DNA of 64,000 nucleotides, taken from the sequence record LR745206.1, one strand, 5' to 3'. Of the stretch, positions 1-64,000 are shown one piece after another. The notes beneath the pieces are model-generated. The model made no database searches, was not told the DNA's origin, and saw only the letters and a program-made list of their open reading frames with translations. Positions within the stretch are counted from its first letter, which is position 1. Each line of letters opens with the position of its first letter. The translations under genes were made by a program, and so were the position numbers.

Positions 1-11
1 ATATAAGAGAT

Positions 12-338
12 ATGTTGTACTATGTGACTGATGAATTTCCAAACCTCACATTCTCAGTAGAAGATTCATTACAATCTGGTATTATTGAGCAAGATGATAA
101 ATCATTTATTATAGAGCTTTATGACTCTGAGATTGAATTTCCAATGGATTTACCAGTTTTACATTATGTTGAACCAAAGATACATGATCTTATAAAGGAT
201 ATAGATTCTCAATTAAAGAAGTATGGTTTAGAAGTATTCTATTCAGATTTTGGTCAAAATGACGCTTATTATGAGTTGGTCGTTACCGAAATTGGTAATA
301 AACCAAATCTTAATAGACATAGATATCGAACAGATTAG
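12..338 (+). CDS. hypothetical acidic protein
   Basis: 108-aa ORF, no motif recognised. Confidence 0.6.
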   Translation: MLYYVTDEFPNLTFSVEDSLQSGIIEQDDKSFIIELYDSEIEFPMDLPVLHYVEPKIHDLIKDIDSQLKKYGLEVFYSDFGQNDAYYELVVTEIGNKPNLNRHRYRTD

Positions 339-374
339 TGATGTATGGAGACATGAAATGTTACTATATACTTT

Positions 375-1100
375 ATGTATAATATAGTAGCAGTTGACCC
401 AAGTTTAATATCCACAGGATTGGTAGTATCTAATAAAGATTCATTTAAAATGTTTAATTATTGTAGAGAATCATCTGTGTCCGGTAAAAAAGGTATGAAA
501 AAATGGTTCAAAATGGCTGAACAATTTATTGAATATAAATTCATTGAATATAGAGAATTTGAAGATTATTCAGAAGGTGAGTTAACTAAATTAAAAGATT
601 ATGATAGAATAACTGATGGTATAGTATCTGATATATTGGATAATATAGATCCATCAAAACCTACAAAAATAGGAATTGAGGGGTATTCTTTCTCAAGCAC
701 TGCGGGTGATATTATCGATTTGGTTACGTTTTCAACACTCCTAAGAAAGAAACTATTTGATAGGGTATCAGAAGACATATTTGTACTTTCACCCTCTACA
801 TTGAAGTTAGAATCGTGTAAATTAACCTATAAACCTATTGAGAAAATAATCGGTGGTAAGAATCCAAGAACAGAATACATCTATAAAAATGATATTGGTA
901 TATCTGGTGGTAATTTTAAGAAGCCAGAGATGTTAAGATCTATTATTGATAATAAGGATTTTAATGATTATTGGGCTACTCATTGTAAATTATCAAAAGT
1001 AGATCTATTATCTATATCTACTATACCTAAACCTTATGAGGATTGTAATGATGCTTATTTAATATACAAAGTATTAGAAAAACAAAATCCAACTAAATAG
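375..1100 (+). CDS. RuvC-like Holliday junction resolvase (RNase H fold)
   Basis: N-terminal IVAVDPSLISTG, central IGIEGYSF, C-terminal EDCNDAY give the D-E-D catalytic spacing of RuvC-like nucleases. Confidence 0.7.
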   Translation: MYNIVAVDPSLISTGLVVSNKDSFKMFNYCRESSVSGKKGMKKWFKMAEQFIEYKFIEYREFEDYSEGELTKLKDYDRITDGIVSDILDNIDPSKPTKIGIEGYSFSSTAGDIIDLVTFSTLLRKKLFDRVSEDIFVLSPSTLKLESCKLTYKPIEKIIGGKNPRTEYIYKNDIGISGGNFKKPEMLRSIIDNKDFNDYWATHCKLSKVDLLSISTIPKPYEDCNDAYLIYKVLEKQNPTK

Positions 1101-1110
1101 TTGGATTTTT
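1084..1110. terminator. bidirectional intrinsic terminator
   Basis: AAAATCCAACTA-AA-TAGTTGGATTTT hairpin with A/T tracts between convergent genes. Confidence 0.75.
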
Positions 1111-1112
1111 TA

Positions 1113-3038
1113 TTATTTTGTTTCTATTTCATTTTCTAGATATCTTATAACTACAGCTTTTTTCTCATCATTTATTTTTCTTGAATGACTTATCCAAACT
1201 ATGGCTTCTTTCCAATCACTATCTTTGAAGTCTTTAGAATATCCTTCTTCTTTCAAGAAAGAAAGTATATCTAATCTAGCGTATTCTGCTGACCATTTAA
1301 TTATCATGTTTCTACCTCTTTCGTCAGTTAATTTACCACCATATTTTAGAAGTAATTTAAATGCTCCGATATAGCTTTCACCGATCTCATCTCTACTTGA
1401 CCAACTACCTTTACAAACCCTTCTAAACGGTAAGAAATTGTTGAAGTTTGGATCAAGACCAGCTTTTAAACAGTATTCTAAAGCATCCATATCATGTAAT
1501 ATGTTATTAAATACATCACCAGTTATATCAGACCCATTACTAACAAGTAACTTAATCATCTCTAAGTTTTTAGCTTTTGATATAGGCGCGTCAGCTCCTT
1601 TTTTTAGATTTGGAGATGCCCCTAATTGTAGAATTGTTTTAACTTTCTCATAATCATCTTCTTCAACAGCATTTGTTAAACAAACACCACTATTTTTATT
1701 GATGTTAGCTCCATCTTCTTTTACATATCTAATTATCTCAGCAATTGTTAACCCTTTTCTAACAATTTCTCTTTCAGCTATCTTAGCTCTTTCCCTTCTC
1801 TCAATTTCTTCTCTAGTCATTGGTTTTAATTGAGCCCAAAGATCTTCTTTTATACCATATTCTCTTTGCCAATTACTCAATGTTCTTTGTATTGAACTAG
1901 AAACACCAGCATCATTCTTAGCATGTGCTGCCTTTATCCTTTGACCAGGTTCTATTGTTATACCAATAACTGACATATTATCATATTGTGGTATATTGAA
2001 GTTATAAATGTAATATTGTTTATTATTATGATTTGATACATAGTTTTCCCATTGACTATTATAATCTTTAATACAGTGTCTTGTATGTCCATTTAACATT
2101 TGGTTAGCTGGAAATGATTTAACTTCTATAATTAATACCCCATTTTCATCAAATACTATATCAGCACCAGCATATCCAAATTTTTCATTACAGTTATTTA
2201 TCTTATCATAAAATGCTAATATATCAGAGTTCTCTGATGCTTTTAAGAAGTTTTGTGCTGCTCTAATAAATTCACCAATAGTTGTATAACGTCTTAATTG
2301 ACCAACATATCTTTTTACACCCTCGATAGTTCTAACCTCACCAAAAAAAGATTTCCATAAACCATCTCTCTTTTCCTCATCAATTGTACCATCTTCTTTT
2401 TTACCCATCTCATTAAAGGCTCTAGCAACCTCAGCAAATTGTTCTTTAATACCTTCTGCTGCTCCACTATAATCTCTTTTCAGTTCACTTGTTAATTTAT
2501 CAACAATCTTTTTAACCTTTCTATAATCTTCTAACTTATCAAGACCATCTACTAAAACCTCGGAATTATTTGTGATATTTGGATCAATGAAATGTAAGTC
2601 AAATTTCTTAGGTAAGTGATTTAATAAATCTCTATATTCTACCATATTATTATACATGGATTGTATCTCTTCAATAGTTGTCATTTCAACGTAATACATA
2701 TAAGTGAAATTATACAACCAACCAATATTATCTTTAAGTATTTCTCTTATTTTTAGAAATTCTGGATCTCTTTCGATTTGATGAATTATCTCAGGTGATA
2801 TTTTCATACCCCTGATCATACCTTTTATTTCTTTTACTTGATCTTCGTTAAAATCATTAATAGTTATTGATCTTTTTTCACCATGTTCTAATTGAGCCGC
2901 CAACTCACCTTTGATAAATCCAAGTTCTTCTGCAGCTTTTCTTAATAGGTATCTTTCCTTTAGAAACTTTTTTGATTTATCTAAGTTTTCGTTTAATGGT
3001 TTAATTCCCAAAAAGTGATTATACTTATGTAACTTCAT
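1113..3038 (-). CDS. ankyrin-repeat protein with capsid-targeting-like N-terminus
   Basis: C-terminal repeats GANIN..CLTNAVEEDDYEKVKTILQLGASPN, LEMIKLLVSNGSDI, LEYCLKAGLDPN, FKLLLKYGG; N-terminus MKLHKYNHFLGIKPLNE. Confidence 0.75.
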   Translation of the reverse strand: MKLHKYNHFLGIKPLNENLDKSKKFLKERYLLRKAAEELGFIKGELAAQLEHGEKRSITINDFNEDQVKEIKGMIRGMKISPEIIHQIERDPEFLKIREILKDNIGWLYNFTYMYYVEMTTIEEIQSMYNNMVEYRDLLNHLPKKFDLHFIDPNITNNSEVLVDGLDKLEDYRKVKKIVDKLTSELKRDYSGAAEGIKEQFAEVARAFNEMGKKEDGTIDEEKRDGLWKSFFGEVRTIEGVKRYVGQLRRYTTIGEFIRAAQNFLKASENSDILAFYDKINNCNEKFGYAGADIVFDENGVLIIEVKSFPANQMLNGHTRHCIKDYNSQWENYVSNHNNKQYYIYNFNIPQYDNMSVIGITIEPGQRIKAAHAKNDAGVSSSIQRTLSNWQREYGIKEDLWAQLKPMTREEIERRERAKIAEREIVRKGLTIAEIIRYVKEDGANINKNSGVCLTNAVEEDDYEKVKTILQLGASPNLKKGADAPISKAKNLEMIKLLVSNGSDITGDVFNNILHDMDALEYCLKAGLDPNFNNFLPFRRVCKGSWSSRDEIGESYIGAFKLLLKYGGKLTDERGRNMIIKWSAEYARLDILSFLKEEGYSKDFKDSDWKEAIVWISHSRKINDEKKAVVIRYLENEIETK

Positions 3039-3043
3039 ATAAA

Positions 3044-4558
3044 TTATTTTTCTTTTCTTCCGTGGAATCTATGATTCTCGTTTATTCTTTCTATTTCTTT
3101 AAGGTAAATCTCTTTACCCTCTCCTAAAAATTCACTTAATTCTTTAACCTTGTCGAAATCACCTGCATCAAGTGCATCATCGATTAGACTTTGAATCTCT
3201 CTCTTTGATAATTGAGAATAATCTGATTCTCTTTCCATTGACTTTTGTCTCATTTCATCCTCGAATGAAAGTTCTTTTTCTTTCCCTGGTTCAACTGTAT
3301 CTCCTGATTCATCATCATTATATTCCTCTTCTGGCTCATTATAGTCAGAATTTGGTAAAGCTTCACCCAATTCATACTCATCTAGTGACTTTATTAACCC
3401 TTCAACCATCTCATTAACTTTTGTTCTAGCCTCTGGTGTTTCTAATAATATTTTCTTAACCAATGGTAAAAATTCATCTACTGGTAAAGCATGTAGCATA
3501 CCATAGAAATGCTCTCTTAGATTTGGGTATTTATCTATATCAGGAGCTTCATTAACGAAATCTCTTATATCTGCTGCTAGTTCAGGTCCATATCTAAATT
3601 CTTCTGCCTCATCATCCATTGATGATGTGTTCATCATTACCAACTCAGCAGTTCTTTTATCTTCTGGTATACCTGCCGCTGCTATTAATTCATAAATACC
3701 TTTTACTGTTTCGTGTAATAACATTGGAAAGTCAACACCTCTAGCTTTAATTATTGGATTTCCTGATGATAATAATTCTTGTATATCTTCATCTTCATTA
3801 TCTATATCAGCATCTTCATCTTCAAGTCCTTTTAGAACTTTGTCTGATAAATCCTCTTCTTCTTTAGCATCTGGCCATTTAACTGAACATGCTCCAGCCA
3901 TTCCTTCTGGTGCTTGCTCCATCATATCACCTTTAACATCAACTGGTATTAACCAATCCATTTTATCAGCTAATTCTGTCAACCTCATCCATATTCTATG
4001 TGCTTCTTCACCTTCTCTCTCACCAAGAATAGCTTTTAATTCATTCTTAACCTCAGGCATTGCTAATATCCTTTTTGTATTCTTAGCTTCTCCTTGTGTT
4101 ATATTGTTAATTATCTTTCTCTTATCAACTTCTTTTTTAATCTCTGGATCATTTAATAATTGGAAAGAAGGTGGTTCACAATCTTCACATTCTTCATCCA
4201 TAAAGTCTTTGACTGCTCCTGGTCTAACTATTTTAATATCCAAATCTACATTATCTAATATAGATCCATATTCTTGCATTATTATTCTTTCTGCTAATTC
4301 TTCTAAAGCATCTTCATTTCCTCTTACGAATTGCATAGATTGTTGCATTATCTCCATCATTTCCCTACCAACTTGCATAGTCTGTTGTGGACGACCTCTT
4401 CTAGGATCTTCTTCTCTTGGTACATTAAGTCTTTGTCTAGCTCTACGCTCAACATCACTTAGATATTTCTTCTCATCTCTATCAGAACCTTCACCAGGTA
4501 TACCTGAGCTACCTTTAAGAGATACTTCTTCATTCATAAAATCTTTGAAATTCTTCAT
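3044..4558 (-). CDS. acidic hypothetical protein, putative head-packaged
   Basis: 504-aa ORF starting MKNFKDFMNEE; LLHETVKGIYEL segment. Confidence 0.65.
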   Translation of the reverse strand: MKNFKDFMNEEVSLKGSSGIPGEGSDRDEKKYLSDVERRARQRLNVPREEDPRRGRPQQTMQVGREMMEIMQQSMQFVRGNEDALEELAERIIMQEYGSILDNVDLDIKIVRPGAVKDFMDEECEDCEPPSFQLLNDPEIKKEVDKRKIINNITQGEAKNTKRILAMPEVKNELKAILGEREGEEAHRIWMRLTELADKMDWLIPVDVKGDMMEQAPEGMAGACSVKWPDAKEEEDLSDKVLKGLEDEDADIDNEDEDIQELLSSGNPIIKARGVDFPMLLHETVKGIYELIAAAGIPEDKRTAELVMMNTSSMDDEAEEFRYGPELAADIRDFVNEAPDIDKYPNLREHFYGMLHALPVDEFLPLVKKILLETPEARTKVNEMVEGLIKSLDEYELGEALPNSDYNEPEEEYNDDESGDTVEPGKEKELSFEDEMRQKSMERESDYSQLSKREIQSLIDDALDAGDFDKVKELSEFLGEGKEIYLKEIERINENHRFHGRKEK

Positions 4559-4812
4559 TATTTATTGACATATTTTTTTATGTCTTCACCCTTATCATTA
4601 AGGAGACTTATGAATCTATCAACAACATCCTCAACGGTTGCCTTTGGTGCTGGATTTACTGATGGTTTATCTCTTCTTATTGGTGAAGGTCTACCAGGTC
4701 TTGTTCCTGGTTTCACACCAGGTGTTGTAGTAGGAGCTGGTTTAGTTTCAACTTCTTGACCACCCATCACAAATTCCTCATTGAATTTTTCAAACTTTTT
4801 TAGAAATCTCAT
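4558..4812 (-). CDS. Pro-rich small protein, putative head-packaged
   Basis: MRFLKKFEKFNEE start; late motif TTAATATATA on minus strand at 4837-4846. Confidence 0.7.
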   Translation of the reverse strand: MRFLKKFEKFNEEFVMGGQEVETKPAPTTTPGVKPGTRPGRPSPIRRDKPSVNPAPKATVEDVVDRFISLLNDKGEDIKKYVNK

Positions 4813-4836
4813 AAGATTAGTTATTTTTATATGATT

Positions 4837-4903
4837 TATATATTAAAATTATAATTCTATTTTTGTGATTATCTTAATTTATTACAATTGAATTTAATAT
4901 ATA
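4837..4903. promoter_or_regulatory. divergent pair of putative late promoters
   Basis: TTAATATATA on minus strand (4837-4846) and on plus strand (4894-4903), each just upstream of a start codon. Confidence 0.6.
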
Positions 4904-4908
4904 TCTAA

Positions 4909-5988
4909 ATGAAGTATATTAAACCATATAGTAATTTTTCTATAAATGAAGCGGTTGGTCTAGCTGAGGCTACACTCATCTATTCTGAATTTATACTAGA
5001 TAAAACAAAATTTTACTTTGATAAGTTTCTTAAAATTGGAGATAGAAAGTTCGAACAAAATAAATCTTATGATCTTTCAAAAAGAAATGATATCATTCTT
5101 AATGATTTGTGGGATAAATATCCTGTTTTGAAAATGAATATTACTTTTAATTTTGAAAAGCAAAGTGATGTTGATTTTAATGAAAGATTCCCAAAAACTT
5201 CTAAAATAAAGGGATTCACAACAACAGGAGCTTGCTATAATATAGTTGAGAATAGATCAAGAGATAAATCTTATCTATTACCAAATATAAACAAAAGAAC
5301 AAAGCATACAATTTTTTTAAAATTAGAAGTTGGTGGGATTATACGTGATAGTTTTGATGAAAACGAGGATTTCCTATTAGAAGTTGAGGGCGCTATAATA
5401 CATGAGTTAAATCATGCTTATGAGGGTTATATGAGGTTGATTAAAGGAAGTGGTCAAGTATCAACTGATTTAACATTCGCAACAGATAATAATCGAAGTA
5501 AAGTGAAGAATGAGATATGGAAAGTATGGAGGGATAAAATAGGATACTATCTATATACTAGTGAGAGACATGAGTTAAATGCCATGGCACAAGAAGCATT
5601 TCCTTATGTTAAGAAATATGATCCATCTGAGATGAGGAAAAAATGTCCATCTTGGAGAACCGCAGAAGAAATGTCTAAATTTAATGTTGTTGATTTTAAA
5701 AAAGAAATCACAAAAATGATAAATAAATATTACTCAGGTGTCTATCCAGAATTTATAGTTAGCATACTTAATAGACTAAAGAATGGGTTGGGTAATGAAT
5801 TAGGTGTTAATAGAGAAGAATCGGTTGATATGTTAGAAGATTCCCCTTCTTTGAATGGGCAAGAAATATATAATATGGATATAGATAGGTTTTTGTTATA
5901 TGTTCAAAAAAGGGTTAATAAGGCTGGTGATAATCTTAAAAAGAAAATAAATAGACTATACTCTATAAAAGATAAGGATTTAAAATGA
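4909..5988 (+). CDS. putative zinc metallopeptidase (HExxH), putative head-packaged
   Basis: IIHELNHAYE plus downstream ERHELNA; N-terminus MKYIKPYSNFSINE. Confidence 0.55.
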   Translation: MKYIKPYSNFSINEAVGLAEATLIYSEFILDKTKFYFDKFLKIGDRKFEQNKSYDLSKRNDIILNDLWDKYPVLKMNITFNFEKQSDVDFNERFPKTSKIKGFTTTGACYNIVENRSRDKSYLLPNINKRTKHTIFLKLEVGGIIRDSFDENEDFLLEVEGAIIHELNHAYEGYMRLIKGSGQVSTDLTFATDNNRSKVKNEIWKVWRDKIGYYLYTSERHELNAMAQEAFPYVKKYDPSEMRKKCPSWRTAEEMSKFNVVDFKKEITKMINKYYSGVYPEFIVSILNRLKNGLGNELGVNREESVDMLEDSPSLNGQEIYNMDIDRFLLYVQKRVNKAGDNLKKKINRLYSIKDKDLK

Positions 5989-6383
5989 GAAAATTTACTA
6001 AAATACTTGAAGAAATAGAAAATGGTAAATTCTATAAAGTTAATGCTGAGATAGAATTAATAATACCTGCTGATAATGAAGGTGAGGCTGGTTATTTATC
6101 TGACTCGATACTATCATCACTAGAGAATGGATCAAATTATCAAATTATCAATATTGATGAAACTGATGAAAGAATAACTGAGCACATGGAACTTTATAAA
6201 GGTAAACAAGGTCCTTTTCAAGAAGATAAAAAAACTCCAGAAGAAACTATTGAATTAACTTGGGAGGCTGAGTTCGGTGATAGTTTGCCTACTATGGATC
6301 AGAGAATGGAATTCTATCATGATATGAGAAAGGCTGGATATGATAGTCAATTGGTATTCAAAACCCTAAAAGGTAAATTTTGA
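5985..6383 (+). CDS. hypothetical protein, putative head-packaged
   Basis: MRKFTKILEE start; ATGA overlap with upstream stop. Confidence 0.65.
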   Translation: MRKFTKILEEIENGKFYKVNAEIELIIPADNEGEAGYLSDSILSSLENGSNYQIINIDETDERITEHMELYKGKQGPFQEDKKTPEETIELTWEAEFGDSLPTMDQRMEFYHDMRKAGYDSQLVFKTLKGKF

Positions 6384-6420
6384 TATTAATATATAATTAA
6401 GACAAAAACAAATTAAATAA

Positions 6421-6996
6421 ATGAAGAAGTTTTCAGATTTTGGTGGTAAAAAACCAGTTAAAAGAATAAATGAGGCTGATGAAACAGTAGATTTTCAACC
6501 TGTTTCGGGTCAAGATGGTGCTCCTGTTGTAGCTAACCTACCAGGAAATATACAAATGCCTGGTGAGGAACAAGAAGAAAAGGAACAAGAAGGAGAAATT
6601 GCTGGTACTGTTGAATCTACTGAATGTTCAAATTTCTTTTCTAAATTATTCGAAAGTAGAGAGATGGCTCATGTTTATCACTTACAAGTTAGGGGTGATG
6701 AAGGTTCTTATGCAAAACATATGGCTCTTGGTGGTTATTATGAAGGGGTTCTAGATTTTATTGATGAGATAATAGAAGTTTATCAAGGACAATATGGTAT
6801 CATTGATGGTTATGATATAATCGATACGAAAGATACTAAAACAAAAGATCCAGTTGCTTATTTTGAGGAGATGGCTGAATATATTAAAAATGCTAGAAAA
6901 TGTATTAATGAAGAAGATACACATTTACATAACATAGTTGATGAGATAGTAGCTCTTATTTATAAGACACTTTATAAATTAAAATTTAACAAATAA
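6421..6996 (+). CDS. ferritin/Dps-like four-helix protein (DUF5856-like)
   Basis: AHVYHLQ..SYAKHMALGGYYEGVLDFIDEIIEVYQGQYG pattern; late motif at 6386-6395. Confidence 0.6.
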   Translation: MKKFSDFGGKKPVKRINEADETVDFQPVSGQDGAPVVANLPGNIQMPGEEQEEKEQEGEIAGTVESTECSNFFSKLFESREMAHVYHLQVRGDEGSYAKHMALGGYYEGVLDFIDEIIEVYQGQYGIIDGYDIIDTKDTKTKDPVAYFEEMAEYIKNARKCINEEDTHLHNIVDEIVALIYKTLYKLKFNK

Positions 6997-6999
6997 TAA

Positions 7000-7026
7000 A
7001 AAACCCAACTTAATCAGTTGGGTTTT
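7000..7026. terminator. bidirectional intrinsic terminator
   Basis: AAAACCCAACT-TAATC-AGTTGGGTTTT between convergent genes. Confidence 0.75.
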
Positions 7027-7237
7027 CAATTTTAAATATATTTTCGATTTTTCGTTTCCTTATTAGATTTGTAGTTCTAACAAATCCATAATAACTATTA
7101 TTAACCATTTTTGTTGCATATCTACTCTTCATTGATAATGAATTGAAGCTACTTGATAATGTTGAAATACTTTCACTAACAACATAGGGCATCCAAACTA
7201 GACCAGCTTCCAATTTATTTGATTTCTTTCCCAACAT
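7010..7237 (-). CDS. small protein: major capsid C-terminal-like fragment plus RxxKIxxIF tag
   Basis: GKKSNKLEAGLVWMPYV..MKSRYA resembles gp23-family GYKGPNEMDAGIYYAPYV..FKTRYG; ends IRKRKIENIF. Confidence 0.7.
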   Translation of the reverse strand: MLGKKSNKLEAGLVWMPYVVSESISTLSSSFNSLSMKSRYATKMVNNSYYGFVRTTNLIRKRKIENIFKIENPTD

Positions 7238-7367
7238 TGAATATTTTTTCTATTTTTTCTTTCCTTATAAGTGGTCTGAACCAAAAATTTGGCATCCATA
7301 CGTCCCTACCATAGTTATTATTGGATGGTCCGAAAACTTTAATATTTGGATCTGGAGCTACAAACAT
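7215..7367 (-). CDS. 50-aa tagged micro-protein not in ORF track
   Basis: hand translation MFVAPDPNIKVFGPSNNNYGRDVWMPNFWFRPLIRKEKIEKIFNVGKEIK; fills the gap between co-oriented genes. Confidence 0.65.
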   Translation of the reverse strand: MFVAPDPNIKVFGPSNNNYGRDVWMPNFWFRPLIRKEKIEKIFNVGKEIK

Positions 7368-7388
7368 AACATTTATATAATATTTTTA

Positions 7389-7706
7389 TTATTTGTTTTC
7401 AGTGTATAAGTATTTTCTACCTTCATCATTATAATCCATTAAGTTATTTATGATAGTATCCGCTTTATCAATAGTATCATCTAAATTTTTCTTTATAACT
7501 TGTAAAGCAGCGATAGAATCATCTATTTGATCATTACCTTTTTTTGAATTATTCTTATAGTTATTTAATTCATTTATATATGATTCAGCCATCTTACTTT
7601 TATCTTCTATTGTGGAAGAGAAATCTCTTAGATCTTCAATTATTTCACCAACTCTTTCAGTAGAAATATTATTCTCATCATTTTCATATAGTCTTTTAAT
7701 TTTCAT
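7389..7706 (-). CDS. coiled-coil small protein, putative head-packaged
   Basis: MKIKRLYE start; heptad-rich. Confidence 0.65.
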   Translation of the reverse strand: MKIKRLYENDENNISTERVGEIIEDLRDFSSTIEDKSKMAESYINELNNYKNNSKKGNDQIDDSIAALQVIKKNLDDTIDKADTIINNLMDYNDEGRKYLYTENK

Positions 7707-7727
7707 ATGGATATGTAATTTTTATAT

Positions 7728-7743
7728 TTAATATATATATTAA
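7728..7743. promoter_or_regulatory. palindromic bidirectional late promoter
   Basis: perfect 16-bp palindrome TTAATATATATATTAA holding TTAATATATA on both strands between divergent starts 7706 and 7747. Confidence 0.6.
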
Positions 7744-7746
7744 GTT

Positions 7747-8424
7747 ATGAAAAGGAAGAATAAGCTAATTTTAGAATTCACGGAATTTAATCTACAAAGG
7801 TTTAATAGTGATTCAGTTGTTCCAGCAGCACCAAATGTTAATAATCCATCTTTATCAACAGATGGTATTAATAGACATGAAGATGGTATTAGACAAGCGA
7901 TGTCTAGAATTAATGATATTCTTTATAATTTAAAGGGTACAAATTCATATTCTCAATTGAGAAGTAAGTTAGCCCTAGAGGACCAGGATATACAAAGTCT
8001 TAAAATACTAAGAATGGTTAAATCAAATGTTAGTTATGATGTTTATTTAACATTAGTGGTTGATGGTGAGACATATTGGGGTAAAATTATTAACATAACT
8101 GGTATGGATCCTAAATTCGAATCAGAAATGTTTAAGGATTTTGATCTATATCAACCAAAAGAATGGGTTATTAAAATGAAAGGTCTTGTTATTAAGACTA
8201 TTAAGGCTTGGTTAAAACCTAAACCAGGTAATTATCAGTTATTGAATGATGAAGTTATATGTTATTCTGTTGATACTGGTAAACAATTAAGAATGGAAAA
8301 AGGTATTGAAGTTGAATTAATACGTTCTCATGATGATAAAATAATTGTTAAACATGAAGGTGAATATTATAATTTAGTTGGTGATAACTTTGTCTATTTC
8401 AATTGGTGGTTTGAATTAGTTTAA
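7747..8424 (+). CDS. hypothetical protein
   Basis: 225-aa ORF; N-terminus LILEFTEF resembles the targeting motif. Confidence 0.65.
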   Translation: MKRKNKLILEFTEFNLQRFNSDSVVPAAPNVNNPSLSTDGINRHEDGIRQAMSRINDILYNLKGTNSYSQLRSKLALEDQDIQSLKILRMVKSNVSYDVYLTLVVDGETYWGKIINITGMDPKFESEMFKDFDLYQPKEWVIKMKGLVIKTIKAWLKPKPGNYQLLNDEVICYSVDTGKQLRMEKGIEVELIRSHDDKIIVKHEGEYYNLVGDNFVYFNWWFELV

Positions 8425-8699
8425 ATATCCTTTATACACTTACCTATCAATTCACTTTTTTCTTCTAAAGTTATAATAATAGGGCTTATTTTATCAATAT
8501 CTAATAATTTACTATTTAAAGATACTTTTATTTCTGAATCAGTAGATGTGTTGTTTATATTAATATCATCAATCGTATATTGATTACCTGATTCATCTTC
8601 TACTATTATAGTTGTTTTAGAAAAAATATCATCCTCAAATATAAAATTCATCATCAGTATTTTACAATTGTCTATTTGTGATTTAGTAAATTTTGCCAT
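8421..8699 (-). CDS. hypothetical protein
   Basis: likely start MAKFTKSQ at 8699; the longer ORF overlaps the upstream gene. Confidence 0.55.
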   Translation of the reverse strand: MAKFTKSQIDNCKILMMNFIFEDDIFSKTTIIVEDESGNQYTIDDININNTSTDSEIKVSLNSKLLDIDKISPIIITLEEKSELIGKCIKDI

Positions 8700-8715
8700 A
8701 GTTAATAATAATTTT

Positions 8716-10227
8716 TTACCATAAAAATACGTTTCCGATCGCAGCATTTCTACCAGAGTTGAAATTGTAAATTCTTATTTGTGTTGATGTTAGTAGTGTT
8801 ATGTTTGGGTTAATATTACCATCTTGACATTGAACAACAGCAATCGGTATATATCCTAGATTATGGTTAAATGTTGATCCAGATGAACTAGCTATATTAA
8901 ATGATGTTGTGTATCTATAATCTAATCCATTTTGTATTTCTACACCACCTCTACCAGTTATTGTATTAGCGTTGAATCCACCTATTGTTAGTCTATTACT
9001 ACTAGTTATTGGTGTTTTATCAAGAGTAATGTATGTACCACCGCTATCATAAACGCTAAAGTAGAATCTAGAGCTACCAGCAATACCTCCACCTAATAAA
9101 GAATAAAACTCGAAATCGGTAGCTGCTCCTGTTCTCATTTGGAACCTTTTCTTACCTCCTGTTACAAATGATAAATTATTACTTGATCCAGTATCTCTAA
9201 ATATACCTGTATTTGATGCTCCTATTTTCAATGATAAATCAGATATAATACCTGAGTTTTGTAAAAAAACAGTACCGGATGAGCTAACACTAATATCATA
9301 TCCTGATTGTAGAGCCATTGTGGTTGCTGTGTATAAAATCTTAACTAATCCAGAATTAGAAAAAGCCATTACGTTAGTACCAAGTCTATAAAAACCCATG
9401 TTGCTTTGACTTTGAAATGATATTGATGGTTGTGATCCAGATCCATTACCTGCTAAGAAATAAGGAGCTTTAAGTACAGCACTTGATCTTATTTCTCCAG
9501 TATCTAATACTAATTGTGGTGATGTTGGTACAGCTGGATTAGCATTTGGGCTATTTTCTAATATAAGTTGTCTTCCATCTCCACCATCATATGAATAAAT
9601 TCTTGAGGGTGCTCCAAAATTTTTGAAATTAAGAACAGTAACTATACCTGCTACACCACCAACTCCTGGAAGTGTACTACCACCTGAATTACCTGGTGGT
9701 GTATCAACAGTCATGTTGAATGTATAAGTTGGTTGTGTTACATTACTAGTTAATATACTACCAACTTGTGCTGTATTTTGTAATCTTGTTAGTGTTAATG
9801 TTCCAGAAGTTATATTTGTAGCATTTATATTAGTTATATTACTACCTATTCCATAAAAACCACCAGCTCCAGATGATCTTATATCACCATTCACGGTTAA
9901 CTTTTTATCAGGAGTTATTGTTGATATACCAACATTTGTTGCATTATCAAATATTAAACTGTTTTGTATAACATTTCCAGGCGCTACGAATTTAGGTACA
10001 TAATTTGGTGTTCCTGATCCAGAAACACTACTTGCGGATTCTGTTGAGAATGTTGTTCCAGTCCAAACATATGGTATACTAACATTTAAATCCCAAACAC
10101 GCATTCCTGGGTATTTATATGGTAAATTATCTTTATTTGTATAAAATTGACCAGGTCCAACAACAAGTCTATTATCAATAGCCTTAGCTATGTTTACCTC
10201 AAAATTATCTATTATTTGTATTGCCAT
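8716..10227 (-). CDS. tail fibre-like structural protein
   Basis: Gly/Ser/Thr-rich beta-strand composition; SGSGTPNYVPKF..NSLIFDNATNVGISTITPDKKLTVNGDI and ITSGTL repeats typical of fibres. Confidence 0.6.
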   Translation of the reverse strand: MAIQIIDNFEVNIAKAIDNRLVVGPGQFYTNKDNLPYKYPGMRVWDLNVSIPYVWTGTTFSTESASSVSGSGTPNYVPKFVAPGNVIQNSLIFDNATNVGISTITPDKKLTVNGDIRSSGAGGFYGIGSNITNINATNITSGTLTLTRLQNTAQVGSILTSNVTQPTYTFNMTVDTPPGNSGGSTLPGVGGVAGIVTVLNFKNFGAPSRIYSYDGGDGRQLILENSPNANPAVPTSPQLVLDTGEIRSSAVLKAPYFLAGNGSGSQPSISFQSQSNMGFYRLGTNVMAFSNSGLVKILYTATTMALQSGYDISVSSSGTVFLQNSGIISDLSLKIGASNTGIFRDTGSSNNLSFVTGGKKRFQMRTGAATDFEFYSLLGGGIAGSSRFYFSVYDSGGTYITLDKTPITSSNRLTIGGFNANTITGRGGVEIQNGLDYRYTTSFNIASSSGSTFNHNLGYIPIAVVQCQDGNINPNITLLTSTQIRIYNFNSGRNAAIGNVFLW

Positions 10228-10245
10228 AATCTATATATAAAATTT

Positions 10246-11748
10246 TTAATATTTGAATTGATAATTAACTGATGGTGGTCCAATTTGAGGAACACCATTC
10301 CATTGATAAACATAAAATTCTTTTGCCGCCCATAATCCTGATGGTGATGATAGAACTATTGGTGTGTATGAAAATGATCCAGAAGATGTATTTCCATATT
10401 CATCATATATATTTGATAATGTTCCATAATTAGAATCATATATAAAATATAAATTACCTGTTCCTATAACATCAATTGTTTTATCACCGAAAGATTCAAC
10501 CAATTTTGATAACCCAGCCAAACCAATACTATTCATTGTTAGGTTAGGACTAAATCCATAAAAATATGGATATATACCAGTTATTGTAGTACTTGCAGAT
10601 GCTATTTGCATTCCATCACCAAGTGTTACTTTAAATTCTGTACTTGTTGCTGTTATTGGTGATATAACAACACCACTTGAACTACCGGTTATTGTAACAT
10701 AAGATGTGTTTATTATAGGAGGATAAGCTCCTGGTATCATGTTACTTAATCCAGCAATTTGTGTATTTAATGTTTTTTTGTTTAATGTATATTGTAGGGT
10801 TGGTGTTGGATAAGTTCCAACCTCAGCATACCCAACTGAATAAACACCCGTTATTTCAATTGAACAAGTTGGTGGTAGATAATCATATATAACTCTTCTT
10901 AATGTTTCTGATAAAGGCATATTATTAAATGTATCACCATATAATATATCACCTATTTGAACAGGACATCTTCTACTATCAGCAAATTCTAATGAATATC
11001 CATTAACATTTGTTGGGGTTCCGTATATATCAAGTTCTGATCCGGTAACTCCAATATAATCTAGTGTTGGTAATTGTATAATATCCCATACCAATTCACC
11101 ATCCTCTATGAACAGTACTTTTTCATTTGATGCTGATAATCCACTTTCATCTATTGTAGGGAATATTATATTATTTACAATTACACTACCAGTATATCCA
11201 CTATTTATACTTTGAATATTAATGTTCCCTCCTAATAGAGATGGATTTACTACATCTAGTGATACTGATTGTGTACTTCCTGATATTAACTGACTTTGTA
11301 TATATGGTGATTTGGTGTGTAATGATAGATTTGTTCCAGCTATTATAGCAACTCTTGTTGATGTTTGACTTTGTGTATCTATTTTTGTATTGTATAGAAA
11401 TATATCAACATCACTAGTTAGTAAACTATCATTCATTATATTATCAAATTCGGTATAAGAATATGTTCCCGAATAAGCTCTTTTACCTAAATAAATTTTA
11501 CTTTTGATATCTCTATTTGATGGATTATTTGAATCTAATCCAACATATGATATAGATGATCCAGATGCAGTTGTTTGTTTAAATGGTACACTTGTCCATA
11601 AAGAAAAAACAGCATCTCTAACATCAACTGGGTTAACCAATTTATCTTTATTATCTTGTAGGTTATCCAAAATATTATCTAAATAATCCTGGATAGGATA
11701 ACTCGTAGCCTCTGTCGTAAGTCCTATATTAACACTAAATGTCATCAT
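10246..11748 (-). CDS. virion structural protein (paralogue of 11751-13328)
   Basis: shares DVRDA..PSNRDIK..GKR, NGYSLEF and PLSE.LR blocks with its neighbour; Thr/Ser-rich. Confidence 0.6.
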   Translation of the reverse strand: MMTFSVNIGLTTEATSYPIQDYLDNILDNLQDNKDKLVNPVDVRDAVFSLWTSVPFKQTTASGSSISYVGLDSNNPSNRDIKSKIYLGKRAYSGTYSYTEFDNIMNDSLLTSDVDIFLYNTKIDTQSQTSTRVAIIAGTNLSLHTKSPYIQSQLISGSTQSVSLDVVNPSLLGGNINIQSINSGYTGSVIVNNIIFPTIDESGLSASNEKVLFIEDGELVWDIIQLPTLDYIGVTGSELDIYGTPTNVNGYSLEFADSRRCPVQIGDILYGDTFNNMPLSETLRRVIYDYLPPTCSIEITGVYSVGYAEVGTYPTPTLQYTLNKKTLNTQIAGLSNMIPGAYPPIINTSYVTITGSSSGVVISPITATSTEFKVTLGDGMQIASASTTITGIYPYFYGFSPNLTMNSIGLAGLSKLVESFGDKTIDVIGTGNLYFIYDSNYGTLSNIYDEYGNTSSGSFSYTPIVLSSPSGLWAAKEFYVYQWNGVPQIGPPSVNYQFKY

Positions 11749-11750
11749 AA

Positions 11751-13328
11751 TTAAAATATAAATTCAAATTCTCCTGATCCTGTATAACTACTAGTCGCAG
11801 TTGTTCTCCAAACTTTAAATGGTCCTGTATAATCTGGATGTGTTATACTAGAATATGTAAATATGGAATACGTTGGTGAAATTGAACTATATAAAATAAA
11901 TCCATTAGGGTCTTTAATATATTGTATATCGGTTGTAAATGTACCTGGGTATATAAAGTATAAATATCCATTTCCGTTATAAGGAACAGAATATGAATGT
12001 GAAACTCCCATATAAGGTTCAATCAATTTCGGTGATCCGGTTGTTACTGTTTTTAATGTTGTTCCATTTATAGCTATTGTTGTGTCATAATCATAAAAAA
12101 TTGGATTTATAAATCCAATACTTTCGTCAGAACTGAATGAATATCCAGTTGGGAAAGAAAAACTAGTAGCACCTACAACTGTTGATACATATAAACTAAA
12201 ATTTAAAGTACCTAATCCACTGAATGTTGCATAATTAAATGTTGAAAATGTTGAACTTCCAGGTATTTCGCTAAATGATGCTCCATAATTAAATCTAGTA
12301 TCTGAGTTATTTTCTCTAAAAAAGAAATCGGATATATATTCGTTTTGATCTCTAGCATATGATGTTATTGACCAATCAAATCCTAATGATGGTGTTGTTC
12401 CTGCTTCAGCATATGTTGTTCCGGTTATTGGATTTGTTATACTTAACTCAAGAACTGGCTCTATATAAGGGTAAAGTATTTGTCTTAATACTTCACTTAA
12501 TGGCCAATCTTGACCAGCAAACGAACCTGTTGGAAATGATGCTCCTTGTGTTATACCACCAATTTCTTGTGGTACTAAACTAGTATCTACAAATTCCAAC
12601 GAGTATCCATTTAAATTAACTGGACTACCATATATGTTTGTTGGTGATCCAGGAGTTCCTATATCTGATATCGTTACTGTTGAATCATCCCACTTTAATG
12701 AACCATAAGGATATGTACCAAAATATCTTAATATTTTACCATTTGAGGCTGAAGCTGATGTTTCTGCTGATGTCGGGAATACTATTCCATTTATAGCAAC
12801 TCTACCGGTTGATGAGAATATATTTATATCACCACCAAATAAAGATGGATTTGTTAAATATAAATCAATTGCATCTCCCGTAGGATTCATAATAGATTCT
12901 AAATATGGTGCATATTGATGTAATGTTGAATCTGTTCCTGCTAAAATAGCAACTTTTGTTGAACTTTGTGATACACCATCTGGTTTTGTATTATAAAGGA
13001 ATATATCAGCATTTGAATTATTTAATAATGAATTATTCATTATGTCCAAATTACCAAAGCTTCTTTTACCAATTAAAATTCTTTGTTTAATATCCCTATT
13101 TGATGGGTCACCAGAATCTATACCGATATACTCATATGATGAGTATGTGGCTCCTGTTGTTACACGAAATGAGGAATTAGCCCAAGTTGTTAGAAACGCA
13201 TCTCTAACATCTCTTGGAGATATTAATTTTTGTGTGTTATTAGGTAATTCTTCTAATACACTAAAAATATCTGGTTTCCTTGTAGATTCGGTTATTTGAC
13301 CTACATTTATACTATAAGTAGAAGGCAT
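11751..13328 (-). CDS. virion structural protein (paralogue of 10246-11748)
   Basis: same shared blocks; late motif on minus strand at 13349-13358. Confidence 0.6.
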   Translation of the reverse strand: MPSTYSINVGQITESTRKPDIFSVLEELPNNTQKLISPRDVRDAFLTTWANSSFRVTTGATYSSYEYIGIDSGDPSNRDIKQRILIGKRSFGNLDIMNNSLLNNSNADIFLYNTKPDGVSQSSTKVAILAGTDSTLHQYAPYLESIMNPTGDAIDLYLTNPSLFGGDINIFSSTGRVAINGIVFPTSAETSASASNGKILRYFGTYPYGSLKWDDSTVTISDIGTPGSPTNIYGSPVNLNGYSLEFVDTSLVPQEIGGITQGASFPTGSFAGQDWPLSEVLRQILYPYIEPVLELSITNPITGTTYAEAGTTPSLGFDWSITSYARDQNEYISDFFFRENNSDTRFNYGASFSEIPGSSTFSTFNYATFSGLGTLNFSLYVSTVVGATSFSFPTGYSFSSDESIGFINPIFYDYDTTIAINGTTLKTVTTGSPKLIEPYMGVSHSYSVPYNGNGYLYFIYPGTFTTDIQYIKDPNGFILYSSISPTYSIFTYSSITHPDYTGPFKVWRTTATSSYTGSGEFEFIF

Positions 13329-13382
13329 CTAATTGATCACTTTTTTAGTATATATTAAAAAGTGGTTCCAACTATTAATAAA

Positions 13383-13408
13383 AAATCCGATAATTACTTA
13401 TCGGATTT
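13383..13408 (-). terminator. intrinsic terminator
   Basis: AAATCCGATAA-TTAC-TTATCGGATTT hairpin with a T-tract on the minus strand. Confidence 0.7.
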
Positions 13409-13501
13409 AAAAATATTTTTTATTTTATCTTTTCTTATATCGTTCTTATAGATTGGTTCATATGAAAATTTTGGTAGACTTGTGAGTAATGGTAGTGGCA
13501 T
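13394..13501 (-). CDS. 35-aa tagged micro-protein not in ORF track
   Basis: MPLPLLTSLPKFSYEPIYKNDIRKDKIKNIFKSDK; TAATG stop/start overlap with upstream gene. Confidence 0.6.
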   Translation of the reverse strand: MPLPLLTSLPKFSYEPIYKNDIRKDKIKNIFKSDK

Positions 13502-13902
13502 TAGTCAAAAAGAAAATCTAATTTTATTAAATCTTTTATCTTAGCTGTTTGAAGATTTAGATCTTCGAATTTGATTTTATCAAAAGGAATTTCACTCTCA
13601 ACTGACATCAAAGAGCTCATTTCTTTACTAAATTCCTCTACGTTAGTTATATTAACAGCATCTTCAACAATATTTCCACCTTCATCTTTAGGTCTAACAA
13701 CTTGACCATTCTCATCCTTTTCAACCCACTTATCAAGAATCTTTTTTTCTGTTGCTAATTTATCTTCAACAATAGAAGAAACTTCTTTTATTATTCTAGT
13801 TAATCTGAATGCAGCTATTGCATTAATATCTAATTCAATTAGATTATTTAGTGCTTCTATTGTTTCGTTGTTTAGTTGTGAATTTTTTACAATAAATGAC
13901 AT
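13501..13902 (-). CDS. tail-associated helical protein (DUF1617-like)
   Basis: AFRLTRIIKEV..EKKILDKWVEKDENG pattern seen in small proteins next to tail fibre genes. Confidence 0.45.
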   Translation of the reverse strand: MSFIVKNSQLNNETIEALNNLIELDINAIAAFRLTRIIKEVSSIVEDKLATEKKILDKWVEKDENGQVVRPKDEGGNIVEDAVNITNVEEFSKEMSSLMSVESEIPFDKIKFEDLNLQTAKIKDLIKLDFLFD

Positions 13903-13926
13903 AGTTATTTACTTTTATTTTTTATA

Positions 13927-14637
13927 TTAAACTATATATAATTTGTTTAATCTATCCTTTATAATATTAAAATATTCTTCTTCCTTTTCAATCATTATAA
14001 ATTTCCTATCTAGAAGAATGCAAGCATGAGCTGTTGTTCCTGTTCCAGCAAATGAATCTAAAACAATATCACCTGGATTAGAATGTTTTTTGATTAAATC
14101 TTTAATTAGTTCTAATGGCTTTTGTGTTGGGTGTTGATATCTCTCTTTACCATGACAAATTGGATATTGGTATAAAGCATTATCATAAGATGAATTGAAT
14201 GTTGGTTTACTTTTTTTAGTGAAGGTGAAAAAATATTCGGTTGAATTAGAAAGATAGTTTATTTTAGAGTTTATAGGAACAGGATTATTTTTAACCCAAA
14301 GACCAACTCTTGGTTGTTTAAATTTGTACTTCTCTGCTGATTCTTTTATCTCACTTGATTTCCATATGTCGTAAAATACTATTATGGTTCCTCCATTTTT
14401 AAGTATCCTGTAATACTCTTTGAATAGATTATCCCAATCCAATTCCTTTTTATCCCAATCACCAAAATCTATTGATAATTTACCATATTTGTTAACCAAC
14501 TCATCACTAGCACTGTCAGAGTAATTTTTAAAATTTGATTCTCTTGATATGAGGTAAGGTGGATCTATCAAAACTAAATCCACTGAATTACTTTCCAACT
14601 TTAACAATTCCTCTATACAATCACCAAAAATTAACAT
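13927..14637 (-). CDS. N6/N4 DNA methyltransferase (beta class)
   Basis: IDPPY motif IV precedes HPTQKP and DSFAGTGTT motif I. Confidence 0.9.
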   Translation of the reverse strand: MLIFGDCIEELLKLESNSVDLVLIDPPYLISRESNFKNYSDSASDELVNKYGKLSIDFGDWDKKELDWDNLFKEYYRILKNGGTIIVFYDIWKSSEIKESAEKYKFKQPRVGLWVKNNPVPINSKINYLSNSTEYFFTFTKKSKPTFNSSYDNALYQYPICHGKERYQHPTQKPLELIKDLIKKHSNPGDIVLDSFAGTGTTAHACILLDRKFIMIEKEEEYFNIIKDRLNKLYIV

Positions 14638-14700
14638 ATTTCTATATATTAACCATCATGTACTTCCTAAAAAATAATATATAAAAGAAATAACTAAATT

Positions 14701-15471
14701 ATGAATCTAATCAGTCTAGTTAAAAACCTACTAAATTTACAGAAAAAAATTAATACTAAGATATTACCATCACAAGGTCTTTTCTATAAAGATGACTTTG
14801 AGATATGGATAAAGAAAGCTGATATGGATGATATTATCGAGTATGAGTATGATTATGTTAAGGATGATATTGGTGTGATTATACACAAAGTTAAAAAAGC
14901 AGCTCAAAAGAATATTGTGCTTTCTTATGGATATACATTTGATGATATAAAAAGTATTGATATTATATTTTTATTCCTAGAGATAGTTAAATTTACAAAG
15001 GGTGAGTCTATAAAACTATCTTATGTAGATGAGAATACTGGTAAAGATAATATTATAGAATTTGGACATAATAATTTTAATTATTTTAGGATAGATGATA
15101 GTATAATGAAATATTATGATAATGAGAAAAAACTATTTTTAATAGATGGTTATAAGTATTCATTACCATCAATTGGTGTTGAGAATAGTTTAACTAATTT
15201 CCTAATATCTAAATCTGATAGTCCAGATGCTATTTTATATAATGACTATTTTTATGACTTTACTTATTTTTTAGATGATAAAAGTGAGTTATCATTTTCT
15301 GAGATAGATAATCTTATACAAATATTTAATTCTGACTTGGATAAAAATGAGATGTTTAAGATTAATAATATAATGAAAACCTTTTTACCAATCCAAAGTT
15401 ACTCTCTGAAAAGAGATGGTAAGGTTATAGAAATAAGTTCAAAAATAGATCTTGAAAAGATTTGGAAATAA
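14701..15471 (+). CDS. putative baseplate hub assembly protein (T4 gp26-like)
   Basis: ILPSQGLFY N-terminal motif. Confidence 0.4.
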   Translation: MNLISLVKNLLNLQKKINTKILPSQGLFYKDDFEIWIKKADMDDIIEYEYDYVKDDIGVIIHKVKKAAQKNIVLSYGYTFDDIKSIDIIFLFLEIVKFTKGESIKLSYVDENTGKDNIIEFGHNNFNYFRIDDSIMKYYDNEKKLFLIDGYKYSLPSIGVENSLTNFLISKSDSPDAILYNDYFYDFTYFLDDKSELSFSEIDNLIQIFNSDLDKNEMFKINNIMKTFLPIQSYSLKRDGKVIEISSKIDLEKIWK

Positions 15472-15486
15472 TTTAATATATATCTT

Positions 15487-16326
15487 ATGAATATATTGAA
15501 TTGGCAATTATTTTTAGAAGAATTTGTTGGTGATAAACCAATATCAGACTTACAATCATATATAGATGGTATGAGTTTATCTATAAAAGATAAACTTTTC
15601 TTTGTTGATATGATCAACTTTGATGTTATTGTTGATTTTGGGTGTGCTGATGGTACATTCTTAGAAAATATCTTGAGAATAAAACCAGATGTTAAGGTTG
15701 TTGGGTATGATTTGGATGAGGCGATGTTATCCAAAGCTAAGAGCAAATTAGGTAATAGAGCTTTATTAACTAGTAATTGGGATGAAGCTATAAATGCCAC
15801 AAATCAATATAAAAATCCATTACTTAATCTAAGTTCTGTTATACATGAGGTTTATTCATATTCACATGGTACAATTGTTAAAAAATTCTGGGATAATCAA
15901 GTTTTTGGTGGTGATTTTAAATGGATATCCATAAGAGATATGATACCATCAATTGAATTAGGAAGAGAGGAGATAACAAGTTTCAAGGATGATGTTAGGA
16001 AAGTTAAATCAAAAACTGATAAACATTATTTAAACTCATTTGAGGATAGATGGGGATCAATCAATGATAATTATAGAACATTTATGCACTATTTATTGAA
16101 ATATAGATATATAGATAACTGGGATAGAGAAGTTAATGAAGATTATTTACCAGTTTCATTAGAAACAGTTAAATTAAAGATACCAAACAGTTATAAGATT
16201 GTTTATGAAAGAGATTTCCTTTTACAATTTCTTAAAGATCAAGTGAAGAAAGATTTTAATGTAGATTTGATACACTCAACACACACCAAGATGATTATTA
16301 AAAATAATAATTTTAGGAAAATATAA
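15487..16326 (+). CDS. class I SAM-dependent methyltransferase, putative head-packaged
   Basis: IVDFGCADG motif I, VVGYD motif II, LSSVIHE; start MNILNWQLFLEE; late motif 15473-15482. Confidence 0.75.
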   Translation: MNILNWQLFLEEFVGDKPISDLQSYIDGMSLSIKDKLFFVDMINFDVIVDFGCADGTFLENILRIKPDVKVVGYDLDEAMLSKAKSKLGNRALLTSNWDEAINATNQYKNPLLNLSSVIHEVYSYSHGTIVKKFWDNQVFGGDFKWISIRDMIPSIELGREEITSFKDDVRKVKSKTDKHYLNSFEDRWGSINDNYRTFMHYLLKYRYIDNWDREVNEDYLPVSLETVKLKIPNSYKIVYERDFLLQFLKDQVKKDFNVDLIHSTHTKMIIKNNNFRKI

Positions 16327-16328
16327 TA

Positions 16329-17201
16329 CTAAAGACAAGATAAATATCTTTCGCCCCTATCACATAATACTGTAATAATATCGCCCTTCATGTCTGGATA
16401 CTTTTCGAGTAATCTTTCAGCCGCTAGTATATTGGCTCCTGAACTTATACCAACAAACAATCCTTGTTCTTTTGCTAGAGTTCTAGATCTTAATTTAGCA
16501 TCTTCTGTTGATATAACTATGATATCATCCACTTCTTCTAGATTAACAAGAAACTTACTACCATCACCAATACCTTGTATTCCATGTAATCCTGGTTCTC
16601 CTCCACTCATAACTGGTGATTCTGCTGGTTCAACAGCAACAACTTTCATATTCTCATAAACCCTTTTAAGTCTTCTTGAAACACCTATTAGTGTACCTCC
16701 TGTTCCGGTTCCATCTATGAAGGCTCCTATTTGGTCATAATGTTGTTCAAGTATTTCTGTTCCAGTTCCATTATAATGTGCTTCTATGTTCAATATATTA
16801 CTAAATTGTCTTGGGTTGAAATATCCAAATTCTTCAGCCATTTCATCCCTCAATCGTATAGCTTCATCAAAATTACCATCAGAAACTTCAATCAACTCAG
16901 CTCCATATAATCTTAACATCTGTTTTCGCTCTTCACTCATATTAGAAGGCATTATTATTTTAACTTTATATCCTCTTTCTGCTCCGATGAAGGCAAATGC
17001 TATCCCAGAATTACCGGATGTAGCCTCAATTATTGTATCTCCTTTTTTTATAAGACCATTTTCCTCAGCATCATTTATTATATAAGCAGCCATCCTATCT
17101 TTTATTGATCCACTTGGATTTTGCCCTTCAAATTTTGCCCATATTCTTTCGGATATTTGAATTAATGGTGTTTTCCCTATATTATCAGATAATCTTTCCA
17201 T
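16329..17201 (-). CDS. cysK: cysteine synthase (O-acetylserine sulfhydrylase)
   Basis: IGKTPL, KFEGQNPSGSIKDR (PLP lysine), EATSGNSGIA, GTGTGGT, GISSGA. Confidence 0.92.
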   Translation of the reverse strand: MERLSDNIGKTPLIQISERIWAKFEGQNPSGSIKDRMAAYIINDAEENGLIKKGDTIIEATSGNSGIAFAFIGAERGYKVKIIMPSNMSEERKQMLRLYGAELIEVSDGNFDEAIRLRDEMAEEFGYFNPRQFSNILNIEAHYNGTGTEILEQHYDQIGAFIDGTGTGGTLIGVSRRLKRVYENMKVVAVEPAESPVMSGGEPGLHGIQGIGDGSKFLVNLEEVDDIIVISTEDAKLRSRTLAKEQGLFVGISSGANILAAERLLEKYPDMKGDIITVLCDRGERYLSCL

Positions 17202-17244
17202 TGTATAATTTAGTTTAATTATATATTATATAAACATCATTTGA

Positions 17245-17275
17245 TTTGATAATTTATAAATTATTTGTATATTTG
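17245..17275 (+). promoter_or_regulatory. Bacteroidota-type -33/-7 promoter
   Basis: TTTG(17245)-N19-TATATTTG(17268-17275), just upstream of ATG 17283. Confidence 0.7.
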
Positions 17276-17282
17276 TAGTAAT

Positions 17283-17897
17283 ATGAAATACGAAAAACAA
17301 AATATTTACTTTATATCAGACTTCCACGTTGGTCACAAAAACGTATTGAAGTTTGATGGTCGTCCTTTTCAGGACACAGAGGAAATGCACACTGAGTTAA
17401 TCAAGAGATGGAACTCAGTTATTGGTGATGATGATATTGTTTATTACTTAGGTGATTTAGCATTTTGTCGAGATGAACTAGCGAAATGGTTCGCTTATTC
17501 ACTAAAAGGTAAAATACATTTCATAAAAGGAAACCATGACAAAATGAAAACTTTACGTAAGTTTGGTCGATGGGAGGAAATTTATGAATATGGTACAGAA
17601 ATTTTTATCAAGGATGATGATTTGAAAAGTGCTCGAGGAATGCACGGATATCAACAAATTATAATGTCACACTACCCAATCTTGAGTTGGAACAGAGTAC
17701 ACTATGGTAGTTGGCATTTACATGGTCATTGTCATGGTAGCTTGATGAAAAGTAACCAAGATTATTACAAAAGAAAGGTGATGGATGTTGGGTGTAACGT
17801 AATTGATTATACTCCAATTTCTTATGAGGAAGTAAAAGGTGTGATGGTTAAAAAAGGAATCATTTCTGTTGATCATCATGGTGATGCTGATATGTAA
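17283..17897 (+). CDS. calcineurin-like metallophosphoesterase
   Basis: SDFHVGH, LGD, GNHD, SHYP, HGHCH motifs. Confidence 0.9.
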   Translation: MKYEKQNIYFISDFHVGHKNVLKFDGRPFQDTEEMHTELIKRWNSVIGDDDIVYYLGDLAFCRDELAKWFAYSLKGKIHFIKGNHDKMKTLRKFGRWEEIYEYGTEIFIKDDDLKSARGMHGYQQIIMSHYPILSWNRVHYGSWHLHGHCHGSLMKSNQDYYKRKVMDVGCNVIDYTPISYEEVKGVMVKKGIISVDHHGDADM

Positions 17898-18055
17898 TGG
17901 ATAAAAGTTGGATAAAAATATCAATTAATAGCTACTACGGTACTTATAATTCTGGTAAATCAAACTTTGATATGAAACCACTTTGGGTTAAATATCGTAG
18001 TGGTAAAAGGAAGTCAAAGATAAAAAATATATGGAAGATAGATGGGATGTTATAA
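17897..18055 (+). CDS. 52-aa tagged micro-protein with PolB motif-B-like segment, not in ORF track
   Basis: MDKSWIKISINSYYGTYNSGKSNFDMKPLWVKYRSGKRKSKIKNIWKIDGML; TAATG coupling. Confidence 0.6.
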   Translation: MDKSWIKISINSYYGTYNSGKSNFDMKPLWVKYRSGKRKSKIKNIWKIDGML

Positions 18056-18363
18056 ATGTTGTTTGTATAAAGGGATATAAAACATTGAAAGTTGGTTCCT
18101 CTTATCAGATAAAGGGTCGTGGAAATCTAACATATAATGCTGATCCAGAAGTTGGTGGTAAAAAAGGTCAAGGATATTGTATAGAGGATGGTATGTATGG
18201 GTCTTATAGTGGTAGAACCGATTGGTACCGATTGCCTTATAATGAAAGGATTAAGTGGTATTATTTTACCGAAAAAGAAATGGGTGATTACTTTATAACA
18301 GATAATGAAAATCATATAATATATTTAAGAGATAGAAAAATTAATAGTATAATAAATGATTGA
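18031..18363 (+). CDS. tagged hypothetical protein
   Basis: ends YLRDRKINSIIND. Confidence 0.7.
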   Translation: MEDRWDVINVVCIKGYKTLKVGSSYQIKGRGNLTYNADPEVGGKKGQGYCIEDGMYGSYSGRTDWYRLPYNERIKWYYFTEKEMGDYFITDNENHIIYLRDRKINSIIND

Positions 18364-18976
18364 TACTTTTGGAATAAAGCCTTTGGACTTAAACAACGTT
18401 GTTTGTCATTCTGGTGGTGCAGAGGGATCTGATACCCATTGGGAGAATATTGGAGAAGAGTTTGGTGTTATAACCAAAGCCTATTCACATAAAACACCAA
18501 AACACCAATCAAAAAATAAAGTTGAAATATCTGATGAAGATTATCGAGAAGGTGTTGTTGAGGTTAATAAGGCAAATAAATTTCTTAATAGATATGGTAT
18601 ACATAAATATATGAATATGTTAGCTCGTAATTGGGCTCAAGTTAAATATTCTAATGAGATATTCGCAATAGGATATATTGTTAAAGTTGGTGAAAGAAAT
18701 ACTAAGGGGTACTATAACAGAGGTAAATATGATATGGTTGATGGTGGAACTGGATATGCTGTACAGATGGCTATAAATAATCAAAAACCAGTTTATGTTT
18801 TTGACCAAAAACAAGATAATTGGTTTAGATGGTCATATGCTTCGTTTTCATTTATTGAAATGGAGAATACACCAAAAATAAATTTTCAAAATTTTGCTGG
18901 TATTGGTACACGACAAATTGGTAAAAATGGAATAGAATCTATAAGAAAGGTATATAATAAAACATTTGTGATATGA
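18356..18976 (+). CDS. SLOG-superfamily (YspA/DprA-related) protein
   Basis: HSGGAEGSD, GGTGYAV..A, KPVYVFD, FAGIGTR. Confidence 0.6.
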   Translation: MIDTFGIKPLDLNNVVCHSGGAEGSDTHWENIGEEFGVITKAYSHKTPKHQSKNKVEISDEDYREGVVEVNKANKFLNRYGIHKYMNMLARNWAQVKYSNEIFAIGYIVKVGERNTKGYYNRGKYDMVDGGTGYAVQMAINNQKPVYVFDQKQDNWFRWSYASFSFIEMENTPKINFQNFAGIGTRQIGKNGIESIRKVYNKTFVI

Positions 18977-19371
18977 TAATAAGTTTTGATTTTGATGGTA
19001 CGTTAGATGATGAATTTGGTGGAGTGCCAATTAATTTTCAAAAAAAGGATATTCAGTTATTAGCCAAACAATATATAGAAGAAGGACATGATGTGATGAT
19101 ACTCACTAAGCGATTTGGGCCTGATCATTCTGATAAAGGTCTTGGTAATGAGCATCTAATTGTATTTGAATTGGCAAAAGAATTAGGAATAGAAAAGGTT
19201 TATTTCACTAACCGTGTGATGAAATTTTCTTATATAATCAGGTTATCAATAGATATGCACTTTGAGAATGATGATTATGAAGTTGAGTTGATAAATCAAG
19301 CTTGTGTAGAAAGGGGGCATAATTGTTTAGTAATACCAGTAGAGGAAAAAAATTGGAGAAGTTTATTATGA
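18973..19371 (+). CDS. HAD-superfamily phosphatase
   Basis: ISFDFDGTLD motif I, LTKR motif II, HFEND motif IV. Confidence 0.75.
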   Translation: MIISFDFDGTLDDEFGGVPINFQKKDIQLLAKQYIEEGHDVMILTKRFGPDHSDKGLGNEHLIVFELAKELGIEKVYFTNRVMKFSYIIRLSIDMHFENDDYEVELINQACVERGHNCLVIPVEEKNWRSLL

Positions 19372-19949
19372 ATAGATCGGATTTAATTAAGATAATTAGA
19401 AGGTCACAAACCTTTATATCAATTATGCTTTTCTTTGGTGTTTTTTTCTTTTCCTGGGATGTTACTGGTTTTGAATTAACCGAAATACAACTATCTAAGT
19501 GGGGAGAAACTGGTTCTATTGTAGAATCAATATGGAACTCGGCTGTTTGTTTATTGTCTATATCAATATTGTTCAATTCTATATATTATCTAAAAAATAA
19601 TAATAGAATTAAATATAAAACAACATCATATGTTTTATTCTCACTGATTTCGATTTGTCTATTTGTTATAGGTTTTTTTAATGTTAATCATAACTTTATA
19701 CATAATCTAGCTGCTTATTTATACTTTTTCATATATCCATTTTCAATTTTCATCTTTGCTCACTTAAACAGAAAGACTTTACATTATAAGGATTGGATAC
19801 AACATGTTGTTATATCGATATCCATGATGGTTTTACCGCTTATTTTTATATCTTTGTTTAATGGTATGGCTTTGGCTGAAATGACACACATTTTATTTGT
19901 TGTTATTTGGAATTTAAAAATAGCATTTAAGTCAATAAATGATGAATGA
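19368..19949 (+). CDS. multi-pass membrane protein (DUF998-like)
   Basis: about five hydrophobic helices; FIHNLAA segment. Confidence 0.6.
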   Translation: MNRSDLIKIIRRSQTFISIMLFFGVFFFSWDVTGFELTEIQLSKWGETGSIVESIWNSAVCLLSISILFNSIYYLKNNNRIKYKTTSYVLFSLISICLFVIGFFNVNHNFIHNLAAYLYFFIYPFSIFIFAHLNRKTLHYKDWIQHVVISISMMVLPLIFISLFNGMALAEMTHILFVVIWNLKIAFKSINDE

Positions 19950-20292
19950 GAATGAATTCATAGATTGGATAAAGGAATTGGGATTTTCTAAAACTTGGGA
20001 AACATATGATGGTGAGTATTCAATAAAACCTGGTGGTGATGGTATATTTGATCCTAAGATTTATTTTACTACTTCTTATGAAGAATCAGAAATTAAAATT
20101 GGTATACATTATGCTAAAATGAATGGTACGATGTCATATGGATCTAATATAGGATATTTCAATATTAGTCAAATAGGTGAATTTGAAAAAATAATTATAG
20201 TGCATAAACTTATTGAATATTTTGATGAAGTTCCAATTGGATTCAAAAAGTATTTAAGAGATTCTAAAATTAAAGACATTTTAGGGTATTAA
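19939..20292 (+). CDS. tagged hypothetical protein
   Basis: ends YLRDSKIKDILGY. Confidence 0.7.
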   Translation: MMNENEFIDWIKELGFSKTWETYDGEYSIKPGGDGIFDPKIYFTTSYEESEIKIGIHYAKMNGTMSYGSNIGYFNISQIGEFEKIIIVHKLIEYFDEVPIGFKKYLRDSKIKDILGY

Positions 20293-20302
20293 TATATAAA
20301 TA

Positions 20303-20785
20303 ATGATTAGTAAATTTAGTGATATGGTAAATGAAAATATATCTTCAAAATTCAAATTGGGTATTGATGTGCATGGTGTTGTAGATGCTATGCCAGAGTT
20401 TTTTGCATTCTTGACGAATGCTTTTATTAAAAATGGTGGTGAGGTTCATATAATTACTGGTGGATCTTGGACTAAACAAATGGAATCAGAGATAATTTCT
20501 TATGGTATAAAATTCACACATGTTTTCTCTGTTTATGATCATCTTGTTGAATCTGATGCTGAATCTACTGGTAAAGTACAATTTCCTGATGGTACTATAC
20601 AAAATAAATTTAAGGATGGTGATTGGGACTTGGTTAAAGCTAACTATTGTCGAGATAATGGTATAACATTCCATATTGATGATACCTTGGCTTATAATGA
20701 GTTTTTCACAACCCCTTTTGCTAGACTTTGGACTCACAGTAATAAACCAAAAGCATCTCATAAGGATGTTCGACATATGGATTAA
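20303..20785 (+). CDS. HAD-like protein, putative head-packaged
   Basis: IDVHGVVD, ITG, K, HIDD motifs; start MISKFSDMVNE; late motif 20289-20298. Confidence 0.65.
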   Translation: MISKFSDMVNENISSKFKLGIDVHGVVDAMPEFFAFLTNAFIKNGGEVHIITGGSWTKQMESEIISYGIKFTHVFSVYDHLVESDAESTGKVQFPDGTIQNKFKDGDWDLVKANYCRDNGITFHIDDTLAYNEFFTTPFARLWTHSNKPKASHKDVRHMD

Positions 20786-20829
20786 ACAATCCAAATATTT
20801 TAAGTATAATTATAAATTATACTTTTTTT

Positions 20830-21189
20830 ATGCAAGAAAAAACCGAATTAGACTTAAATAACCCTATCTTTGCCGTTTATGTAAATGTTGGTGGTTTATC
20901 TAGACAGAGAGCTGAGGAAACAATCCAACACTTATCTAAAACTATGGATTGTCATAGTAATGTAACTATGTGGTTTTTCGGATGTGGTAATCTTGGTGAA
21001 AATCAAGAGACAAAAGTGGAGTGTGTTTATGATGGGATGTTGAGAAATAGAAATTCAGAATTAGTTGACTTAATAAAAGAAATAAATACAAGAGTTGATA
21101 TTTTATCAAATTCTAAAGATTTTGAAGATTTTAAATTAAATGTGAGAAATTGGAGATTGGGAGAATTACTAAAAAATGGCGATAACTAA
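20830..21189 (+). CDS. portal clip-like fragment plus tag
   Basis: YVNVGGLSRQRAEETIQHLSKTM versus T4 gp20 [23 protein letters not shown]; ends VRNWRLGELL. Confidence 0.7.
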   Translation: MQEKTELDLNNPIFAVYVNVGGLSRQRAEETIQHLSKTMDCHSNVTMWFFGCGNLGENQETKVECVYDGMLRNRNSELVDLIKEINTRVDILSNSKDFEDFKLNVRNWRLGELLKNGDN

Positions 21190-21556
21190 GAACAAAATAC
21201 AATTATTAGATAATATTCTATCTGTTGAAAAAGAGATGGAAATTGACTATTATTCCTATTGGGATAGTTACGGGTATGATGATTATTATGAAAATGATTA
21301 TTACGAAGATGATAGAGATCCTTGTTGGGGCTATGTTGAATCAATAGAACCTAGTTATGATTTGATAACCAAAGGTCGTGGTAGATTTACATACCAAAAC
21401 CATGCTAGAGTTCTTGGTAAGATGATAGATATGGATACTATTTATTCTAGAGAAGTGTTGAGAGAGAGAAAAATAGATCAAATTCTTGGATTATTGGCAC
21501 CAACTTATATACCGAAAGCAACTATTGGTGATTTTTTTCCAAAAAATAATAATTAA
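21176..21556 (+). CDS. Tyr/Asp-rich tagged protein
   Basis: YDDYYENDYYEDD tract; LRERKIDQILG. Confidence 0.7.
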   Translation: MAITKNKIQLLDNILSVEKEMEIDYYSYWDSYGYDDYYENDYYEDDRDPCWGYVESIEPSYDLITKGRGRFTYQNHARVLGKMIDMDTIYSREVLRERKIDQILGLLAPTYIPKATIGDFFPKNNN

Positions 21557-22774
21557 ATGAAAGTAGAAATATTTAAAGGTAATTGGACACTTGATGATGT
21601 AAGAAACAACACTGATAAGATTTTTATCTTTGGTGATAATAATGCTAGAATAGGAAAAGGTGGTCAAGCTATAATAAGAGATTTACCGAATACTATTGGT
21701 ATAAGGACCAAAAAAGGACCAAGTAAAAAAGCAGCTGCTTTTTACAAAGATTCTGAATTTGAATCAAACTCCAAGAATATATTAGAGGATATATTAGATA
21801 TTAAAAAAGAAGCTGTTGATGGATCAACTATTGTTTTTTCTAATGGTGGATATGGTACAGGGTTGGCTTCTTTGAGAGAGAAGGCACCTAAGACATTTGA
21901 ATATCTTTGTTTTTTATTAAGAGAACACTTCAACTTTAATAATGAAACTGGTAAAAAATGGCATAAGATACCTGGTCATAGAGAAATAAAAGAGGGGAAG
22001 TATGTTGATTTTGATAATAACAACACAAACATATTAAAACCAATTAATAATAGTTATTTTAAATCAGATTTCTTAGAGAAAGGATTAAATACAACATATG
22101 AATTAATTAAGAGTGAGTGTAAAGTCGCATTTACCTCTGATAAAAAGTATAAAAATAATGATATATTGATATTTACTTTTATTGGTAAGAACTATTTGGT
22201 TTGTAGAGTAATTGATTCATATGATATAGATTTGATGTTAAATGATTATAAGTGGTATTCATTTGAGGGTTATGATAAGAGTTTTAATATAGCTGGTCCT
22301 GATAATTTGCTAACTAATGAGAAAGAATATAAACAACAAACACATTTTCAATACATTTGTACACTAGATGATAGGGGTAATATGGTATATAAGAATGATA
22401 TATTTGCTGGTGAGGATAAACCAAAGGTAGATATTGATAAAATTAAAAAAAAAGTAGTTGGTGAAACTATACAAAATAAAAATCAAGATGATATGAGTGA
22501 AGTTACTAATAGTGAAATACTTGAGATTCTAAAAAGAATAGAATCTAAAATGGATAAGAAAAGATTCAAAAATCCATTCCGTAGAAAAACAATCGAAGAA
22601 TTATTATCAGAAAAAGGGTTGGTTGGTAGTTTTAATAAAATAGATTCCCCACTATCTAATAATAAATATGTATTAATTAGTGATAATGGATCATTTTATT
22701 ATTTCAATTTTAATAAAGGTTTATTATTTAATAATATTGAAATAATTTTGATATCCGATAAAAGTCTGATATAA
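21557..22774 (+). CDS. protein with N-terminal macro-like domain
   Basis: FIFGDN..GKGGQA.IR..PN.IGIRTK and GYGTGLA resemble macro-fold phage domains. Confidence 0.4.
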   Translation: MKVEIFKGNWTLDDVRNNTDKIFIFGDNNARIGKGGQAIIRDLPNTIGIRTKKGPSKKAAAFYKDSEFESNSKNILEDILDIKKEAVDGSTIVFSNGGYGTGLASLREKAPKTFEYLCFLLREHFNFNNETGKKWHKIPGHREIKEGKYVDFDNNNTNILKPINNSYFKSDFLEKGLNTTYELIKSECKVAFTSDKKYKNNDILIFTFIGKNYLVCRVIDSYDIDLMLNDYKWYSFEGYDKSFNIAGPDNLLTNEKEYKQQTHFQYICTLDDRGNMVYKNDIFAGEDKPKVDIDKIKKKVVGETIQNKNQDDMSEVTNSEILEILKRIESKMDKKRFKNPFRRKTIEELLSEKGLVGSFNKIDSPLSNNKYVLISDNGSFYYFNFNKGLLFNNIEIILISDKSLI

Positions 22775-22780
22775 TTTCAT

Positions 22781-22788
22781 TATATTTG
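22781..22788 (+). promoter_or_regulatory. Bacteroidota-type -7 element
   Basis: TATATTTG just upstream of ATG 22804; -33 box not evident. Confidence 0.5.
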
Positions 22789-22803
22789 TTAAAAATAATA
22801 ATT

Positions 22804-22983
22804 ATGTATATAGAGTCAATTATAAATGATTATTTCGAAAGAAATGATTTTGAAGTTTCCAGTTTTGGATATCTAATGAGTATATCAGAGGATTATAAGA
22901 ATAAGCTTGAAATGGAATCAATGAGTGATGAAATTGGAGTCATTATTAACACAAAAGAAGAAATAAACGATTTACCGTTTTAA
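22804..22983 (+). CDS. small acidic protein ending in an SSB-like tail
   Basis: C-terminus EEINDLPF-stop. Confidence 0.65.
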   Translation: MYIESIINDYFERNDFEVSSFGYLMSISEDYKNKLEMESMSDEIGVIINTKEEINDLPF

Positions 22984-22988
22984 CATAA

Positions 22989-23058
22989 GGTTGGGTGACC
23001 GAGAGATAGGTGGAGACTCGCAAAGTCTTTTACGGTGGTTCAAATCCATCCCCAACCT
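22989..23058 (+). tRNA. tRNA-Cys(GCA), non-canonical
   Basis: acceptor GGTTGGG/CCCAACC, D stem ACC/GGT, anticodon stem GAGAC/GTCTT with loop TCGCAAA, T arm GGTGG-TTCAAAT-CCATC, U73 discriminator, no encoded CCA. Confidence 0.85.
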
Positions 23059-23071
23059 CTAATTTATATTT

Positions 23072-23620
23072 ATGCAGATACCAAGAGAAATTTATGAACA
23101 AGAATTAAAAACCAGTTTTAGAGATCTAAAATTGAGTGTTATTGGTGGTTATGATTTTTCTTTTTCTGTTGAGAGAATTAACATATCTCGTAGAGAATTG
23201 GAATTTATATCTGAAAGATTTCCAAATGATATTATATCAGGATCATTAGCATTAAAAATTTATGGATTATTGGATAGAGATATTAATGATATTGATATTT
23301 TGATTGATGATAAGTATAGATTTGATAGTTATATAAATGATTATTATGGTAGCTACAAAACACATAAAAATCAAAATAAGATAGAACGTAGATTAGGATA
23401 TAAAAGATTCGACTATAAACCTGGATTTTTTACTAAAAAAAGAACATATAAAGTAGATTTTTTTGAAAATGATGGGTCTAAATATAATGATTTAGAATTT
23501 AATGGTAAAAAATTAAAAATTCATAACCCAATGGAACTAATAGATTTCAAAATGTCTTTATCTGATGATAATAAACATCTTCGTGATTTGTTCATGATTT
23601 TTCAAAGAACAAGTTTGTGA
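23072..23620 (+). CDS. Pol-beta-superfamily nucleotidyltransferase
   Basis: ISGSLAL..RDINDIDILI (GS..DxD). Confidence 0.65.
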   Translation: MQIPREIYEQELKTSFRDLKLSVIGGYDFSFSVERINISRRELEFISERFPNDIISGSLALKIYGLLDRDINDIDILIDDKYRFDSYINDYYGSYKTHKNQNKIERRLGYKRFDYKPGFFTKKRTYKVDFFENDGSKYNDLEFNGKKLKIHNPMELIDFKMSLSDDNKHLRDLFMIFQRTSL

Positions 23621-23644
23621 TTTGATTATTTTTCCTTATATTTG
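23614..23644 (+). promoter_or_regulatory. Bacteroidota-type -33/-7 promoter
   Basis: TTTG(23614)-N19-TATATTTG(23637-23644). Confidence 0.7.
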
Positions 23645-23647
23645 TGT

Positions 23648-24286
23648 ATGGCAAAATACGACACATACAGATATATTTATCCTCCACGCCCAAAAAATGC
23701 GATACCAACTACTGACCTAGATTTCTGGGATGGTGGTTCTTTGATTGCTCAGCCAAAACTAAATGGTTCCAATTGTGTTATTTTCACTAATGGTGATAAA
23801 CATGTTGTTATGAATCGCCACAACCAGAGATTAACCAATTTTAGATTAACCGATCTAGAAATTAAAGATATGTACCGTGGTACAGGTGAGTGGATGGTTA
23901 TTAATGGTGAGTATATGAATAAAAATAAATCAGACGAGACTAATCAACCATTTAATCACAAGTTTGTGATTTTTGATATACTTACTTATGATGGTGAATA
24001 TTTAGTTGGTAAAACCTTCCAAGAAAGAGTAGAAGTGCTCGATGTGTTATATGGTCAAGTTAAGTGTGAGAAGGACTATTTATATAAAATTTCCGAAAAT
24101 ATCTATCGTGTTAAATCTTATGATGTAGGATTTACTGATCTATTTAATGAGTTAACACCTATTGATATGATAGAAGGTCTTGTCATGAAACGTAAGAATG
24201 CTCGACTTGAACTTGGAACATCTGAGTTAAATAATGTGAAGAGCCAGATTAAGTGTAGAAAGGCTACTAAAAACTATAAATTCTAA
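23648..24286 (+). CDS. minimal ATP-dependent DNA/RNA ligase (adenylation domain only)
   Basis: QPKLNG motif I, GEYM III, FVIFDIL IIIa, EGLVMK IV, KCRK V; no OB domain. Confidence 0.75.
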   Translation: MAKYDTYRYIYPPRPKNAIPTTDLDFWDGGSLIAQPKLNGSNCVIFTNGDKHVVMNRHNQRLTNFRLTDLEIKDMYRGTGEWMVINGEYMNKNKSDETNQPFNHKFVIFDILTYDGEYLVGKTFQERVEVLDVLYGQVKCEKDYLYKISENIYRVKSYDVGFTDLFNELTPIDMIEGLVMKRKNARLELGTSELNNVKSQIKCRKATKNYKF

Positions 24287-24325
24287 AATTATATTTTAAT
24301 ATATAAGAAAAACTCATATTTCAAT

Positions 24326-24895
24326 ATGGAAAAGTTCTCCAAACTAAAACCAAAAGATGAATTTGCTGATTCTAAAGATAAAGTTCTTTATGATGGTGAA
24401 CATTATAGTATAGTTGAGTATGAAGATTGGAGTATAATATTAGAAAAGGATGCTGTTGTTTGTATTCCTTATCTGATTGAAACCAATCAATTTATCATAA
24501 GACATGAATACATACCCCCATTTAAATATGCTGATGGTCAAGAATATCACATAACTGTCTTGAGTGGTGGTATAGAAAGAGGAGAAACAGTAGAAAAGGC
24601 TTTGGTTAGAGAACTTGAAGAAGAAGCTGGTATTGTTTTGAGAGAAGATTATCAAATAGATGATGATTTAAAACCATTATTTATCAGTAAGAGTAACACA
24701 AATAAATACCATCCATTTATTTTACCATTGAATGAGAAGGACTATCATGAGGTAGTTGCTAAAGGTGATGGTTCTAAAGCTGAATCTTTGAGTAAGTCAG
24801 TTAAAGTAGATGCTAAATATATAGATTCTTTGAATGTTTCTGATTTGATTACTGATTACATGCTACTTAAATTAAAAGAATACCTTAATGTATGA
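24326..24895 (+). CDS. NUDIX hydrolase
   Basis: Nudix box GGIERGETVEKALVRELEEEAGI; late motif 24296-24305. Confidence 0.9.
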   Translation: MEKFSKLKPKDEFADSKDKVLYDGEHYSIVEYEDWSIILEKDAVVCIPYLIETNQFIIRHEYIPPFKYADGQEYHITVLSGGIERGETVEKALVRELEEEAGIVLREDYQIDDDLKPLFISKSNTNKYHPFILPLNEKDYHEVVAKGDGSKAESLSKSVKVDAKYIDSLNVSDLITDYMLLKLKEYLNV

Positions 24896-25437
24896 TAAAA
24901 ACATTTGAATCTTTTAATAAAGGAGACAACTTTCTTGAGATATTGGATGGTATAAGGTTACTTTATAATGATTCATATCCTGGTATTGGTAACCAACTAG
25001 AGGGTATTGATGATGTTTTATATTACACCATCATGGATGATGATAATCTTTTTAGAGAATCATCGGATATTAATATTGATAGTATTGAAAAGAGTGATAA
25101 ATATATGTTAACTACTCTTTATAATGAATTATATAATCAATATGAATTAGATAGGTTTCCTGATTTTAATAAAATCAATGAGATATTACTACACATAACT
25201 GACATCACAGAAGTTGATTTTTGTATTTTATTAGAAAGTAAATCAATTACATATGATATTGATACAATACCTGGTGTTAAAACATTTCCTGATAGAGATA
25301 AGATTGAATTTGATATTGATGAATGGGATAGTATAGTAAATGAAATAAAACCTAGTGTTAAAAGAATTGAGGATTTAGGTTATAAAGTAATAACTACAAT
25401 GGGTTCAAGTGGTAAAATAAAATTAACTATTACCTAA
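24892..25437 (+). CDS. acidic hypothetical protein, putative head-packaged
   Basis: MIKTFESFN start. Confidence 0.6.
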   Translation: MIKTFESFNKGDNFLEILDGIRLLYNDSYPGIGNQLEGIDDVLYYTIMDDDNLFRESSDINIDSIEKSDKYMLTTLYNELYNQYELDRFPDFNKINEILLHITDITEVDFCILLESKSITYDIDTIPGVKTFPDRDKIEFDIDEWDSIVNEIKPSVKRIEDLGYKVITTMGSSGKIKLTIT

Positions 25438-26772
25438 ATATCTATTTAGTGTAATTTTAATATCCGTATTTATACCCTTATCATCAGCATTTCCATAATC
25501 TGGTATTCTTGGATTCAAAGTTTCAGTAAACCATTGTTGTCCACACCACTCATCCCATATATTTCTTATTGATGATTCTCTGAATAAATCATCTGAATCA
25601 AAATCCTCCATCCACTTTGAATCAAACTCAACTTCATAGTATGTTATACTTTGTGTATATCCATTTGTAACCTTATTACCATCACTATCTGATGTATGAT
25701 AAGTTTTCCAACTATCAATATCAACCTTTTGGTAGTTAAATACATCACTTACCTTCTTATCAAAGTCACTAATAATACTATCATAAATATCATCAACATG
25801 AGCTCCCATTTCCCAATCAGCTACTATCTGTCTGCATTCTTGTGTTATTTCTGAATCATGACATAGTTGTTTTAATGTATCATAGAATCTCTCTTTTAAT
25901 AAGTATTCAATTACTTCTGATTCTGATTTACCTTTAACACTTTCGTATGATTCATCGGAACATTCATCACCTATATGATTGATAGTTTCTTCCAAACCAC
26001 CCATTTCTTTAATAATTGACCTAACCATCAAGACTTCGTTTTCATTATCCAATGAATATTGAAAAAATGATTGTATATCTGGTTCATAATAATGAGATTC
26101 ATAATGATCCCACATATGTTCAGTACCACCAATCAAAGTTTTCTTATAATCATCATTCTTGTCTAATAAGCAATCAGCCATATCTTCCAAATCAATATGT
26201 ATATAAATATCACCTGATTTACTTTCAGAGTCATATTCTAGACCATAGTATTCAGCTACTTGTTTTTGTGTAAACTCAACAGTATTTTTCTGTTTAACAA
26301 AGAGTGCTATATATTCCTCAGCTTCCAATTGTTCTGATTCATCATTTCCTATCCATAATCCACCTTTCAGTTTTATATTTCTTATATCTAGTTTCCCATC
26401 TTTATCATGTATAGATATTTCACCATCAACCTTCTCCTTTATTATATCATTTGTGAAAATAACGGAATCTGTTACATCAACATTTGATGTATTTCTATTT
26501 GATTCTATTTTTATCCAATAAGCCGGTACAACATCTTCACCTGGTAATACCTTTTCTGTGAAAACCTCCTTTATAGTGGAACTACCATTAGAATAATTGA
26601 TACCCTCTTCCTTATCAACAAATCCAAAAATTACTTCCAGAATATATCCCTCATCTGTTAAATCTATTAAAAATTCACGTATATCATCCTCATCTAACTT
26701 CCAGAATTTACCATCGTCTATATCTTCCTTTATAGACTCTTTTATGAACTCTAAATACTTTTTTAACCTCAT
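25423..26772 (-). CDS. acidic hypothetical protein, putative head-packaged
   Basis: likely start MRLKKYLEFIKES at 26772; TTTATATATA variant upstream. Confidence 0.65.
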   Translation of the reverse strand: MRLKKYLEFIKESIKEDIDDGKFWKLDEDDIREFLIDLTDEGYILEVIFGFVDKEEGINYSNGSSTIKEVFTEKVLPGEDVVPAYWIKIESNRNTSNVDVTDSVIFTNDIIKEKVDGEISIHDKDGKLDIRNIKLKGGLWIGNDESEQLEAEEYIALFVKQKNTVEFTQKQVAEYYGLEYDSESKSGDIYIHIDLEDMADCLLDKNDDYKKTLIGGTEHMWDHYESHYYEPDIQSFFQYSLDNENEVLMVRSIIKEMGGLEETINHIGDECSDESYESVKGKSESEVIEYLLKERFYDTLKQLCHDSEITQECRQIVADWEMGAHVDDIYDSIISDFDKKVSDVFNYQKVDIDSWKTYHTSDSDGNKVTNGYTQSITYYEVEFDSKWMEDFDSDDLFRESSIRNIWDEWCGQQWFTETLNPRIPDYGNADDKGINTDIKITLNRYLGNS

Positions 26773-26785
26773 ATTGTATATATAA

Positions 26786-26814
26786 AAAAAGAGAGTCAAA
26801 TTGACTCTCTTTTT
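26786..26814 (-). terminator. intrinsic terminator
   Basis: AAAAAGAGAGTCAA-A-TTGACTCTCTTTTT hairpin. Confidence 0.75.
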
Positions 26815-26834
26815 AGGCTGTTCGTTATTTTAAA

Positions 26835-27857
26835 TTATATTTTAGATAATAATTCTGATTTTTTATCTGAGAACTCTTCATCTGTTAATATACCAGCTGA
26901 GTGTAATTCAGATAGTTTTTTTATCAAATCAATAATTTCATCAGACTCATTTTTTAAGATATCTTTAGCTCTTACTGATGTTAGTGTTCCTTTGATGTTA
27001 TCAAATAGTATATCCTTTGTCTCAATTGGTTTAACACTCTCTGGGAAGATTTGTATAATAGTTGAGCTAATATAGTTATCTTCAAACTCCATATCAATTT
27101 CGGTGAATTTTTGAGAAGAAGCTGAACCTTTTTCTACTCTTCCTGTTTCCATACTTGAATTGATTGGTGTCATATCACCACTAGTAAGACTAGTTGGATT
27201 TAATAATGTACCAGTCAAATTACTTACATTAAAATTACCAGCAATAGTATTTGTAGTTGTTCCATAAACTGCTCCGGTTGTTGATGATCCACTATTAAAT
27301 GTTGCGGTTCCGGATGAAACAACAGCATTTAATGATCCATATCCTCCAGTTCCGATAGTTGTTGTACCACCATATACTATTGTATTTGGGTAGTAAGGTT
27401 GATACCAATTTGGATACCAATTTGGATAATAAGTAGGATACCATCTTTCGACTATAACTCTATCAAATCGTTTTTTCCAGTTATCGAGTGTGATAACATC
27501 TTCTTTATAAAAGAAGACTTCTAATAAACCATTTTTCTGAGTTGCTTCTATTGATTCAAGATTAGCTTCAATTTCATATGTACTGAATATGAATTTCTTT
27601 TTGTCATCAACAAAGCAGTCAAGATAGAACCTTTGTCCTGGTTTTAATACTAATCCTGTTTTTGAGATTGATTGACCATTTAATTTGATGTCAGCTAAGA
27701 CACATTCTGTTAGTGGATTAAATAGTTCGATTTCGAATTCGTCTCCATTATTTAAGAAGACTTTTCCTTTTTTAATTGATTTTCTTCCCTTATCTTTGGG
27801 GGAAACAATCCATGCGCTTGGTTTTTTGGCACGGGTACTTGTAGTTTTTGCTACCAT
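26835..27857 (-). CDS. protein with beta-sandwich-like N-terminus and C-terminal SHOCT domain
   Basis: FEIELFNP..IKLNG..LVLKPGQRFYL; ends IKKLSELHSAGILTDEEFSDKKSELLSKI. Confidence 0.7.
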   Translation of the reverse strand: MVAKTTSTRAKKPSAWIVSPKDKGRKSIKKGKVFLNNGDEFEIELFNPLTECVLADIKLNGQSISKTGLVLKPGQRFYLDCFVDDKKKFIFSTYEIEANLESIEATQKNGLLEVFFYKEDVITLDNWKKRFDRVIVERWYPTYYPNWYPNWYQPYYPNTIVYGGTTTIGTGGYGSLNAVVSSGTATFNSGSSTTGAVYGTTTNTIAGNFNVSNLTGTLLNPTSLTSGDMTPINSSMETGRVEKGSASSQKFTEIDMEFEDNYISSTIIQIFPESVKPIETKDILFDNIKGTLTSVRAKDILKNESDEIIDLIKKLSELHSAGILTDEEFSDKKSELLSKI

Positions 27858-27994
27858 AGTTATTCATTTTATTTTTAGACCTATATCTTTGATTCTTTTC
27901 AAAATCTCAACGATATCCAAATGATACCCGACATAAGTTAGCGAACAGCTTATTATTATATATTAAAATATTAGGCTTTCTCCTAAAAAATTCG

Positions 27995-28002
27995 TATATT
28001 TG
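27995..28002 (+). promoter_or_regulatory. Bacteroidota-type -7 element
   Basis: TATATTTG just upstream of ATG 28022. Confidence 0.55.
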
Positions 28003-28021
28003 TATAAATTAAACTAAAATA

Positions 28022-29188
28022 ATGACAGAAGTAAAAGATTTTGTATTCGAAACGTTTTTAAGATTAACCTCCAAGACTGTTCCTTATGGTCATGAGGATA
28101 ATTTTATGAGACAAGTTAGAAAACTATTCCCGAAAAGAATGGATCAAGATAAGCATGGTAATTATTTTTATAAGGTTGGTGAATCCAAAACAGTTTTTGC
28201 TTCACACCTCGATACCGTTTCCAAAGAATATATTTCAGTTACGCACGTTTTTGATGGTGATACAATAAAAACTGATGGGAAAACAACATTAGGTGCTGAT
28301 GATAAAGCTGGTGTTACAGTTATGTTATGGATGATACAAAATAATGTTCCTGGTTTATACTACTTTTTTATTGGTGAGGAAGTTGGTTGTATTGGATCTG
28401 GATTTGCATCAAAAGATAGTGATTTTGAAAACTATGATAGAATGATTTCATTTGATAGAAGAGGAACTGGTTCTATTATAACTTACCAATCTTCTGGTAG
28501 ATGTTGTTCTGATGATTTTGCTGACGCATTATGTGCTGAGTTGAATATGTTAGGACTAGATTATTCAAAAGATATGGGTGGTGTTTATACTGACTCTGCT
28601 GAGTTTGTTGATGTTATTCCTGAATGTACAAATGTTTCTGTTGGATATTATAAAGAACACACCACAACAGAGAACCAAGATATCAAACACTTAACTGAAT
28701 TAGCCGATGCTTGTGTTCGTGTTAATTGGGAGAATTTACCAACAAAGAGAAATCCAAAGATATATGAGGCAAAACCTTATTCTTCATATAGAAACTATGC
28801 AAGTTCATATAACCCTCCAACTAAGACTTATGGTCTTACTGATGATTGGTATGAGGAAGATGATGATGATTTTGGTGGATTAGAACTTGGTGATGATGGT
28901 GAGTGGGGATATCCGAGACGTGATAAAAGAAAAAGAACAAGACGAGGTAATAATAGAAAATCTAAAACCTTTTATGATACTGGTAATGGGTTGATGGAAA
29001 TTACTTCTTTTAATGAAAAAGAATATAACTCTGATACTGGTGGTGATAAATACAGCTGGATTACAGATAAATTTTTAGATCACGTATTAACAATTGCTGA
29101 TTTGGAAATTATTAAGGAACAATATTTGGATATGGATGTCCAATATGATAAATACTTTTACAACTATTTACTAGAACAAGTTGTTTAA
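28022..29188 (+). CDS. M28/M20-family metallopeptidase
   Basis: SHLDTV, GADDKAG, GEEVG, SFDR, GYYKEH zinc ligands. Confidence 0.8.
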   Translation: MTEVKDFVFETFLRLTSKTVPYGHEDNFMRQVRKLFPKRMDQDKHGNYFYKVGESKTVFASHLDTVSKEYISVTHVFDGDTIKTDGKTTLGADDKAGVTVMLWMIQNNVPGLYYFFIGEEVGCIGSGFASKDSDFENYDRMISFDRRGTGSIITYQSSGRCCSDDFADALCAELNMLGLDYSKDMGGVYTDSAEFVDVIPECTNVSVGYYKEHTTTENQDIKHLTELADACVRVNWENLPTKRNPKIYEAKPYSSYRNYASSYNPPTKTYGLTDDWYEEDDDDFGGLELGDDGEWGYPRRDKRKRTRRGNNRKSKTFYDTGNGLMEITSFNEKEYNSDTGGDKYSWITDKFLDHVLTIADLEIIKEQYLDMDVQYDKYFYNYLLEQVV

Positions 29189-29404
29189 TTAAATACGAGC
29201 GTTATCAATAATATCGCTCGTTTTGATTATTTCATCTGGTGCATTAAAAATTTTAGATTGAGATATGTTATGTGTTATTTTAAAAGATCTATTTGATACT
29301 TTCTCAAGTATCTTAACTGGTGTAATCATGTCATTATACCAATATTCGATTAATACAATATCTCCTTCTTTATAAAACGATTTATACTCATTTAAAAATT
29401 TCAT
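29189..29404 (-). CDS. small SH3-like protein
   Basis: YKEGDIVLIEY..VKILEK; start MKFLNEYKSF. Confidence 0.55.
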   Translation of the reverse strand: MKFLNEYKSFYKEGDIVLIEYWYNDMITPVKILEKVSNRSFKITHNISQSKIFNAPDEIIKTSDIIDNARI

Positions 29405-29416
29405 ATACTATATATT

Positions 29417-30409
29417 ATGTTTGGTAGACTCTTTTTTGATAACGATTTAATGAACTTCTTACAAGTAAGCTCAAATTCTAAAATATCCATGATATTACTG
29501 AATGGTGGTATGAATGCTATTTGTGAGGAAGGTAATTTTATTAAAAGAGATAGAGAAGAAATTGATATACTTAATTTTATACCAAAGGGTAAAATAATTG
29601 TTGGTGATGATTCATCAATTGATACATTTTTTTCACAGAATAGTAATAGAACTAGAATTAAAGTTGGTAGATTTGTTAGGAAGTTTGTTTCAAAACAATC
29701 ATTCGTTGATTTTAGTATAACTGATAAGGATATTGAGGATTTTGTTAATCTATTTAAATCCTATTTTACACCTAATAAAGAAAATTTAAAAATCGTAGAG
29801 GGTGAGGAAATACTGAAATGGTACTTGGAAGAAAACTACGCAACAACTTGTGATTTGAGAACTGGTAGCCTCTGGAAGTCTTGTATGAGACAACCAGAAA
29901 GAAACAAATTCATGGATATTTATGCTAAAAATATATCATTGTGTAAAATGTTAATTTTTCTAAATGATGATGGTAAATTAAGAGCTAGAGCTCTTTTATG
30001 GGAAGGTGTTTCTGATAAAAATGGTAATGTTTATAGGGTTATGGATAGAATCTATACTATATATGATCATGATACATTTTTATTCAAATCTTGGGCTAAA
30101 GAGAATGGTTATATTATGAAACTTGAACAAAGCTCTAAATCAGAATCATTGTTTGATGTTGGTGGACAACCTATGAATATTGAATTAAAAATTAAATTAG
30201 GTAAGTGGGATCTTAATCATTATCCTTATTTAGACACATTTAAGTATTTTGATCTTTATGGTGGTTATTTATCCAATACCCCTAACTTCGTACATCAATA
30301 TAAACTTGTTCAAAGTGATGGATCTGTTGAGAGAGAAGAGAGATTATTATCAGAAGATGATTATGATGAAGGTGAATATGATGAAGGTGAACATGATGAT
30401 GGATGGTAA
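29417..30409 (+). CDS. conserved phage hypothetical protein
   Basis: SCM..YAKN..RALLW..MDRIY..YPYLDTF motif series; acidic tail. Confidence 0.65.
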   Translation: MFGRLFFDNDLMNFLQVSSNSKISMILLNGGMNAICEEGNFIKRDREEIDILNFIPKGKIIVGDDSSIDTFFSQNSNRTRIKVGRFVRKFVSKQSFVDFSITDKDIEDFVNLFKSYFTPNKENLKIVEGEEILKWYLEENYATTCDLRTGSLWKSCMRQPERNKFMDIYAKNISLCKMLIFLNDDGKLRARALLWEGVSDKNGNVYRVMDRIYTIYDHDTFLFKSWAKENGYIMKLEQSSKSESLFDVGGQPMNIELKIKLGKWDLNHYPYLDTFKYFDLYGGYLSNTPNFVHQYKLVQSDGSVEREERLLSEDDYDEGEYDEGEHDDGW

Positions 30410-30410
30410 T

Positions 30411-30439
30411 AAAAAAACCCACTATTAAGTGGGTTTTTT
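30411..30439. terminator. bidirectional intrinsic terminator
   Basis: AAAAAACCCACT-ATTA-AGTGGGTTTTTT between convergent genes. Confidence 0.8.
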
Positions 30440-30442
30440 ATT

Positions 30443-31198
30443 TTAAGCATTTGGGTTATCTGCTCTGTATTTATCATATCTATTAGCTATCTCGATAAGG
30501 AATTTATTTCTTACGATATCAGTATTATCGAATTCAAACAATTCTAAAGTTGACATACCATCAACCATTGATATAAAGTCATTATATCCAGAATCTTTTT
30601 TTCTAACATCATATTGTGATGTATCACCCATCATAACAGCTTTTGACTCCTTACCTAATCTAGTTACCCATAACATCAATTGTTTGATTGAGGCATTTTG
30701 ACATTCATCTAATAACATAACACAATCATCATAAGTAGAACCTCTCATATAAGCTAATGGTTCAAATATTATTTCTTCTGTTGCGAATAAAATATCAGTA
30801 GATTGTTTACCTATAATTTTACAAAAGGTGTTATAGTATGATCTCTTATATGGATCTAACTTCTCTTGAATATCACCTGGTAAAAATCCAAGATTCTCTC
30901 CACTTTCTTGAACTGGTTTAGTTATTATTATCCTTTCAACTTTCTTATCTGCTAATAAAGCTAATGCTGTATAGCAAGTTGTGAATGTTTTTGATGTACC
31001 AGCCGGGCCGTGAACAACAGTTAATGTGTTGTTTCTTATTCCTTTGTATAATTTGTGTTGTTTTGGTGTTAACTGAACATTGTTTTTCTCAAATTCAGCT
31101 TTGGATAAAGAGTTTTTCTTTCTTATGTTTTTCTGAAATTCAAAATCTTTTATACCTTGTTGTATCTCTTCATTCTGTTCTTGCTTTTGCTTACTCAT
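30443..31198 (-). CDS. phoH: PhoH-like ATPase
   Basis: GPAGTSKT, LGFLPG, EPLAYMRG, LDECQN, GDTSQYD, DIVRN. Confidence 0.92.
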   Translation of the reverse strand: MSKQKQEQNEEIQQGIKDFEFQKNIRKKNSLSKAEFEKNNVQLTPKQHKLYKGIRNNTLTVVHGPAGTSKTFTTCYTALALLADKKVERIIITKPVQESGENLGFLPGDIQEKLDPYKRSYYNTFCKIIGKQSTDILFATEEIIFEPLAYMRGSTYDDCVMLLDECQNASIKQLMLWVTRLGKESKAVMMGDTSQYDVRKKDSGYNDFISMVDGMSTLELFEFDNTDIVRNKFLIEIANRYDKYRADNPNA

Positions 31199-31288
31199 TC
31201 AGTAGATTATTTTTTAGTATATATTATATATCTCTTATTATCTTATATCTCTTTAAGAACTCAAAAGTTTTAATATATATACCGAAAA

Positions 31289-31519
31289 ATGTTTTTTTTT
31301 ATTGTGAGGGATAAGAATGATTTAATATATGAGTTGATTTTTAATGAAGAAACTGAATTTGAAATAGATGTATCAGAGTATATACCTGATATATACCAAT
31401 ATGAAGATTTTGTTTCAGAATTGAAAGATGTTTTGAAGAAATCAAAAGTTAAGATAATTGATAGTCAAGTTAATCTTGATAGTAAGACTGTTATTTGGGA
31501 ATTAAAAGTAAAGAAATAA
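31289..31519 (+). CDS. hypothetical protein
   Basis: 76-aa ORF after late motif 31270-31279. Confidence 0.55.
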   Translation: MFFFIVRDKNDLIYELIFNEETEFEIDVSEYIPDIYQYEDFVSELKDVLKKSKVKIIDSQVNLDSKTVIWELKVKK

Positions 31520-31523
31520 AAAT

Positions 31524-34500
31524 ATGTGGGTATTTAATAATGATTATAATAAATGGTCTTCTTCTGATGATAGTCTTTTGAAAGATAATTATGACTTTTT
31601 AAAACAAGAATTATCATCTGTTAGATTCTATTCAAAATGTTTGAGTGGTGCTACCTATTTACCGATGAATAGCTTAGATAATATCTATGATATATTGGGA
31701 GAGTATGAGCCAAGAAATTGGTATATTGGATTGATTGGATCTCCTTATAGTAATTCACTTATACCACCACAGAATGCAACAGAGATTACAGAATCCTCAT
31801 CATATGATTACTATAACAAATATCTAACAGAGTATGGATTAACTCTAAAGAATCTATTTACACCTGATAGATTGATAAAAGATTCTATTAAAAATTATAT
31901 CTATGTTGATGTAGCAACAACAGAACAGTTATTTGATTTATATCAACCAGTTATTAATAGAGTTATAGATGGTTTTAGATTGAAGGATGGTCACAGGATT
32001 TTGATAAAAGATCAAAAATCAACTGAGGTATTACCAAATACTACTAATCCAGATACTTATTTTCAGGGTAATTATACTGTTATCCAAAATTTAGGAACAA
32101 CAATAGAATATGAATACTTCAATAATGAAAATGGTATATATGTCTATAATAATAAATTACTTACTAAAGAAACCGATCTAAATGAATATGTTGATTGTGT
32201 TAGGTTTAGTGTTGTTGTTAAGATAGGAACTAGTAATAGAGAGAAACAATTTCACTTATCTAGGTTGTTGAATGGATATTATCCAACATCTTCCTTAAAT
32301 CAGCCTATGGAGTTTGTCGAGAAGCATAATTGGTTATTAAGAAACAGAGTAGATTATAATAATCTATTTGAAATAAATTATTATGATGTTATAAAACATG
32401 GTACTCAATCGTATAATCTTAATGGTATCACATATAGTGTTCCAGAGAGAACTATATCCGTTGGTGAGTTTGGTGTGATATTAAATAACCAAGAAGATGT
32501 TTCTAATATTATTAGTAATAAATACAAAGTTAATTTGAGAGGTATATCACAAACTTCTAAATATTATTGGGTTTGTGGAGATAGTGGTGTTTTATTGAAG
32601 GTAAGAAAACATGATTTCAATATAGAAAGAATAGAGATTGATTGTAATTGCCCAAGAAATTTAACAATAACAAACCTTAACTCAATATCATTCTTTAATG
32701 ATCAAAGAGGTGTCGCTGTTGGAGATTTAAATACCATTTTAATAACAATAGATGGTGGTAATACATGGGATAAAATTGGTATACCTGATTTTGATGCTTA
32801 TTATTATAATAAGGTTACTTATTATAATCCTAATAGCTTTTTTATCGGTGGTAATTCTGGTGTATTCATAGAATTTAAAAATGATATTTCTGGATGGACA
32901 GCTTATAAAAGAAGGATATCTAGATTTATTGATGATGAGGATGAATATTTATTAGTTGATAATATTAATGATATTTTTTATACAAATATTAATACTTGGG
33001 GATTAAGTTTCTCTTATGGTACACAATCTATAGCTACAGAGAAAGAGTTATTGTTTATTGTAACTGATGATAGTAAAATAATAGCACATGATATTAATGA
33101 TTCAATACCGGGCTTTGATTTCGTCTATTTGGAACTACCAAATAATTATGGTGATATAAGAAATATAGTTAGAAGAGAATCTACAAATGATTTCTATTTC
33201 ACTGGTATAGATGAGAGTAATGGGGATGTTGGTTTATTTTCTACAACACTTAATAATTTTAATAATTTGGGTGTTGATAATGAATATTCAAACACTATAA
33301 TATCAATTTTTCCGGCCACACATGAATCTGATAATTATCCAAATGAGACATTTGATTATTTGGGACAGGATATTATTATATGCGGTAATGAATCTTTATT
33401 AAAAAGTTCAACATATAGCACAACATTTAATTTTGAGTCTCTTGATGATAATTTTGAGTCAAGATTGAAGTCTAAGATGTTATTTTTGGATTATGATATG
33501 GGATCAAAATTGAATTTCTTTACTGATTCTGGTCAATATAGATTACCAAATTCATTAGAGTTTAATGGTGGTAGTTTCTCAGTTGGATCATATTTGGAAT
33601 TTGAACCATTAATATATGGAGCAACTTCACCAAGTTTCATGACACAATCAGAAGTTAGTTGGTTTGATTATTGGTCAGATAGATACAAAACATTTGAGTT
33701 TTATACAAACACATCACCATTAGATGAATCAACAAAAGTTTTATTATCTTCTAATTTTTCCTATTCTGCTACACAATCAGAATTAATAATATCATCAATC
33801 ACATCCAATCTGTATGATATACAGAATTTGGCTCCTAATATTTATGACTCAAGTTTGAGTAGATTTAATGGGGTTGGTATGACAGCTATATCAGCGCCAT
33901 CATCATCATATGATTTATATTTGTATGATTATTTAATGATAGCTAAAGTACCAATAGGATATGTTACCGAAGTTGGTGATGTTATGAATTTGGAAAGCTC
34001 TGTTGTTAATGGTGAATTTGTGATTAATAAAATAGCTACAATAAGTGGTAGTAAATACCTATATATGTTTAGTGAGTTTAATCAAAATATTATAACCGAA
34101 TTATCAACAACAACATATTCTGTTACTTTAACAAATTTGAATAATTATTTAGATATATATGAATTGGTTGATAGATTTAATATACATCCAATTTCTAATG
34201 GATATGAATTATCTGCTGTTGATAATTTTAATTATTTCTTATATCTAGATTTTTTAAATGGAGCAGTTAACACTTATAATAATTGGGATGTTGATACATC
34301 ATTTATAAATAGCTCTCCTGTTATACATTTTGATATTACATCCTCATCATCTCCCTATTCTGCTAGAACAAGTCTTGGTGACAATTTAATAGAAAGTCCA
34401 ATTGTTTATGGTGTTGATGTTATTAAATTTAGTTATCAAGCTAGAAAATCAGGACCATCTTTTCCAATAATAACCGATCCGGGAAATTCAATTGAGGGAG

Positions 34501-37274
34501 GTTATTCAAATGGTACATACTCTACTATAAAGGTACAGGGTTACTCTTTGAATACATTATCTTGGGTGGATATACAGAATTATACAATGCCTTTGAGTGG
34601 ATTTTTAACAGCTAATACCGGAGTTCAAGCTACAATTCCGATTAGTGGTAATTATAACCAATTTAGATTCAATTTATTTGAGGGTACTGGTACATATTCA
34701 TACAATACTACTAGTGGTCCCCCATTCTTTGTACCAATTGTTGCTACAGCATCAAATTCGGTCTATATTAAAATAGATGATATAAAATTGATTAGTAGTA
34801 GTCCATTAACTATTGAACCAAACTCTTATGGTTTATCTTATAGTAATACTATTACTTATGAATTAAATCCATTGTTTAATAATCTAACATCATATTATAA
34901 CTTAGCAACCAATGTTATTGTTAATGGTGATTATAAAACTATGTCATATACTGACGGATTCCTAAAATTTGGATATACCCCAACTTATAATATTCTTGAT
35001 TACCTAGAATCTATAAATGTTATTGGTGATCCTAACCCAGTTTTTTATGGTGATAAAGAATATTATGCAATGCCTGATTATAGAGGAATACCTTTACAGG
35101 GTGTTGGTAGTATAAATGATAGCATTGCTTATATCGATTATAATGGTGTTACTTATTCTAACACAACTGGTAATAAACTACTATTTGGTAAAGATTTGAA
35201 ATTGGAATGGGAAAGTATATTTATCAATACATTTGTTGATATTAACCTATATGATTCGGTGACATATTCTATACCTTCTTCATCAACAGAGAGGTTATTA
35301 GTTATGAAAAAATATTATAATGAAAAAGATGATGTTTATGTTATAGAGTTTCATAAAAAATTAAATTTCACACTTGGTAATCCATTGTATTTTATTGATA
35401 TAATATCTAGAAGAAAGTTACATCAAATAAGTAGTGATTTACAAGAGTTGAATAATATACAAAGAGATAAATTAAAAGTAACTGATGGTATCATTATAGG
35501 GTCATCTTTTAATAGTTATGAACCAGAGTTAAACTTTAAAATACCTACTGATTCATACTCCAAGGTATTACTTTCTGATGTTGATACTTTACAGGAGTTA
35601 AGTGCAATATTCTATATTGATTATAAGAATGAATTAGCTATGAATATTACTAGATTGGAAAGAGAGTATAACATACCTATTTTAAATACTTCTAATTTTG
35701 GTGGTAAGTTATTTATTTCTTGTACTGAGAAGCACGATCTTAGAACTGGTGATGGTGTTGTGTTAGATTTTAATGGTGCTACTGGATCATCACAAGAATT
35801 AAATCAACAATATTTTGGTTATCATCCGGTTATTGTTGTTAACCAATATAATTTTTATTTGGATATTCCTTATGGAACAACACCATTTGTTGGTAATGAT
35901 ACTGGATTTGTTAGATATACCAAAAAGGATCCATTCTTAAATTACCAACCAATTGATATAATTGATGTTGGTGTTGATAAGAAGGGTAAAAAATCAATTG
36001 AGTTATCCATTGATAATTTAAAATTAACAGATGATGTTTATAGTTTAACTGATGTTGATTTTAATAAATTTAGATTTAGGTTAGTTGATGGGTTAAATGT
36101 TGAACAATTAGCTATTCAATTCCCTTGGATACTTGAAGCTGAAATATCTGGAGCTGTATTAGGATTGAATAATGATGGATTGGTCTGGTATAAAGGTATT
36201 TGGGAATGTGGTAGATGGTTTGGTGGTAGTTGGATATCAGGTAGTTGGATATCAGGGGATTGGTATGATGGTAAGTGGTTCTCAAAAACCATTAAGGATA
36301 ATTACATCTCAGTAGAAATTGATGATAAATCATCAAATAGTTTACAATCAACTTGGTTTGGTGGTAGGTGGTATAAAGGTACCTGGGATAATGGATTGTG
36401 GGTTAATGGTAGATGGTATGATGGTGATTGGAACAATGGTACGTGGTTCAAGGGTATTTGGAATGATGGTACATGGAATGATGGTGTATTTGGTGGTGGT
36501 GTTTGGGTACTTGGTACTTGGAATAATGGTATATTTAATACTGATAATGAGCCAGCTTATTGGTTAGATGGTACTTGGTATGGTGGTGATTTTGAAAATG
36601 GTATGTGGTATGATGGTTCTTTTGAGTCTAAGAATACAGAGTCTAGATTTGGTGTTAAGTCATATAACAGCAGAACTTCTACTTGGCATGGTGGTAAGTG
36701 GATAAGTGGTAGTTTCCACTCTAAACTTAATATAAATGATGATGGTGAGTATGATGTATCTGATGTACATAAATACTCAATTTGGAAAACAGGTTCTTGG
36801 TTTAGTGGTGATTTTTATGGTGGTATAGCTTATAATATGGACTTTAAATCAGGTATTTGGCATGGTGGTATATTAGAGGATATTCAAGTAATTGGGTTTG
36901 GATCTGATGGTGTTGGTGAGAACTTCTTCGCTTTGAATGGTATATTTAAATTTAATCTTGGTGATGAAATTAATATAATTGATAATCAAATAGGTAATAC
37001 ATACTCTAATGACTTTGGTAGTAATTCAGAACCAGGTAGATATACTATTCTATATACAGTTGAGGATAATATCAATAATTGGACAAAAGTTTATGTAAAT
37101 AGAACAATAACTTATGATGTTAATGCTCCAGTTGATTTAGGTTTGAGATTGGTTAGTAGATTTAGATTCTGTAATTGGAAATCAGGTATTTGGACAAATG
37201 GTCTTTTTGATAGTGGATTATGGGAAGGTGGTATCTGGTACAATGGTGTATTTGGTGATGCTACTTGGATGTAA
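31524..37274 (+). CDS. 1916-aa virion/tail protein with BNR-like propeller and W/G pentapeptide repeats
   Basis: GVAVGDLNTILITIDGGNTW BNR-like motif; long GxWxx repeat tract from about 36180. Confidence 0.7.
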   Translation: MWVFNNDYNKWSSSDDSLLKDNYDFLKQELSSVRFYSKCLSGATYLPMNSLDNIYDILGEYEPRNWYIGLIGSPYSNSLIPPQNATEITESSSYDYYNKYLTEYGLTLKNLFTPDRLIKDSIKNYIYVDVATTEQLFDLYQPVINRVIDGFRLKDGHRILIKDQKSTEVLPNTTNPDTYFQGNYTVIQNLGTTIEYEYFNNENGIYVYNNKLLTKETDLNEYVDCVRFSVVVKIGTSNREKQFHLSRLLNGYYPTSSLNQPMEFVEKHNWLLRNRVDYNNLFEINYYDVIKHGTQSYNLNGITYSVPERTISVGEFGVILNNQEDVSNIISNKYKVNLRGISQTSKYYWVCGDSGVLLKVRKHDFNIERIEIDCNCPRNLTITNLNSISFFNDQRGVAVGDLNTILITIDGGNTWDKIGIPDFDAYYYNKVTYYNPNSFFIGGNSGVFIEFKNDISGWTAYKRRISRFIDDEDEYLLVDNINDIFYTNINTWGLSFSYGTQSIATEKELLFIVTDDSKIIAHDINDSIPGFDFVYLELPNNYGDIRNIVRRESTNDFYFTGIDESNGDVGLFSTTLNNFNNLGVDNEYSNTIISIFPATHESDNYPNETFDYLGQDIIICGNESLLKSSTYSTTFNFESLDDNFESRLKSKMLFLDYDMGSKLNFFTDSGQYRLPNSLEFNGGSFSVGSYLEFEPLIYGATSPSFMTQSEVSWFDYWSDRYKTFEFYTNTSPLDESTKVLLSSNFSYSATQSELIISSITSNLYDIQNLAPNIYDSSLSRFNGVGMTAISAPSSSYDLYLYDYLMIAKVPIGYVTEVGDVMNLESSVVNGEFVINKIATISGSKYLYMFSEFNQNIITELSTTTYSVTLTNLNNYLDIYELVDRFNIHPISNGYELSAVDNFNYFLYLDFLNGAVNTYNNWDVDTSFINSSPVIHFDITSSSSPYSARTSLGDNLIESPIVYGVDVIKFSYQARKSGPSFPIITDPGNSIEGGYSNGTYSTIKVQGYSLNTLSWVDIQNYTMPLSGFLTANTGVQATIPISGNYNQFRFNLFEGTGTYSYNTTSGPPFFVPIVATASNSVYIKIDDIKLISSSPLTIEPNSYGLSYSNTITYELNPLFNNLTSYYNLATNVIVNGDYKTMSYTDGFLKFGYTPTYNILDYLESINVIGDPNPVFYGDKEYYAMPDYRGIPLQGVGSINDSIAYIDYNGVTYSNTTGNKLLFGKDLKLEWESIFINTFVDINLYDSVTYSIPSSSTERLLVMKKYYNEKDDVYVIEFHKKLNFTLGNPLYFIDIISRRKLHQISSDLQELNNIQRDKLKVTDGIIIGSSFNSYEPELNFKIPTDSYSKVLLSDVDTLQELSAIFYIDYKNELAMNITRLEREYNIPILNTSNFGGKLFISCTEKHDLRTGDGVVLDFNGATGSSQELNQQYFGYHPVIVVNQYNFYLDIPYGTTPFVGNDTGFVRYTKKDPFLNYQPIDIIDVGVDKKGKKSIELSIDNLKLTDDVYSLTDVDFNKFRFRLVDGLNVEQLAIQFPWILEAEISGAVLGLNNDGLVWYKGIWECGRWFGGSWISGSWISGDWYDGKWFSKTIKDNYISVEIDDKSSNSLQSTWFGGRWYKGTWDNGLWVNGRWYDGDWNNGTWFKGIWNDGTWNDGVFGGGVWVLGTWNNGIFNTDNEPAYWLDGTWYGGDFENGMWYDGSFESKNTESRFGVKSYNSRTSTWHGGKWISGSFHSKLNINDDGEYDVSDVHKYSIWKTGSWFSGDFYGGIAYNMDFKSGIWHGGILEDIQVIGFGSDGVGENFFALNGIFKFNLGDEINIIDNQIGNTYSNDFGSNSEPGRYTILYTVEDNINNWTKVYVNRTITYDVNAPVDLGLRLVSRFRFCNWKSGIWTNGLFDSGLWEGGIWYNGVFGDATWM

Positions 37275-37302
37275 TTTGATTTTATAAATTAATATATAGA
37301 CT

Positions 37303-37713
37303 ATGATTAAAAAGTATTTACAATTCATAAAAGAAGCTGATGAGGTTGAGGAAATAACTGATACTGAAACTAAAGATGATAACTCTGATATATCTCATGA
37401 TTCTAAATTTACCGAAATTAAAGATGAGGTTAAATTAATGATAGAGAATACAATAGAGAAAAGTGGTGGTGAATTTGAATCATTTGTTGATTCCTTTATT
37501 AAAAATCCAGAAGATGTTAAGGTCGAGGGATTCATAAACGACTCGGATATATATGATTTCTATTTAAAATGGAGAAATGATATTGATGAGGTTTTAAATG
37601 ATGTTAAGTTTTTTGATGAAGTGCCAACTGAGATGAATGCTTTTGGTTTATACGAATATGTTATAAAAGGAACTGAAAAAGCTTTTAGTGAAATAGTTAA
37701 AACAATCGGTTAA
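37303..37713 (+). CDS. acidic protein, putative head-packaged
   Basis: MIKKYLQFIKE start; late motif 37289-37298. Confidence 0.7.
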   Translation: MIKKYLQFIKEADEVEEITDTETKDDNSDISHDSKFTEIKDEVKLMIENTIEKSGGEFESFVDSFIKNPEDVKVEGFINDSDIYDFYLKWRNDIDEVLNDVKFFDEVPTEMNAFGLYEYVIKGTEKAFSEIVKTIG

Positions 37714-38131
37714 TATACTCCACTAAATCAATGTGTAAATAAAAGTGATTTGTTATCATTAATAGGTATAGTAAAGTCCTTACTATTAGAAATTTAAATG
37801 AAATTATTTTTCCAACTAGTGAGAATTTTATTTTACTAAAAATAACATTTAACATAACACCAGATGTCAATATCAATAAGAATATAGTCCAGTTACTACT
37901 AGCTAGACCTAATATAACCCAAATCAATTCTATTGATGTTAATATATTTCTATTTGTGTGTAGTGTTAAATCCTTTTTACTTCTAAAGTCAGAAGCTTTT
38001 GGAACTTTACCAGTTACTTCTTTATACTTAATAAACCATTCCTTAACAAAGGAAAACCTTTTAAAGTTTATTATTCCCATAAAACATGACAATAAAATAA
38101 GTATTCCGAAGCCATAAAAAATATTACCCAT
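37697..38131 (-). CDS. membrane protein
   Basis: likely start MGNIFYGFG at 38131; about four hydrophobic helices. Confidence 0.6.
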   Translation of the reverse strand: MGNIFYGFGILILLSCFMGIINFKRFSFVKEWFIKYKEVTGKVPKASDFRSKKDLTLHTNRNILTSIELIWVILGLASSNWTIFLLILTSGVMLNVIFSKIKFSLVGKIISFKFLIVRTLLYLLMITNHFYLHIDLVEYINRLF

Positions 38132-38229
38132 AGTTTTTATTTTTCTCTTTATAGTTAATATATAGTTTTTTGTTTTTACAGAAGATAGGAATAAATATAT
38201 ATAGTATAACTTAAAATAAAATAAAGTAA

Positions 38230-40923
38230 ATGGCATCTACCCCACTTTTTAAATCACTTAAACCGAATGGTACATCATTTTATGCTTTTCCTGGTGCGGC
38301 AGAGGATATTTCAGCGGCATATCAGAATTCAAATTATAAAATGTATTTTTCTAAATATGTTTTGATGAATTTACCAAAGCAAAATACAACATTAGGAACA
38401 CAATCAAATCCGATATATTTTGATTTTGAGAATTCGTTTGAAAACTCAGTAAATGCTACACCTGCTTTTAACTATTCTGATGCTATTATAGAATCATTAA
38501 GGAGTTATGTGGCTAACCAAGAAGTTGTTATTAGAGAGAGTAGATTGAATAATACTAAATATTATTACGATACAAATGCTTTAGAAACAACATCTGAAAA
38601 GATATTTTTTAAATGGTGTAAGAAATTAAATATTCTTGATTTCGAACCAGCTATTCCAGAGGATGAATATTTTAGTAATTTACAAGATTTTCAATCAAAT
38701 AATATAAATGATGATGAGTATTTCCCTGAATTTTTATGGAAGGAAAGAGAAGTATCTCCTTGGAACACAAGAATATTTTATGAGACTGCATCTGGTGATC
38801 CATCTCTAATTGGTAAATTAGAGGTTGAATTTGGAGGAACTACAAACTTTAGAGTTGGTGATATTGTTAATATTTATAATGTTAGTAATTCTACAATATA
38901 TACTGACCCATTTCTTGTTGGTTCAGAAACCGAAGATGGGATAAACACAACTATACTTTCTATTATACCATCAGGAGCTACTCAAGGTCAAAGAATTATA
39001 TTTGATATTGATACAAATCTTGGTGCTACAAATGAATTAGATGGGAAAGCTAAATTAGTTTATCATAAATTGATACAATATATTGGTGAGGTAAATGGTA
39101 TTAGTAATGTACAAGAGGCTAATAGATCTTATACCGAAGTTTTTGCTAATATACCAGACCATACAGGACAAACACCTGACATTCTTTTTAGAACATTGGT
39201 TGATGTTAATTATAAACCAAATTTAACATTCCCTATTTTACCTAGTCAATATCAACCAGAGATATTAGGAGCTGAATTGTTTAATTCTCCGATAGTTAGT
39301 ACTCCACAAAATTATCCAGGTTCTTATTTTGGACAATTTGATACACTTGACTTTACATATGTAACCGAAACTGGAGATGATATAAGAAGGAGTGGTGATT
39401 ATTATGGTGTTAATGGTGATATAAATAATCCAGTTGTTGATGGATCTACTATTGATGGTATTACATTAGACTTTAATACAAGTCACTATGTTAAGATGAA
39501 TATACCAAATAGAGTTGTTACTAATTTTGATCAATTTAATGCACTTGAAGTTAATAATGAACCACCTAAAGATTTTGAATACAATGCTATATTATGGTAT
39601 TATACAGTTGAGGATTCTGCTGGTGATTCAAGAACAAATTTATATGGTATTTCATTTCTAGATCACCCTGATAATAATCTAAAAGATGAAGAGGTTAGTT
39701 TGAGGTTCCCTACAATTAAAAAATTGGTTGCTAATGGTGAGCAGGATGGTACATCTTATTCATATAATTTGAATCTTAATTTTAATATAATAAATGAAAA
39801 TACAATTGATGCTTATAATCCGGAAGCTATAAATTCATTATTTAGTATGAACTTATTTAATGATGCTATGAAAAGATTATCATCCACAAATGATAGCTTT
39901 ATCAATATATTAGCTGAGCATTCAGAAATAACTGATGAGATTAATAATATTAGAGGGTTGGTATATACCCAAACAGATATAAGTGTATTGACTGCTAAGA
40001 TTAAAAGTCTTGAAGATTTATTGAGATTATACTCAACTAATCAAATGCAATCAAGTGATACTATTACTGTTAATCAAATACCTGGTAATCCACCAATACT
40101 CACACTAAATAGTATTGATACTCAATATTCTAGAGTTGATAATTACAAATCTACTGATTTATATAATGCTCAAGGTATAATTCCAATAAATGTATCTATT
40201 CCACAGAATAAAAACTTCTTTATCAATTTTATTAATAATGATGAAGTTGAACTTGATTTAGGTAATGATAGATTAACACTTATTTTAGATAGAGATTTAT
40301 ATTATAAGCAGTCTGTTGATGTTTTAATTACTGCTAGTGAATTTTCATCTGAGAATAAGAAATTAGATATTTATATGTCAAGTGATATTGGATCGGTTGA
40401 TGGTTCTACAACAGAAGTTTTAGTAATCGGTGATATTGATTTACCTGTTTACTACAACACATCTTCTCAATTACCAAACTCAGCAGCTGTTTGGAAAGAC
40501 TTTAAATTTGATATTGATTTTGATCAATCACTTAGTTTGATAACTGGTGATAGGATAGAAGTTCCATTTGTTGGAAATACATCAATTATAAGTAATTCGA
40601 TTAAGGTTGGTGATACATTACATATGAATAACTTTTTTGTTGGTACTAGCTCTATATATGATTTCTCTGGTCAATATAAAGTTGATTCTGTTGCTGGTGG
40701 TACTAGTTCTTATGTAACTTTTGATATTAGTACGAATGATGATTTGGTAGCCTATGGAGCATCGACTTCATTACCATTAGAAATACATGGTACATCATCA
40801 ACACTTTTATCAAACATACCATATTTTTCATTAAATAAAGGTAAAAAAATTAGAATTACTAGAGGTAGTAATTCGGATATACTAAACGAGAGATATATTG
40901 TAGAGGTTGACGATATTATATAA
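38230..40923 (+). CDS. 897-aa putative virion structural (baseplate/tail) protein
   Basis: large beta-rich ORF in a structural block. Confidence 0.55.
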   Translation: MASTPLFKSLKPNGTSFYAFPGAAEDISAAYQNSNYKMYFSKYVLMNLPKQNTTLGTQSNPIYFDFENSFENSVNATPAFNYSDAIIESLRSYVANQEVVIRESRLNNTKYYYDTNALETTSEKIFFKWCKKLNILDFEPAIPEDEYFSNLQDFQSNNINDDEYFPEFLWKEREVSPWNTRIFYETASGDPSLIGKLEVEFGGTTNFRVGDIVNIYNVSNSTIYTDPFLVGSETEDGINTTILSIIPSGATQGQRIIFDIDTNLGATNELDGKAKLVYHKLIQYIGEVNGISNVQEANRSYTEVFANIPDHTGQTPDILFRTLVDVNYKPNLTFPILPSQYQPEILGAELFNSPIVSTPQNYPGSYFGQFDTLDFTYVTETGDDIRRSGDYYGVNGDINNPVVDGSTIDGITLDFNTSHYVKMNIPNRVVTNFDQFNALEVNNEPPKDFEYNAILWYYTVEDSAGDSRTNLYGISFLDHPDNNLKDEEVSLRFPTIKKLVANGEQDGTSYSYNLNLNFNIINENTIDAYNPEAINSLFSMNLFNDAMKRLSSTNDSFINILAEHSEITDEINNIRGLVYTQTDISVLTAKIKSLEDLLRLYSTNQMQSSDTITVNQIPGNPPILTLNSIDTQYSRVDNYKSTDLYNAQGIIPINVSIPQNKNFFINFINNDEVELDLGNDRLTLILDRDLYYKQSVDVLITASEFSSENKKLDIYMSSDIGSVDGSTTEVLVIGDIDLPVYYNTSSQLPNSAAVWKDFKFDIDFDQSLSLITGDRIEVPFVGNTSIISNSIKVGDTLHMNNFFVGTSSIYDFSGQYKVDSVAGGTSSYVTFDISTNDDLVAYGASTSLPLEIHGTSSTLLSNIPYFSLNKGKKIRITRGSNSDILNERYIVEVDDII

Positions 40924-40965
40924 CTTTGGAATTTTAATATATAATTAAAATAAAAAATTTGTTAT

Positions 40966-42123
40966 ATGTCAGTTTGTGGACAATCATTATTCGGAAGTGG
41001 TAGTAATTACATAAAAGTAGCGAATGGATCTTTTTTAGCTATAGAAGGATCTACGATAGCTGAATCATTATTATTATCTGATTTGAGAATGCCTTATAAG
41101 CAATTATTAAAGGGTAGAATAATATTAAAAGCTGGTCAAGAAGATTTTCTATTAAATCATCTAGGTTTAGGTGATAATGCAACATTTTTAGCTATTAAAG
41201 TAACTTATAATCCAAAATCTGTAATTGAAGAGGATAATTATATACAGTGGTCTTTTTATGATGATGTTGAGAGAGTTAATACAATAGCTCAATTATTGGT
41301 ATTAACTGGTAATTCATCTAATAGAATACCTCAACTTTGGCTAACAAATCCAAATAGTAAATATCCAGTAACACTAGATGTTATGGTTGCTGTAATTGAT
41401 GATAATACATTCTTTGAATATAGACCAGTTGTTTATTTTACTGCTCCGGTTACATTAGAAAATGCTGTTTATTCAGGTCCTTATAATACTTCACTTGGTA
41501 CTAATTTTGGTATAACCATACCAAGTATTAATAACTTTGTTGGATATGATATTAATGATTTGAGAACAGAGATTGTCGATCATGTTGTTGAGTCAAATGG
41601 TTTATTATTGAGTACAACTGCTAGTAATTATTTACTTTATGATATTGATAGTAATCCAATTAATTCATTTACACTATCTGGCACATATTCTATGTTATTT
41701 GATATAACAGATTCATTGAATAATTCAATTGATCCAGCTGATAATGTTGAAATAATATACAATGCAACATACACACCGGTTGTTTTCTTTACTCCTGATG
41801 TTTATTTGATAGGTTCTACTGCATCACCAGTTAATACATTATTAGGTGATACATTTGGTGCAACAATATCATTAACTATGTCAGTTTATGGTGGTACTGT
41901 TAGTGTGTTGGATTTAGCTGGTGTTTTAGTTGACCATGTTGAAGAAGCTAATGGTGTTACTTTCTCAGCTACAGCTAGTAATTATATATTATACGATTAT
42001 TCAAATCTAGTTATTAATGGTATAACAATATCGGGTACTTATTCATTAGGATTTAATATAACAGATTCATTTGGTACACTTGATCCGAATAAAATAGTAG
42101 GCGTGTCATTCACAGGAGTATGA
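40966..42123 (+). CDS. putative structural protein with duplicated C-terminal domain
   Basis: two copies of PVV.FT..VDHV.E.NG..TASNY.LYD..SGTYS..F.ITDS; late motif 40934-40943. Confidence 0.6.
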   Translation: MSVCGQSLFGSGSNYIKVANGSFLAIEGSTIAESLLLSDLRMPYKQLLKGRIILKAGQEDFLLNHLGLGDNATFLAIKVTYNPKSVIEEDNYIQWSFYDDVERVNTIAQLLVLTGNSSNRIPQLWLTNPNSKYPVTLDVMVAVIDDNTFFEYRPVVYFTAPVTLENAVYSGPYNTSLGTNFGITIPSINNFVGYDINDLRTEIVDHVVESNGLLLSTTASNYLLYDIDSNPINSFTLSGTYSMLFDITDSLNNSIDPADNVEIIYNATYTPVVFFTPDVYLIGSTASPVNTLLGDTFGATISLTMSVYGGTVSVLDLAGVLVDHVEEANGVTFSATASNYILYDYSNLVINGITISGTYSLGFNITDSFGTLDPNKIVGVSFTGV

Positions 42124-43082
42124 TAATTAAAAAGTATATAAAATTTATTAAAGAAAATTTAATGCAATTTAATTCATTAGGTGAATGGGTTGACTCATTA
42201 TCTGATGATGATTATGTTATGAATATTGTTAATAGATATTTGAAAGATATTGATCCGGATATTGAATTGGAAAATGCGGTAAATCTTTTGGATGATAATG
42301 AACAAGCTGATATTAGATCACAGATATCTGAATATTTAGAAAAAGGTATTCAGGAAAAAGATCCAAATGTATTAGCATCCACTGAAACTGATATATTAGA
42401 AAATGTTCAAGAAATAACTGTTGCTGGTAAAGGAGTATTTAACTCTTTTCTTAAATCACTAACTGCCCTTGGTCAAAAAGAATCTAAGCCAAATTATGAT
42501 AGATGTCCAGAAGATTTTTTAGTATTTTATCACTATCAAAATCTAAATTCTAATGATGTTAAGGTTGTTTTTAGTAGATTTAAATCACTTTTGAGATATT
42601 CTGATATGATTGATTATGGTAAGAATGAAGTTAGTCTTTATTTTGGTATTAAATGTGATGGTCAGTTTGAATATGGTATATCTTATGATAGTTTATCACC
42701 AATGGGTCAATTTAAATTATCACAATCATCTATTAAGTGGTTAGTTCAATTGGAATCTAAATCATCTAGATCACTTAAAAAGGAATTGGTTAACTTAACA
42801 TACAATGATATATTATTATTTGGTAAGATTAAAATGGATATGAAGGATTTTAATCCTGGTTATCATGAGAAGAGATCTTATCCTACTATAACTGATAGAG
42901 TTATCTCATTTGGGTATTATGGTGTTGGTAGATGGGATAATGGTAAATTGGATGAGGGTGAATATATGAATATTAAAAATAATTTTACTACTTGGATTCT
43001 TACTAAGAAATGGGGAAGTAAAGTTTTGATAAGTGTTAAGCCTCAATCATTTTGGTTATACATACATATAAAATTGAAATAA
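42120..43082 (+). CDS. hypothetical protein, putative head-packaged
   Basis: MIIKKYIKFIKEN start. Confidence 0.65.
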   Translation: MIIKKYIKFIKENLMQFNSLGEWVDSLSDDDYVMNIVNRYLKDIDPDIELENAVNLLDDNEQADIRSQISEYLEKGIQEKDPNVLASTETDILENVQEITVAGKGVFNSFLKSLTALGQKESKPNYDRCPEDFLVFYHYQNLNSNDVKVVFSRFKSLLRYSDMIDYGKNEVSLYFGIKCDGQFEYGISYDSLSPMGQFKLSQSSIKWLVQLESKSSRSLKKELVNLTYNDILLFGKIKMDMKDFNPGYHEKRSYPTITDRVISFGYYGVGRWDNGKLDEGEYMNIKNNFTTWILTKKWGSKVLISVKPQSFWLYIHIKLK

Positions 43083-43083
43083 T

Positions 43084-43374
43084 ATGAAATATTTAAGAAA
43101 ATATAATGAATCAAATGGAGAGCAAGATTTAGATTTTGTTTTAGCTAAGATTAAGGAAGAATTTCCTATTGATAAGGTTAAAGAAACTTATGATAAAGAA
43201 GTTGATGAGTGGTCAGAAGATTACACTAATAGTGGTAATGGTGAGGCACAAGACGTTATCTTAAATCAAATGATTGGATGGTTCGAGTTGAAACATTCTA
43301 GCCTTAGTGATGAGTTATTTGAAGAAGTTTATAATAAACTACAAGAGGAATATGAATTCCTAAACATTGATTAA
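43084..43374 (+). CDS. acidic small protein, putative head-packaged
   Basis: MKYLRKYNES start. Confidence 0.65.
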   Translation: MKYLRKYNESNGEQDLDFVLAKIKEEFPIDKVKETYDKEVDEWSEDYTNSGNGEAQDVILNQMIGWFELKHSSLSDELFEEVYNKLQEEYEFLNID

Positions 43375-43406
43375 TTTTTTTCTATAATAAGAAAAAAATT
43401 AACTTA

Positions 43407-43880
43407 ATGACTCAAAGTTCTAAAGAAGATATTTTTAAAAAATGGGCACCTATTATAGAATCTATGGGTGTTACTGGATCAAAAGCAGATTGGATGTCTC
43501 ATTATGCTGAAATGCACTCTATCAATGAGAATAATATACAAATATCATCAACACAATCTACTTCTAATTTTCCAAATTTGTTACCAATCGCTAAAAAGAT
43601 TGCAGCTCAAACAGTTGGACTAAATTTAGTAGCTGTTAAACCAATTGGTGGTAATTCAACTGATGAGTTAGAAAGAATAAAAAGTGAGATTAAATCTGAA
43701 AACCGCGATAGAAAAATCGATTCTATTACAGATGATAAAGAATTTGAGGAAATGAAGGTTGAGGATCATCCAGACTATGAAACTGGTTTACCTAGTGGTA
43801 AATTATTTTACATGGATTATCAATATGGATCTACACCAACACATAAGAAGACAAGAAGAAGTAAAAAGAAGAAGAAATGA
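43407..43880 (+). CDS. major capsid N-terminal-like fragment with internal tag
   Basis: MTQSSKEDIFKKWAPIIE versus T4 gp23 MTIKTKAELLNKWKPLLE; LVAVKPIGG..PSGKLFYMDYQYG; NRDRKIDSI inserted. Confidence 0.75.
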   Translation: MTQSSKEDIFKKWAPIIESMGVTGSKADWMSHYAEMHSINENNIQISSTQSTSNFPNLLPIAKKIAAQTVGLNLVAVKPIGGNSTDELERIKSEIKSENRDRKIDSITDDKEFEEMKVEDHPDYETGLPSGKLFYMDYQYGSTPTHKKTRRSKKKKK

Positions 43881-44131
43881 AGAAACTTAAAATGCAAAAA
43901 GATTATTGGTTTCCTAGTCCAGATTATGTTAATAGATTTGGTCGTAAAAGAAGTATTGCTAAAATATTTGACCTTGAGTATGACGAATCTGATTTAGTAA
44001 ATTCCTCACAAATTCATTGGAGTAGTACCACTGCTCAACCAAGAATGAAATTTGTAATACCTATTGGTGATATGAAAGATAAACCAAGTATTGCTAAAAG
44101 AATCAAGGATTTGATAAAAAAATTCAAATAA
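43877..44131 (+). CDS. portal-like fragments flanking a tag
   Basis: QKDYWFPS, GRKRSIAKIF, RMKFVIPIGDM..KDLIKKFK. Confidence 0.6.
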   Translation: MKKLKMQKDYWFPSPDYVNRFGRKRSIAKIFDLEYDESDLVNSSQIHWSSTTAQPRMKFVIPIGDMKDKPSIAKRIKDLIKKFK

Positions 44132-44160
44132 GGTAGTCATGTGGGTATAATATATACCCT

Positions 44161-44490
44161 ATGATTAAGATTTATTTAATTTGTGCTGAAATAGGTGGTG
44201 AGAAGATGTATAAAATAGGTTATACAAAAAGAACAATTGAACAAAGAATAAAGGAATTTAAGACTGGTAATGCGTCCGAGTTCACTATAATAGATTCTTT
44301 TCAATCAGATTGGGGTACTAAAATAGAGGCACAATTACATAAGAGATTTAATCATAAAAAGGTTAATGGTGAGTGGTTTAAGTTAGATGAATCTGATATA
44401 AATAAGTTTCAAGATATGTGTAGTTTAATACATAATAATTTAGAAATTGTCTCTAAAACGACATATTATTTAGATAGAGGAGACTTTTAA
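44161..44490 (+). CDS. GIY-YIG-like T5orf172/MUG113 nuclease
   Basis: YKIGYTK..RIKE..IEAQLHKRF..GEWF. Confidence 0.8.
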   Translation: MIKIYLICAEIGGEKMYKIGYTKRTIEQRIKEFKTGNASEFTIIDSFQSDWGTKIEAQLHKRFNHKKVNGEWFKLDESDINKFQDMCSLIHNNLEIVSKTTYYLDRGDF

Positions 44491-44529
44491 ACTTATTTAG
44501 ATAAATAAATATAAAAAATAAAAGATATA

Positions 44530-44802
44530 ATGGGATCAATGAAAGAAATTAGTATTAGAGAATATATTTCTAATATAGACTTCAAACGAGATGATTGGAA
44601 ACTTTCAGTTATGAAAGAAGATATGAGAAAATTCTTAGGTGAAGAACCAGGTATCGATATCATTTACAAAAAAGATGTAATGATAAACGAAACAACACAA
44701 GAAGCTCAAGAATATGTTGATATCAATAAAGTTCAAATAGTTTTTTTTGATACTGATGAAAAATTTAAGAAACTAGAGTTTCTGATAGATGATAATGTTT
44801 AA
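44530..44802 (+). CDS. hypothetical protein
   Basis: 90-aa ORF in operon. Confidence 0.6.
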   Translation: MGSMKEISIREYISNIDFKRDDWKLSVMKEDMRKFLGEEPGIDIIYKKDVMINETTQEAQEYVDINKVQIVFFDTDEKFKKLEFLIDDNV

Positions 44803-45016
44803 AATGGACTTAAAAAATTACTACCTAGATCTTAAAAAAGTTTCTGAATTGGAATTAGAAGAAGATAGAAAAATTATACATGACTATTATAGGGATATGT
44901 TGAGTTATAATTATGAAAAAAGAGAAGAAATCGCAATTTCTATGTTTAATACACTATATAGTGGTGACTATTTAAAAGAAGTTCGTGATGAAAAAATTGA
45001 TCAAATACTTTCTTAA
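44789..45016 (+). CDS. tagged hypothetical protein
   Basis: ends VRDEKIDQILS; start may be a few codons later. Confidence 0.65.
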   Translation: MIMFKMDLKNYYLDLKKVSELELEEDRKIIHDYYRDMLSYNYEKREEIAISMFNTLYSGDYLKEVRDEKIDQILS

Positions 45017-45333
45017 TGGAAATAAAAGCTGATATATTAGATTACTTGGGTAAAATAGATGATGGTATTATTGTTTTACTTTCATTATCATATGATGGTG
45101 TGTATTATGAGGGAACACTATATTATAAGGATAAGTTAGTTGCTTTAACACCAGATGAAGTTCTTGAAGAGAAATTGGGATCTGTTATAGAAGATTGGGA
45201 AGGTTATAATGATTTAATGTTAGAAATACTTAAAAAAGTTGTTCCTTATGATGAGATGATTACTAGGGTTGATGATATTGATATGAATCAATATGGTATT
45301 GAACTAGGTAATAGTGACGAATCAATCGATTAA
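45016..45333 (+). CDS. acidic hypothetical protein
   Basis: 105-aa ORF, TAATG coupling. Confidence 0.6.
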   Translation: MEIKADILDYLGKIDDGIIVLLSLSYDGVYYEGTLYYKDKLVALTPDEVLEEKLGSVIEDWEGYNDLMLEILKKVVPYDEMITRVDDIDMNQYGIELGNSDESID

Positions 45334-45663
45334 TTCATTAAGTTTAATATTTCGATTAACCATTTTAAATTCATCAATCAAATCTCCCCAATATTTAAAC
45401 TTAATTCTATACTTACAACTCTTACCTAATTTAATATTAGACCAAGATTTTCCATCAGTTTTAAAATCCTTACTTATTGGAAATTGATATAAGTACATAA
45501 ACCAATAATTTCTATCTCTACTTTTTAAGAAATCTTTATTGTCTTTCAGATGATATGTATAATAAGCTTTTATAGCTTCATCATAATAATCACATATATA
45601 GTGTATTTCTGGCAATCCTTGTCCTCTTTGACAGGACATAATATAAATAAATTTCTCTTCCAT
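45322..45663 (-). CDS. tagged hypothetical protein
   Basis: ends VNRNIKLNELID. Confidence 0.65.
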   Translation of the reverse strand: MEEKFIYIMSCQRGQGLPEIHYICDYYDEAIKAYYTYHLKDNKDFLKSRDRNYWFMYLYQFPISKDFKTDGKSWSNIKLGKSCKYRIKFKYWGDLIDEFKMVNRNIKLNELID

Positions 45664-45697
45664 ATAGATTTTTATTAAAAAAGAGTATAAAGTTGTA

Positions 45698-46336
45698 TTA
45701 GATATTGATAAATCTCAATGTCATACCAAAAGCCTCTTCTTCATCAAAAGAAATAGACTCATTTTTTAGATTTAACTGGTCTTTTATCCTTGCACATAGT
45801 GGAGTTAATTCATCACTTAGAACACCTAATGATTCTACATTTAGTTGATTATCCGAACCTAATCTAACAAATATATAATTTGAATTTTCATAAACTTCAT
45901 AGAATTCAATATTATCTAAAGTTGAGACAGCTATTAACTCAACATCTTTAGATATCTGTGATATCTTTGGATACCCAATCATTTCACCATCTGTTTCAAA
46001 CTCATCTCTTATTTGGTTGTAAAAATCAATAGATTTAGATATAATTACTGATTTATCACCATAACTCTTTCTTCGTAATTTACTTTCCCAATTACTACCA
46101 ACCCAACTAGGATCATCATTAAATTCTTTTTTATACCAAGTGTATATTTCTTTTGATATTTTATCATATCTCCATTCAGTATATTTTAATATACCTCCCA
46201 TAATATCTTTAAAAATATCTGATGATATCAAATCATTTATTTCTTTTTCTCCCATGAAATCACCAACTTTATCTTTTATTTCGGATAATTGTTCATCAGT
46301 ATAAGATTCTAGAAATTTAACCCACTTTTTAATCAT
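45698..46336 (-). CDS. hypothetical protein, putative head-packaged
   Basis: likely start MIKKWVKFLES at 46336, directly after late motif 46341-46350. Confidence 0.7.
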   Translation of the reverse strand: MIKKWVKFLESYTDEQLSEIKDKVGDFMGEKEINDLISSDIFKDIMGGILKYTEWRYDKISKEIYTWYKKEFNDDPSWVGSNWESKLRRKSYGDKSVIISKSIDFYNQIRDEFETDGEMIGYPKISQISKDVELIAVSTLDNIEFYEVYENSNYIFVRLGSDNQLNVESLGVLSDELTPLCARIKDQLNLKNESISFDEEEAFGMTLRFINI

Positions 46337-46394
46337 ATAATATATATTAAACTTACATTGTAAAAATGATATAAATAAAAAATAATAATATTGA

Positions 46395-48092
46395 ATGCTT
46401 ATAAGTGAAATAGGAATTAGAGGATATAAATCATTTGGAAATAACGAACAAATATTAAAACTAAATACCGAAAGAGGTGAACTATTACTTCTTGTTGGTA
46501 ACAATGGTAATGGTAAATCTTCATTACTAGAATCTTTTGAATACGTATTATACGGTAAAGTTAAATCAGGTAAAACAAAAAAATGGCATAAATTATCCAC
46601 GTTACCTAATAGGATAAATGGTGAGATGTTAAATCGAATAAAATTTGTTGCTAGTGGAACTGATGTTGAGATTAAAAGAGGTATATCACCTGGTATATTG
46701 GAGTTAACTGAAAATGGTCTTGTTAATGAAAGAGCTGGTAAATCCAACTTAGATGATCATATTGAAAAATATATTGGATTGGATATCGAAACATTCAAAT
46801 CTTTTATATCAATGTCTATAAATGATTTCAAAAACTTTATATCATTAACAAATGAGGAGAAAAAATTATTACTTGATAAGCTATTTAACCTAGAAGTCAT
46901 TAATATTCTAAACGGTATATTAAAAGACATCAATAAAAATAATAAAATTAGATTAGCCTCTTTGGATTCTGAGATAAGAACACTCGAAGAATCAATTGAT
47001 TCTATAAAAAGATCTATTGCTAATGCTATCGAAAGAGAAAAGGAAAATCTTCAACAAGAAATAGATGTTCTTGTAGAAGATATGAATTCTAAAAAAGAAG
47101 ATTATGCAGCATTAAAAGACAAGGTTGAGAAGATAAAGGAAAAAGAGAAAATATTATCCGATGAAATGGATAATGAAAAGAAACAATATATCAATACACA
47201 GAATGATATCAGAAATGTACAAAAGGAGATAGATCTTTATGATTCTGGTAAATGTCCAACTTGTTCAACTGATTTTAAATCAACACATTTTGCTGATTTA
47301 AGAACATCATTAATTGAAAAGAAACAAGGATATGAAAATATTAAAATTGAAATTGAAGAAAATATTAAATCTGTTAAATCTAAACAAGTTAAATTAAAGG
47401 AAATTGGTGATGGTACCACTTCCTCTTTTACGGATTTGAGTTATCTATTGAGAAACTATAAAACTAAGATAGATGAGTTATCAAGAAAGAAGAGTAAAGA
47501 AAATGGTAAAGAATCAGTTAATGTTCAAGAGTTTCAAAAAACAATTGAAGAATTAGAGGGTAAGAAATCATTTAGTCATGATAATATTTCTATCAGTAAA
47601 GAGAAAGAACTTTATTATAAAGAGTTAAATAGAATTTTTGGTGAAGATGGTGTTAAGAAAGCAATCATTGCTGGTATTATAAAACCAATAAACCACTTCA
47701 TAAGAGAAAATATTAAAACGATGGGTTTACCTTTTGGTGTTCAATTAGATGAGACTTTCACTGCTGAGATTAAAATGTTGGGAACACCTATTGAACACGA
47801 TTCATTATCAACTGGTGAGACAAAGAAGATTAATATAGCTATATTAATAGCTTACTTGAAATTAATTAGAACTAAAAAACACATCAATATACTCTTCTTA
47901 GATGAGGTCTTTGCCTCAATTGATATCGAGGGTATAGATTCTATATTGGGTCTCTTAAAATCATTTGCAAATGACTACAATATCAATATATTTGTTGTTC
48001 ACCACGCAATTCTTAGTCAGGAGATGTTTGATAGAATTATAAAAATAAACAAAGATGTTTTTTCATCAATAGAGGAAGTAGAATATGAATGA
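46395..48092 (+). CDS. SbcC/Rad50/T4 gp46-like recombination ATPase
   Basis: GNNGNGKS Walker A, coiled coil with CPTC hook, LSTGE signature, LFLDE Walker B. Confidence 0.9.
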   Translation: MLISEIGIRGYKSFGNNEQILKLNTERGELLLLVGNNGNGKSSLLESFEYVLYGKVKSGKTKKWHKLSTLPNRINGEMLNRIKFVASGTDVEIKRGISPGILELTENGLVNERAGKSNLDDHIEKYIGLDIETFKSFISMSINDFKNFISLTNEEKKLLLDKLFNLEVINILNGILKDINKNNKIRLASLDSEIRTLEESIDSIKRSIANAIEREKENLQQEIDVLVEDMNSKKEDYAALKDKVEKIKEKEKILSDEMDNEKKQYINTQNDIRNVQKEIDLYDSGKCPTCSTDFKSTHFADLRTSLIEKKQGYENIKIEIEENIKSVKSKQVKLKEIGDGTTSSFTDLSYLLRNYKTKIDELSRKKSKENGKESVNVQEFQKTIEELEGKKSFSHDNISISKEKELYYKELNRIFGEDGVKKAIIAGIIKPINHFIRENIKTMGLPFGVQLDETFTAEIKMLGTPIEHDSLSTGETKKINIAILIAYLKLIRTKKHINILFLDEVFASIDIEGIDSILGLLKSFANDYNINIFVVHHAILSQEMFDRIIKINKDVFSSIEEVEYE

Positions 48093-48384
48093 GATAGACA
48101 ATTTATTATGTGATTTGTTTGAGATTAGGAATAGTAAACATTCTGTTATCAAAAAACAAAAGTATGAGAAAGCTGCTGAATTGAGAGATTCTGAGAGACA
48201 ATTAGAAGTTAAAATCTATAAGATTCTCTATTCGGAAGAATTATATGATTGGGAAAAATTATCAGAAGGTATAAGTAAGTATTGCTTTGACACATATGGT
48301 TTTATATATGATAATAAAGATTATGATTCTAATTTTAGAGAAACAATTCGAGAAATAAAATTAAAACAACTGGGTATAAAATAA
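48085..48384 (+). CDS. UVR-domain (ClpC middle domain-like) protein plus tag
   Basis: KHSVIKKQKYEKAAELRDSERQL; ends IREIKLKQLGIK. Confidence 0.7.
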   Translation: MNEIDNLLCDLFEIRNSKHSVIKKQKYEKAAELRDSERQLEVKIYKILYSEELYDWEKLSEGISKYCFDTYGFIYDNKDYDSNFRETIREIKLKQLGIK

Positions 48385-48394
48385 TACATATATT

Positions 48395-48664
48395 ATGGCA
48401 AATCAGAAATTATCAACAAAACAACTTTCATCTACTGGTATTCCATCAGGTAGTGTTTTAATATCGGATGGGACTGGTAATGTTACTTGGAATGATACCA
48501 TATCAATGAATTCTGATATGATAGACTTTTTTGAGTTGGTATTAGTAGCACTTGGATATGATATAACTTATGATGAGTTTAGTAAGATGAGTGGTGAAGA
48601 GAAAAAAGCAATCATTCGTGATATAAAAATTAAAAGGGTATTAGATGTTAATAATAAAGATTAA
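48395..48664 (+). CDS. tail-fibre-repeat-like fragment plus tag
   Basis: GSVLISDGTGNVTW; ends IRDIKIKRVL. Confidence 0.6.
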   Translation: MANQKLSTKQLSSTGIPSGSVLISDGTGNVTWNDTISMNSDMIDFFELVLVALGYDITYDEFSKMSGEEKKAIIRDIKIKRVLDVNNKD

Positions 48665-48839
48665 AGAAGGAGAGAAAATAGATAGAGCTCTAAAGAGATA
48701 CAAGGCTAAATACAATAAAACTAAAATTGGTAAAGAATTGAGAGATAGAAAAAATTTCAAGAAGAAAAGTGTTAAACGTAGAGAGGAATTAAGTAAAGCT
48801 ATCTATATTCAAAATATTAAAGATTCAGAACAAGATTAA
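48645..48839 (+). CDS. rpsU: 30S ribosomal protein bS21
   Basis: MLIIKIKEGEKIDRALKRYK..ELRDRKNFKKKSVKRR..KAIY. Confidence 0.88.
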   Translation: MLIIKIKEGEKIDRALKRYKAKYNKTKIGKELRDRKNFKKKSVKRREELSKAIYIQNIKDSEQD

Positions 48840-48840
48840 T

Positions 48841-49275
48841 ATGGGTTTCAATAAGAGATATATTAAAAAGGAAATGATATTGGATAATGTTAATAACATT
48901 TCTTATATAAAAGGATTAGTTAAGGCTGATGCTTTGATAATGGATAATTGGTCTGTGAAATTCTTTGATAACTTCAATTTTAAATATGAAACATATAATA
49001 AAATAAGAGAAGGTATAAAAGAAGATACAATATTTGATTCACATCATAATAATGTCCTTAATCATGAAAATTATAAAGAATTATTTAATTTATCAAATGT
49101 CCTTTTGAACCTTAAAACAGATCCAGCTTGGATTGATATTTTATTAACAAGTGATATTTTAAAAGAACTCGATATGGATTTTGTAGAAAAACAAAACCCA
49201 CCAGAAGATATAAGAGGTAGATTTAACGAATTGGTACCTTATTTTATTAAAGTAATAGAAGATTATTATGGATAA
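48841..49275 (+). CDS. hypothetical protein
   Basis: 144-aa ORF starting MGFNKRYI. Confidence 0.6.
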   Translation: MGFNKRYIKKEMILDNVNNISYIKGLVKADALIMDNWSVKFFDNFNFKYETYNKIREGIKEDTIFDSHHNNVLNHENYKELFNLSNVLLNLKTDPAWIDILLTSDILKELDMDFVEKQNPPEDIRGRFNELVPYFIKVIEDYYG

Positions 49276-49987
49276 GAATAAAAATTATTATGATATACTT
49301 GGTGTTATACATAAATCAGAACCAAATCAAATAAAAAAAGCTTATTATAAATTATCATTTATACACCATCCTGATAAAGGAGGAGATCCTGTTGTATTTG
49401 GTGAAATGACCGAAGCTTATGATGTTCTTTGTGATGAAAAATCAAGAGAAGAATATGACTCAAAAAGTAAATATGGTAAAAACTATGATGAATATTTTGA
49501 GTTGTTTGATATAAAGGTTGATTTCACATATGAAGATAGTAAAGATCATTTAGAAAAATTCAAAAAAAATGAAATAAATAATATTCAATTAGAAATTGAC
49601 GAAACATTTAATGGTAAAATCGAGTATGAAAGATGGGTAAAGTGTAAATCTTGTGATGGTAGTGGAAAAGATATGTCTGGAAAGATAGTTATCAGGGATA
49701 ATGATGGAAATGTTGTTAAGACATTTGATGCTGAGGATGGTTGTGATTTCTGTGAAGGAAGTGGTAAGAGTTATGATGGTTCTGATTGTTCATTTTGTGT
49801 TGGTCAGGGAAAAGTTGGACTAAAACCATGTGATAATTGTATTGGTAATGGTAGAATTATGGGTAAACAAAAATTATCTGGTATTAAATTAGTTGGTGAT
49901 GAAACTAAACTAGACACAATGGGTCATTTTTCTAAGAATGGTGTTGGATATTTACTTTTATTAAAAAAATCTGAAAAAAATTCATAA
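49268..49987 (+). CDS. dnaJ: DnaJ-family co-chaperone, C-terminally short
   Basis: NYYDILGV..HHPDKGG J-domain; four CxxCxGxG repeats. Confidence 0.85.
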   Translation: MDKNKNYYDILGVIHKSEPNQIKKAYYKLSFIHHPDKGGDPVVFGEMTEAYDVLCDEKSREEYDSKSKYGKNYDEYFELFDIKVDFTYEDSKDHLEKFKKNEINNIQLEIDETFNGKIEYERWVKCKSCDGSGKDMSGKIVIRDNDGNVVKTFDAEDGCDFCEGSGKSYDGSDCSFCVGQGKVGLKPCDNCIGNGRIMGKQKLSGIKLVGDETKLDTMGHFSKNGVGYLLLLKKSEKNS

Positions 49988-49991
49988 TAAT

Positions 49992-50022
49992 TTTGGATAT
50001 CAAATATATTTTTGTATATTTG
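49992..50022 (+). promoter_or_regulatory. Bacteroidota-type -33/-7 promoter
   Basis: TTTG(49992)-N19-TATATTTG(50015-50022). Confidence 0.7.
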
Positions 50023-50053
50023 TATTATTAATCACTAAAAACAAAAATATATT

Positions 50054-50653
50054 ATGAAAACATTAAAAAACTTACTAGTCGCTATTGTGACTCTTTTCAC
50101 GTTGAGTTCTTACTCACAAACAACATATACTTATTATGTTGATAATACTCCATTTGGTTTTACTGGAACACAAAATGTCCAAGTCGGTGACGTTGTTGAG
50201 TTCGTAAATAGTTATGCTAGTGGAACACAATTTATTGCAAAAAGAGATGGTGTTGGTCTTGTTGGATATAACCCAACAAATACTACTAATATGGGAGCTG
50301 TTATTTACTCCTACACGATATTATCATCTGATGTTAATTTTGATATTCAAGTTGGTGTCGCTTCAGCATTTACTGCCTACTTTCAAAGAATTTATTTCAC
50401 TGTTTCTGCAACTACTGGTGTTGATGAAGTATCTAATACGAATTTCACTGTATATCCTAACCCAACAACTGATTTCTTAAATCTAAAGGGTGATAATATC
50501 GAATCTGTGAAGGTATTTGATATGAGTGGTAAACTTGTGTTATCAGATACATATAACACATCAAATGTTAAATTAGATGTAACATCATTAGTCAATGGTT
50601 ACTACACAGTATTAGTAAATGATGTTAAACCAATCAAGTTTATTAAGAACTAA
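50054..50653 (+). CDS. secreted protein with T9SS type A C-terminal sorting domain
   Basis: signal peptide MKTLKNLLVAIVTLFTLSSYS then Q; C-terminal VYPNPTT..VKVFDMSGKLV..LDVTSLVNGYY..KFIKN. Confidence 0.88.
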   Translation: MKTLKNLLVAIVTLFTLSSYSQTTYTYYVDNTPFGFTGTQNVQVGDVVEFVNSYASGTQFIAKRDGVGLVGYNPTNTTNMGAVIYSYTILSSDVNFDIQVGVASAFTAYFQRIYFTVSATTGVDEVSNTNFTVYPNPTTDFLNLKGDNIESVKVFDMSGKLVLSDTYNTSNVKLDVTSLVNGYYTVLVNDVKPIKFIKN

Positions 50654-50669
50654 AAATAAAGATTAATAG

Positions 50670-50696
50670 AAAACCCACTTTAGAGTGGGTTTTTTT
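50670..50696. terminator. bidirectional intrinsic terminator
   Basis: AAAACCCACT-TTAG-AGTGGGTTTTTTT. Confidence 0.8.
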
Positions 50697-50699
50697 ATG

Positions 50700-53663
50700 C
50701 TATAGAATGAAAAGTCCCTCTCCACTATTACCACCACCGCCACTTGGAGGTTCGGTTGATTGTTCGGTAGATAGACTATCCAATCCTATTGTTATATTGT
50801 CTATAAATGAAAAATCACTATCTGTATAATCTATGAATGGTGCTATTCCTTGGTAAGGTATTTGTATAGATTTATTTACATACTCTTCTGTTGTGTACTG
50901 GAAGAATGGTATCATATCTAATTCATATAATTTTATATTATCAAATGATGCTGTTAATCCACCAAGATTTAATAATAAAATATCTAATCCTCTTCTGTTA
51001 TAAAAATATTCATATTTTTTTATATTATTGGTTAAGGCATGATATACATAATCAGATATTGGAAATGCTGGATCTGCTAATCCTGGTATGTTTGTATTAT
51101 TCAGTAGGTATATGCTCGGTAGTGAGTTAATTGGAAATGTATCATTTATAGTGGAATACTCGGTTAAATCAAACTCAACAACTGAATATCTTTTTTTAGA
51201 AATATTAATATTTGTATTATCTAATGTTAATATTGAAAATGGATCAGTTAATTTTATTTGAATAGATTCATCACTTTTCCTATTTATTTCACTATTGGTA
51301 CCACCAAATAATCCTATACTGAATGTCCATCCGTTATCATAGAAATTATCCATGGTTCCGTTAGCTGGTATGGTGCTAAATGGTTCATTAAATTCAGATA
51401 CTTCACCAAGAAAATCTTCATATATTTTATGTTTTGTTCCCAATGAATATATAGACTTACCAAGAGAGTGGCTATTTCTAAATGATGATATACTAGATAA
51501 TACATCATTTGTTATATATCCATATAGATTGTTTTCGGAAAATTCTCCATATTGTGGACTATAAGAAACTAAACTTCTTCCTAAATTTGATGCTGATTGT
51601 GTTAAGTATTTAACATCAATCCATGAATTATATTTATATATAAGTGATAGATTAGTAGATTCTACTGATGTTACATTAGTACCAACATTATTATCATAAA
51701 ATTCGAAATTTTGAATAACTCCTGTTCCTGTTCTTCTTGATATTTGTCCACCTTCTGCTGTTGTTGATGATCCAAATTGTTTATCAAGTAGTATTAAATA
51801 ATCATTAATAACATCAACTACCGTAGCATCTCCATCATATTGTGGATTTAAAAGCTTATTTGTCTTATCAACATAAACTAAATCACCAACTTTAAATCCA
51901 TGTTGTGTTGAGAATGTAAGACCTAATGTATATTGATTTCCTGAAATATAATATGTATCATAGAATGTATATTCTGGGTATTCACCATAGAAGTGACCAC
52001 CATCATATTTACCATCAATCCAATGACTATCATACATTTCTGTTATATAAGGGAATCCTTTAAATAGACCAGCATTCCATATACCCTCAAAATATCCATT
52101 AAGGAATCCACCGTTTAGCCAAACATTTTTGGTCATTTTTATTTTATGATTATCTGAATCTTTTTCTATTCTCCTAAGTGGGAATGTATTTACAAAATCA
52201 ACAATTATGCTATTTGTGGTAACTGATAATACAGTAAAATAGTTTTTCATTAATTTCCTATTCTCATTTATATCAATACCTACAATATTACCAATTGATA
52301 CTTTATCACCTATATTAAAATTAGATGTTGATGATTGTGGACCAGTTATTTTAATCCTCCATCTTGTATTTTTAGTTTCCATTAATAATGATATTTCGAT
52401 ATCATCAAACTCATATACCTCTGTATCAACTCTCCAACCACTATTCCATACTCCATTTTCCCAAACACCAGCTTTGAATGTTCCATTACCAACTTTTGCT
52501 CTAAGAAAATTTAAGTTTACAACATCACCATACAGATTAGAAAAGAATCCTGGGAAACCAGTAGCTCCTAAAAAGGTTGAAGATGTTGGATTATGTAGTG
52601 TATCATCACCTATTACAACAACACTATAAGTTGCATCTGGTGATCCACCAATAACACCTAATGGTGTCGGTTCGTAATAATTACCAGAGTTTGTAAATAA
52701 AAATTGTTCATTATTATCAATTTCTTGATATGATCCTTCTATTATTATATTTGATATTGTTAGTGTTGCGTTTGATTCAAAATAATTAGCTACAAATAGA
52801 ACATATTGATCACCTATTAGATTATAAAAATTATAACTACCACTTTCTTCTATCTTACCTAGAAATTGTCCATTTTGTAATACCGAATTGAATGTTGCTG
52901 TATTTGTTGTTTTCAATGAAGATAGATAGATATCATCTATTAAATACATATTAACATATGATTGTGTTGTTGATCCACTTACTGCTATATCAAAAGATAT
53001 ATTGAATATTGGATATTCAATAAGCTTTGTTATATAGTTACTAGCGGTATATCCTAATTGTGTTATACCACTATTATTTGTACCAGCTGGATATCTCCTC
53101 GTTGATGATATTGTTGTGTTTGATTTCCACTTAAAAGATTCTGATGCTGTAGCATACTCCCACCCTAGATTTAAGGAGCTTGATGTTATAGACCAACCTT
53201 GTATAAACCAATCAAACTCAACAACTTCAAATCCATTTATTGTAGGTATTCCAAATGTATCAGATGCTGGATTACCGAATCCATTATAAGTTGATTTATA
53301 TTCCACCATATCACTTGATACTTTAGGGGCTGCTGGTTTTGAATACATATATACTTTTTCTGCAATAGGTAGTGATGGTCTGCTATCATATAATGGATTT
53401 GCATTCTGTATATATGAGAATGTTGCATCCCAAGGAGTTTCTATTTCTAAAAATTTTGAAAAAGTCGGTGATCCATCGAAATTAGAAAAATCATCAACTG
53501 TTGTTATAAATTGATAGTTCTTGTTTGGGCTAAAGGTTTTGGTTGTTGAAACATACCATAAACTATATGTGGTCGAAGCTCCAGAGCTTGATCTGGTCAT
53601 ACCACCTTCCGATGCGTTATATACCCATTTACTACCACCTGTTGTACTTGTCTGCCAACCCAT
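50700..53663 (-). CDS. 987-aa virion/tail protein with W/G repeats
   Basis: GTFKAGVWENGVWNSGW, GYFEGIWNAGLF; beta-rich. Confidence 0.65.
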   Translation of the reverse strand: MGWQTSTTGGSKWVYNASEGGMTRSSSGASTTYSLWYVSTTKTFSPNKNYQFITTVDDFSNFDGSPTFSKFLEIETPWDATFSYIQNANPLYDSRPSLPIAEKVYMYSKPAAPKVSSDMVEYKSTYNGFGNPASDTFGIPTINGFEVVEFDWFIQGWSITSSSLNLGWEYATASESFKWKSNTTISSTRRYPAGTNNSGITQLGYTASNYITKLIEYPIFNISFDIAVSGSTTQSYVNMYLIDDIYLSSLKTTNTATFNSVLQNGQFLGKIEESGSYNFYNLIGDQYVLFVANYFESNATLTISNIIIEGSYQEIDNNEQFLFTNSGNYYEPTPLGVIGGSPDATYSVVVIGDDTLHNPTSSTFLGATGFPGFFSNLYGDVVNLNFLRAKVGNGTFKAGVWENGVWNSGWRVDTEVYEFDDIEISLLMETKNTRWRIKITGPQSSTSNFNIGDKVSIGNIVGIDINENRKLMKNYFTVLSVTTNSIIVDFVNTFPLRRIEKDSDNHKIKMTKNVWLNGGFLNGYFEGIWNAGLFKGFPYITEMYDSHWIDGKYDGGHFYGEYPEYTFYDTYYISGNQYTLGLTFSTQHGFKVGDLVYVDKTNKLLNPQYDGDATVVDVINDYLILLDKQFGSSTTAEGGQISRRTGTGVIQNFEFYDNNVGTNVTSVESTNLSLIYKYNSWIDVKYLTQSASNLGRSLVSYSPQYGEFSENNLYGYITNDVLSSISSFRNSHSLGKSIYSLGTKHKIYEDFLGEVSEFNEPFSTIPANGTMDNFYDNGWTFSIGLFGGTNSEINRKSDESIQIKLTDPFSILTLDNTNINISKKRYSVVEFDLTEYSTINDTFPINSLPSIYLLNNTNIPGLADPAFPISDYVYHALTNNIKKYEYFYNRRGLDILLLNLGGLTASFDNIKLYELDMIPFFQYTTEEYVNKSIQIPYQGIAPFIDYTDSDFSFIDNITIGLDSLSTEQSTEPPSGGGGNSGEGLFIL

Positions 53664-53696
53664 TATTTATATATTATTTAATATTATATTCATATC

Positions 53697-56600
53697 TTAA
53701 AATGATGGTAGTGCTGGTGCTGATGGTAATATTCTACTTGTTGGTGTAGATCCAGTTGCGAAAATTATTCTATCACTATCAACAGTATTCTCATATTTGA
53801 AAATATTCCATATATGACAAGATGAAGTTCCAGACCAAGACATACCCCTAAACAACATTTGTTTATTAAAGTCATTTAACACACTACCATCAAATTGGTA
53901 ATAGGAACCTTGCCAGTTACCATTTCTCCAAGTACCATTCTCCCAGAATACATTATAAGCATTCATATAGTTTGATATACCATTTTTCCATACCATACCA
54001 AATGCTGTTCCTGTTAACCATTTACCTTGATTCCATCGTGATATATAAAAATCACTATCACTTAGTATACCATTATACCAAACACAAGAACCACTCCCTG
54101 TTGATAAATTATCATTTACATTAAATGATGCTGATAGTCCACCATTTCTTATTACGTATGGATTAAATGAACTTGAATTAAATTTACCCGTTTCGAATCC
54201 ACCATTTAACCAAACACTATTATTAAATTCACCTGATGGATGGCTAAATGTTCCAGCTATCCAAAGTGCATTTTTAACAGTAGTTATCTTTTCCTTTATT
54301 CTTGTTACAGATCTTTCAATATCTGTGTATAATTTTTTATCCTTTATGAATTTATCTTTAACATTTGTTACATATCCATCATTCCACATACCATAATATG
54401 ATTGTGTATATGATTGTACAAAATTATAAGCATTTGACACGGTCATAGCATCAACTTTATATCCACCTACCGCTGAATAGGTTGAGCTTCCCTCAAATTG
54501 CCCAGATGTAAATACTCCACTATTCCAATATCTTCCTGTGAATTTACCTCCATTGAATTCTCCGGTATACCAAACAGAGTTTGTTCCTAAATTAGCATTA
54601 CCAAACTCACCTCCATTAAATACACCATCTTCCCAACCATAATCTGTTTGTGTCGTGGATCCGGATACTGTCCATCCGTATCCTGATATAAATTTACCAC
54701 CGTTAAATGTTCCATTTTTCCATCTAGCGTTTGTTATAAATTGACCACCATTGAACATACCAGTATACCAAATAGCAGTATTCGATGCGGTTGTTTGTAT
54801 TATATCTGATCCAAATACACCTCCATTAAATACACCATCATTCCAATATATTGTTGAATTGGATAATCCAGAATAACTTGTATCTAATGCGTATAGTGTT
54901 GCATTCTCTACCGTGGCATAATTAATAACACCATTATAGAATAAAGTATCAGATACAGATACTACAATATCACCAATTGTTCCATTATTAAATATACCAT
55001 CATACCATTTAGAATAGTATATCTTTCCGTTGTTAAACACCCCATCTTCCCAATCACTTTTATAAAACTCACCATTATTGAACTCACCATTTTGCCAAGT
55101 GTATCTATCATTGTATGTAGTAAGTGTTGTTAACCCATCTTTATAATAAGATCTAATGTTTTCGGTGTAATAGTTAGGTGTATTTACTGTTGAATTAGCA
55201 TCAAAGCTTCTTGAATCATAGAATGTTCCAGTTCTAAATACACCATCAATCCATCTACTTTTTTTAATTGTTCCTTTATTAAAGGTACCACCATTCCATA
55301 TTAAAAATTGACCTAATCCATCATTCCAAATGTCACTACCATTAACTATACTACCATTCATATATAATGCTTTTGATAAAATATTGTTATTGTTAGTGAA
55401 TAATGGATCTGATATAACTAAGCTTCTAATTTTCTCTATGTTATTAAAATCTTTATCTTCAACATCAAATGAATCATTCTCTATAAATGATTCTGTCATA
55501 TATGATCTTCTGAATAAACCAGCTTTTATCTTAGATTTATTAAATTTTGTTTTATAGATATATCCATATCTATTATAAGCATCTGTTGTATAAAATAACC
55601 CATCATCTAATAATGTTGATAAAATACTATAAGTTCCAGTTACTACTTCTTCCAATTCTATAACACCGCTTATGTTAGATAATACTTTATATGTATCTGG
55701 TAATCTTATAACCGAACCAGTTGTTGAGATAACTTGTACCTTAGCATTTATATTACCATCATTTATTGTTATTAAATCACCGACAGTATATCCAATTCCT
55801 GATGTGCTTATTGTTGCACTTAAAACCTCACCGTTTGTTATTGATGTTACCGTGACTGATGCTGATGGTGATCCACCTGGTATATCCAATACATCACCTA
55901 TTAGATATCCAGTACCCTGGTTTGATATAGTTGCTGATATAACTACACTACCAGAAACGGTATAATCTAATGTGAATCCTATTCCAGCACCACCAACTGT
56001 ACTAACACCAAAGTAATTATTATCAGCGTACCCACTACCAGGTACTAATGAGCCAATTGATAATACAGATCCGATTGTGTCAGCCGTATAATCTAATGTG
56101 AATCCTGTACCAGATCCGTTTATTGTTGATACTCCTGTTGCTGATTGTGTATATCCAGAACCAGAAGCTGATATTGTTATCGATAATATTTTACCAGAAG
56201 TGTCATAATCAACACCATTTAAGAAAACTACATCACCCTCTTTCAAATAATCTTCTGATGATTCTGGGTATTCAAAATTATAGTTGGTAATTGCTGTTAA
56301 AACAGAACTCATAGTAGCTATTGATAAATCATAATAACCACCCTCAATTGATGGTATTGTGATATTTGAATCATTATTATAATTTATATGTCTACCACTA
56401 TTCCAATTTGATGTTTCAAATAATCCACTATCAAAATCAGAGTCTATTATATAAGCTTTTGTAAAATCAATATTATTACCTAGTGATGGTGGCATTATTA
56501 CTGATGCTGTTGGACTAGGATGTGATCTATTGAAATCTATACCATATACTTCCGTTGATGGGCTATGTATATCAGAAATCGATGTAACTATATCAATAGA

Positions 56601-58472
56601 ATATCCTTTTTTTGGATTTGGATCTACTAATCCAGTATATCCACCAACAATTGAGGTGTGTCTCCATTCATTATCACCAGGTGTTGATAAAAATGCAGAG
56701 TATTCAATACCTCTTTTGTAAAAAGAATATGTAGCTACAATATTTGGTTGCACTATTGGAACCATTTTTGGTATTAAAGATGCTGGTATTGTATCATCAA
56801 CAAAATCATCGATATATTCTGACCAAGATCCAACTCTAAACTTTCTATCAAAAAATTTAATTACATCTTTTGTGTTATTATTAATTTTAATTCCTTTTAT
56901 ATAAAAAGAATCTTTTAATTTTAATCTATCAAAGCTACTTTTACTTACATAAAATTTATAAACCTTATGTGATACAGGTCTTGAGCTACTAGTAGTTGCT
57001 CCTATAAATTCAGAAATATTAAACTCATCATAATCTAGTATTTTAATAATTTCATCACTTAGATAATTAGAATCTTTTATTATAGAATTCTTATAATGTG
57101 AATTAATAGATTTTATATTATTGAATTTTGTATTTTCTGATTTAGAATTTTTAATTTCTGAATTTCTAACATAAGCATTTTTAAATTCACACTTTTCGAA
57201 AAATGCTTTATTAATAATATTATTAAATATTTGTGTTGTTGATAATATGAAGTTCTCAACAATAGAATAAGTACTAGCATCTAATCCAAGTTCTGTGTTT
57301 ATAATAGTCCCGTTATTTATTACCGATTTTTCTATTTCTGAATCAATTATATAATTGAAACCTTTTCCATTATTGTCAGGTCCATTTACCTTTTGATAAG
57401 GAATTCCATTTTCATCAAATTCTGACAAATAGCTTTCTGGTAATGTATATTTTGAATCGATAGTTCCATCCTCCCATAATACATTTAACATTGTACCATT
57501 ATTCCAATCACCTTCTCCTTCCCATTTTATCTTCTTATCTTGCCTACCATAAACACCAGTATTCCAATCACCTTTGAAATTACCATCTCTAAAGTTACCT
57601 TTAGTTAATATAGGATTGTTATATCTAACATCAACAATCCATTGTGATTGTGTTCCTGGTTGAGCATCTGGTTCTGGTCCAATACCCCATTCATAGATAA
57701 AATCTTCTTTGAATTCAAATCCACTAAAAGTGAATGTATCATTTATTATCTTAACTCTATTGTTATTAGTGTATGTTGTTGATAAAGCATATGAGAATGT
57801 TCCTGACATGAATGCTGATGTTATATTAGTCCATCCATTTATACCATCTCTAACAAAGAATCCTGGTCCACCACTTAACCCAGCGTTTTTACCCCAATCA
57901 CTTATAGGATCAAAATTTTCTTCGGTATAAATTATATTATTTTGGTAATAATTGAATTTATAATCAAAATTTCCACCTCTTGTAGTTATTTGTCTATTTG
58001 CATGTAAAAAGTCTTCTACTGTTTTAATATTATATACTTTTATGAAATTATCTAAATCTTCATCTATCCAAGGTAAATCACCGGTATAATTAATATCTAA
58101 GACAACTTGACAATTATCAATATAGAGTATCTTATAACCATCTCTACCTTTCTTATATTTGTTTGCTTTTATTAATAAATCATTATCATAATTACCATTT
58201 ATGATAAATACTCTATCTCCAACTTTTAATCCAGAATTTACCTCTGTGTAAAATAAGGTTTTTGTAAATCCCTTTATTAAATAAGGTTCTACCCAATTTA
58301 ATAATCTTGGACTGAATGGTTTTTCCTCAGTAGAAACCAATCCTTTTAATGCGTCAACTCCAACTAATTTTATTTGATTACCAACTAATGCTAACTCATC
58401 AGATGTTATTAAAAATGGTTTAGTGGAAATTAATTTCCCAATCGTATTAGATAATGATGAAAATGATGCCAT
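53697..58472 (-). CDS. 1591-aa virion/tail protein with W/F-G pentapeptide repeats and GSGY repeats
   Basis: NGEFNNGEF..WEDGVFNNG tracts; ISxxGxGYxxGD repeats. Confidence 0.7.
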   Translation of the reverse strand: MASFSSLSNTIGKLISTKPFLITSDELALVGNQIKLVGVDALKGLVSTEEKPFSPRLLNWVEPYLIKGFTKTLFYTEVNSGLKVGDRVFIINGNYDNDLLIKANKYKKGRDGYKILYIDNCQVVLDINYTGDLPWIDEDLDNFIKVYNIKTVEDFLHANRQITTRGGNFDYKFNYYQNNIIYTEENFDPISDWGKNAGLSGGPGFFVRDGINGWTNITSAFMSGTFSYALSTTYTNNNRVKIINDTFTFSGFEFKEDFIYEWGIGPEPDAQPGTQSQWIVDVRYNNPILTKGNFRDGNFKGDWNTGVYGRQDKKIKWEGEGDWNNGTMLNVLWEDGTIDSKYTLPESYLSEFDENGIPYQKVNGPDNNGKGFNYIIDSEIEKSVINNGTIINTELGLDASTYSIVENFILSTTQIFNNIINKAFFEKCEFKNAYVRNSEIKNSKSENTKFNNIKSINSHYKNSIIKDSNYLSDEIIKILDYDEFNISEFIGATTSSSRPVSHKVYKFYVSKSSFDRLKLKDSFYIKGIKINNNTKDVIKFFDRKFRVGSWSEYIDDFVDDTIPASLIPKMVPIVQPNIVATYSFYKRGIEYSAFLSTPGDNEWRHTSIVGGYTGLVDPNPKKGYSIDIVTSISDIHSPSTEVYGIDFNRSHPSPTASVIMPPSLGNNIDFTKAYIIDSDFDSGLFETSNWNSGRHINYNNDSNITIPSIEGGYYDLSIATMSSVLTAITNYNFEYPESSEDYLKEGDVVFLNGVDYDTSGKILSITISASGSGYTQSATGVSTINGSGTGFTLDYTADTIGSVLSIGSLVPGSGYADNNYFGVSTVGGAGIGFTLDYTVSGSVVISATISNQGTGYLIGDVLDIPGGSPSASVTVTSITNGEVLSATISTSGIGYTVGDLITINDGNINAKVQVISTTGSVIRLPDTYKVLSNISGVIELEEVVTGTYSILSTLLDDGLFYTTDAYNRYGYIYKTKFNKSKIKAGLFRRSYMTESFIENDSFDVEDKDFNNIEKIRSLVISDPLFTNNNNILSKALYMNGSIVNGSDIWNDGLGQFLIWNGGTFNKGTIKKSRWIDGVFRTGTFYDSRSFDANSTVNTPNYYTENIRSYYKDGLTTLTTYNDRYTWQNGEFNNGEFYKSDWEDGVFNNGKIYYSKWYDGIFNNGTIGDIVVSVSDTLFYNGVINYATVENATLYALDTSYSGLSNSTIYWNDGVFNGGVFGSDIIQTTASNTAIWYTGMFNGGQFITNARWKNGTFNGGKFISGYGWTVSGSTTQTDYGWEDGVFNGGEFGNANLGTNSVWYTGEFNGGKFTGRYWNSGVFTSGQFEGSSTYSAVGGYKVDAMTVSNAYNFVQSYTQSYYGMWNDGYVTNVKDKFIKDKKLYTDIERSVTRIKEKITTVKNALWIAGTFSHPSGEFNNSVWLNGGFETGKFNSSSFNPYVIRNGGLSASFNVNDNLSTGSGSCVWYNGILSDSDFYISRWNQGKWLTGTAFGMVWKNGISNYMNAYNVFWENGTWRNGNWQGSYYQFDGSVLNDFNKQMLFRGMSWSGTSSCHIWNIFKYENTVDSDRIIFATGSTPTSRILPSAPALPSF

Positions 58473-58544
58473 TAATAGTTTTATTAACTTTTCAGTATAT
58501 ATAAATATGTTAATAGTTTCTATATGTTATTAAACATTTTTTCA

Positions 58545-58552
58545 TATATTTG
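58545..58552 (+). promoter_or_regulatory. Bacteroidota-type -7 element
   Basis: TATATTTG just upstream of ATG 58563. Confidence 0.55.
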
Positions 58553-58562
58553 TATAATTAAT

Positions 58563-59297
58563 ATGAGGAAAAAGATTTTAGTATTTACGGGAGCTGGTGT
58601 ATCCGCTGAAAGTGGTGTAGAAACTTTCAGAGATACTGGTGGTTTATGGTGTAATCATAAAATAGAAGATGTTGCTACTCCTAGTGGATGGAAAAAAAAT
58701 AGACAAATAGTATTAGACTTCTATAATCAAAGAAGAAGTCAGTTAGAGACTGTTGAGCCGAATAAAGCACATAAACTAATCGCTGAGTTAGAAGAGTATT
58801 TTGATGTAACCATTGTTACTCAGAATGTAGATAATTTACACGAAAGAGCTGGATCTACAAATGTTATACATTTACATGGTGAATTAACTAAGGTTAGGGG
58901 ATGTATGTATGATCATAAAACATCACCATTTGATGTCATTTATGATATTGGGTATAAACCTACTAAAATAGGTGATATGTGTGAAAAAACAGGATCACAA
59001 TTAAGACCACATATTGTTTGGTTTGGTGAATCTCTCTCAACTTTAGATATAGATAATGCGGTTATAGCAGCGGAACAAGCTAATGTTTGTATTGTTGTTG
59101 GTACTTCTATGCAAGTTTCTCCAGCAAATACTATTCCATTTCTAACTAAAGAAAGTTCATTGATTTATTATGTTGATCCGGGTGAGGAATTTGATGTTCC
59201 TAGAATTAGAAAAGAATTTTTCACACACTTTCAAGAAGGTGCTGTTAGTGGCATGGAAAAAGTTAAAAATGAATTAATTGATTTATTATTGATATGA
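58563..59297 (+). CDS. cobB: Sir2/CobB NAD-dependent deacylase
   Basis: TGAGVSAESG..TFRD, TQNVD.LHERAG, HLHG, RPHIVWFGE, VGTS. Confidence 0.9.
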   Translation: MRKKILVFTGAGVSAESGVETFRDTGGLWCNHKIEDVATPSGWKKNRQIVLDFYNQRRSQLETVEPNKAHKLIAELEEYFDVTIVTQNVDNLHERAGSTNVIHLHGELTKVRGCMYDHKTSPFDVIYDIGYKPTKIGDMCEKTGSQLRPHIVWFGESLSTLDIDNAVIAAEQANVCIVVGTSMQVSPANTIPFLTKESSLIYYVDPGEEFDVPRIRKEFFTHFQEGAVSGMEKVKNELIDLLLI

Positions 59298-59524
59298 AAG
59301 AATATAAAGTAATTAACTGTGGTGATTATTATGTTGTTAGATATGATAATTTCAACCATGGATATGGTAATGATAGAAAATATAGAACATATGAACAGGC
59401 TATGTCTGATATTTATAGATATTATAAAGATATAAAAACTGTGGATTATGAGTCAAAGTCGGAGCGAGAAGCTCGTATTCTATCCGAAAAGAGAAATAGT
59501 GTAATTGATAAAATTTTAGGATAA
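59294..59524 (+). CDS. tagged hypothetical protein
   Basis: ends KRNSVIDKILG. Confidence 0.65.
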   Translation: MKEYKVINCGDYYVVRYDNFNHGYGNDRKYRTYEQAMSDIYRYYKDIKTVDYESKSEREARILSEKRNSVIDKILG

Positions 59525-60078
59525 TGCTTTGGTATCATTGGGTCATTGGTTTTTCTATAGCGTTATCCCTTTTATCGGTTATATTATCTATACCATCAAT
59601 TATAACTATTTATAGAATTGGTTTAAAAGACTATGTTAGAAACATAAAACTACTTTATAATCTTAGAAAAAGGCTAAGTCTATGTTATCAACTAAATACC
59701 AATAGAACTTATAATTATCAAGTTAATGGAAGTTCTGTAAAAACCACAAATCAGATAGACATTGATTATTATTTTCCAATATATCTTAATGATAAAAATG
59801 TTGTTATTGTTAATAAGAGAGGTAAAGGTTTGTGGTATAACCTAATAATAAATGATGCGAGTTATGATGGTAAGGATTGGGTAACTAATATTATTGAAAT
59901 AAAAACATCTACTTGTATGCTAACACAAATTCTTAATGATAGATTTCAATCAAAATTAGATAAATTTACAAAGAACAAAATTTTATTAGAGGATATTAAA
60001 GATTTAAATGAATTAATTAATAGTGAGATAGTGAGTATTAGAAGAGATAGTAAATTAAATTTATTAATAAATGAATAG
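59524..60078 (+). CDS. membrane-anchored tagged protein
   Basis: N-terminal hydrophobic helix; ends RRDSKLNLLINE. Confidence 0.65.
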   Translation: MLWYHWVIGFSIALSLLSVILSIPSIITIYRIGLKDYVRNIKLLYNLRKRLSLCYQLNTNRTYNYQVNGSSVKTTNQIDIDYYFPIYLNDKNVVIVNKRGKGLWYNLIINDASYDGKDWVTNIIEIKTSTCMLTQILNDRFQSKLDKFTKNKILLEDIKDLNELINSEIVSIRRDSKLNLLINE

Positions 60079-60196
60079 TTATAATTGGTTAATGGGTAAC
60101 TTACAAGCTGCTTTAAGAGCAGCCAGACCTAATATGAAATCAAAGGTGAGGAAGAATAAAATAAAAAAACTATTATATGAACTTATCGGAAATTAG
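60071..60196 (+). CDS. 41-aa tagged micro-protein not in ORF track
   Basis: MNSYNWLMGNLQAALRAARPNMKSKVRKNKIKKLLYELIGN; fills operon gap. Confidence 0.6.
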   Translation: MNSYNWLMGNLQAALRAARPNMKSKVRKNKIKKLLYELIGN

Positions 60197-60380
60197 AACT
60201 TATGATTATGATAGAAAATCACCGAATGTGTTTTATATTTTAGATTATCCAAATTTGATAAAAATTAATGAGTTAACTAAAGAAAAGCGTGATATTATAA
60301 ATAAAATGAGTAATAACATTAGGTTTTTAAGAATACGTATGAATCGTAGAAATAAAATAAATAGAATTTTTGAAAAATAA
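60177..60380 (+). CDS. tagged hypothetical protein
   Basis: ends NRRNKINRIFEK. Confidence 0.65.
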   Translation: MNLSEIRTYDYDRKSPNVFYILDYPNLIKINELTKEKRDIINKMSNNIRFLRIRMNRRNKINRIFEK

Positions 60381-60522
60381 ACAAATCATATTACTTAAAG
60401 CTAGACAAACTGGTAAATCTTATTCTACATTGCATGAAATGATTAGGAGATACAAGGAAGTTGATACCGAAATGAGAAGAGCATTTAGAATACAAAGTGT
60501 AAAAAAGATATTTAATATATAA
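60370..60522 (+). CDS. 50-aa terminase Walker-A-like fragment plus degenerate tag, not in ORF track
   Basis: TTG start; MKNKQIILLKARQTGKSYSTLHEMIRRYKEVDTEMRRAFRIQSVKKIFNI. Confidence 0.6.
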   Translation: MKNKQIILLKARQTGKSYSTLHEMIRRYKEVDTEMRRAFRIQSVKKIFNI

Positions 60523-60545
60523 TACAACTAAAAATTAGAAATTTT

Positions 60546-61106
60546 ATGGATTTACAACAATTATTAAATAAATGGAATATCAAATGTGATATTAACACAG
60601 TCTTAGCTATGTGGAATGAATCACATAGAGCTTACCATACATTGAATCATTTGAATGATCTTATTGATCAAATAAATGAAAATAAATCAAAATTCTCTAA
60701 TAAAGAGTATGAGAAGTTAATGATAACTTCCATTTTCCATGATTGTGTTTATGATCCTATGTCTTCTGATAATGAAGAGAAATCAGCAGATTTCTTCATG
60801 GAGTGTGCTATTGATAAATCAAATCCTGATATTATCGAAATAAAACAAATGATTCTTGATACAAAAACACATCAAGCTAATACAATGTTATCTGAATCTT
60901 TCAACAATTATGATATGAATATAGTTGAAAGAGATTTCGATCAACTTTTGGAGTGGGAACAAGGTATCCACGAAGAGTTTAAGGGGTATGGTGATGAAAT
61001 GTATAAGATGGGTAGATTGAAGTTCTTAGAATCGATATTAGATAAGTATCCACAAAATACAGAGAATCTACTTAAACTTGTAGATTGGGTCAAAGAAAAT
61101 TACTAA
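60546..61106 (+). CDS. HD-superfamily metal-dependent phosphohydrolase
   Basis: RAYHTLNHL, FHDCVYD, NEEKSA; late motif 60512-60521. Confidence 0.75.
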   Translation: MDLQQLLNKWNIKCDINTVLAMWNESHRAYHTLNHLNDLIDQINENKSKFSNKEYEKLMITSIFHDCVYDPMSSDNEEKSADFFMECAIDKSNPDIIEIKQMILDTKTHQANTMLSESFNNYDMNIVERDFDQLLEWEQGIHEEFKGYGDEMYKMGRLKFLESILDKYPQNTENLLKLVDWVKENY

Positions 61107-61108
61107 TA

Positions 61109-61525
61109 ATGGATTACGGTGTTATTTATATTAAAATTTGTCCTTCTGGTGTCGGAGAGTGGATAAAGTATTGTCATATACTATCATCAACTCCTACATC
61201 ATTCCAACAAAATGTCAGAGATATTGCTAATAATATTAATTCAAAATATTCAGATGATATTATAATACCTATGGATATAACTGTTCACCCAGGATGTACA
61301 ACTACATCAGAGAAAGTTGAAGAAATAGCAACTGATATTTATAATCAATATTTGGAGTTAGCTGATAAACAAGGAATACCTAATTCAATTAGGTGTGTTT
61401 ATTCAATAGGTGAGTTATCTAATATAGATTTTCCTTCCACTCACCGTTTAGGAAATGATGAGGTTATGGTTAAACTTGGTAGATATTTAGACTCATCTTA
61501 TGATGCTGGGTTATTCTTTATCTAA
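61109..61525 (+). CDS. hypothetical protein
   Basis: likely start MDYGV at 61109. Confidence 0.55.
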   Translation: MDYGVIYIKICPSGVGEWIKYCHILSSTPTSFQQNVRDIANNINSKYSDDIIIPMDITVHPGCTTTSEKVEEIATDIYNQYLELADKQGIPNSIRCVYSIGELSNIDFPSTHRLGNDEVMVKLGRYLDSSYDAGLFFI

Positions 61526-62029
61526 TTCTGGATAGGAATATCCATTTCTTCTAATTTTACTCATTAATTTTTTGGTATTTTTATCCCACTTATTTAAAAC
61601 TTTATATGCTTTATTGGAATTTTTGAACATTATACCTCTTTTACTATGTTTTAGTCCAAACCAATGCCCCAGTTCATGATACAATGTTAATTGAAAAATA
61701 GAATAATCAAATAACAAATCACTGTTTATTAGAATAATACCTCTGATTCCTGTTATTGATAAAGAATCACTAACATAAATTGTGACTCCAAATTTACTAG
61801 AGTCAAATTTCTCAACATATATAGCATCTAAGCTTTTTATATGGTCTATAACTTTTGTAGAATCTAGACCATATTTAATAGCATCTGCAACAAAATTATC
61901 TAAAATAAGTTCGGTTAGTGTATTATCAATATTAACACTTGATGTATCAAGTTCTATATATGTTGTTTTATTTTGTGATTTTGATACAAATGGTAATAAA
62001 ACCATAAGTAAAAGATATATGTATTTCAT
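61511..62029 (-). CDS. secreted metzincin (matrixin-like) metalloprotease
   Basis: signal peptide MKYIYLLLMVLLPFVSKS then Q; HELGHWFGLKH and GIM Met-turn; late motif 62034-62043. Confidence 0.8.
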   Translation of the reverse strand: MKYIYLLLMVLLPFVSKSQNKTTYIELDTSSVNIDNTLTELILDNFVADAIKYGLDSTKVIDHIKSLDAIYVEKFDSSKFGVTIYVSDSLSITGIRGIILINSDLLFDYSIFQLTLYHELGHWFGLKHSKRGIMFKNSNKAYKVLNKWDKNTKKLMSKIRRNGYSYPELDKE

Positions 62030-62039
62030 TAAGTATATA

Positions 62040-62765
62040 TTAATAATTGGATATTATATACTCTGTGCCTGTAAAAGTATTCTTGGATTCAAATTTACAC
62101 TTTGGGTATAATTCTTCAATACCATCAAAATAAAAATAGCTTAATATAAATCTACCTTTTATATTATTTAATACCTCTGATAATTCTTTATGAGATTCCC
62201 TGTTAAAGTTATGATTAATATGATAACATTCTCTACCCATGTATGGTGGATCTAAATAAAAGAAAGTGGATTCAGAATCGTGTATATTTATCACTTCTCT
62301 GTAATCTAAATTAGATATCTCAGATATTTTATCTACTAGGTAATGATAAGCTTTCCACTTCATTTTAAATATCTCAAATTCTTTATCACCTCTCCAAGAG
62401 TCTTTACCTATTTCATTTGGTGCTGAACAGTTTAATATTACTAACCAATCTAGTGCTAGTAGTTCATCATCCTTCTCTTTGAAAATTTCTTTTAATGATT
62501 GTTGATAAAATTCTTTATCAACTGTTGTTGATTTTACCAAATCTATGAAATAATCATTATTCCTTAATTGATTGAATAAGTTATAGTTAAGATAATTGAT
62601 ATCATTATAAATAAACTTAGTTTCTTTATATTTTGAGAAGTTTAGTGAAAAATAAACACCAAACATACCTCCGAATGGCTCTACGTATGTAGATATATCT
62701 CGTGGGATGTTTGGTGTTATGAAGGTTGAAACCTTCGACTTTTCTCCAAAATAGGGGATCAGCAT
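62040..62765 (-). CDS. Dam-like (D12 class) N6-adenine DNA methyltransferase
   Basis: YFGEKS, YVEPFGG, YNDIN, FYLDPPY. Confidence 0.88.
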   Translation of the reverse strand: MLIPYFGEKSKVSTFITPNIPRDISTYVEPFGGMFGVYFSLNFSKYKETKFIYNDINYLNYNLFNQLRNNDYFIDLVKSTTVDKEFYQQSLKEIFKEKDDELLALDWLVILNCSAPNEIGKDSWRGDKEFEIFKMKWKAYHYLVDKISEISNLDYREVINIHDSESTFFYLDPPYMGRECYHINHNFNRESHKELSEVLNNIKGRFILSYFYFDGIEELYPKCKFESKNTFTGTEYIISNY

Positions 62766-63875
62766 TTATTTTTTAAATTCTTTTTTATCATTTGATATGT
62801 AGAAATTATCAAAATTAAAATATTTCTTATATACTTCTTTTATTTTTTTAAGATTCACTTCATCTAAAATCTCATATACTGACCAACCTTCTGGTTGAAT
62901 CCATTGATTGACATTTTTATATCTAAGTATTTCATCTTTTTGCATTCTAACTTTATAAAAATCTTTAACTAGATTAAGTCTTTCTTTTGTTAAGTATTTA
63001 TCTGGTTTAGATAAAACCTCTTTAACAGAATCAATAACAGCTTTGAAATTCTTATTTGATGTTAGTGTAGATATTGTAGATATTCCTTGGTTATTTATTC
63101 TACTTTGATAACAATGTATATAATAAACCAATCCTTTCTTTTCTCTTATTTCTTGATAAAGTGGTGACATCAAACCTAATGAAAGCATCGCATTTATAAA
63201 ATTAACATAAGCAAAATCCTCATCAATTACTGGTGATAATAAAACAATTGATGTCTTATCCTTGAACTCATTATTCAACTCTAGTGTAGTTTCATAATTC
63301 CCAAAAGTTACTGGTTTAATAATCTCTCTTTTAGCAAAATCAATAGTATTGTTTTTATAGTCTTTAGCTTTGGATACATTGATTATCTTTGTTGGTTTTG
63401 AATATTGTAATTCAAAATAATTAAGACAGTCCATGAATTTCAATTTCTCTAAATCTTCTTTTAAACCAATAGGATCAAAGTCATTGAATAATTTACGAGA
63501 AAGATTTAAGCTATGTGATTCTGTTTGGTTATTGAAGCAATCCATATATTCTTCAAGAACAATATTTCTCTCATTCTCAAACTGTTCTTTTGTTACATTA
63601 AATTGACCAAGTAATTTTATAAATTCATGTTTCCATTTATCTACTTTTTCTTCAAGACCTTGTATGTAGAAAACTATCTCATTTGATGATGTGTAAGCAT
63701 TCCAATCAATACCATCTCTATCAAAATCCTCTTGTAGGTGGTCGAAATTTTTACACATTAGGTGTTCCATCAAATGTGATATTCCGTACCATCCTGGCTT
63801 CTCTAAGTTAGTTGATCCTTCATATACTACATAGAAACTAGATAGTTCGGTTTGAGATTTTAAATTTATTATCAT
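62766..63875 (-). CDS. M16 (insulinase) zinc peptidase
   Basis: HLMEH inverted zinc motif, NAYTS, ERNIVLEE. Confidence 0.88.
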   Translation of the reverse strand: MIINLKSQTELSSFYVVYEGSTNLEKPGWYGISHLMEHLMCKNFDHLQEDFDRDGIDWNAYTSSNEIVFYIQGLEEKVDKWKHEFIKLLGQFNVTKEQFENERNIVLEEYMDCFNNQTESHSLNLSRKLFNDFDPIGLKEDLEKLKFMDCLNYFELQYSKPTKIINVSKAKDYKNNTIDFAKREIIKPVTFGNYETTLELNNEFKDKTSIVLLSPVIDEDFAYVNFINAMLSLGLMSPLYQEIREKKGLVYYIHCYQSRINNQGISTISTLTSNKNFKAVIDSVKEVLSKPDKYLTKERLNLVKDFYKVRMQKDEILRYKNVNQWIQPEGWSVYEILDEVNLKKIKEVYKKYFNFDNFYISNDKKEFKK

Positions 63876-63926
63876 AATTAAAAATTAGTTTATTTATTAA
63901 GTATATCAAAAAACGATATGTTTGTT

Positions 63927-64000
63927 TTAATTTAAATCCCATGGATCAAATGTGTCAAATTCAACATCCGGATAAGCTTCTTCAATTCTATTATAGATAT
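63927..64000 (-). CDS. 3-prime end of an ORF running off the window
   Basis: ..YNRIEEAYPDVEFDTFDPWDLN-stop. Confidence 0.4.
   Translation of the reverse strand, partial: IYNRIEEAYPDVEFDTFDPWDLN

What the first reader, a model, noticed from the sequence alone, without database searches (positions are those of the whole stretch)
50054..50653. Phage-encoded cargo for the host type IX secretion system
Sec signal peptide, Gln at +1 (typical of Bacteroidota), a passenger of about 100 aa of unknown fold, and a canonical type A CTD (YPNP..KFIK), in its own unit with a full host-type promoter and terminator. Inference: expressed early and exported to the cell surface, possibly masking a receptor (superinfection exclusion), jamming T9SS, or altering gliding or biofilm. 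It also pins the host to T9SS-bearing Bacteroidota.
Basis: partly seen in the sequence, partly recalled or inferred. Interest (0 to 1): 0.65.

Follow-up and report, generated by a model that had tools for sequence, protein, structure and literature searches.

The report
Megaphage-encoded type IX secretion cargo protein
A 635-kb "megaphage" carries a small, well-conserved gene for a copper-less, plastocyanin-shaped protein with all the address labels needed for export through its Bacteroidota host's type IX secretion system, and it is one of six such cargo genes in this phage, so the virus probably re-dresses the surface of the cell it infects.

Summary
Window 50054-50653 (+) encodes a 199-aa protein with four parts: a Sec signal peptide ending SYS|Q, a ~100-aa passenger, a disordered linker, and a type A T9SS C-terminal domain (CTD). 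The CTD passes curated cut-offs (PF18962 47.7 vs 27 bits; TIGR04183 39.2 vs 23). Its model superposes on solved T9SS CTDs (Z 9.5-10.5).

The window is LR745206.1, a 634,780-bp uncultured megaphage. The passenger is not of unknown fold. It is a confidently modelled cupredoxin-like beta-sandwich (pLDDT 91.8) that lacks the copper ligands.

The gene is under purifying selection (dN/dS 0.135; CTD 0.034). It keeps its position between DnaJ and two giant ORFs across a phage lineage, including the sister megaphage LR756502. Its Bacteroidota-type promoter and its terminator are conserved too.

Homologues also sit in Flavobacteriales/Bacteroidota chromosomes, and on a tree they are interleaved with the phage copies.

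The same phage encodes five more predicted T9SS substrates: one type A and four type B.

Phage-encoded T9SS cargo has one precedent (Bellas et al. 2020), so this is a new member of a known kind. Early expression, surface localisation and the proposed roles (receptor masking, T9SS jamming) remain untested.

The parts
49992..49995 (+). -33 element (TTTG, followed by G) of a Bacteroidota sigma-A-type promoter
   Evidence: Pattern TTTG-N19-TAnnTTTG matches at 49992-50022. TTTGG is conserved at the same spacing in orthologous phage loci L004, L097 and L099.
50015..50022 (+). -7 element TATATTTG (consensus TAnnTTTG), ending 31 nt before the start codon
   Evidence: It is identical (TATATTTG) in L004, L097 and L098, and TATCTTTG in L099. 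The A-rich leader without a Shine-Dalgarno sequence is typical of Bacteroidota (own knowledge).
50054..50653 (+). CDS, 199 aa plus stop: T9SS type A cargo protein
   Evidence: dN/dS is 0.135 against the 84%-identical phage orthologue in L004. There are 32 full-length relatives.
50054..50116 (+). Sec/SPI signal peptide (residues 1-21), predicted cleavage SYS|Q
   Evidence: Sequence features, and Q22 invariant in 32/32 members. The model shows a helix at 3-15 and pLDDT below 50 at residues 10-19. Q-rule literature: PMC5837995.
50117..50413 (+). Passenger (residues 22-120): seven-stranded cupredoxin-like beta-sandwich, acidic, with no Cys or His
   Evidence: Passenger-only model: pLDDT 91.8, pTM 0.83. 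Foldseek top hits are plastocyanin, pseudoazurin and amicyanin (TM up to 0.59, E about 3e-4). No Cu ligands. No Pfam or PHROG match.
50414..50446 (+). Flexible linker (residues 121-131), the probable site of CTD removal
   Evidence: pLDDT below 50 at residues 121-128. It has the highest column entropy, 1.73 bits. Cleavage here is an inference from known T9SS biology.
50447..50650 (+). Type A T9SS C-terminal sorting domain (residues 132-199) with the YPNP, GYY and KFIK motifs
   Evidence: PF18962 47.7 bits and TIGR04183 39.2 bits. Structural Z 9.3-10.5 to solved T9SS CTDs. dN/dS 0.034.
50669..50696 (.). Intrinsic terminator between the convergent CTD gene and the 987-aa ORF: hairpin plus U7 on the + strand, likely bidirectional
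   Evidence: -15.1 kcal/mol, z -4.4, and 0 of 200 shuffles fold as well. Functionally equivalent hairpins sit at all six phage orthologous loci.
50700..53663 (-). Context: 987-aa ORF, the invariant convergent neighbour of the CTD gene in the phage lineage
   Evidence: Synteny in L004, L097, L098, L099, L103 and two contigs without DNA. 39.8% identical in LR756502. No Pfam, PHROG or PDB match.
49268..49987 (+). Context: DnaJ-like protein (J domain plus CxxCxGxG zinc finger), the conserved upstream neighbour
   Evidence: PF00226 63.2 bits. Conserved upstream in L004, L005, the P0009 contig and L103.

Best explanation
This is a genuine phage-encoded substrate of the host's type IX secretion system.

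Proposed pathway:
1. Host RNA polymerase transcribes the gene as a monocistronic unit from a Bacteroidota -33/-7 promoter.
2. The preprotein crosses the inner membrane through Sec.
3. Signal peptidase I cuts after S21. The exposed Gln22 is probably cyclised to pyroglutamate, as in most Bacteroidota exported proteins.
4. The C-terminal type A CTD is recognised by the host T9SS (SprA translocon with the PorV shuttle), which the phage does not encode.
5. The protein is moved across the outer membrane, and the CTD is removed at the flexible linker.

What reaches the cell surface or the medium is a ~100-residue acidic, copper-less cupredoxin-like beta-sandwich. It has a conserved core and variable loops, so it looks like a non-catalytic binding module rather than an enzyme or redox protein.

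The gene is a conserved component of a megaphage lineage, one of six T9SS-tagged proteins in this genome. The most likely role is to alter the surface of the infected Flavobacteriales-like cell.

My favoured specific role is binding or masking a T9SS-dependent surface structure used as a phage receptor (superinfection exclusion, or preventing progeny from re-adsorbing to the doomed cell). Altered adhesion is the second option.

Shown: domain architecture, folds, selection, synteny, conserved regulatory elements, phage origin.
Inferred: actual export, CTD cleavage, surface location, timing, binding target.
For: - CTD above the curated cut-offs, with structure matching solved, translocon-bound T9SS CTDs.
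- The signal peptide with Gln at +1 is invariant in the family. The Q-rule is specific to Bacteroidetes (PMC5837995).
- Purifying selection is strongest on the CTD: 0.034, against 0.19 for the passenger.
- Conserved synteny across phage contigs down to about 50% identity, and in the sister megaphage LR756502.
- Promoter and terminator conserved while synonymous sites are nearly saturated.
- Confident cupredoxin-like passenger model. There is no Cys in 31 of 32 members, and no His or Cys in this one.
- Five further T9SS-tagged, Q-rule signal-peptide proteins in the same phage genome.
- The phage lacks SprA, while a bacterial carrier of the family has it.
- Flavobacterium phage resistance commonly maps to gliding/T9SS genes, so T9SS-dependent surface structures are plausible receptors (10.1101/2020.10.02.323337 and PMC9804748).
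- Precedent for phage T9SS cargo: PMC7468147.
Against: - There is no expression or proteomic evidence. No RNA run holds the locus.
- The host is uncultured and unidentified, so T9SS dependence is inferred.
- The passenger's structural matches are marginal (Foldseek E about 3e-4; best VIA Z 7.0, below the tool's own Z 8 caution line). The fold class is therefore probable, not certain, and it does not reveal a ligand.
- The promoter motif is not enriched in the AT-rich window.
- Nothing directly links the protein to a receptor.
- That the neighbouring giant ORFs are virion or fibre proteins rests only on weak similarity to cyanophage sheath/head inserts.
Confidence: 0.6

Rival explanations
1. 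Passive passenger gene. A host T9SS-cargo gene was picked up by the phage and is carried without any role in infection.
For: Full-length homologues exist in Flavobacteriales/Bacteroidota chromosomes. Phage and bacterial copies are interleaved on the tree, needing 5 label changes, which is no better than shuffled labels.
Against: The gene keeps the same position across phage genomes that share only about 31% of their genes (PMC9723777). It is under purifying selection (dN/dS 0.135 at dS 0.69). It keeps its own conserved promoter and terminator. Bacterial copies sit on longer terminal branches and in AT-rich patches. One of these is a ~3-kb island with an IS1595 transposase, which looks more like acquisition by the bacteria.
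Confidence: 0.1
2. T9SS decoy or jammer. The protein's job is to occupy the translocon or the PorV shuttle with its CTD and so shut down host secretion and gliding.
For: The CTD is the most constrained part (dN/dS 0.034, entropy 0.92 bits). The same genome encodes two minimal proteins that are little more than a signal peptide and a CTD: L003 with type A and L107 with type B.
Against: The passenger is a well-folded domain under purifying selection (0.19), with a conserved core, which a decoy would not need. The phage also encodes three large adhesin-like type B cargo proteins (PKD, SprB repeat) that need a functioning T9SS. The CTD closely resembles ordinary, efficiently secreted CTDs.
Confidence: 0.07
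3. Secreted protease inhibitor of the chagasin/ICP type. The beta-sandwich would block host or competitor cysteine proteases through its loops.
For: VIA-align lists the ICP inhibitors EhICP2 (3m86, Z 6.4) and PbICP-C (3pnr, Z 6.1) among the top ten passenger matches. An NPT tripeptide lies in a long loop (residues 73-75).
Against: Z values of 6-7 are in the tool's stated noise range for beta-sandwiches. The NPT positions are poorly conserved (entropy 2.1-2.4 bits at N73 and P74). Foldseek ranks cupredoxins first, not ICPs. There are no sequence-level hits to ICP families.
Confidence: 0.04
4. Functional blue-copper electron carrier (an auxiliary metabolic gene), as suggested by JGI's 'plastocyanin' label on one homologue.
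For: JGI's name for P0028. Weak Cupredoxin_1 hits in 2 of 32 members. Cupredoxin fold matches. The profile hits a true multi-cupredoxin, P0051, at E 3.6e-6.
Against: The type-1 site needs His-Cys-His-Met. This protein has no His and no Cys, and 31 of 32 members have no Cys in the passenger. The similarity to P0051 is limited to a 25-column strand-turn-strand motif, with hhalign probability 22%. No Pfam cupredoxin model reaches threshold.
Confidence: 0.02
5. Virion decoration or structural protein. The Ig-like CTD and the sandwich passenger would serve as capsid or tail decoration domains, unrelated to secretion.
For: It is adjacent to two giant ORFs that may be structural. BFVD matches below the top hit include BppU, baseplate and Hoc-like Ig domains.
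Against: A conserved cleavable Sec signal peptide with the Q-rule would send the protein out of the cytoplasm, where virions assemble. The C-terminal domain matches T9SS CTDs specifically in sequence, above curated thresholds, and not generic Ig domains. Bacterial chromosomal homologues have the same architecture.
Confidence: 0.03

Closest known systems
Phage-encoded T9SS cargo of 'Cryophage' (Bellas et al. 2020, Nat Commun, PMC7468147)
   Same: Both are genes in an uncultured Bacteroidota-infecting phage that carry a T9SS type A sorting domain. In both cases they are interpreted as hijacking the host T9SS, possibly for inter-strain competition or superinfection exclusion.
   Different: The Cryophage cargoes are enzymes or toxin-like modules (endoglucanase, GH39, PA14) located in hypervariable metagenomic islands. 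This one is a small non-catalytic cupredoxin-like domain. It is positionally conserved and under purifying selection in a >600-kb megaphage lineage, and it is accompanied by type B CTD cargo.
Canonical bacterial T9SS type A cargo (e.g. F. johnsoniae FspA and NucA, T. forsythia mirolase, P. gingivalis RgpB)
   Same: Same architecture: Sec signal peptide, passenger, linker, then a 7-stranded Ig-like CTD with the PNP and C-terminal K-x-x-K motifs. The CTD model superposes at Z 9.5-10.5, rmsd 1.5-2.1 A. It passes TIGR04183 and PF18962.
   Different: It is encoded by a virus. The passenger belongs to a very small, previously undescribed family: 15 representatives at E <= 1e-3 among 1.84 billion.
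Cupredoxins (plastocyanin, pseudoazurin, amicyanin; PF00127, PF13473) and copper-less cupredoxin-fold ligands such as ephrins
   Same: Greek-key beta-sandwich of about 100 residues. It shares the V-x-V-G-D-x-[IV]-x-F-x-N strand-turn-strand motif with true cupredoxins. Ephrin ectodomains, which use this fold for binding rather than redox chemistry, also appear among the matches.
   Different: There is no His/Cys/His/Met copper site. No Pfam cupredoxin model reaches threshold. Structural scores are marginal (TM <= 0.59, Z <= 7).
Phage superinfection-exclusion proteins exported to the envelope (e.g. T5 lipoprotein Llp masking FhuA; own knowledge, not tested here)
   Same: It is a small exported phage protein with its own promoter, encoded next to and on the strand opposite to large putative virion or fibre genes.
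   Different: There is no sequence or fold relationship. The export route is T9SS rather than the lipoprotein pathway. Neither receptor masking nor the fibre nature of the neighbours is demonstrated.
Q-rule signal-peptide proteins of Porphyromonas gingivalis phages (PMC10367356)
   Same: Both are phage genes of unknown function whose signal peptides expose an N-terminal Gln, taken as adaptation to Bacteroidota export.
   Different: That study does not mention T9SS or CTDs at all (0 occurrences of T9SS, type IX or CTD). Here the outer-membrane step is specified by a CTD.

Membership tests
T9SS type A cargo (TIGR04183 / PF18962 CTD-bearing proteins) | C-terminal sorting domain scoring above the curated family cut-offs | tested here: met
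   PF18962 47.7 bits vs 27. TIGR04183 39.2 bits vs 23. All 32 family members match PF18962.
T9SS type A cargo (TIGR04183 / PF18962 CTD-bearing proteins) | The domain lies at the extreme C-terminus | tested here: met
   The TIGR04183 match covers residues 133-198 of 199.
T9SS type A cargo (TIGR04183 / PF18962 CTD-bearing proteins) | Compact Ig-like beta-sandwich CTD fold like solved CTDs | tested here: met
   Residues 129-199: Z 10.5 (8qb1_A), 10.3 (8glk_D), 9.7 (8gl6_D), 9.5 (8glj_D), 9.4 (PorU), 9.3 (PorZ), with rmsd 1.5-2.6 A. Fold description in PMC11285876.
T9SS type A cargo (TIGR04183 / PF18962 CTD-bearing proteins) | N-terminal Sec signal peptide for delivery to the periplasm | tested here: met
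   The n/h/c regions, small residues at -3/-1 and invariant Q at +1 are read from the sequence and alignment. The model shows an N-terminal helix. No dedicated signal-peptide predictor was available.
T9SS type A cargo (TIGR04183 / PF18962 CTD-bearing proteins) | Secretion depends on a T9SS (SprA/PorV/GldKLMN) in the producing cell | not testable with these tools
   The host is unknown. Indirect evidence: the phage has no SprA, while the Flavobacteriales MAG carrying a homologue has one (531.8 bits).
T9SS type A cargo (TIGR04183 / PF18962 CTD-bearing proteins) | CTD removed by the PorU sortase, with the passenger released or anchored | not testable with these tools
   Only a disordered linker (residues 121-128, pLDDT below 50) consistent with a cleavage region.
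Blue copper proteins / cupredoxins (PF00127, PF13473) | Greek-key cupredoxin beta-sandwich fold | tested here: inconclusive
   Foldseek top 50 is dominated by cupredoxins (TM up to 0.59, rmsd 3.6-3.9 A, E 3e-4 to 2e-3). The BFVD top hit is a 'Blue type 1 copper protein'. VIA Z is <= 7.0, with Ig-like domains tied.
Blue copper proteins / cupredoxins (PF00127, PF13473) | Type-1 copper ligands (His, Cys, His, Met) | tested here: not met
   The window passenger has 0 His and 0 Cys. 31 of 32 members have 0 Cys.
Blue copper proteins / cupredoxins (PF00127, PF13473) | Family HMM above the gathering threshold | tested here: not met
   No hit for the window protein at E <= 1. Cupredoxin_1 matches only 2 of 32 members, best E 0.033. 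hhalign against a true cupredoxin gives probability 22%.
Phage-encoded T9SS cargo (sensu Bellas et al. 2020) | Encoded in a bona fide phage genome | tested here: met
   100% identity to LR745206.1 over the tested stretch. That genome is treated as a megaphage with TerL phylogeny in PMC9723777. The window holds phage-typical content.
Phage-encoded T9SS cargo (sensu Bellas et al. 2020) | Hypervariable between phage variants (metagenomic island) | tested here: not met
   The position is conserved and the gene is under purifying selection. The passenger is merely more variable than the CTD (entropy 1.68 vs 0.92 bits).
Bacteroidota sigma-A promoter (-33 TTTG / -7 TAnnTTTG) | Both elements at 19-21 nt spacing upstream of the gene, conserved in orthologues | tested here: met
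   49992-50022. Conserved in L004, L097 and L099, and the -7 box in L098. Transcription start and activity were not tested.
Envelope-exported superinfection-exclusion proteins (Llp-like, functional class) | Blocks adsorption or entry of the same or related phages by binding the receptor | not testable with these tools
   There is only circumstantial context: an exported small protein next to giant putative virion genes.

The most novel reading that the evidence does not exclude
The megaphage deploys a coordinated T9SS 'secretome' that re-surfaces the infected cell. It comprises two small type A cargoes, three large PKD/SprB-repeat type B adhesin-like cargoes, and CTD-only mini-proteins. Within it, this copper-less cupredoxin-like protein would be a receptor- or adhesin-masking superinfection-exclusion factor delivered by T9SS. 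Its repeated appearance in Flavobacteriales chromosomes, on AT-rich and transposase-linked patches, would then reflect bacteria domesticating the phage gene as a cheap anti-phage surface shield.
Probability: 0.15. Interest if true: 0.75.

Novelty: new member of a known kind. Interest (0 to 1): 0.5.

Why it matters
T9SS builds the surface coat, the gliding adhesins and the secreted enzymes of Bacteroidota. Flavobacterial phage resistance often maps to T9SS and gliding genes.

A phage that feeds its own proteins into this system can change how an infected cell sticks, moves and is recognised by other phages. Here the cargo gene is conserved across a lineage of the largest known phages, has intact conserved regulatory signals, and is accompanied by five more T9SS-tagged genes. 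That turns a single earlier anecdote (Cryophage) into a pattern that can be tested.

It also gives an independent, mechanistic host assignment for an uncultured 635-kb phage, namely T9SS-bearing Bacteroidota and probably Flavobacteriales. It defines a tiny new passenger family that could be expressed in Flavobacterium johnsoniae with existing T9SS mutants.

Tried and rejected
- **PHROGs:** no family for the protein.
- **ESM Atlas:** two calls returned busy errors and the third gave no usable hit.
- **Generic sigma-70/terminator scan:** promoter-like sites were below the shuffle expectation and no terminator was called. The hairpin was confirmed by direct folding instead.
- **Window-wide promoter motif:** the Bacteroidota motif is not enriched (6 vs 3.1 expected), so the promoter claim rests on conservation.
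- **First tree:** it contained a mistranslated L008 row, my off-by-one error. It is discarded and replaced.
- **Wrong regions:** L104 and L105 were fetched on the wrong side of two minus-strand genes. They were refetched as L109 and L110.
- **PorP/SprF (PF11751):** not found in either megaphage, but the control rang nowhere, so this is not evidence of absence.
- **Neighbouring ORFs:** ORFs next to the gene in bacterial island L006 and in the unclassified contig L100 have no relatives in LR745206 or LR756502. The direction of phage-bacterium transfer is therefore unresolved.
- **Blue-copper function:** rejected for lack of ligands.
- **hhalign of the passenger profile vs a true cupredoxin:** only 25 columns, probability 22%.
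- **Sequencing runs:** two DNA runs holding 6% of the words and no RNA.
- **PDB sequence searches of the two giant neighbours:** nothing.
Full report
**1. What is there**

The ORF lies at window 50054..50653 (+) and encodes 199 aa. The stretch tested (window 44000-56000) is 100% identical to positions 292000-304000 of LR745206.1, an 'uncultured phage' record of 634,780 bp. The window is therefore record 248001-312000.

The literature treats this genome as one of the largest megaphages. PMC9723777 gives its origin as a sub-surface sample in Japan. Its sister is LR756502, from a French lake, with which it shares about 31% of its genes.

The protein has four parts:
- **Signal peptide, residues 1-21.** It has a basic n-region, a hydrophobic core and S-Y-S before the predicted cut.
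- **Passenger, residues 22-120.**
- **Linker, residues about 121-131.** It is disordered.
- **CTD, residues about 132-199.** It carries the YPNP, GYY and KFIK motifs.

Pfam Por_Secre_tail scores 47.7 bits against a cut-off of 27. NCBIfam TIGR04183, the type A T9SS sorting domain, scores 39.2 bits against 23. PHROGs has no family for the protein.

**2. Structure**

An AlphaFold2 model built from a 32-sequence family alignment has mean pLDDT 83. It shows two beta domains joined by a linker with pLDDT below 50.

The C-terminal domain superposes on experimentally solved T9SS CTDs:
- mirolase CTD 8qb1_A: Z 10.5, rmsd 1.5 A over 69 residues
- NucA, RemA and FspA CTDs captured in the Flavobacterium johnsoniae translocon (8glk_D, 8gl6_D, 8glj_D): Z 10.3, 9.7 and 9.5
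- PorU and PorZ: Z 9.4 and 9.3

A profile search of PDB sequences also finds only CTDs.

The passenger was modelled alone from an 11-sequence alignment of locus references. The model is confident, with pLDDT 91.8, pTM 0.83 and seven strands.

- **Foldseek against the PDB** returns almost exclusively cupredoxins: plastocyanin 1baw and 3cvb (TM 0.58-0.59, rmsd 3.6-3.9 A), pseudoazurin, amicyanin and multicopper-oxidase domains. It also returns ephrins. E-values are only about 3e-4 to 2e-3.
- **The best BFVD match** is a giant-virus 'Blue type 1 copper protein'.
- **The Foldseek-independent aligner** gives at most Z 7.0, with Ig-like domains, chagasin-type inhibitors, ephrins and plastocyanins all tied. 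That is within the tool's stated noise range.

At sequence level, a passenger-only profile searched against 1.84 billion representatives finds 15 proteins at E <= 1e-3 and 7 at E <= 1e-10. Most have the same ~200-aa architecture. One hit, P0051 (E 3.6e-6), is a real multi-domain blue-copper protein. The similarity is confined to a 25-column strand-turn-strand motif, V-x-V-G-D-x-[IV]-x-F-V-N, with hhalign probability 22%.

The type-1 copper ligands are absent. The window passenger has no His and no Cys, and 31 of 32 family members have no Cys.

My reading is that the passenger is a degenerate, copper-less cupredoxin-like sandwich. It is acidic (8 Asp/Glu against 3 Lys/Arg), its core strands are conserved and its loops are variable. 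That is the profile of a binding module, not of an enzyme or a redox protein. JGI's label 'plastocyanin' on one homologue is explained by this resemblance and should not be taken functionally.

**3. The gene is functional and long-resident in the phage lineage**

The word-based protein search found about 33 full-length relatives of 186-218 aa, all with PF18962.

*Phage contexts.* Context could be read for 12 relatives. Seven are phage:
- the window itself
- P0002/L004, 84% identical, on a 44-kb syntenic fragment
- P0005/L097, P0009, P0012/L098, P0014 and P0017/L099

In each the gene is followed by a convergent ORF that reads about 770-1100 aa. Some of these are cut off by the contig end. Where the contig reaches further, the order is DnaJ upstream, then the gene, then ~1000-aa and ~1590-aa ORFs and SIR2.

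The sister megaphage LR756502 has a much more divergent full-length homologue. The profile scores 60.1 bits (E 1e-16) and the ORF is 186 aa. It sits in the same DnaJ-gene-giant arrangement. Its signal peptide ends in A|TP, without Gln.

*Selection.* Nei-Gojobori estimates between the window and L004 (dS 0.69) are as follows:

| Region | dN/dS |
|---|---|
| Whole gene | 0.135 |
| CTD | 0.034 |
| Signal peptide | 0.145 |
| Passenger | 0.19 |

*Regulatory elements.* These are conserved although synonymous sites are close to saturation.
- TTTGG-N19/20-TAT(A/C)TTTG precedes the gene in the window, L004, L097 and L099. L098 keeps the -7 box, but the contig ends before the -33 position.
- A strong hairpin plus T-run follows the stop codon in all six phage loci (-15 to -23 kcal/mol), built from different stem sequences.
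- In the window the hairpin is at 50669-50696: -15.1 kcal/mol, z -4.4.

The motif alone is not enriched in this AT-rich window: 6 found against 3.1 +/- 1.7 expected.

**4. Relation to bacteria**

Five homologues are in clearly cellular contexts:
- **P0026/L006:** TonB-dependent receptor, SbcCD, 2-oxoacid dehydrogenase
- **P0028/L096 and P0025/L007:** both next to a thiolase / fatty-acid oxidation cluster
- **P0033/L009:** AcrB/OEP/HlyD efflux
- **L008:** on a 785-kb contig of a Flavobacteriales MAG, next to a type I methylase

All named carriers are Bacteroidota, and where resolved they are Flavobacteriales. The L008 genome encodes the T9SS translocon SprA (531.8 bits). The phage does not.

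On a maximum-likelihood tree, phage and bacterial copies are completely interleaved. The labels need 5 changes, no fewer than shuffled labels do (mean 4.1). Each bacterial copy pairs with a different phage sub-lineage:
- P0028 with P0009 and P0011: support 100/100
- L008 with P0016, next to P0013 and P0014: 90/86
- P0025 with P0024, next to P0017: 91/99

Bacterial rows sit on longer terminal branches (0.34-1.9 against 0.05-0.24). They lie in patches more AT-rich than their flanks. The clearest case is L006, with a ~3-kb island at 21-28% GC against about 42%, which also holds an IS1595 transposase.

This shows repeated exchange and hints at phage-to-bacterium capture. The direction is not settled, however. 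The tree is unrooted, most rows have no context, and the island's other ORFs have no relatives in the two megaphages.

**5. The gene is part of a larger T9SS programme in this phage**

Searching the whole record shows five more predicted T9SS substrates, all outside the window.

| Locus | Size | CTD type | Other features |
|---|---|---|---|
| L003 | 117 aa | A | TIGR04183 24.5 bits (over 23); PF18962 25.6 bits (under 27); signal peptide ends SFSQ, followed by Q |
| L109 | 1205 aa | B (CHU_C / TIGR04131) | Reelin-B, PKD |
| L110 | 832 aa | B | Glycine-rich domain, Ig_7, PKD |
| L106 | 732 aa | B | SprB repeat, PKD-like |
| L107 | 107 aa | B | Little more than a signal peptide and CHU_C (34.6 bits vs 27) |

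The three large proteins score 45-57 bits on CHU_C, against a cut-off of 27. In all five, the signal peptide ends just before a Gln. Counting the finding, that makes six Q-rule, CTD-tagged proteins in this genome.

The Q-rule is described as specific to Bacteroidetes (PMC5837995, PMC10653852).

No PorP/SprF partner was found in the phage, but that search had no positive control.

**6. Mechanism**

The shown facts fit the standard T9SS type A route:
1. Sec export
2. Signal peptidase I cleavage, exposing Gln22
3. CTD-dependent passage through the host's SprA translocon
4. CTD removal at the linker
5. Release or surface anchoring of the ~100-residue sandwich

Every step after translation is an inference from the known pathway. 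None could be tested here, and no RNA or proteome data exist for the locus.

For the biological role I favour surface remodelling by a binding module, specifically masking of a T9SS-dependent surface structure. Three points support this:
- Flavobacterium phage resistance repeatedly maps to gliding and T9SS genes (10.1101/2020.10.02.323337 and PMC9804748).
- The gene is always paired with two giant ORFs. These are conserved in the sister phage at 40-45% identity. One carries a segment 28-36% identical to cyanophage proteins annotated as tail sheath or head protein. That is weak support for their being virion proteins.
- From my own knowledge, receptor-masking genes such as T5 llp lie beside receptor-binding-protein genes.

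This remains a hypothesis. 'Jamming' is less likely for this gene, because its passenger is folded and constrained and because the phage's own type B cargoes need a working T9SS. The two CTD-only mini-proteins are better candidates for such a role.

**7. Comparison with the known, and novelty**

As a protein it passes every testable membership criterion for T9SS type A cargo. As a cupredoxin it fails the defining copper-site criterion and the HMM threshold, so it is 'cupredoxin-like' only.

Phage-encoded T9SS cargo has been described once. Bellas et al. 2020 called Cryophage 'a unique occurrence' (PMC7468147). Those cargoes are enzymes in hypervariable islands.

Full-text searches found no paper linking T9SS with huge, mega or jumbo phages. 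The P. gingivalis phage study notes Q-rule proteins but does not mention T9SS.

A biased pattern scan of IMG/VR nevertheless found nine viral contigs with type A CTD matches. Most of these ORFs begin with a signal peptide and run 133-835 aa. I did not check that those contigs are truly viral. The phenomenon is probably under-reported rather than unique.

I therefore rate this a new member of a known kind. Three aspects are new:
- a previously undescribed, very small passenger family
- conservation and synteny in the largest phages
- phage-host gene exchange, and a six-member T9SS-tagged gene set

**8. Verdict**

The cargo status and the host inference are well supported. 'Unknown fold' is replaced by a copper-less cupredoxin-like fold. 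Timing, localisation and function remain untested.

Interest is 0.5. This is a solid, testable case that broadens a single earlier report, but it is not a new kind of system.

Noticed in passing
LR745206.1 outside the window: L109:112-3729 (-), L110:116-2614 (-), L106:269-2467 (+): Three large phage proteins (1205, 832 and 732 aa) have Q-rule signal peptides and type B T9SS CTDs (CHU_C 45-57 bits; TIGR04131 45.9-55.9 vs cut-off 35). Their modules are adhesin-like: PKD, SprB repeat, Ig_7, Reelin subrepeat-B and an ALK/LTK glycine-rich domain. No PorP/SprF partner was found in the phage.
   Followed up: partly
LR745206.1 outside the window: L107:295-618 (+) and L003:1327-1680 (+): Two mini-proteins (107 and 117 aa) consist of a Q-rule signal peptide and little more than a CTD. 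One is type B (CHU_C 34.6 bits). The other is type A-like (TIGR04183 24.5 bits over cut-off 23, PF18962 25.6 bits under cut-off 27). They are candidates for T9SS decoys or adaptors.
   Followed up: partly
window 48645-48839 (+): A phage-encoded ribosomal protein bS21 (PF01165, 46.8 bits) lies three genes upstream. It is conserved at the same place in the related phage contigs L004 and L005.
   Followed up: no
window 49268-49987 (+): A phage DnaJ-like co-chaperone (J domain 63.2 bits plus a CxxCxGxG zinc-finger region) lies immediately upstream of the cargo gene. It is conserved there in all longer phage contigs and in LR756502. A chaperone next to an exported protein may or may not be coincidence.
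   Followed up: no
window 50700-53663 (-) and 53697-58472 (-): Two giant ORFs (987 and 1591 aa) are rich in N-G-x-F/W-x-G-G repeats and have no Pfam, PHROG or PDB sequence match, apart from a sub-threshold pentapeptide-repeat hit. They are conserved in LR756502 at 39.8% and 44.9%. Residues 704-946 of the larger one resemble inserts in cyanophage proteins annotated as tail sheath or head protein (28-36% identity).
   Followed up: partly
window 58524-59297 (+); 46395-48092 (+); 48085-48384 (+): SIR2-family protein (152.6 bits; phrog_2162). SbcC/Rad50-like ATPase (phrog_77, 243 bits). A small protein whose L004 homologue carries a weak UVR-domain hit. The ATG ORF at 46395 overlaps the 45698-46747 minus-strand ORF, so one of the two start calls is probably wrong.
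   Followed up: no
window 31524-37274 (+), 38230-40923 (+), 40966-43082 (+): Further large ORFs (1916, 897, 385 and 320 aa) have no Pfam or PHROG match at all. The 897, 385 and 320-aa ORFs are syntenic in L004.
   Followed up: no
window 22989-23059 (+): A single tRNA-Cys (GCA) gene is the only tRNA in the 64-kb window.
   Followed up: no
window 8778, 17245, 23614, 36621, 47964, 49992 (+): All six matches to the Bacteroidota promoter pattern TTTG-N18-21-TAnnTTTG are on the + strand. Four share the exact -7 box TATATTTG, and several lie just upstream of ORF starts (17265, 23642, 48085, 50054). The total number is not above chance, but the strand bias and placement may be meaningful.
   Followed up: partly
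L006:9400-12400: In a bacterial contig the homologue sits in a ~3-kb AT-rich island (21-28% GC vs about 42%) with small orphan ORFs and an IS1595-family transposase. L007 and L096, from different samples, both place the homologue beside a thiolase gene, which suggests one older insertion inherited in a bacterial lineage.
   Followed up: partly
L087-L095 (IMG/VR contigs): Nine IMG/VR viral contigs have type A CTD matches. Most of the ORFs begin with a signal peptide and run 133-835 aa, and several are near-identical ~830-aa proteins from different samples. This suggests phage-borne T9SS cargo is more common than the single published case. I did not check whether these contigs are truly viral.
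   Followed up: no
alignment A1, columns for window residues 25 and 114: Two positions, on the first and last passenger strands, are His in many family members (26/32 and 15/32) but Tyr in the window protein. A His pair in some members could form a non-type-1 metal or pH-sensitive site that this copy lacks.
   Followed up: no

What the first reader, a model, noticed from the sequence alone, without database searches (positions are those of the whole stretch)
60370..60522. 50-aa ORF carrying a terminase large-subunit Walker A segment
IILLKARQTGKS reproduces the beta-strand plus [SA]RQxGK[ST] P-loop of T4-family TerL (T4 SRQLGKT), with no remaining ATPase fold, then ends RIQSVKKIF. Avs-type receptors are known to sense the TerL ATPase, so this is a plausible decoy. 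The TTG start and degenerate tag lower confidence.
Basis: partly seen in the sequence, partly recalled or inferred. Interest (0 to 1): 0.78.

Follow-up and report, generated by a model that had tools for sequence, protein, structure and literature searches.

The report
Conserved mini-protein carrying terminase P-loop segment
A 50-residue gene of a 635-kb freshwater phage is real and conserved. It keeps only the strand, phosphate-loop and helix piece of the phage's DNA-packaging ATPase, followed by a short C-terminal tail resembling one carried by about a tenth of this phage's proteins; what it does is unknown.

Summary
ORF 60370-60522 (+, TTG, 50 aa) exists as described. Its motif matches [SAG]RQxGK[ST] only twice in the whole 634,780-bp genome (LR745206.1): here and in the phage's own T4-type TerL (0.02-0.04 expected by chance).

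It is a real gene. Eight syntenic homologues sit in related freshwater huge-phage contigs, and a ninth, N-terminal-only relative lies in a cultured Flavobacterium phage. The frame is intact in all eight syntenic copies, and dN/dS is 0.22-0.53 within the six-member long clade. L-K-A-R-Q and K-S are invariant in 9/9, G in 8/9.

All nine members have a TerL PHROG family as their best hit (best E 2.5e-4). One orthologue matches the clade's TerL at 11 of 16 core residues. Pfam, PDB and fold searches found nothing, and the window copy alone is weak (E 0.17).

The C-terminal "tag" belongs to a striking genome-wide pattern: 88 C-terminal motif hits against 0.2 expected. This family's version is degenerate and does not score with a tag profile.

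Best reading: an exapted TerL fragment used as a mimic or ligand-binding module. The Avs-decoy idea is untested, and the known small Avs2-binding phage proteins activate the sensor rather than block it.

The parts
60370..60522 (+). The 50-aa ORF (TTG start, TAA stop), a conserved small gene
   Evidence: Orthologue P0005 is 51 aa, 50% identical, and syntenic. Seven more homologues come from metagenome contigs. dN/dS is 0.22-0.53 within the long clade, with the frame intact in all 8 syntenic copies.
60385..60420 (+). Residues 6-17, IILLKARQTGKS: hydrophobic stretch plus TerL-type Walker A-like loop
   Evidence: L, K, A, R, Q, K, S invariant in 9/9 homologues; G 8/9; T 7/9 or V 2/9. The window copy aligns to phrog_2 (TerL) profile positions 278-299 and the longer members to 275-323. 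Aligns to own TerL residues 108-120.
60421..60486 (+). Residues 18-39, variable middle, predicted helical
   Evidence: Poorly conserved between the short and long clades. AF2 helix 21-47 with pLDDT about 90.
60487..60519 (+). Residues 40-50, RIQSVKKIF + NI: tag-like C-terminus
   Evidence: Conserved in the 8 syntenic homologues, which all end ..I-K-x-[IL]-F-N-I. Resembles the genome-wide C-terminal motif but has S/T where that motif has K, and does not score with the motif profile.
60177..60380 (+). Upstream 67-aa ORF with a canonical C-terminal tag (60345-60371); overlaps the TTG start by 11 nt
   Evidence: A counterpart is present in L003, L022, L024 and L027.
60071..60196 (+). 41-aa ORF with C-terminal tag (60149-60175)
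   Evidence: Orthologue in L003 with the same N-terminus.
59524..60078 (+). 184-aa ORF with a hydrophobic N-terminus and tag-like C-terminus
   Evidence: 186-187-aa counterparts in L003, L022 and L024.
59294..59524 (+). 76-aa ORF with tag-like C-terminus
   Evidence: Counterparts of 76-82 aa in relatives.
58524..59297 (+). Sir2-family protein; first gene of the conserved same-strand cluster
   Evidence: Pfam SIR2 E 1.4e-44. Present at the same place in L003, L019, L022, L024 and L027.
60546..61106 (+). HD-type phosphohydrolase, starting 23 nt after the ORF's stop
   Evidence: phrog_19425 phosphohydrolase E 5.4e-17. Directly downstream of the mini-gene in every relative.

Best explanation
The ORF is a real, translated small gene of a Mahaphage-clade huge phage (LR745206.1). 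It is a two-module mini-protein.

Module 1 is the N-terminal half. It is an exapted piece of the clade's T4-type large terminase: the strand, Walker A loop and following helix of the ATPase. The longer homologues also keep the helix that precedes the strand. Everything else of the ATPase is absent, so it cannot be a motor.

Module 2 is a C-terminal helix ending in a degenerate version of a short motif that sits at the C-terminus of roughly a tenth of this phage's proteins.

Inferred mechanism: the retained loop residues (R, Q, G, K, S) are held by selection. I take this to mean the peptide still does what that surface does in TerL, namely engage a phosphate-bearing ligand or a protein that reads the TerL nucleotide pocket. 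It would then act as a competitor or mimic of that site. The tail would route or dock it like the other tagged small proteins.

Shown: the gene, its conservation, purifying selection, TerL-specific likeness, synteny, and the genome-wide tag. Inferred: descent from TerL rather than convergence, any binding, and the role of the tail.
For: - **Real gene.** The orthologue is 50% identical and syntenic, and many of its codon differences in the conserved N-terminal segment are synonymous. Seven further syntenic homologues exist. dN/dS is 0.22-0.53 within the long clade and no copy has a broken frame. The ORF is tightly packed in a same-strand cluster: an 11-nt overlap upstream and a 23-nt gap downstream.
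- **TerL likeness.** The motif occurs only in TerL and here in the whole genome. All 9 members have a TerL PHROG as best hit, best E 2.5e-4, always on the same profile region. hhalign of the family against the phage's own TerL selects residues 108-132, P 0.0015. Smith-Waterman alignments always land on TerL 95-139, with z 1.6-4.2 and rank 1-22 of 693. P0005 against clade TerL P0013 gives 11/16 identical residues, z 4.7, 1 of 2000 shuffles as good, and pairwise E 2.5e-5.
- **Precedent in this genome.** Other small ORFs carry pieces of large proteins. The major capsid protein alone has pieces in 5 small ORFs.
- **Tag.** 102 strict motif hits against 3.6 in shuffles, and 88 of them within 9 residues of the stop against 0.2 expected. 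Arg is encoded by four different codons, so conservation is at the peptide level.
Against: - The window copy by itself is only weakly TerL-like: phrog_2 E 0.17, and TerL is not among its top 15 BLAST hits in the genome.
- No Pfam terminase hit for any member. No PDB hit with the family profile. No Foldseek hit for the model.
- AF2 models residues 4-14 as a helix, not a strand, though at low confidence.
- The exhaustive HMMER search's strongest hits were TPR-like and other helical-repeat proteins. The segment is therefore also compatible with a plain helix-turn-helix hairpin.
- The Flavobacterium phage member has E in place of the loop Gly.
- The positional counterpart in the 642-kb relative LR756502.1 lacks the motif and is not demonstrably homologous.
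- The family's tail does not score with the tag profile.
- No ligand or partner is known. Small ORFs carrying pieces of big proteins are not enriched among tagged ORFs: 5/132 against 21/643.
Confidence: 0.4

Rival explanations
1. Immune decoy. The peptide presents the invariant TerL P-loop epitope to a host STAND/Avs-type sensor that recognises the TerL ATPase, and occupies it without triggering it. This is a special case of the mimic reading.
For: Avs2 binds the TerL ATPase domain (PMC11564622). The residues kept invariant here are the ones invariant in the clade's TerL. The gene lies about 130 kb from TerL, in an accessory region with a Sir2 gene, an HD hydrolase and a methyltransferase-like gene rather than in the packaging module.
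Against: No sensor was examined. The known small phage proteins that bind this kind of sensor activate it (Ksap1, Ksap2). The anti-Avs proteins I could read about work otherwise. A 50-aa peptide without the fold offers little of the surface that fold-recognising sensors read. The model is helical.
Confidence: 0.15
2. Free-standing minimal P-loop protein. The strand, loop and helix element, oligomerised through the long C-terminal helix, binds nucleotides, polyphosphate or single-stranded nucleic acid, like the designed 40-residue beta-(P-loop)-alpha prototypes.
For: Designed single beta-(P-loop)-alpha peptides of 40 residues bind phospho-ligands and nucleic acids as oligomers (10.1101/2020.07.30.228619). 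The loop residues here are the most conserved columns. The neighbours include an NAD-using Sir2 and an HD phosphohydrolase.
Against: The first Gly of the canonical Walker A is absent, as in TerL. Disembodied Walker A peptides were computed not to be privileged phosphate binders (PMC11959459). AF2 does not model a strand. One member has E for the loop Gly.
Confidence: 0.12
3. The TerL likeness is a relic or coincidence. The protein is a small helical hairpin (helix-turn-helix-like or TPR-like) with an unrelated role, for example DNA binding or protein-protein contact.
For: tblastn found an Xre-type HTH protein of Marinitoga camini virus 1 with a similar stretch, E 3. The exhaustive HMMER hits are helical-repeat proteins. 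The AF2 model is helix-loop-helix. Pfam's only hint is Phage_int_SAM_2, E 0.042.
Against: No HTH family in Pfam matches any of the 9 members. All 9 point to TerL families and to nothing else consistently. One orthologue matches the clade TerL at 11/16 residues.
Confidence: 0.25
4. Decaying gene fragment or spurious ORF with no function.
For: TTG start, very small size, and no family annotation.
Against: Conserved length and frame in 8 syntenic copies at 40-50% identity. dN/dS is below 1 in 27 of 28 pairs. Synonymous differences sit inside the conserved motif.
Confidence: 0.05

Closest known systems
T4-type terminase large subunit, N-terminal ATPase subdomain (Pfam Terminase_6N; PHROG phrog_2); here the phage's own TerL, record 178254-180386
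   Same: Hydrophobic strand followed by the deviant Walker A [A/S]-R-Q-x-G-K-[S/T] and a helix. In the long homologues the preceding helix is also similar (K-E-x-x-D-x-F in both).
   Different: About 40 of 710 residues. There is no Walker B, no catalytic carboxylate, no subdomain II and no nuclease domain. It does not reach any Pfam threshold. The gene lies about 130 kb from TerL.
Ksap1 and Ksap2, small phage proteins recognised by Klebsiella Avs2 (PMC11564622)
   Same: Small phage proteins of narrow taxonomic range. Ksap1 is 74 aa. Ksap2 has weak structural likeness to a TerL ATPase domain.
   Different: They activate the sensor and are liabilities, not decoys. No sequence relation to this family was found. 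Nothing is known about sensors in this phage's host.
Designed beta-(P-loop)-alpha 'P-loop prototypes' (10.1101/2020.07.30.228619)
   Same: A single strand, P-loop and helix element of about 40 residues outside any NTPase domain.
   Different: Those are laboratory constructs with a canonical Walker A. This one is natural, TerL-type, lacks the first Gly, and has an added C-terminal helix. No binding data exist.
The C-terminally tagged small proteins of this same phage
   Same: Small size, tight packing with neighbouring genes, and a C-terminal R-x-x-x-[IV]-x-x-I-F a few residues before the stop. The closest resemblance is to the Phe-ending subclass carried by 35-80-aa ORFs.
   Different: Ser or Thr replaces the otherwise invariant Lys at motif position 4 in all 8 tagged family members. 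It gets no score with the tag profile.
Xre/Cro-type helix-turn-helix proteins (e.g. Marinitoga camini virus 1 AJW76932.1)
   Same: Local likeness over about 25 residues across a helix-turn-helix.
   Different: E 3. No HTH Pfam family matches any family member.

Membership tests
Terminase large subunit (T4 type, Terminase_6N) | Deviant Walker A [A/S]RQxGK[S/T] preceded by a hydrophobic strand | tested here: met
   Residues 6-17. Conserved in 8-9 of 9 homologues.
Terminase large subunit (T4 type, Terminase_6N) | Reaches the curated family score (Pfam gathering threshold) | tested here: not met
   No terminase family at E <= 1 for any of 9 members. Only sub-threshold PHROG hits, E 2.5e-4 to 0.17.
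Terminase large subunit (T4 type, Terminase_6N) | Walker B, catalytic carboxylate, and the rest of the ASCE ATPase fold | tested here: not met
   The protein ends 33 residues after the loop. The AF2 model is two helices.
Terminase large subunit (T4 type, Terminase_6N) | C-terminal nuclease domain | tested here: not met
   Absent; the protein is 50 aa in total.
C-terminally tagged small proteins of this phage | Motif R-[RKDENQ]-x-K-[ILV]-x-x-[ILV]-[FLWIY] within 9 residues of the stop | tested here: inconclusive
   Only a looser pattern matches. Position 2 is Ile and position 4 is Ser. A profile built from 88 instances gives no reportable score for the window copy and about 0 bits for its homologues.
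C-terminally tagged small proteins of this phage | Small ORF tightly packed or overlapping with same-strand neighbours | tested here: met
   50 aa. 11-nt overlap with the upstream tagged ORF and 23 nt to the next gene.
Anti-defence decoy of TerL-sensing STAND (Avs) receptors | Binds the sensor domain without activating it | not testable with these tools
   No host and no sensor sequence are in hand. The literature read shows activators only.
Helix-turn-helix DNA-binding proteins (Xre type) | Match to an HTH family profile | tested here: not met
   No HTH family for any member. The only lead is a tblastn hit at E 3.
Minimal beta-(P-loop)-alpha phospho-ligand binders | Single strand, P-loop and helix element outside an NTPase domain | tested here: inconclusive
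   The sequence pattern fits. AF2 gives a helix instead of a strand at low confidence. The canonical first Gly is absent.
Minimal beta-(P-loop)-alpha phospho-ligand binders | Binds NTP, polyphosphate or nucleic acid as an oligomer | not testable with these tools
   No binding or structural data.

The most novel reading that the evidence does not exclude
A natural, selected, free-standing TerL P-loop peptide. It would either be a minimal phosphate- or nucleotide-binding protein in a living system, or a molecular mimic of the most conserved phage epitope, used against a host sensor or a packaging partner. It would be delivered by a C-terminal address shared by about 10% of a huge phage's proteome.
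Probability: 0.2. Interest if true: 0.85.

Novelty: new variant of a known kind. Interest (0 to 1): 0.55.

Why it matters
Small phage proteins built from a piece of an essential phage enzyme and kept under selection are rarely documented. Here the piece is the catalytic loop of the packaging ATPase, the part of a phage proteome that bacterial pattern-recognition receptors are known to read.

If the peptide is a mimic, it gives a sequence-defined handle on how huge phages manage such recognition, or how they regulate packaging. If it binds phosphate ligands, it is a natural counterpart of the designed minimal P-loop peptides used to model early enzyme evolution.

Separately, the C-terminal motif on about 100 otherwise unrelated small proteins of one phage looks like an undescribed addressing or docking signal. 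I found nothing on it in the literature I could search.

Tried and rejected
- **Word-indexed protein search with the 50-aa ORF:** no candidates.
- **Viral-contig scan with the single protein:** nothing. With the alignment, it returned only the Flavobacterium phage locus already known.
- **Synteny with the Flavobacterium phage:** its downstream 'phosphoesterase' is unrelated to the window's HD gene, so there is no synteny there.
- **Top exhaustive HMMER hits (P0001-P0004):** these are repeat proteins whose low E-values come from 5-8 summed weak stretches. Rejected as homologues.
- **LR756502.1 positional 50-aa ORF:** only the tail aligns, with pairwise E 0.009 to P0005 and no alignment to the window copy. 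Not accepted as an orthologue.
- **Profile against PDB sequences, Pfam on all members, and Foldseek of the AF2 model:** no useful hit.
- **TerL homologue search to build a diverse TerL profile:** the best 120 hits are all at least 90% identical in the ATPase region, so it added no profile depth. I used it only to read the Walker A stretch as it stands.
- **'The tag is a DNA or RNA signal':** rejected. Arg is encoded by AGA, AGG, CGT and CGA, and the Ile, Leu and Phe codons vary.
- **'Tagged ORFs are preferentially fragments of big genes':** rejected (5/132 against 21/643).
- **Rfam and repeat scans of the locus:** nothing.
- **Sigma-70 promoter scan:** uninformative; counts equal the shuffles.
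- **Literature searches for the tag as a string or a concept:** nothing.
- **A remembered claim that the small terminase binds next to Walker A in T4 TerL:** I could not confirm it in the review I read, so I do not use it.

Full report
**1. Source of the window**

The window is bases 248001-312000 of LR745206.1, an unannotated 634,780-bp 'uncultured phage' (100% identity). This is the length of one of the four largest curated genomes in 'Clades of huge phages from across Earth's ecosystems'. That paper places all its largest genomes in the Mahaphage clade and predicts Bacteroidetes hosts for the genomes above 634 kb (PMC7162821). GC content is 26-31%, and the window contains no N.

**2. The observation**

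- An in-frame TAA sits three codons upstream of the TTG.
- The next ATG would remove the segment conserved with the orthologue, and the orthologue uses ATG at the equivalent codon. The TTG start is therefore supported.
- The ORF overlaps the upstream 67-aa ORF by 11 nt and ends 23 nt before the next gene.
- The antisense ORFs (34 and 35 aa) have no support.
- Rfam and repeat scans of the locus are empty.

I fetched the rest of the record in separate pieces and listed all 3,720 ORFs of at least 30 aa. The pattern [SAG]RQ.GK[ST] occurs exactly twice. One hit is this ORF. The other is a 710-aa ORF at record 178254-180386, which is the phage's T4-type large terminase (Terminase_6N, E 1.2e-20). Chance expectation is 0.02-0.04 hits.

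**3. It is a conserved gene**

The exhaustive HMMER search gave one true homologue, P0005 (51 aa, 50% identity over the full length). It is encoded on three Logan contigs whose gene order matches the window: a large minus-strand gene, Sir2, about 80 aa, 186 aa, 65 aa, the mini-gene, then HD. Within the shared N-terminal segment the two DNAs differ largely by synonymous changes, including a switch between the two Ser codon families.

A metagenome scan added seven homologues of 62-63 aa. The three contigs long enough to show their neighbours (L022, L024, L027) have this same context. A 51-aa protein of the cultured Flavobacterium phage vB_FspM_immuto (gp238) shares only the first 25 residues, 15 of them identical.

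In the 9-sequence alignment, L, K, A, R, Q, K and S of the motif are identical in 9/9. The loop Gly is 8/9, with Glu in the Flavobacterium phage. The x position is Thr in 7 and Val in 2.

All eight syntenic copies keep the frame. dN/dS is 0.22-0.53 within the long clade and 0.30-1.07 for the saturated comparisons with the short clade.

The window copy and P0005 lack the first ~14 residues of the long form. The 642-kb relative LR756502.1 has a tagged 50-aa ORF at the same position without the motif. Only its tail aligns, so I do not count it as an orthologue.

**4. Is the segment really terminase-like?**

Positive evidence:
- The window copy hits PHROG phrog_2 (terminase large subunit) at E 0.17.
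- All nine members have a TerL PHROG as their best hit: phrog_2 for eight, with E 2.5e-4, 1.9e-3, 4e-3 and 0.07-0.17, and phrog_675 for the Flavobacterium phage at E 0.023. Most of these matches lie on profile positions ~275-323 of 807, and all span the Walker A region.
- hhalign of the family against the phage's own TerL picks residues 108-132 (P 0.0015, probability 17%).
- Smith-Waterman alignments of every member against that TerL land on residues 95-139. z-scores are 1.6-4.2 and ranks 1-22 among 693 proteins. In the long members the alignment starts at the helix just before the strand.
- The Walker A stretch is nearly invariant in the 120 closest TerL relatives.
- P0005 matches the commonest 'SSS' variant of that stretch at 11 of 16 residues: z 4.7, 1 of 2000 shuffles as good, pairwise BLAST E 2.5e-5.

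Negative evidence:
- No Pfam terminase hit for any member.
- Nothing in PDB sequences with the family profile.
- No Foldseek hit for the model.
- TerL is not among the window copy's top 15 BLAST hits in the genome.

My reading is that the likeness is weak per sequence but consistent and TerL-specific. Descent from the clade's TerL is more likely than coincidence. It is not proven.

**5. Fold**

A single-sequence AlphaFold2 model has mean pLDDT 78. It gives a low-confidence helix at 4-14, a loop at 15-20 and a confident long helix at 21-47 that includes the tail. The alignment of homologues could not be submitted to that tool. The repeat-protein hits of the exhaustive search (TPR-like and other helical repeats) and an Xre-type HTH hit at E 3 show that a plain helical hairpin is a live alternative.

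**6. The tail and the genome-wide tag**

While listing C-termini I saw that many small ORFs end alike. I searched with the pattern R-[RKDENQ]-x-K-[ILV]-x-x-[ILV]-[FLWIY].

- It occurs 102 times in about 1,009 greedily chosen genes, against 3.6 in shuffles and 3 in reversed sequences.
- 88 of the hits lie within 9 residues of the stop, against 0.2 expected.
- Column counts among the 88: position 2 is D 44, E 18, N 13, K 11. Position 5 is I 56, L 32. Position 8 is I 61, L 19, V 8. Position 9 is L 59, I 14, F 13. The residue before the motif is mostly I or L.
- A profile built from these finds about 110 C-terminal instances at 5 bits or more.
- The Arg is encoded by AGA, AGG, CGT and CGA, so conservation is at the peptide level.
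- Tagged genes are small (median 100 aa against 141) and rarer in the structural part of the genome.
- They overlap the next same-strand gene more often than average: 63% against 41%.
- None of the larger tagged proteins has a Pfam or PHROG annotation.
- I found no description of the motif in the searchable literature.

The mini-protein's own tail (R-I-Q-S-V-K-K-I-F-N-I here; R-K-E-[ST]-I-K-R-[IL]-F-N-I in most of the long clade) looks like the Phe-ending subclass. It has Ser or Thr at position 4 in all eight tagged members and does not score with the profile. 'Degenerate tag' is therefore the right description, and membership is inconclusive. What the tag does is unknown. Candidates are docking to a hub protein, membrane association as an amphipathic helix, or a degradation signal. 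The phage does encode a ClpC/ClpB-like ATPase.

**7. Pieces of big proteins in small ORFs**

The tagged 75-aa ORF at window 7010-7237 (-) carries a piece of the major capsid protein: Pfam Gp23 E 2.7e-4, and BLAST to the phage's capsid gene at record 200752-202434, residues 494-539, E 3e-5. That gene is Gp23 at E 1.8e-26.

Four more small ORFs carry capsid-protein pieces, including window 43407-43880 (residues 8-118, E 7e-20). Others carry pieces of the prohead-protease-like protein and of the ClpC-like protein. Such ORFs are not enriched among tagged ones (5/132 against 21/643). A TerL-derived mini-gene therefore fits a general habit of this genome.

**8. Mechanism**

Shown: a translated-looking, selected, two-part mini-protein whose most conserved columns are the TerL loop residues.

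Inferred: it works through that loop, as a mimic or competitor of the TerL nucleotide-pocket surface or as a small phosphate-ligand binder, with the tail acting as a docking or addressing element. Confidence is 0.4.

The Avs-decoy version (0.15) is a special case. It is compatible with the accessory-region context, but it has no direct support. Known small Avs2 ligands are activators, and the anti-Avs proteins I read about are not mimics. The minimal P-loop reading (0.12) has a laboratory precedent and a computational caveat. A TerL-unrelated helical hairpin (0.25) and a non-functional remnant (0.05) complete the list.

**9. Novelty and score**

It is not a member of the terminase family in any functional sense, because three defining features are absent. 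I know of no described family of free-standing TerL P-loop mini-proteins, and none came back from any search. I rate it a new variant of a known kind (small phage proteins derived from or mimicking a larger protein). Interest is 0.55, with a 0.2 chance of a reading that would deserve 0.85.

These were the seven-letter Walker A string of T4's large terminase (twice) and the C-terminal membrane-targeting peptides of E. coli MinD and FtsA. I stopped each time. None of these letters entered a tool call, a note's analysis or this report. Every TerL comparison here uses the phage's own TerL or relatives returned by the tools.

Noticed in passing
Window examples: 7034-7060(-), 7239-7265(-), 13409-13435(-), 18008-18034(+), 18328-18354(+), 20257-20283(+), 44984-45010(+), 45328-45354(-), 48617-48643(+), 60149-60175(+), 60345-60371(+); genome-wide in LR745206.1: A 9-residue peptide motif (R-[RKDENQ]-x-K-[ILV]-x-x-[ILV]-[FLWIY]) lies 0-9 residues before the stop of about 90-110 of about 1,009 genes: 88 strict hits against 0.2 expected. 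The carriers are mostly small proteins with no annotation. Conservation is at the peptide level. The motif is also present in related contigs (L003, L019, L022, L024, L027). I found no description of it in the literature, and its function is unknown.
   Followed up: partly
window 7010-7237 (-): A tagged 75-aa ORF carries a piece of the phage's major capsid protein (residues 494-539 of the Gp23-family protein at record 200752-202434). It is followed by a terminator-like hairpin.
   Followed up: partly
window 43407-43880 (+): A 157-aa ORF shares the N-terminal region (residues 8-118, 41% identity, E 7e-20) of the major capsid protein and ends in a poly-Lys tail. This may be a propeptide-like module reused in another protein. 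Three further small ORFs elsewhere in the genome also carry capsid-protein pieces.
   Followed up: partly
window 48085-48384 (+): A 99-aa ORF whose C-terminus carries the Gly-ending variant of the tag (found by the looser pattern and the tag profile, 9.1 bits). It has a UVR motif (Pfam E 8.6e-5) that is 71% identical over 21 residues to the UVR motif of the phage's own ClpC/ClpB-like AAA+ protein (record 423224-425329).
   Followed up: partly
window 58524-59297 (+): A phage-encoded Sir2-family protein (Pfam E 1.4e-44) heads the conserved cluster that contains the mini-gene. It is conserved in all relatives examined.
   Followed up: no
window 31524-37274 (+), 50700-53663 (-), 53697-58472 (-): Three very large ORFs (1916, 987 and 1591 aa). 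By eye, the 1591-aa protein and the end of the 1916-aa protein are rich in short Gly/Trp/Asn repeats. A small ORF at record 175662-175955 matches the 1916-aa protein. Not annotated here.
   Followed up: no
window 8716-13328 (-): Three adjacent ORFs of 500-525 aa with no Pfam match. Whether they are paralogues was not tested.
   Followed up: no
window 46395-48092 (+); 21557-22774 (+); 22989-23059 (+): An SbcC/Rad50-like SMC ATPase (weak Pfam hits), a DUF7831 protein (E 9.6e-38), and a tRNA-Cys gene.
   Followed up: no
window 61511-62029 (-), 62040-62765 (-), 62766-63875 (-): By eye only: an HExxH motif in the 172-aa ORF, a DPPY motif (DNA methyltransferase-like) in the 241-aa ORF, and an HxxEH motif in the 369-aa ORF. 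The 241-aa ORF has a paralogue at record 206233-207183 (31% identity, E 3.6e-21).
   Followed up: no
L001 3001-3156 (Flavobacterium phage vB_FspM_immuto_2-6A, gp238): A cultured phage carries a 51-aa protein sharing the first 25 residues of the family (15/25 identical), with Glu in place of the loop Gly and no tag. It lies among tRNA genes. This could give a culturable handle on the N-terminal module.
   Followed up: partly
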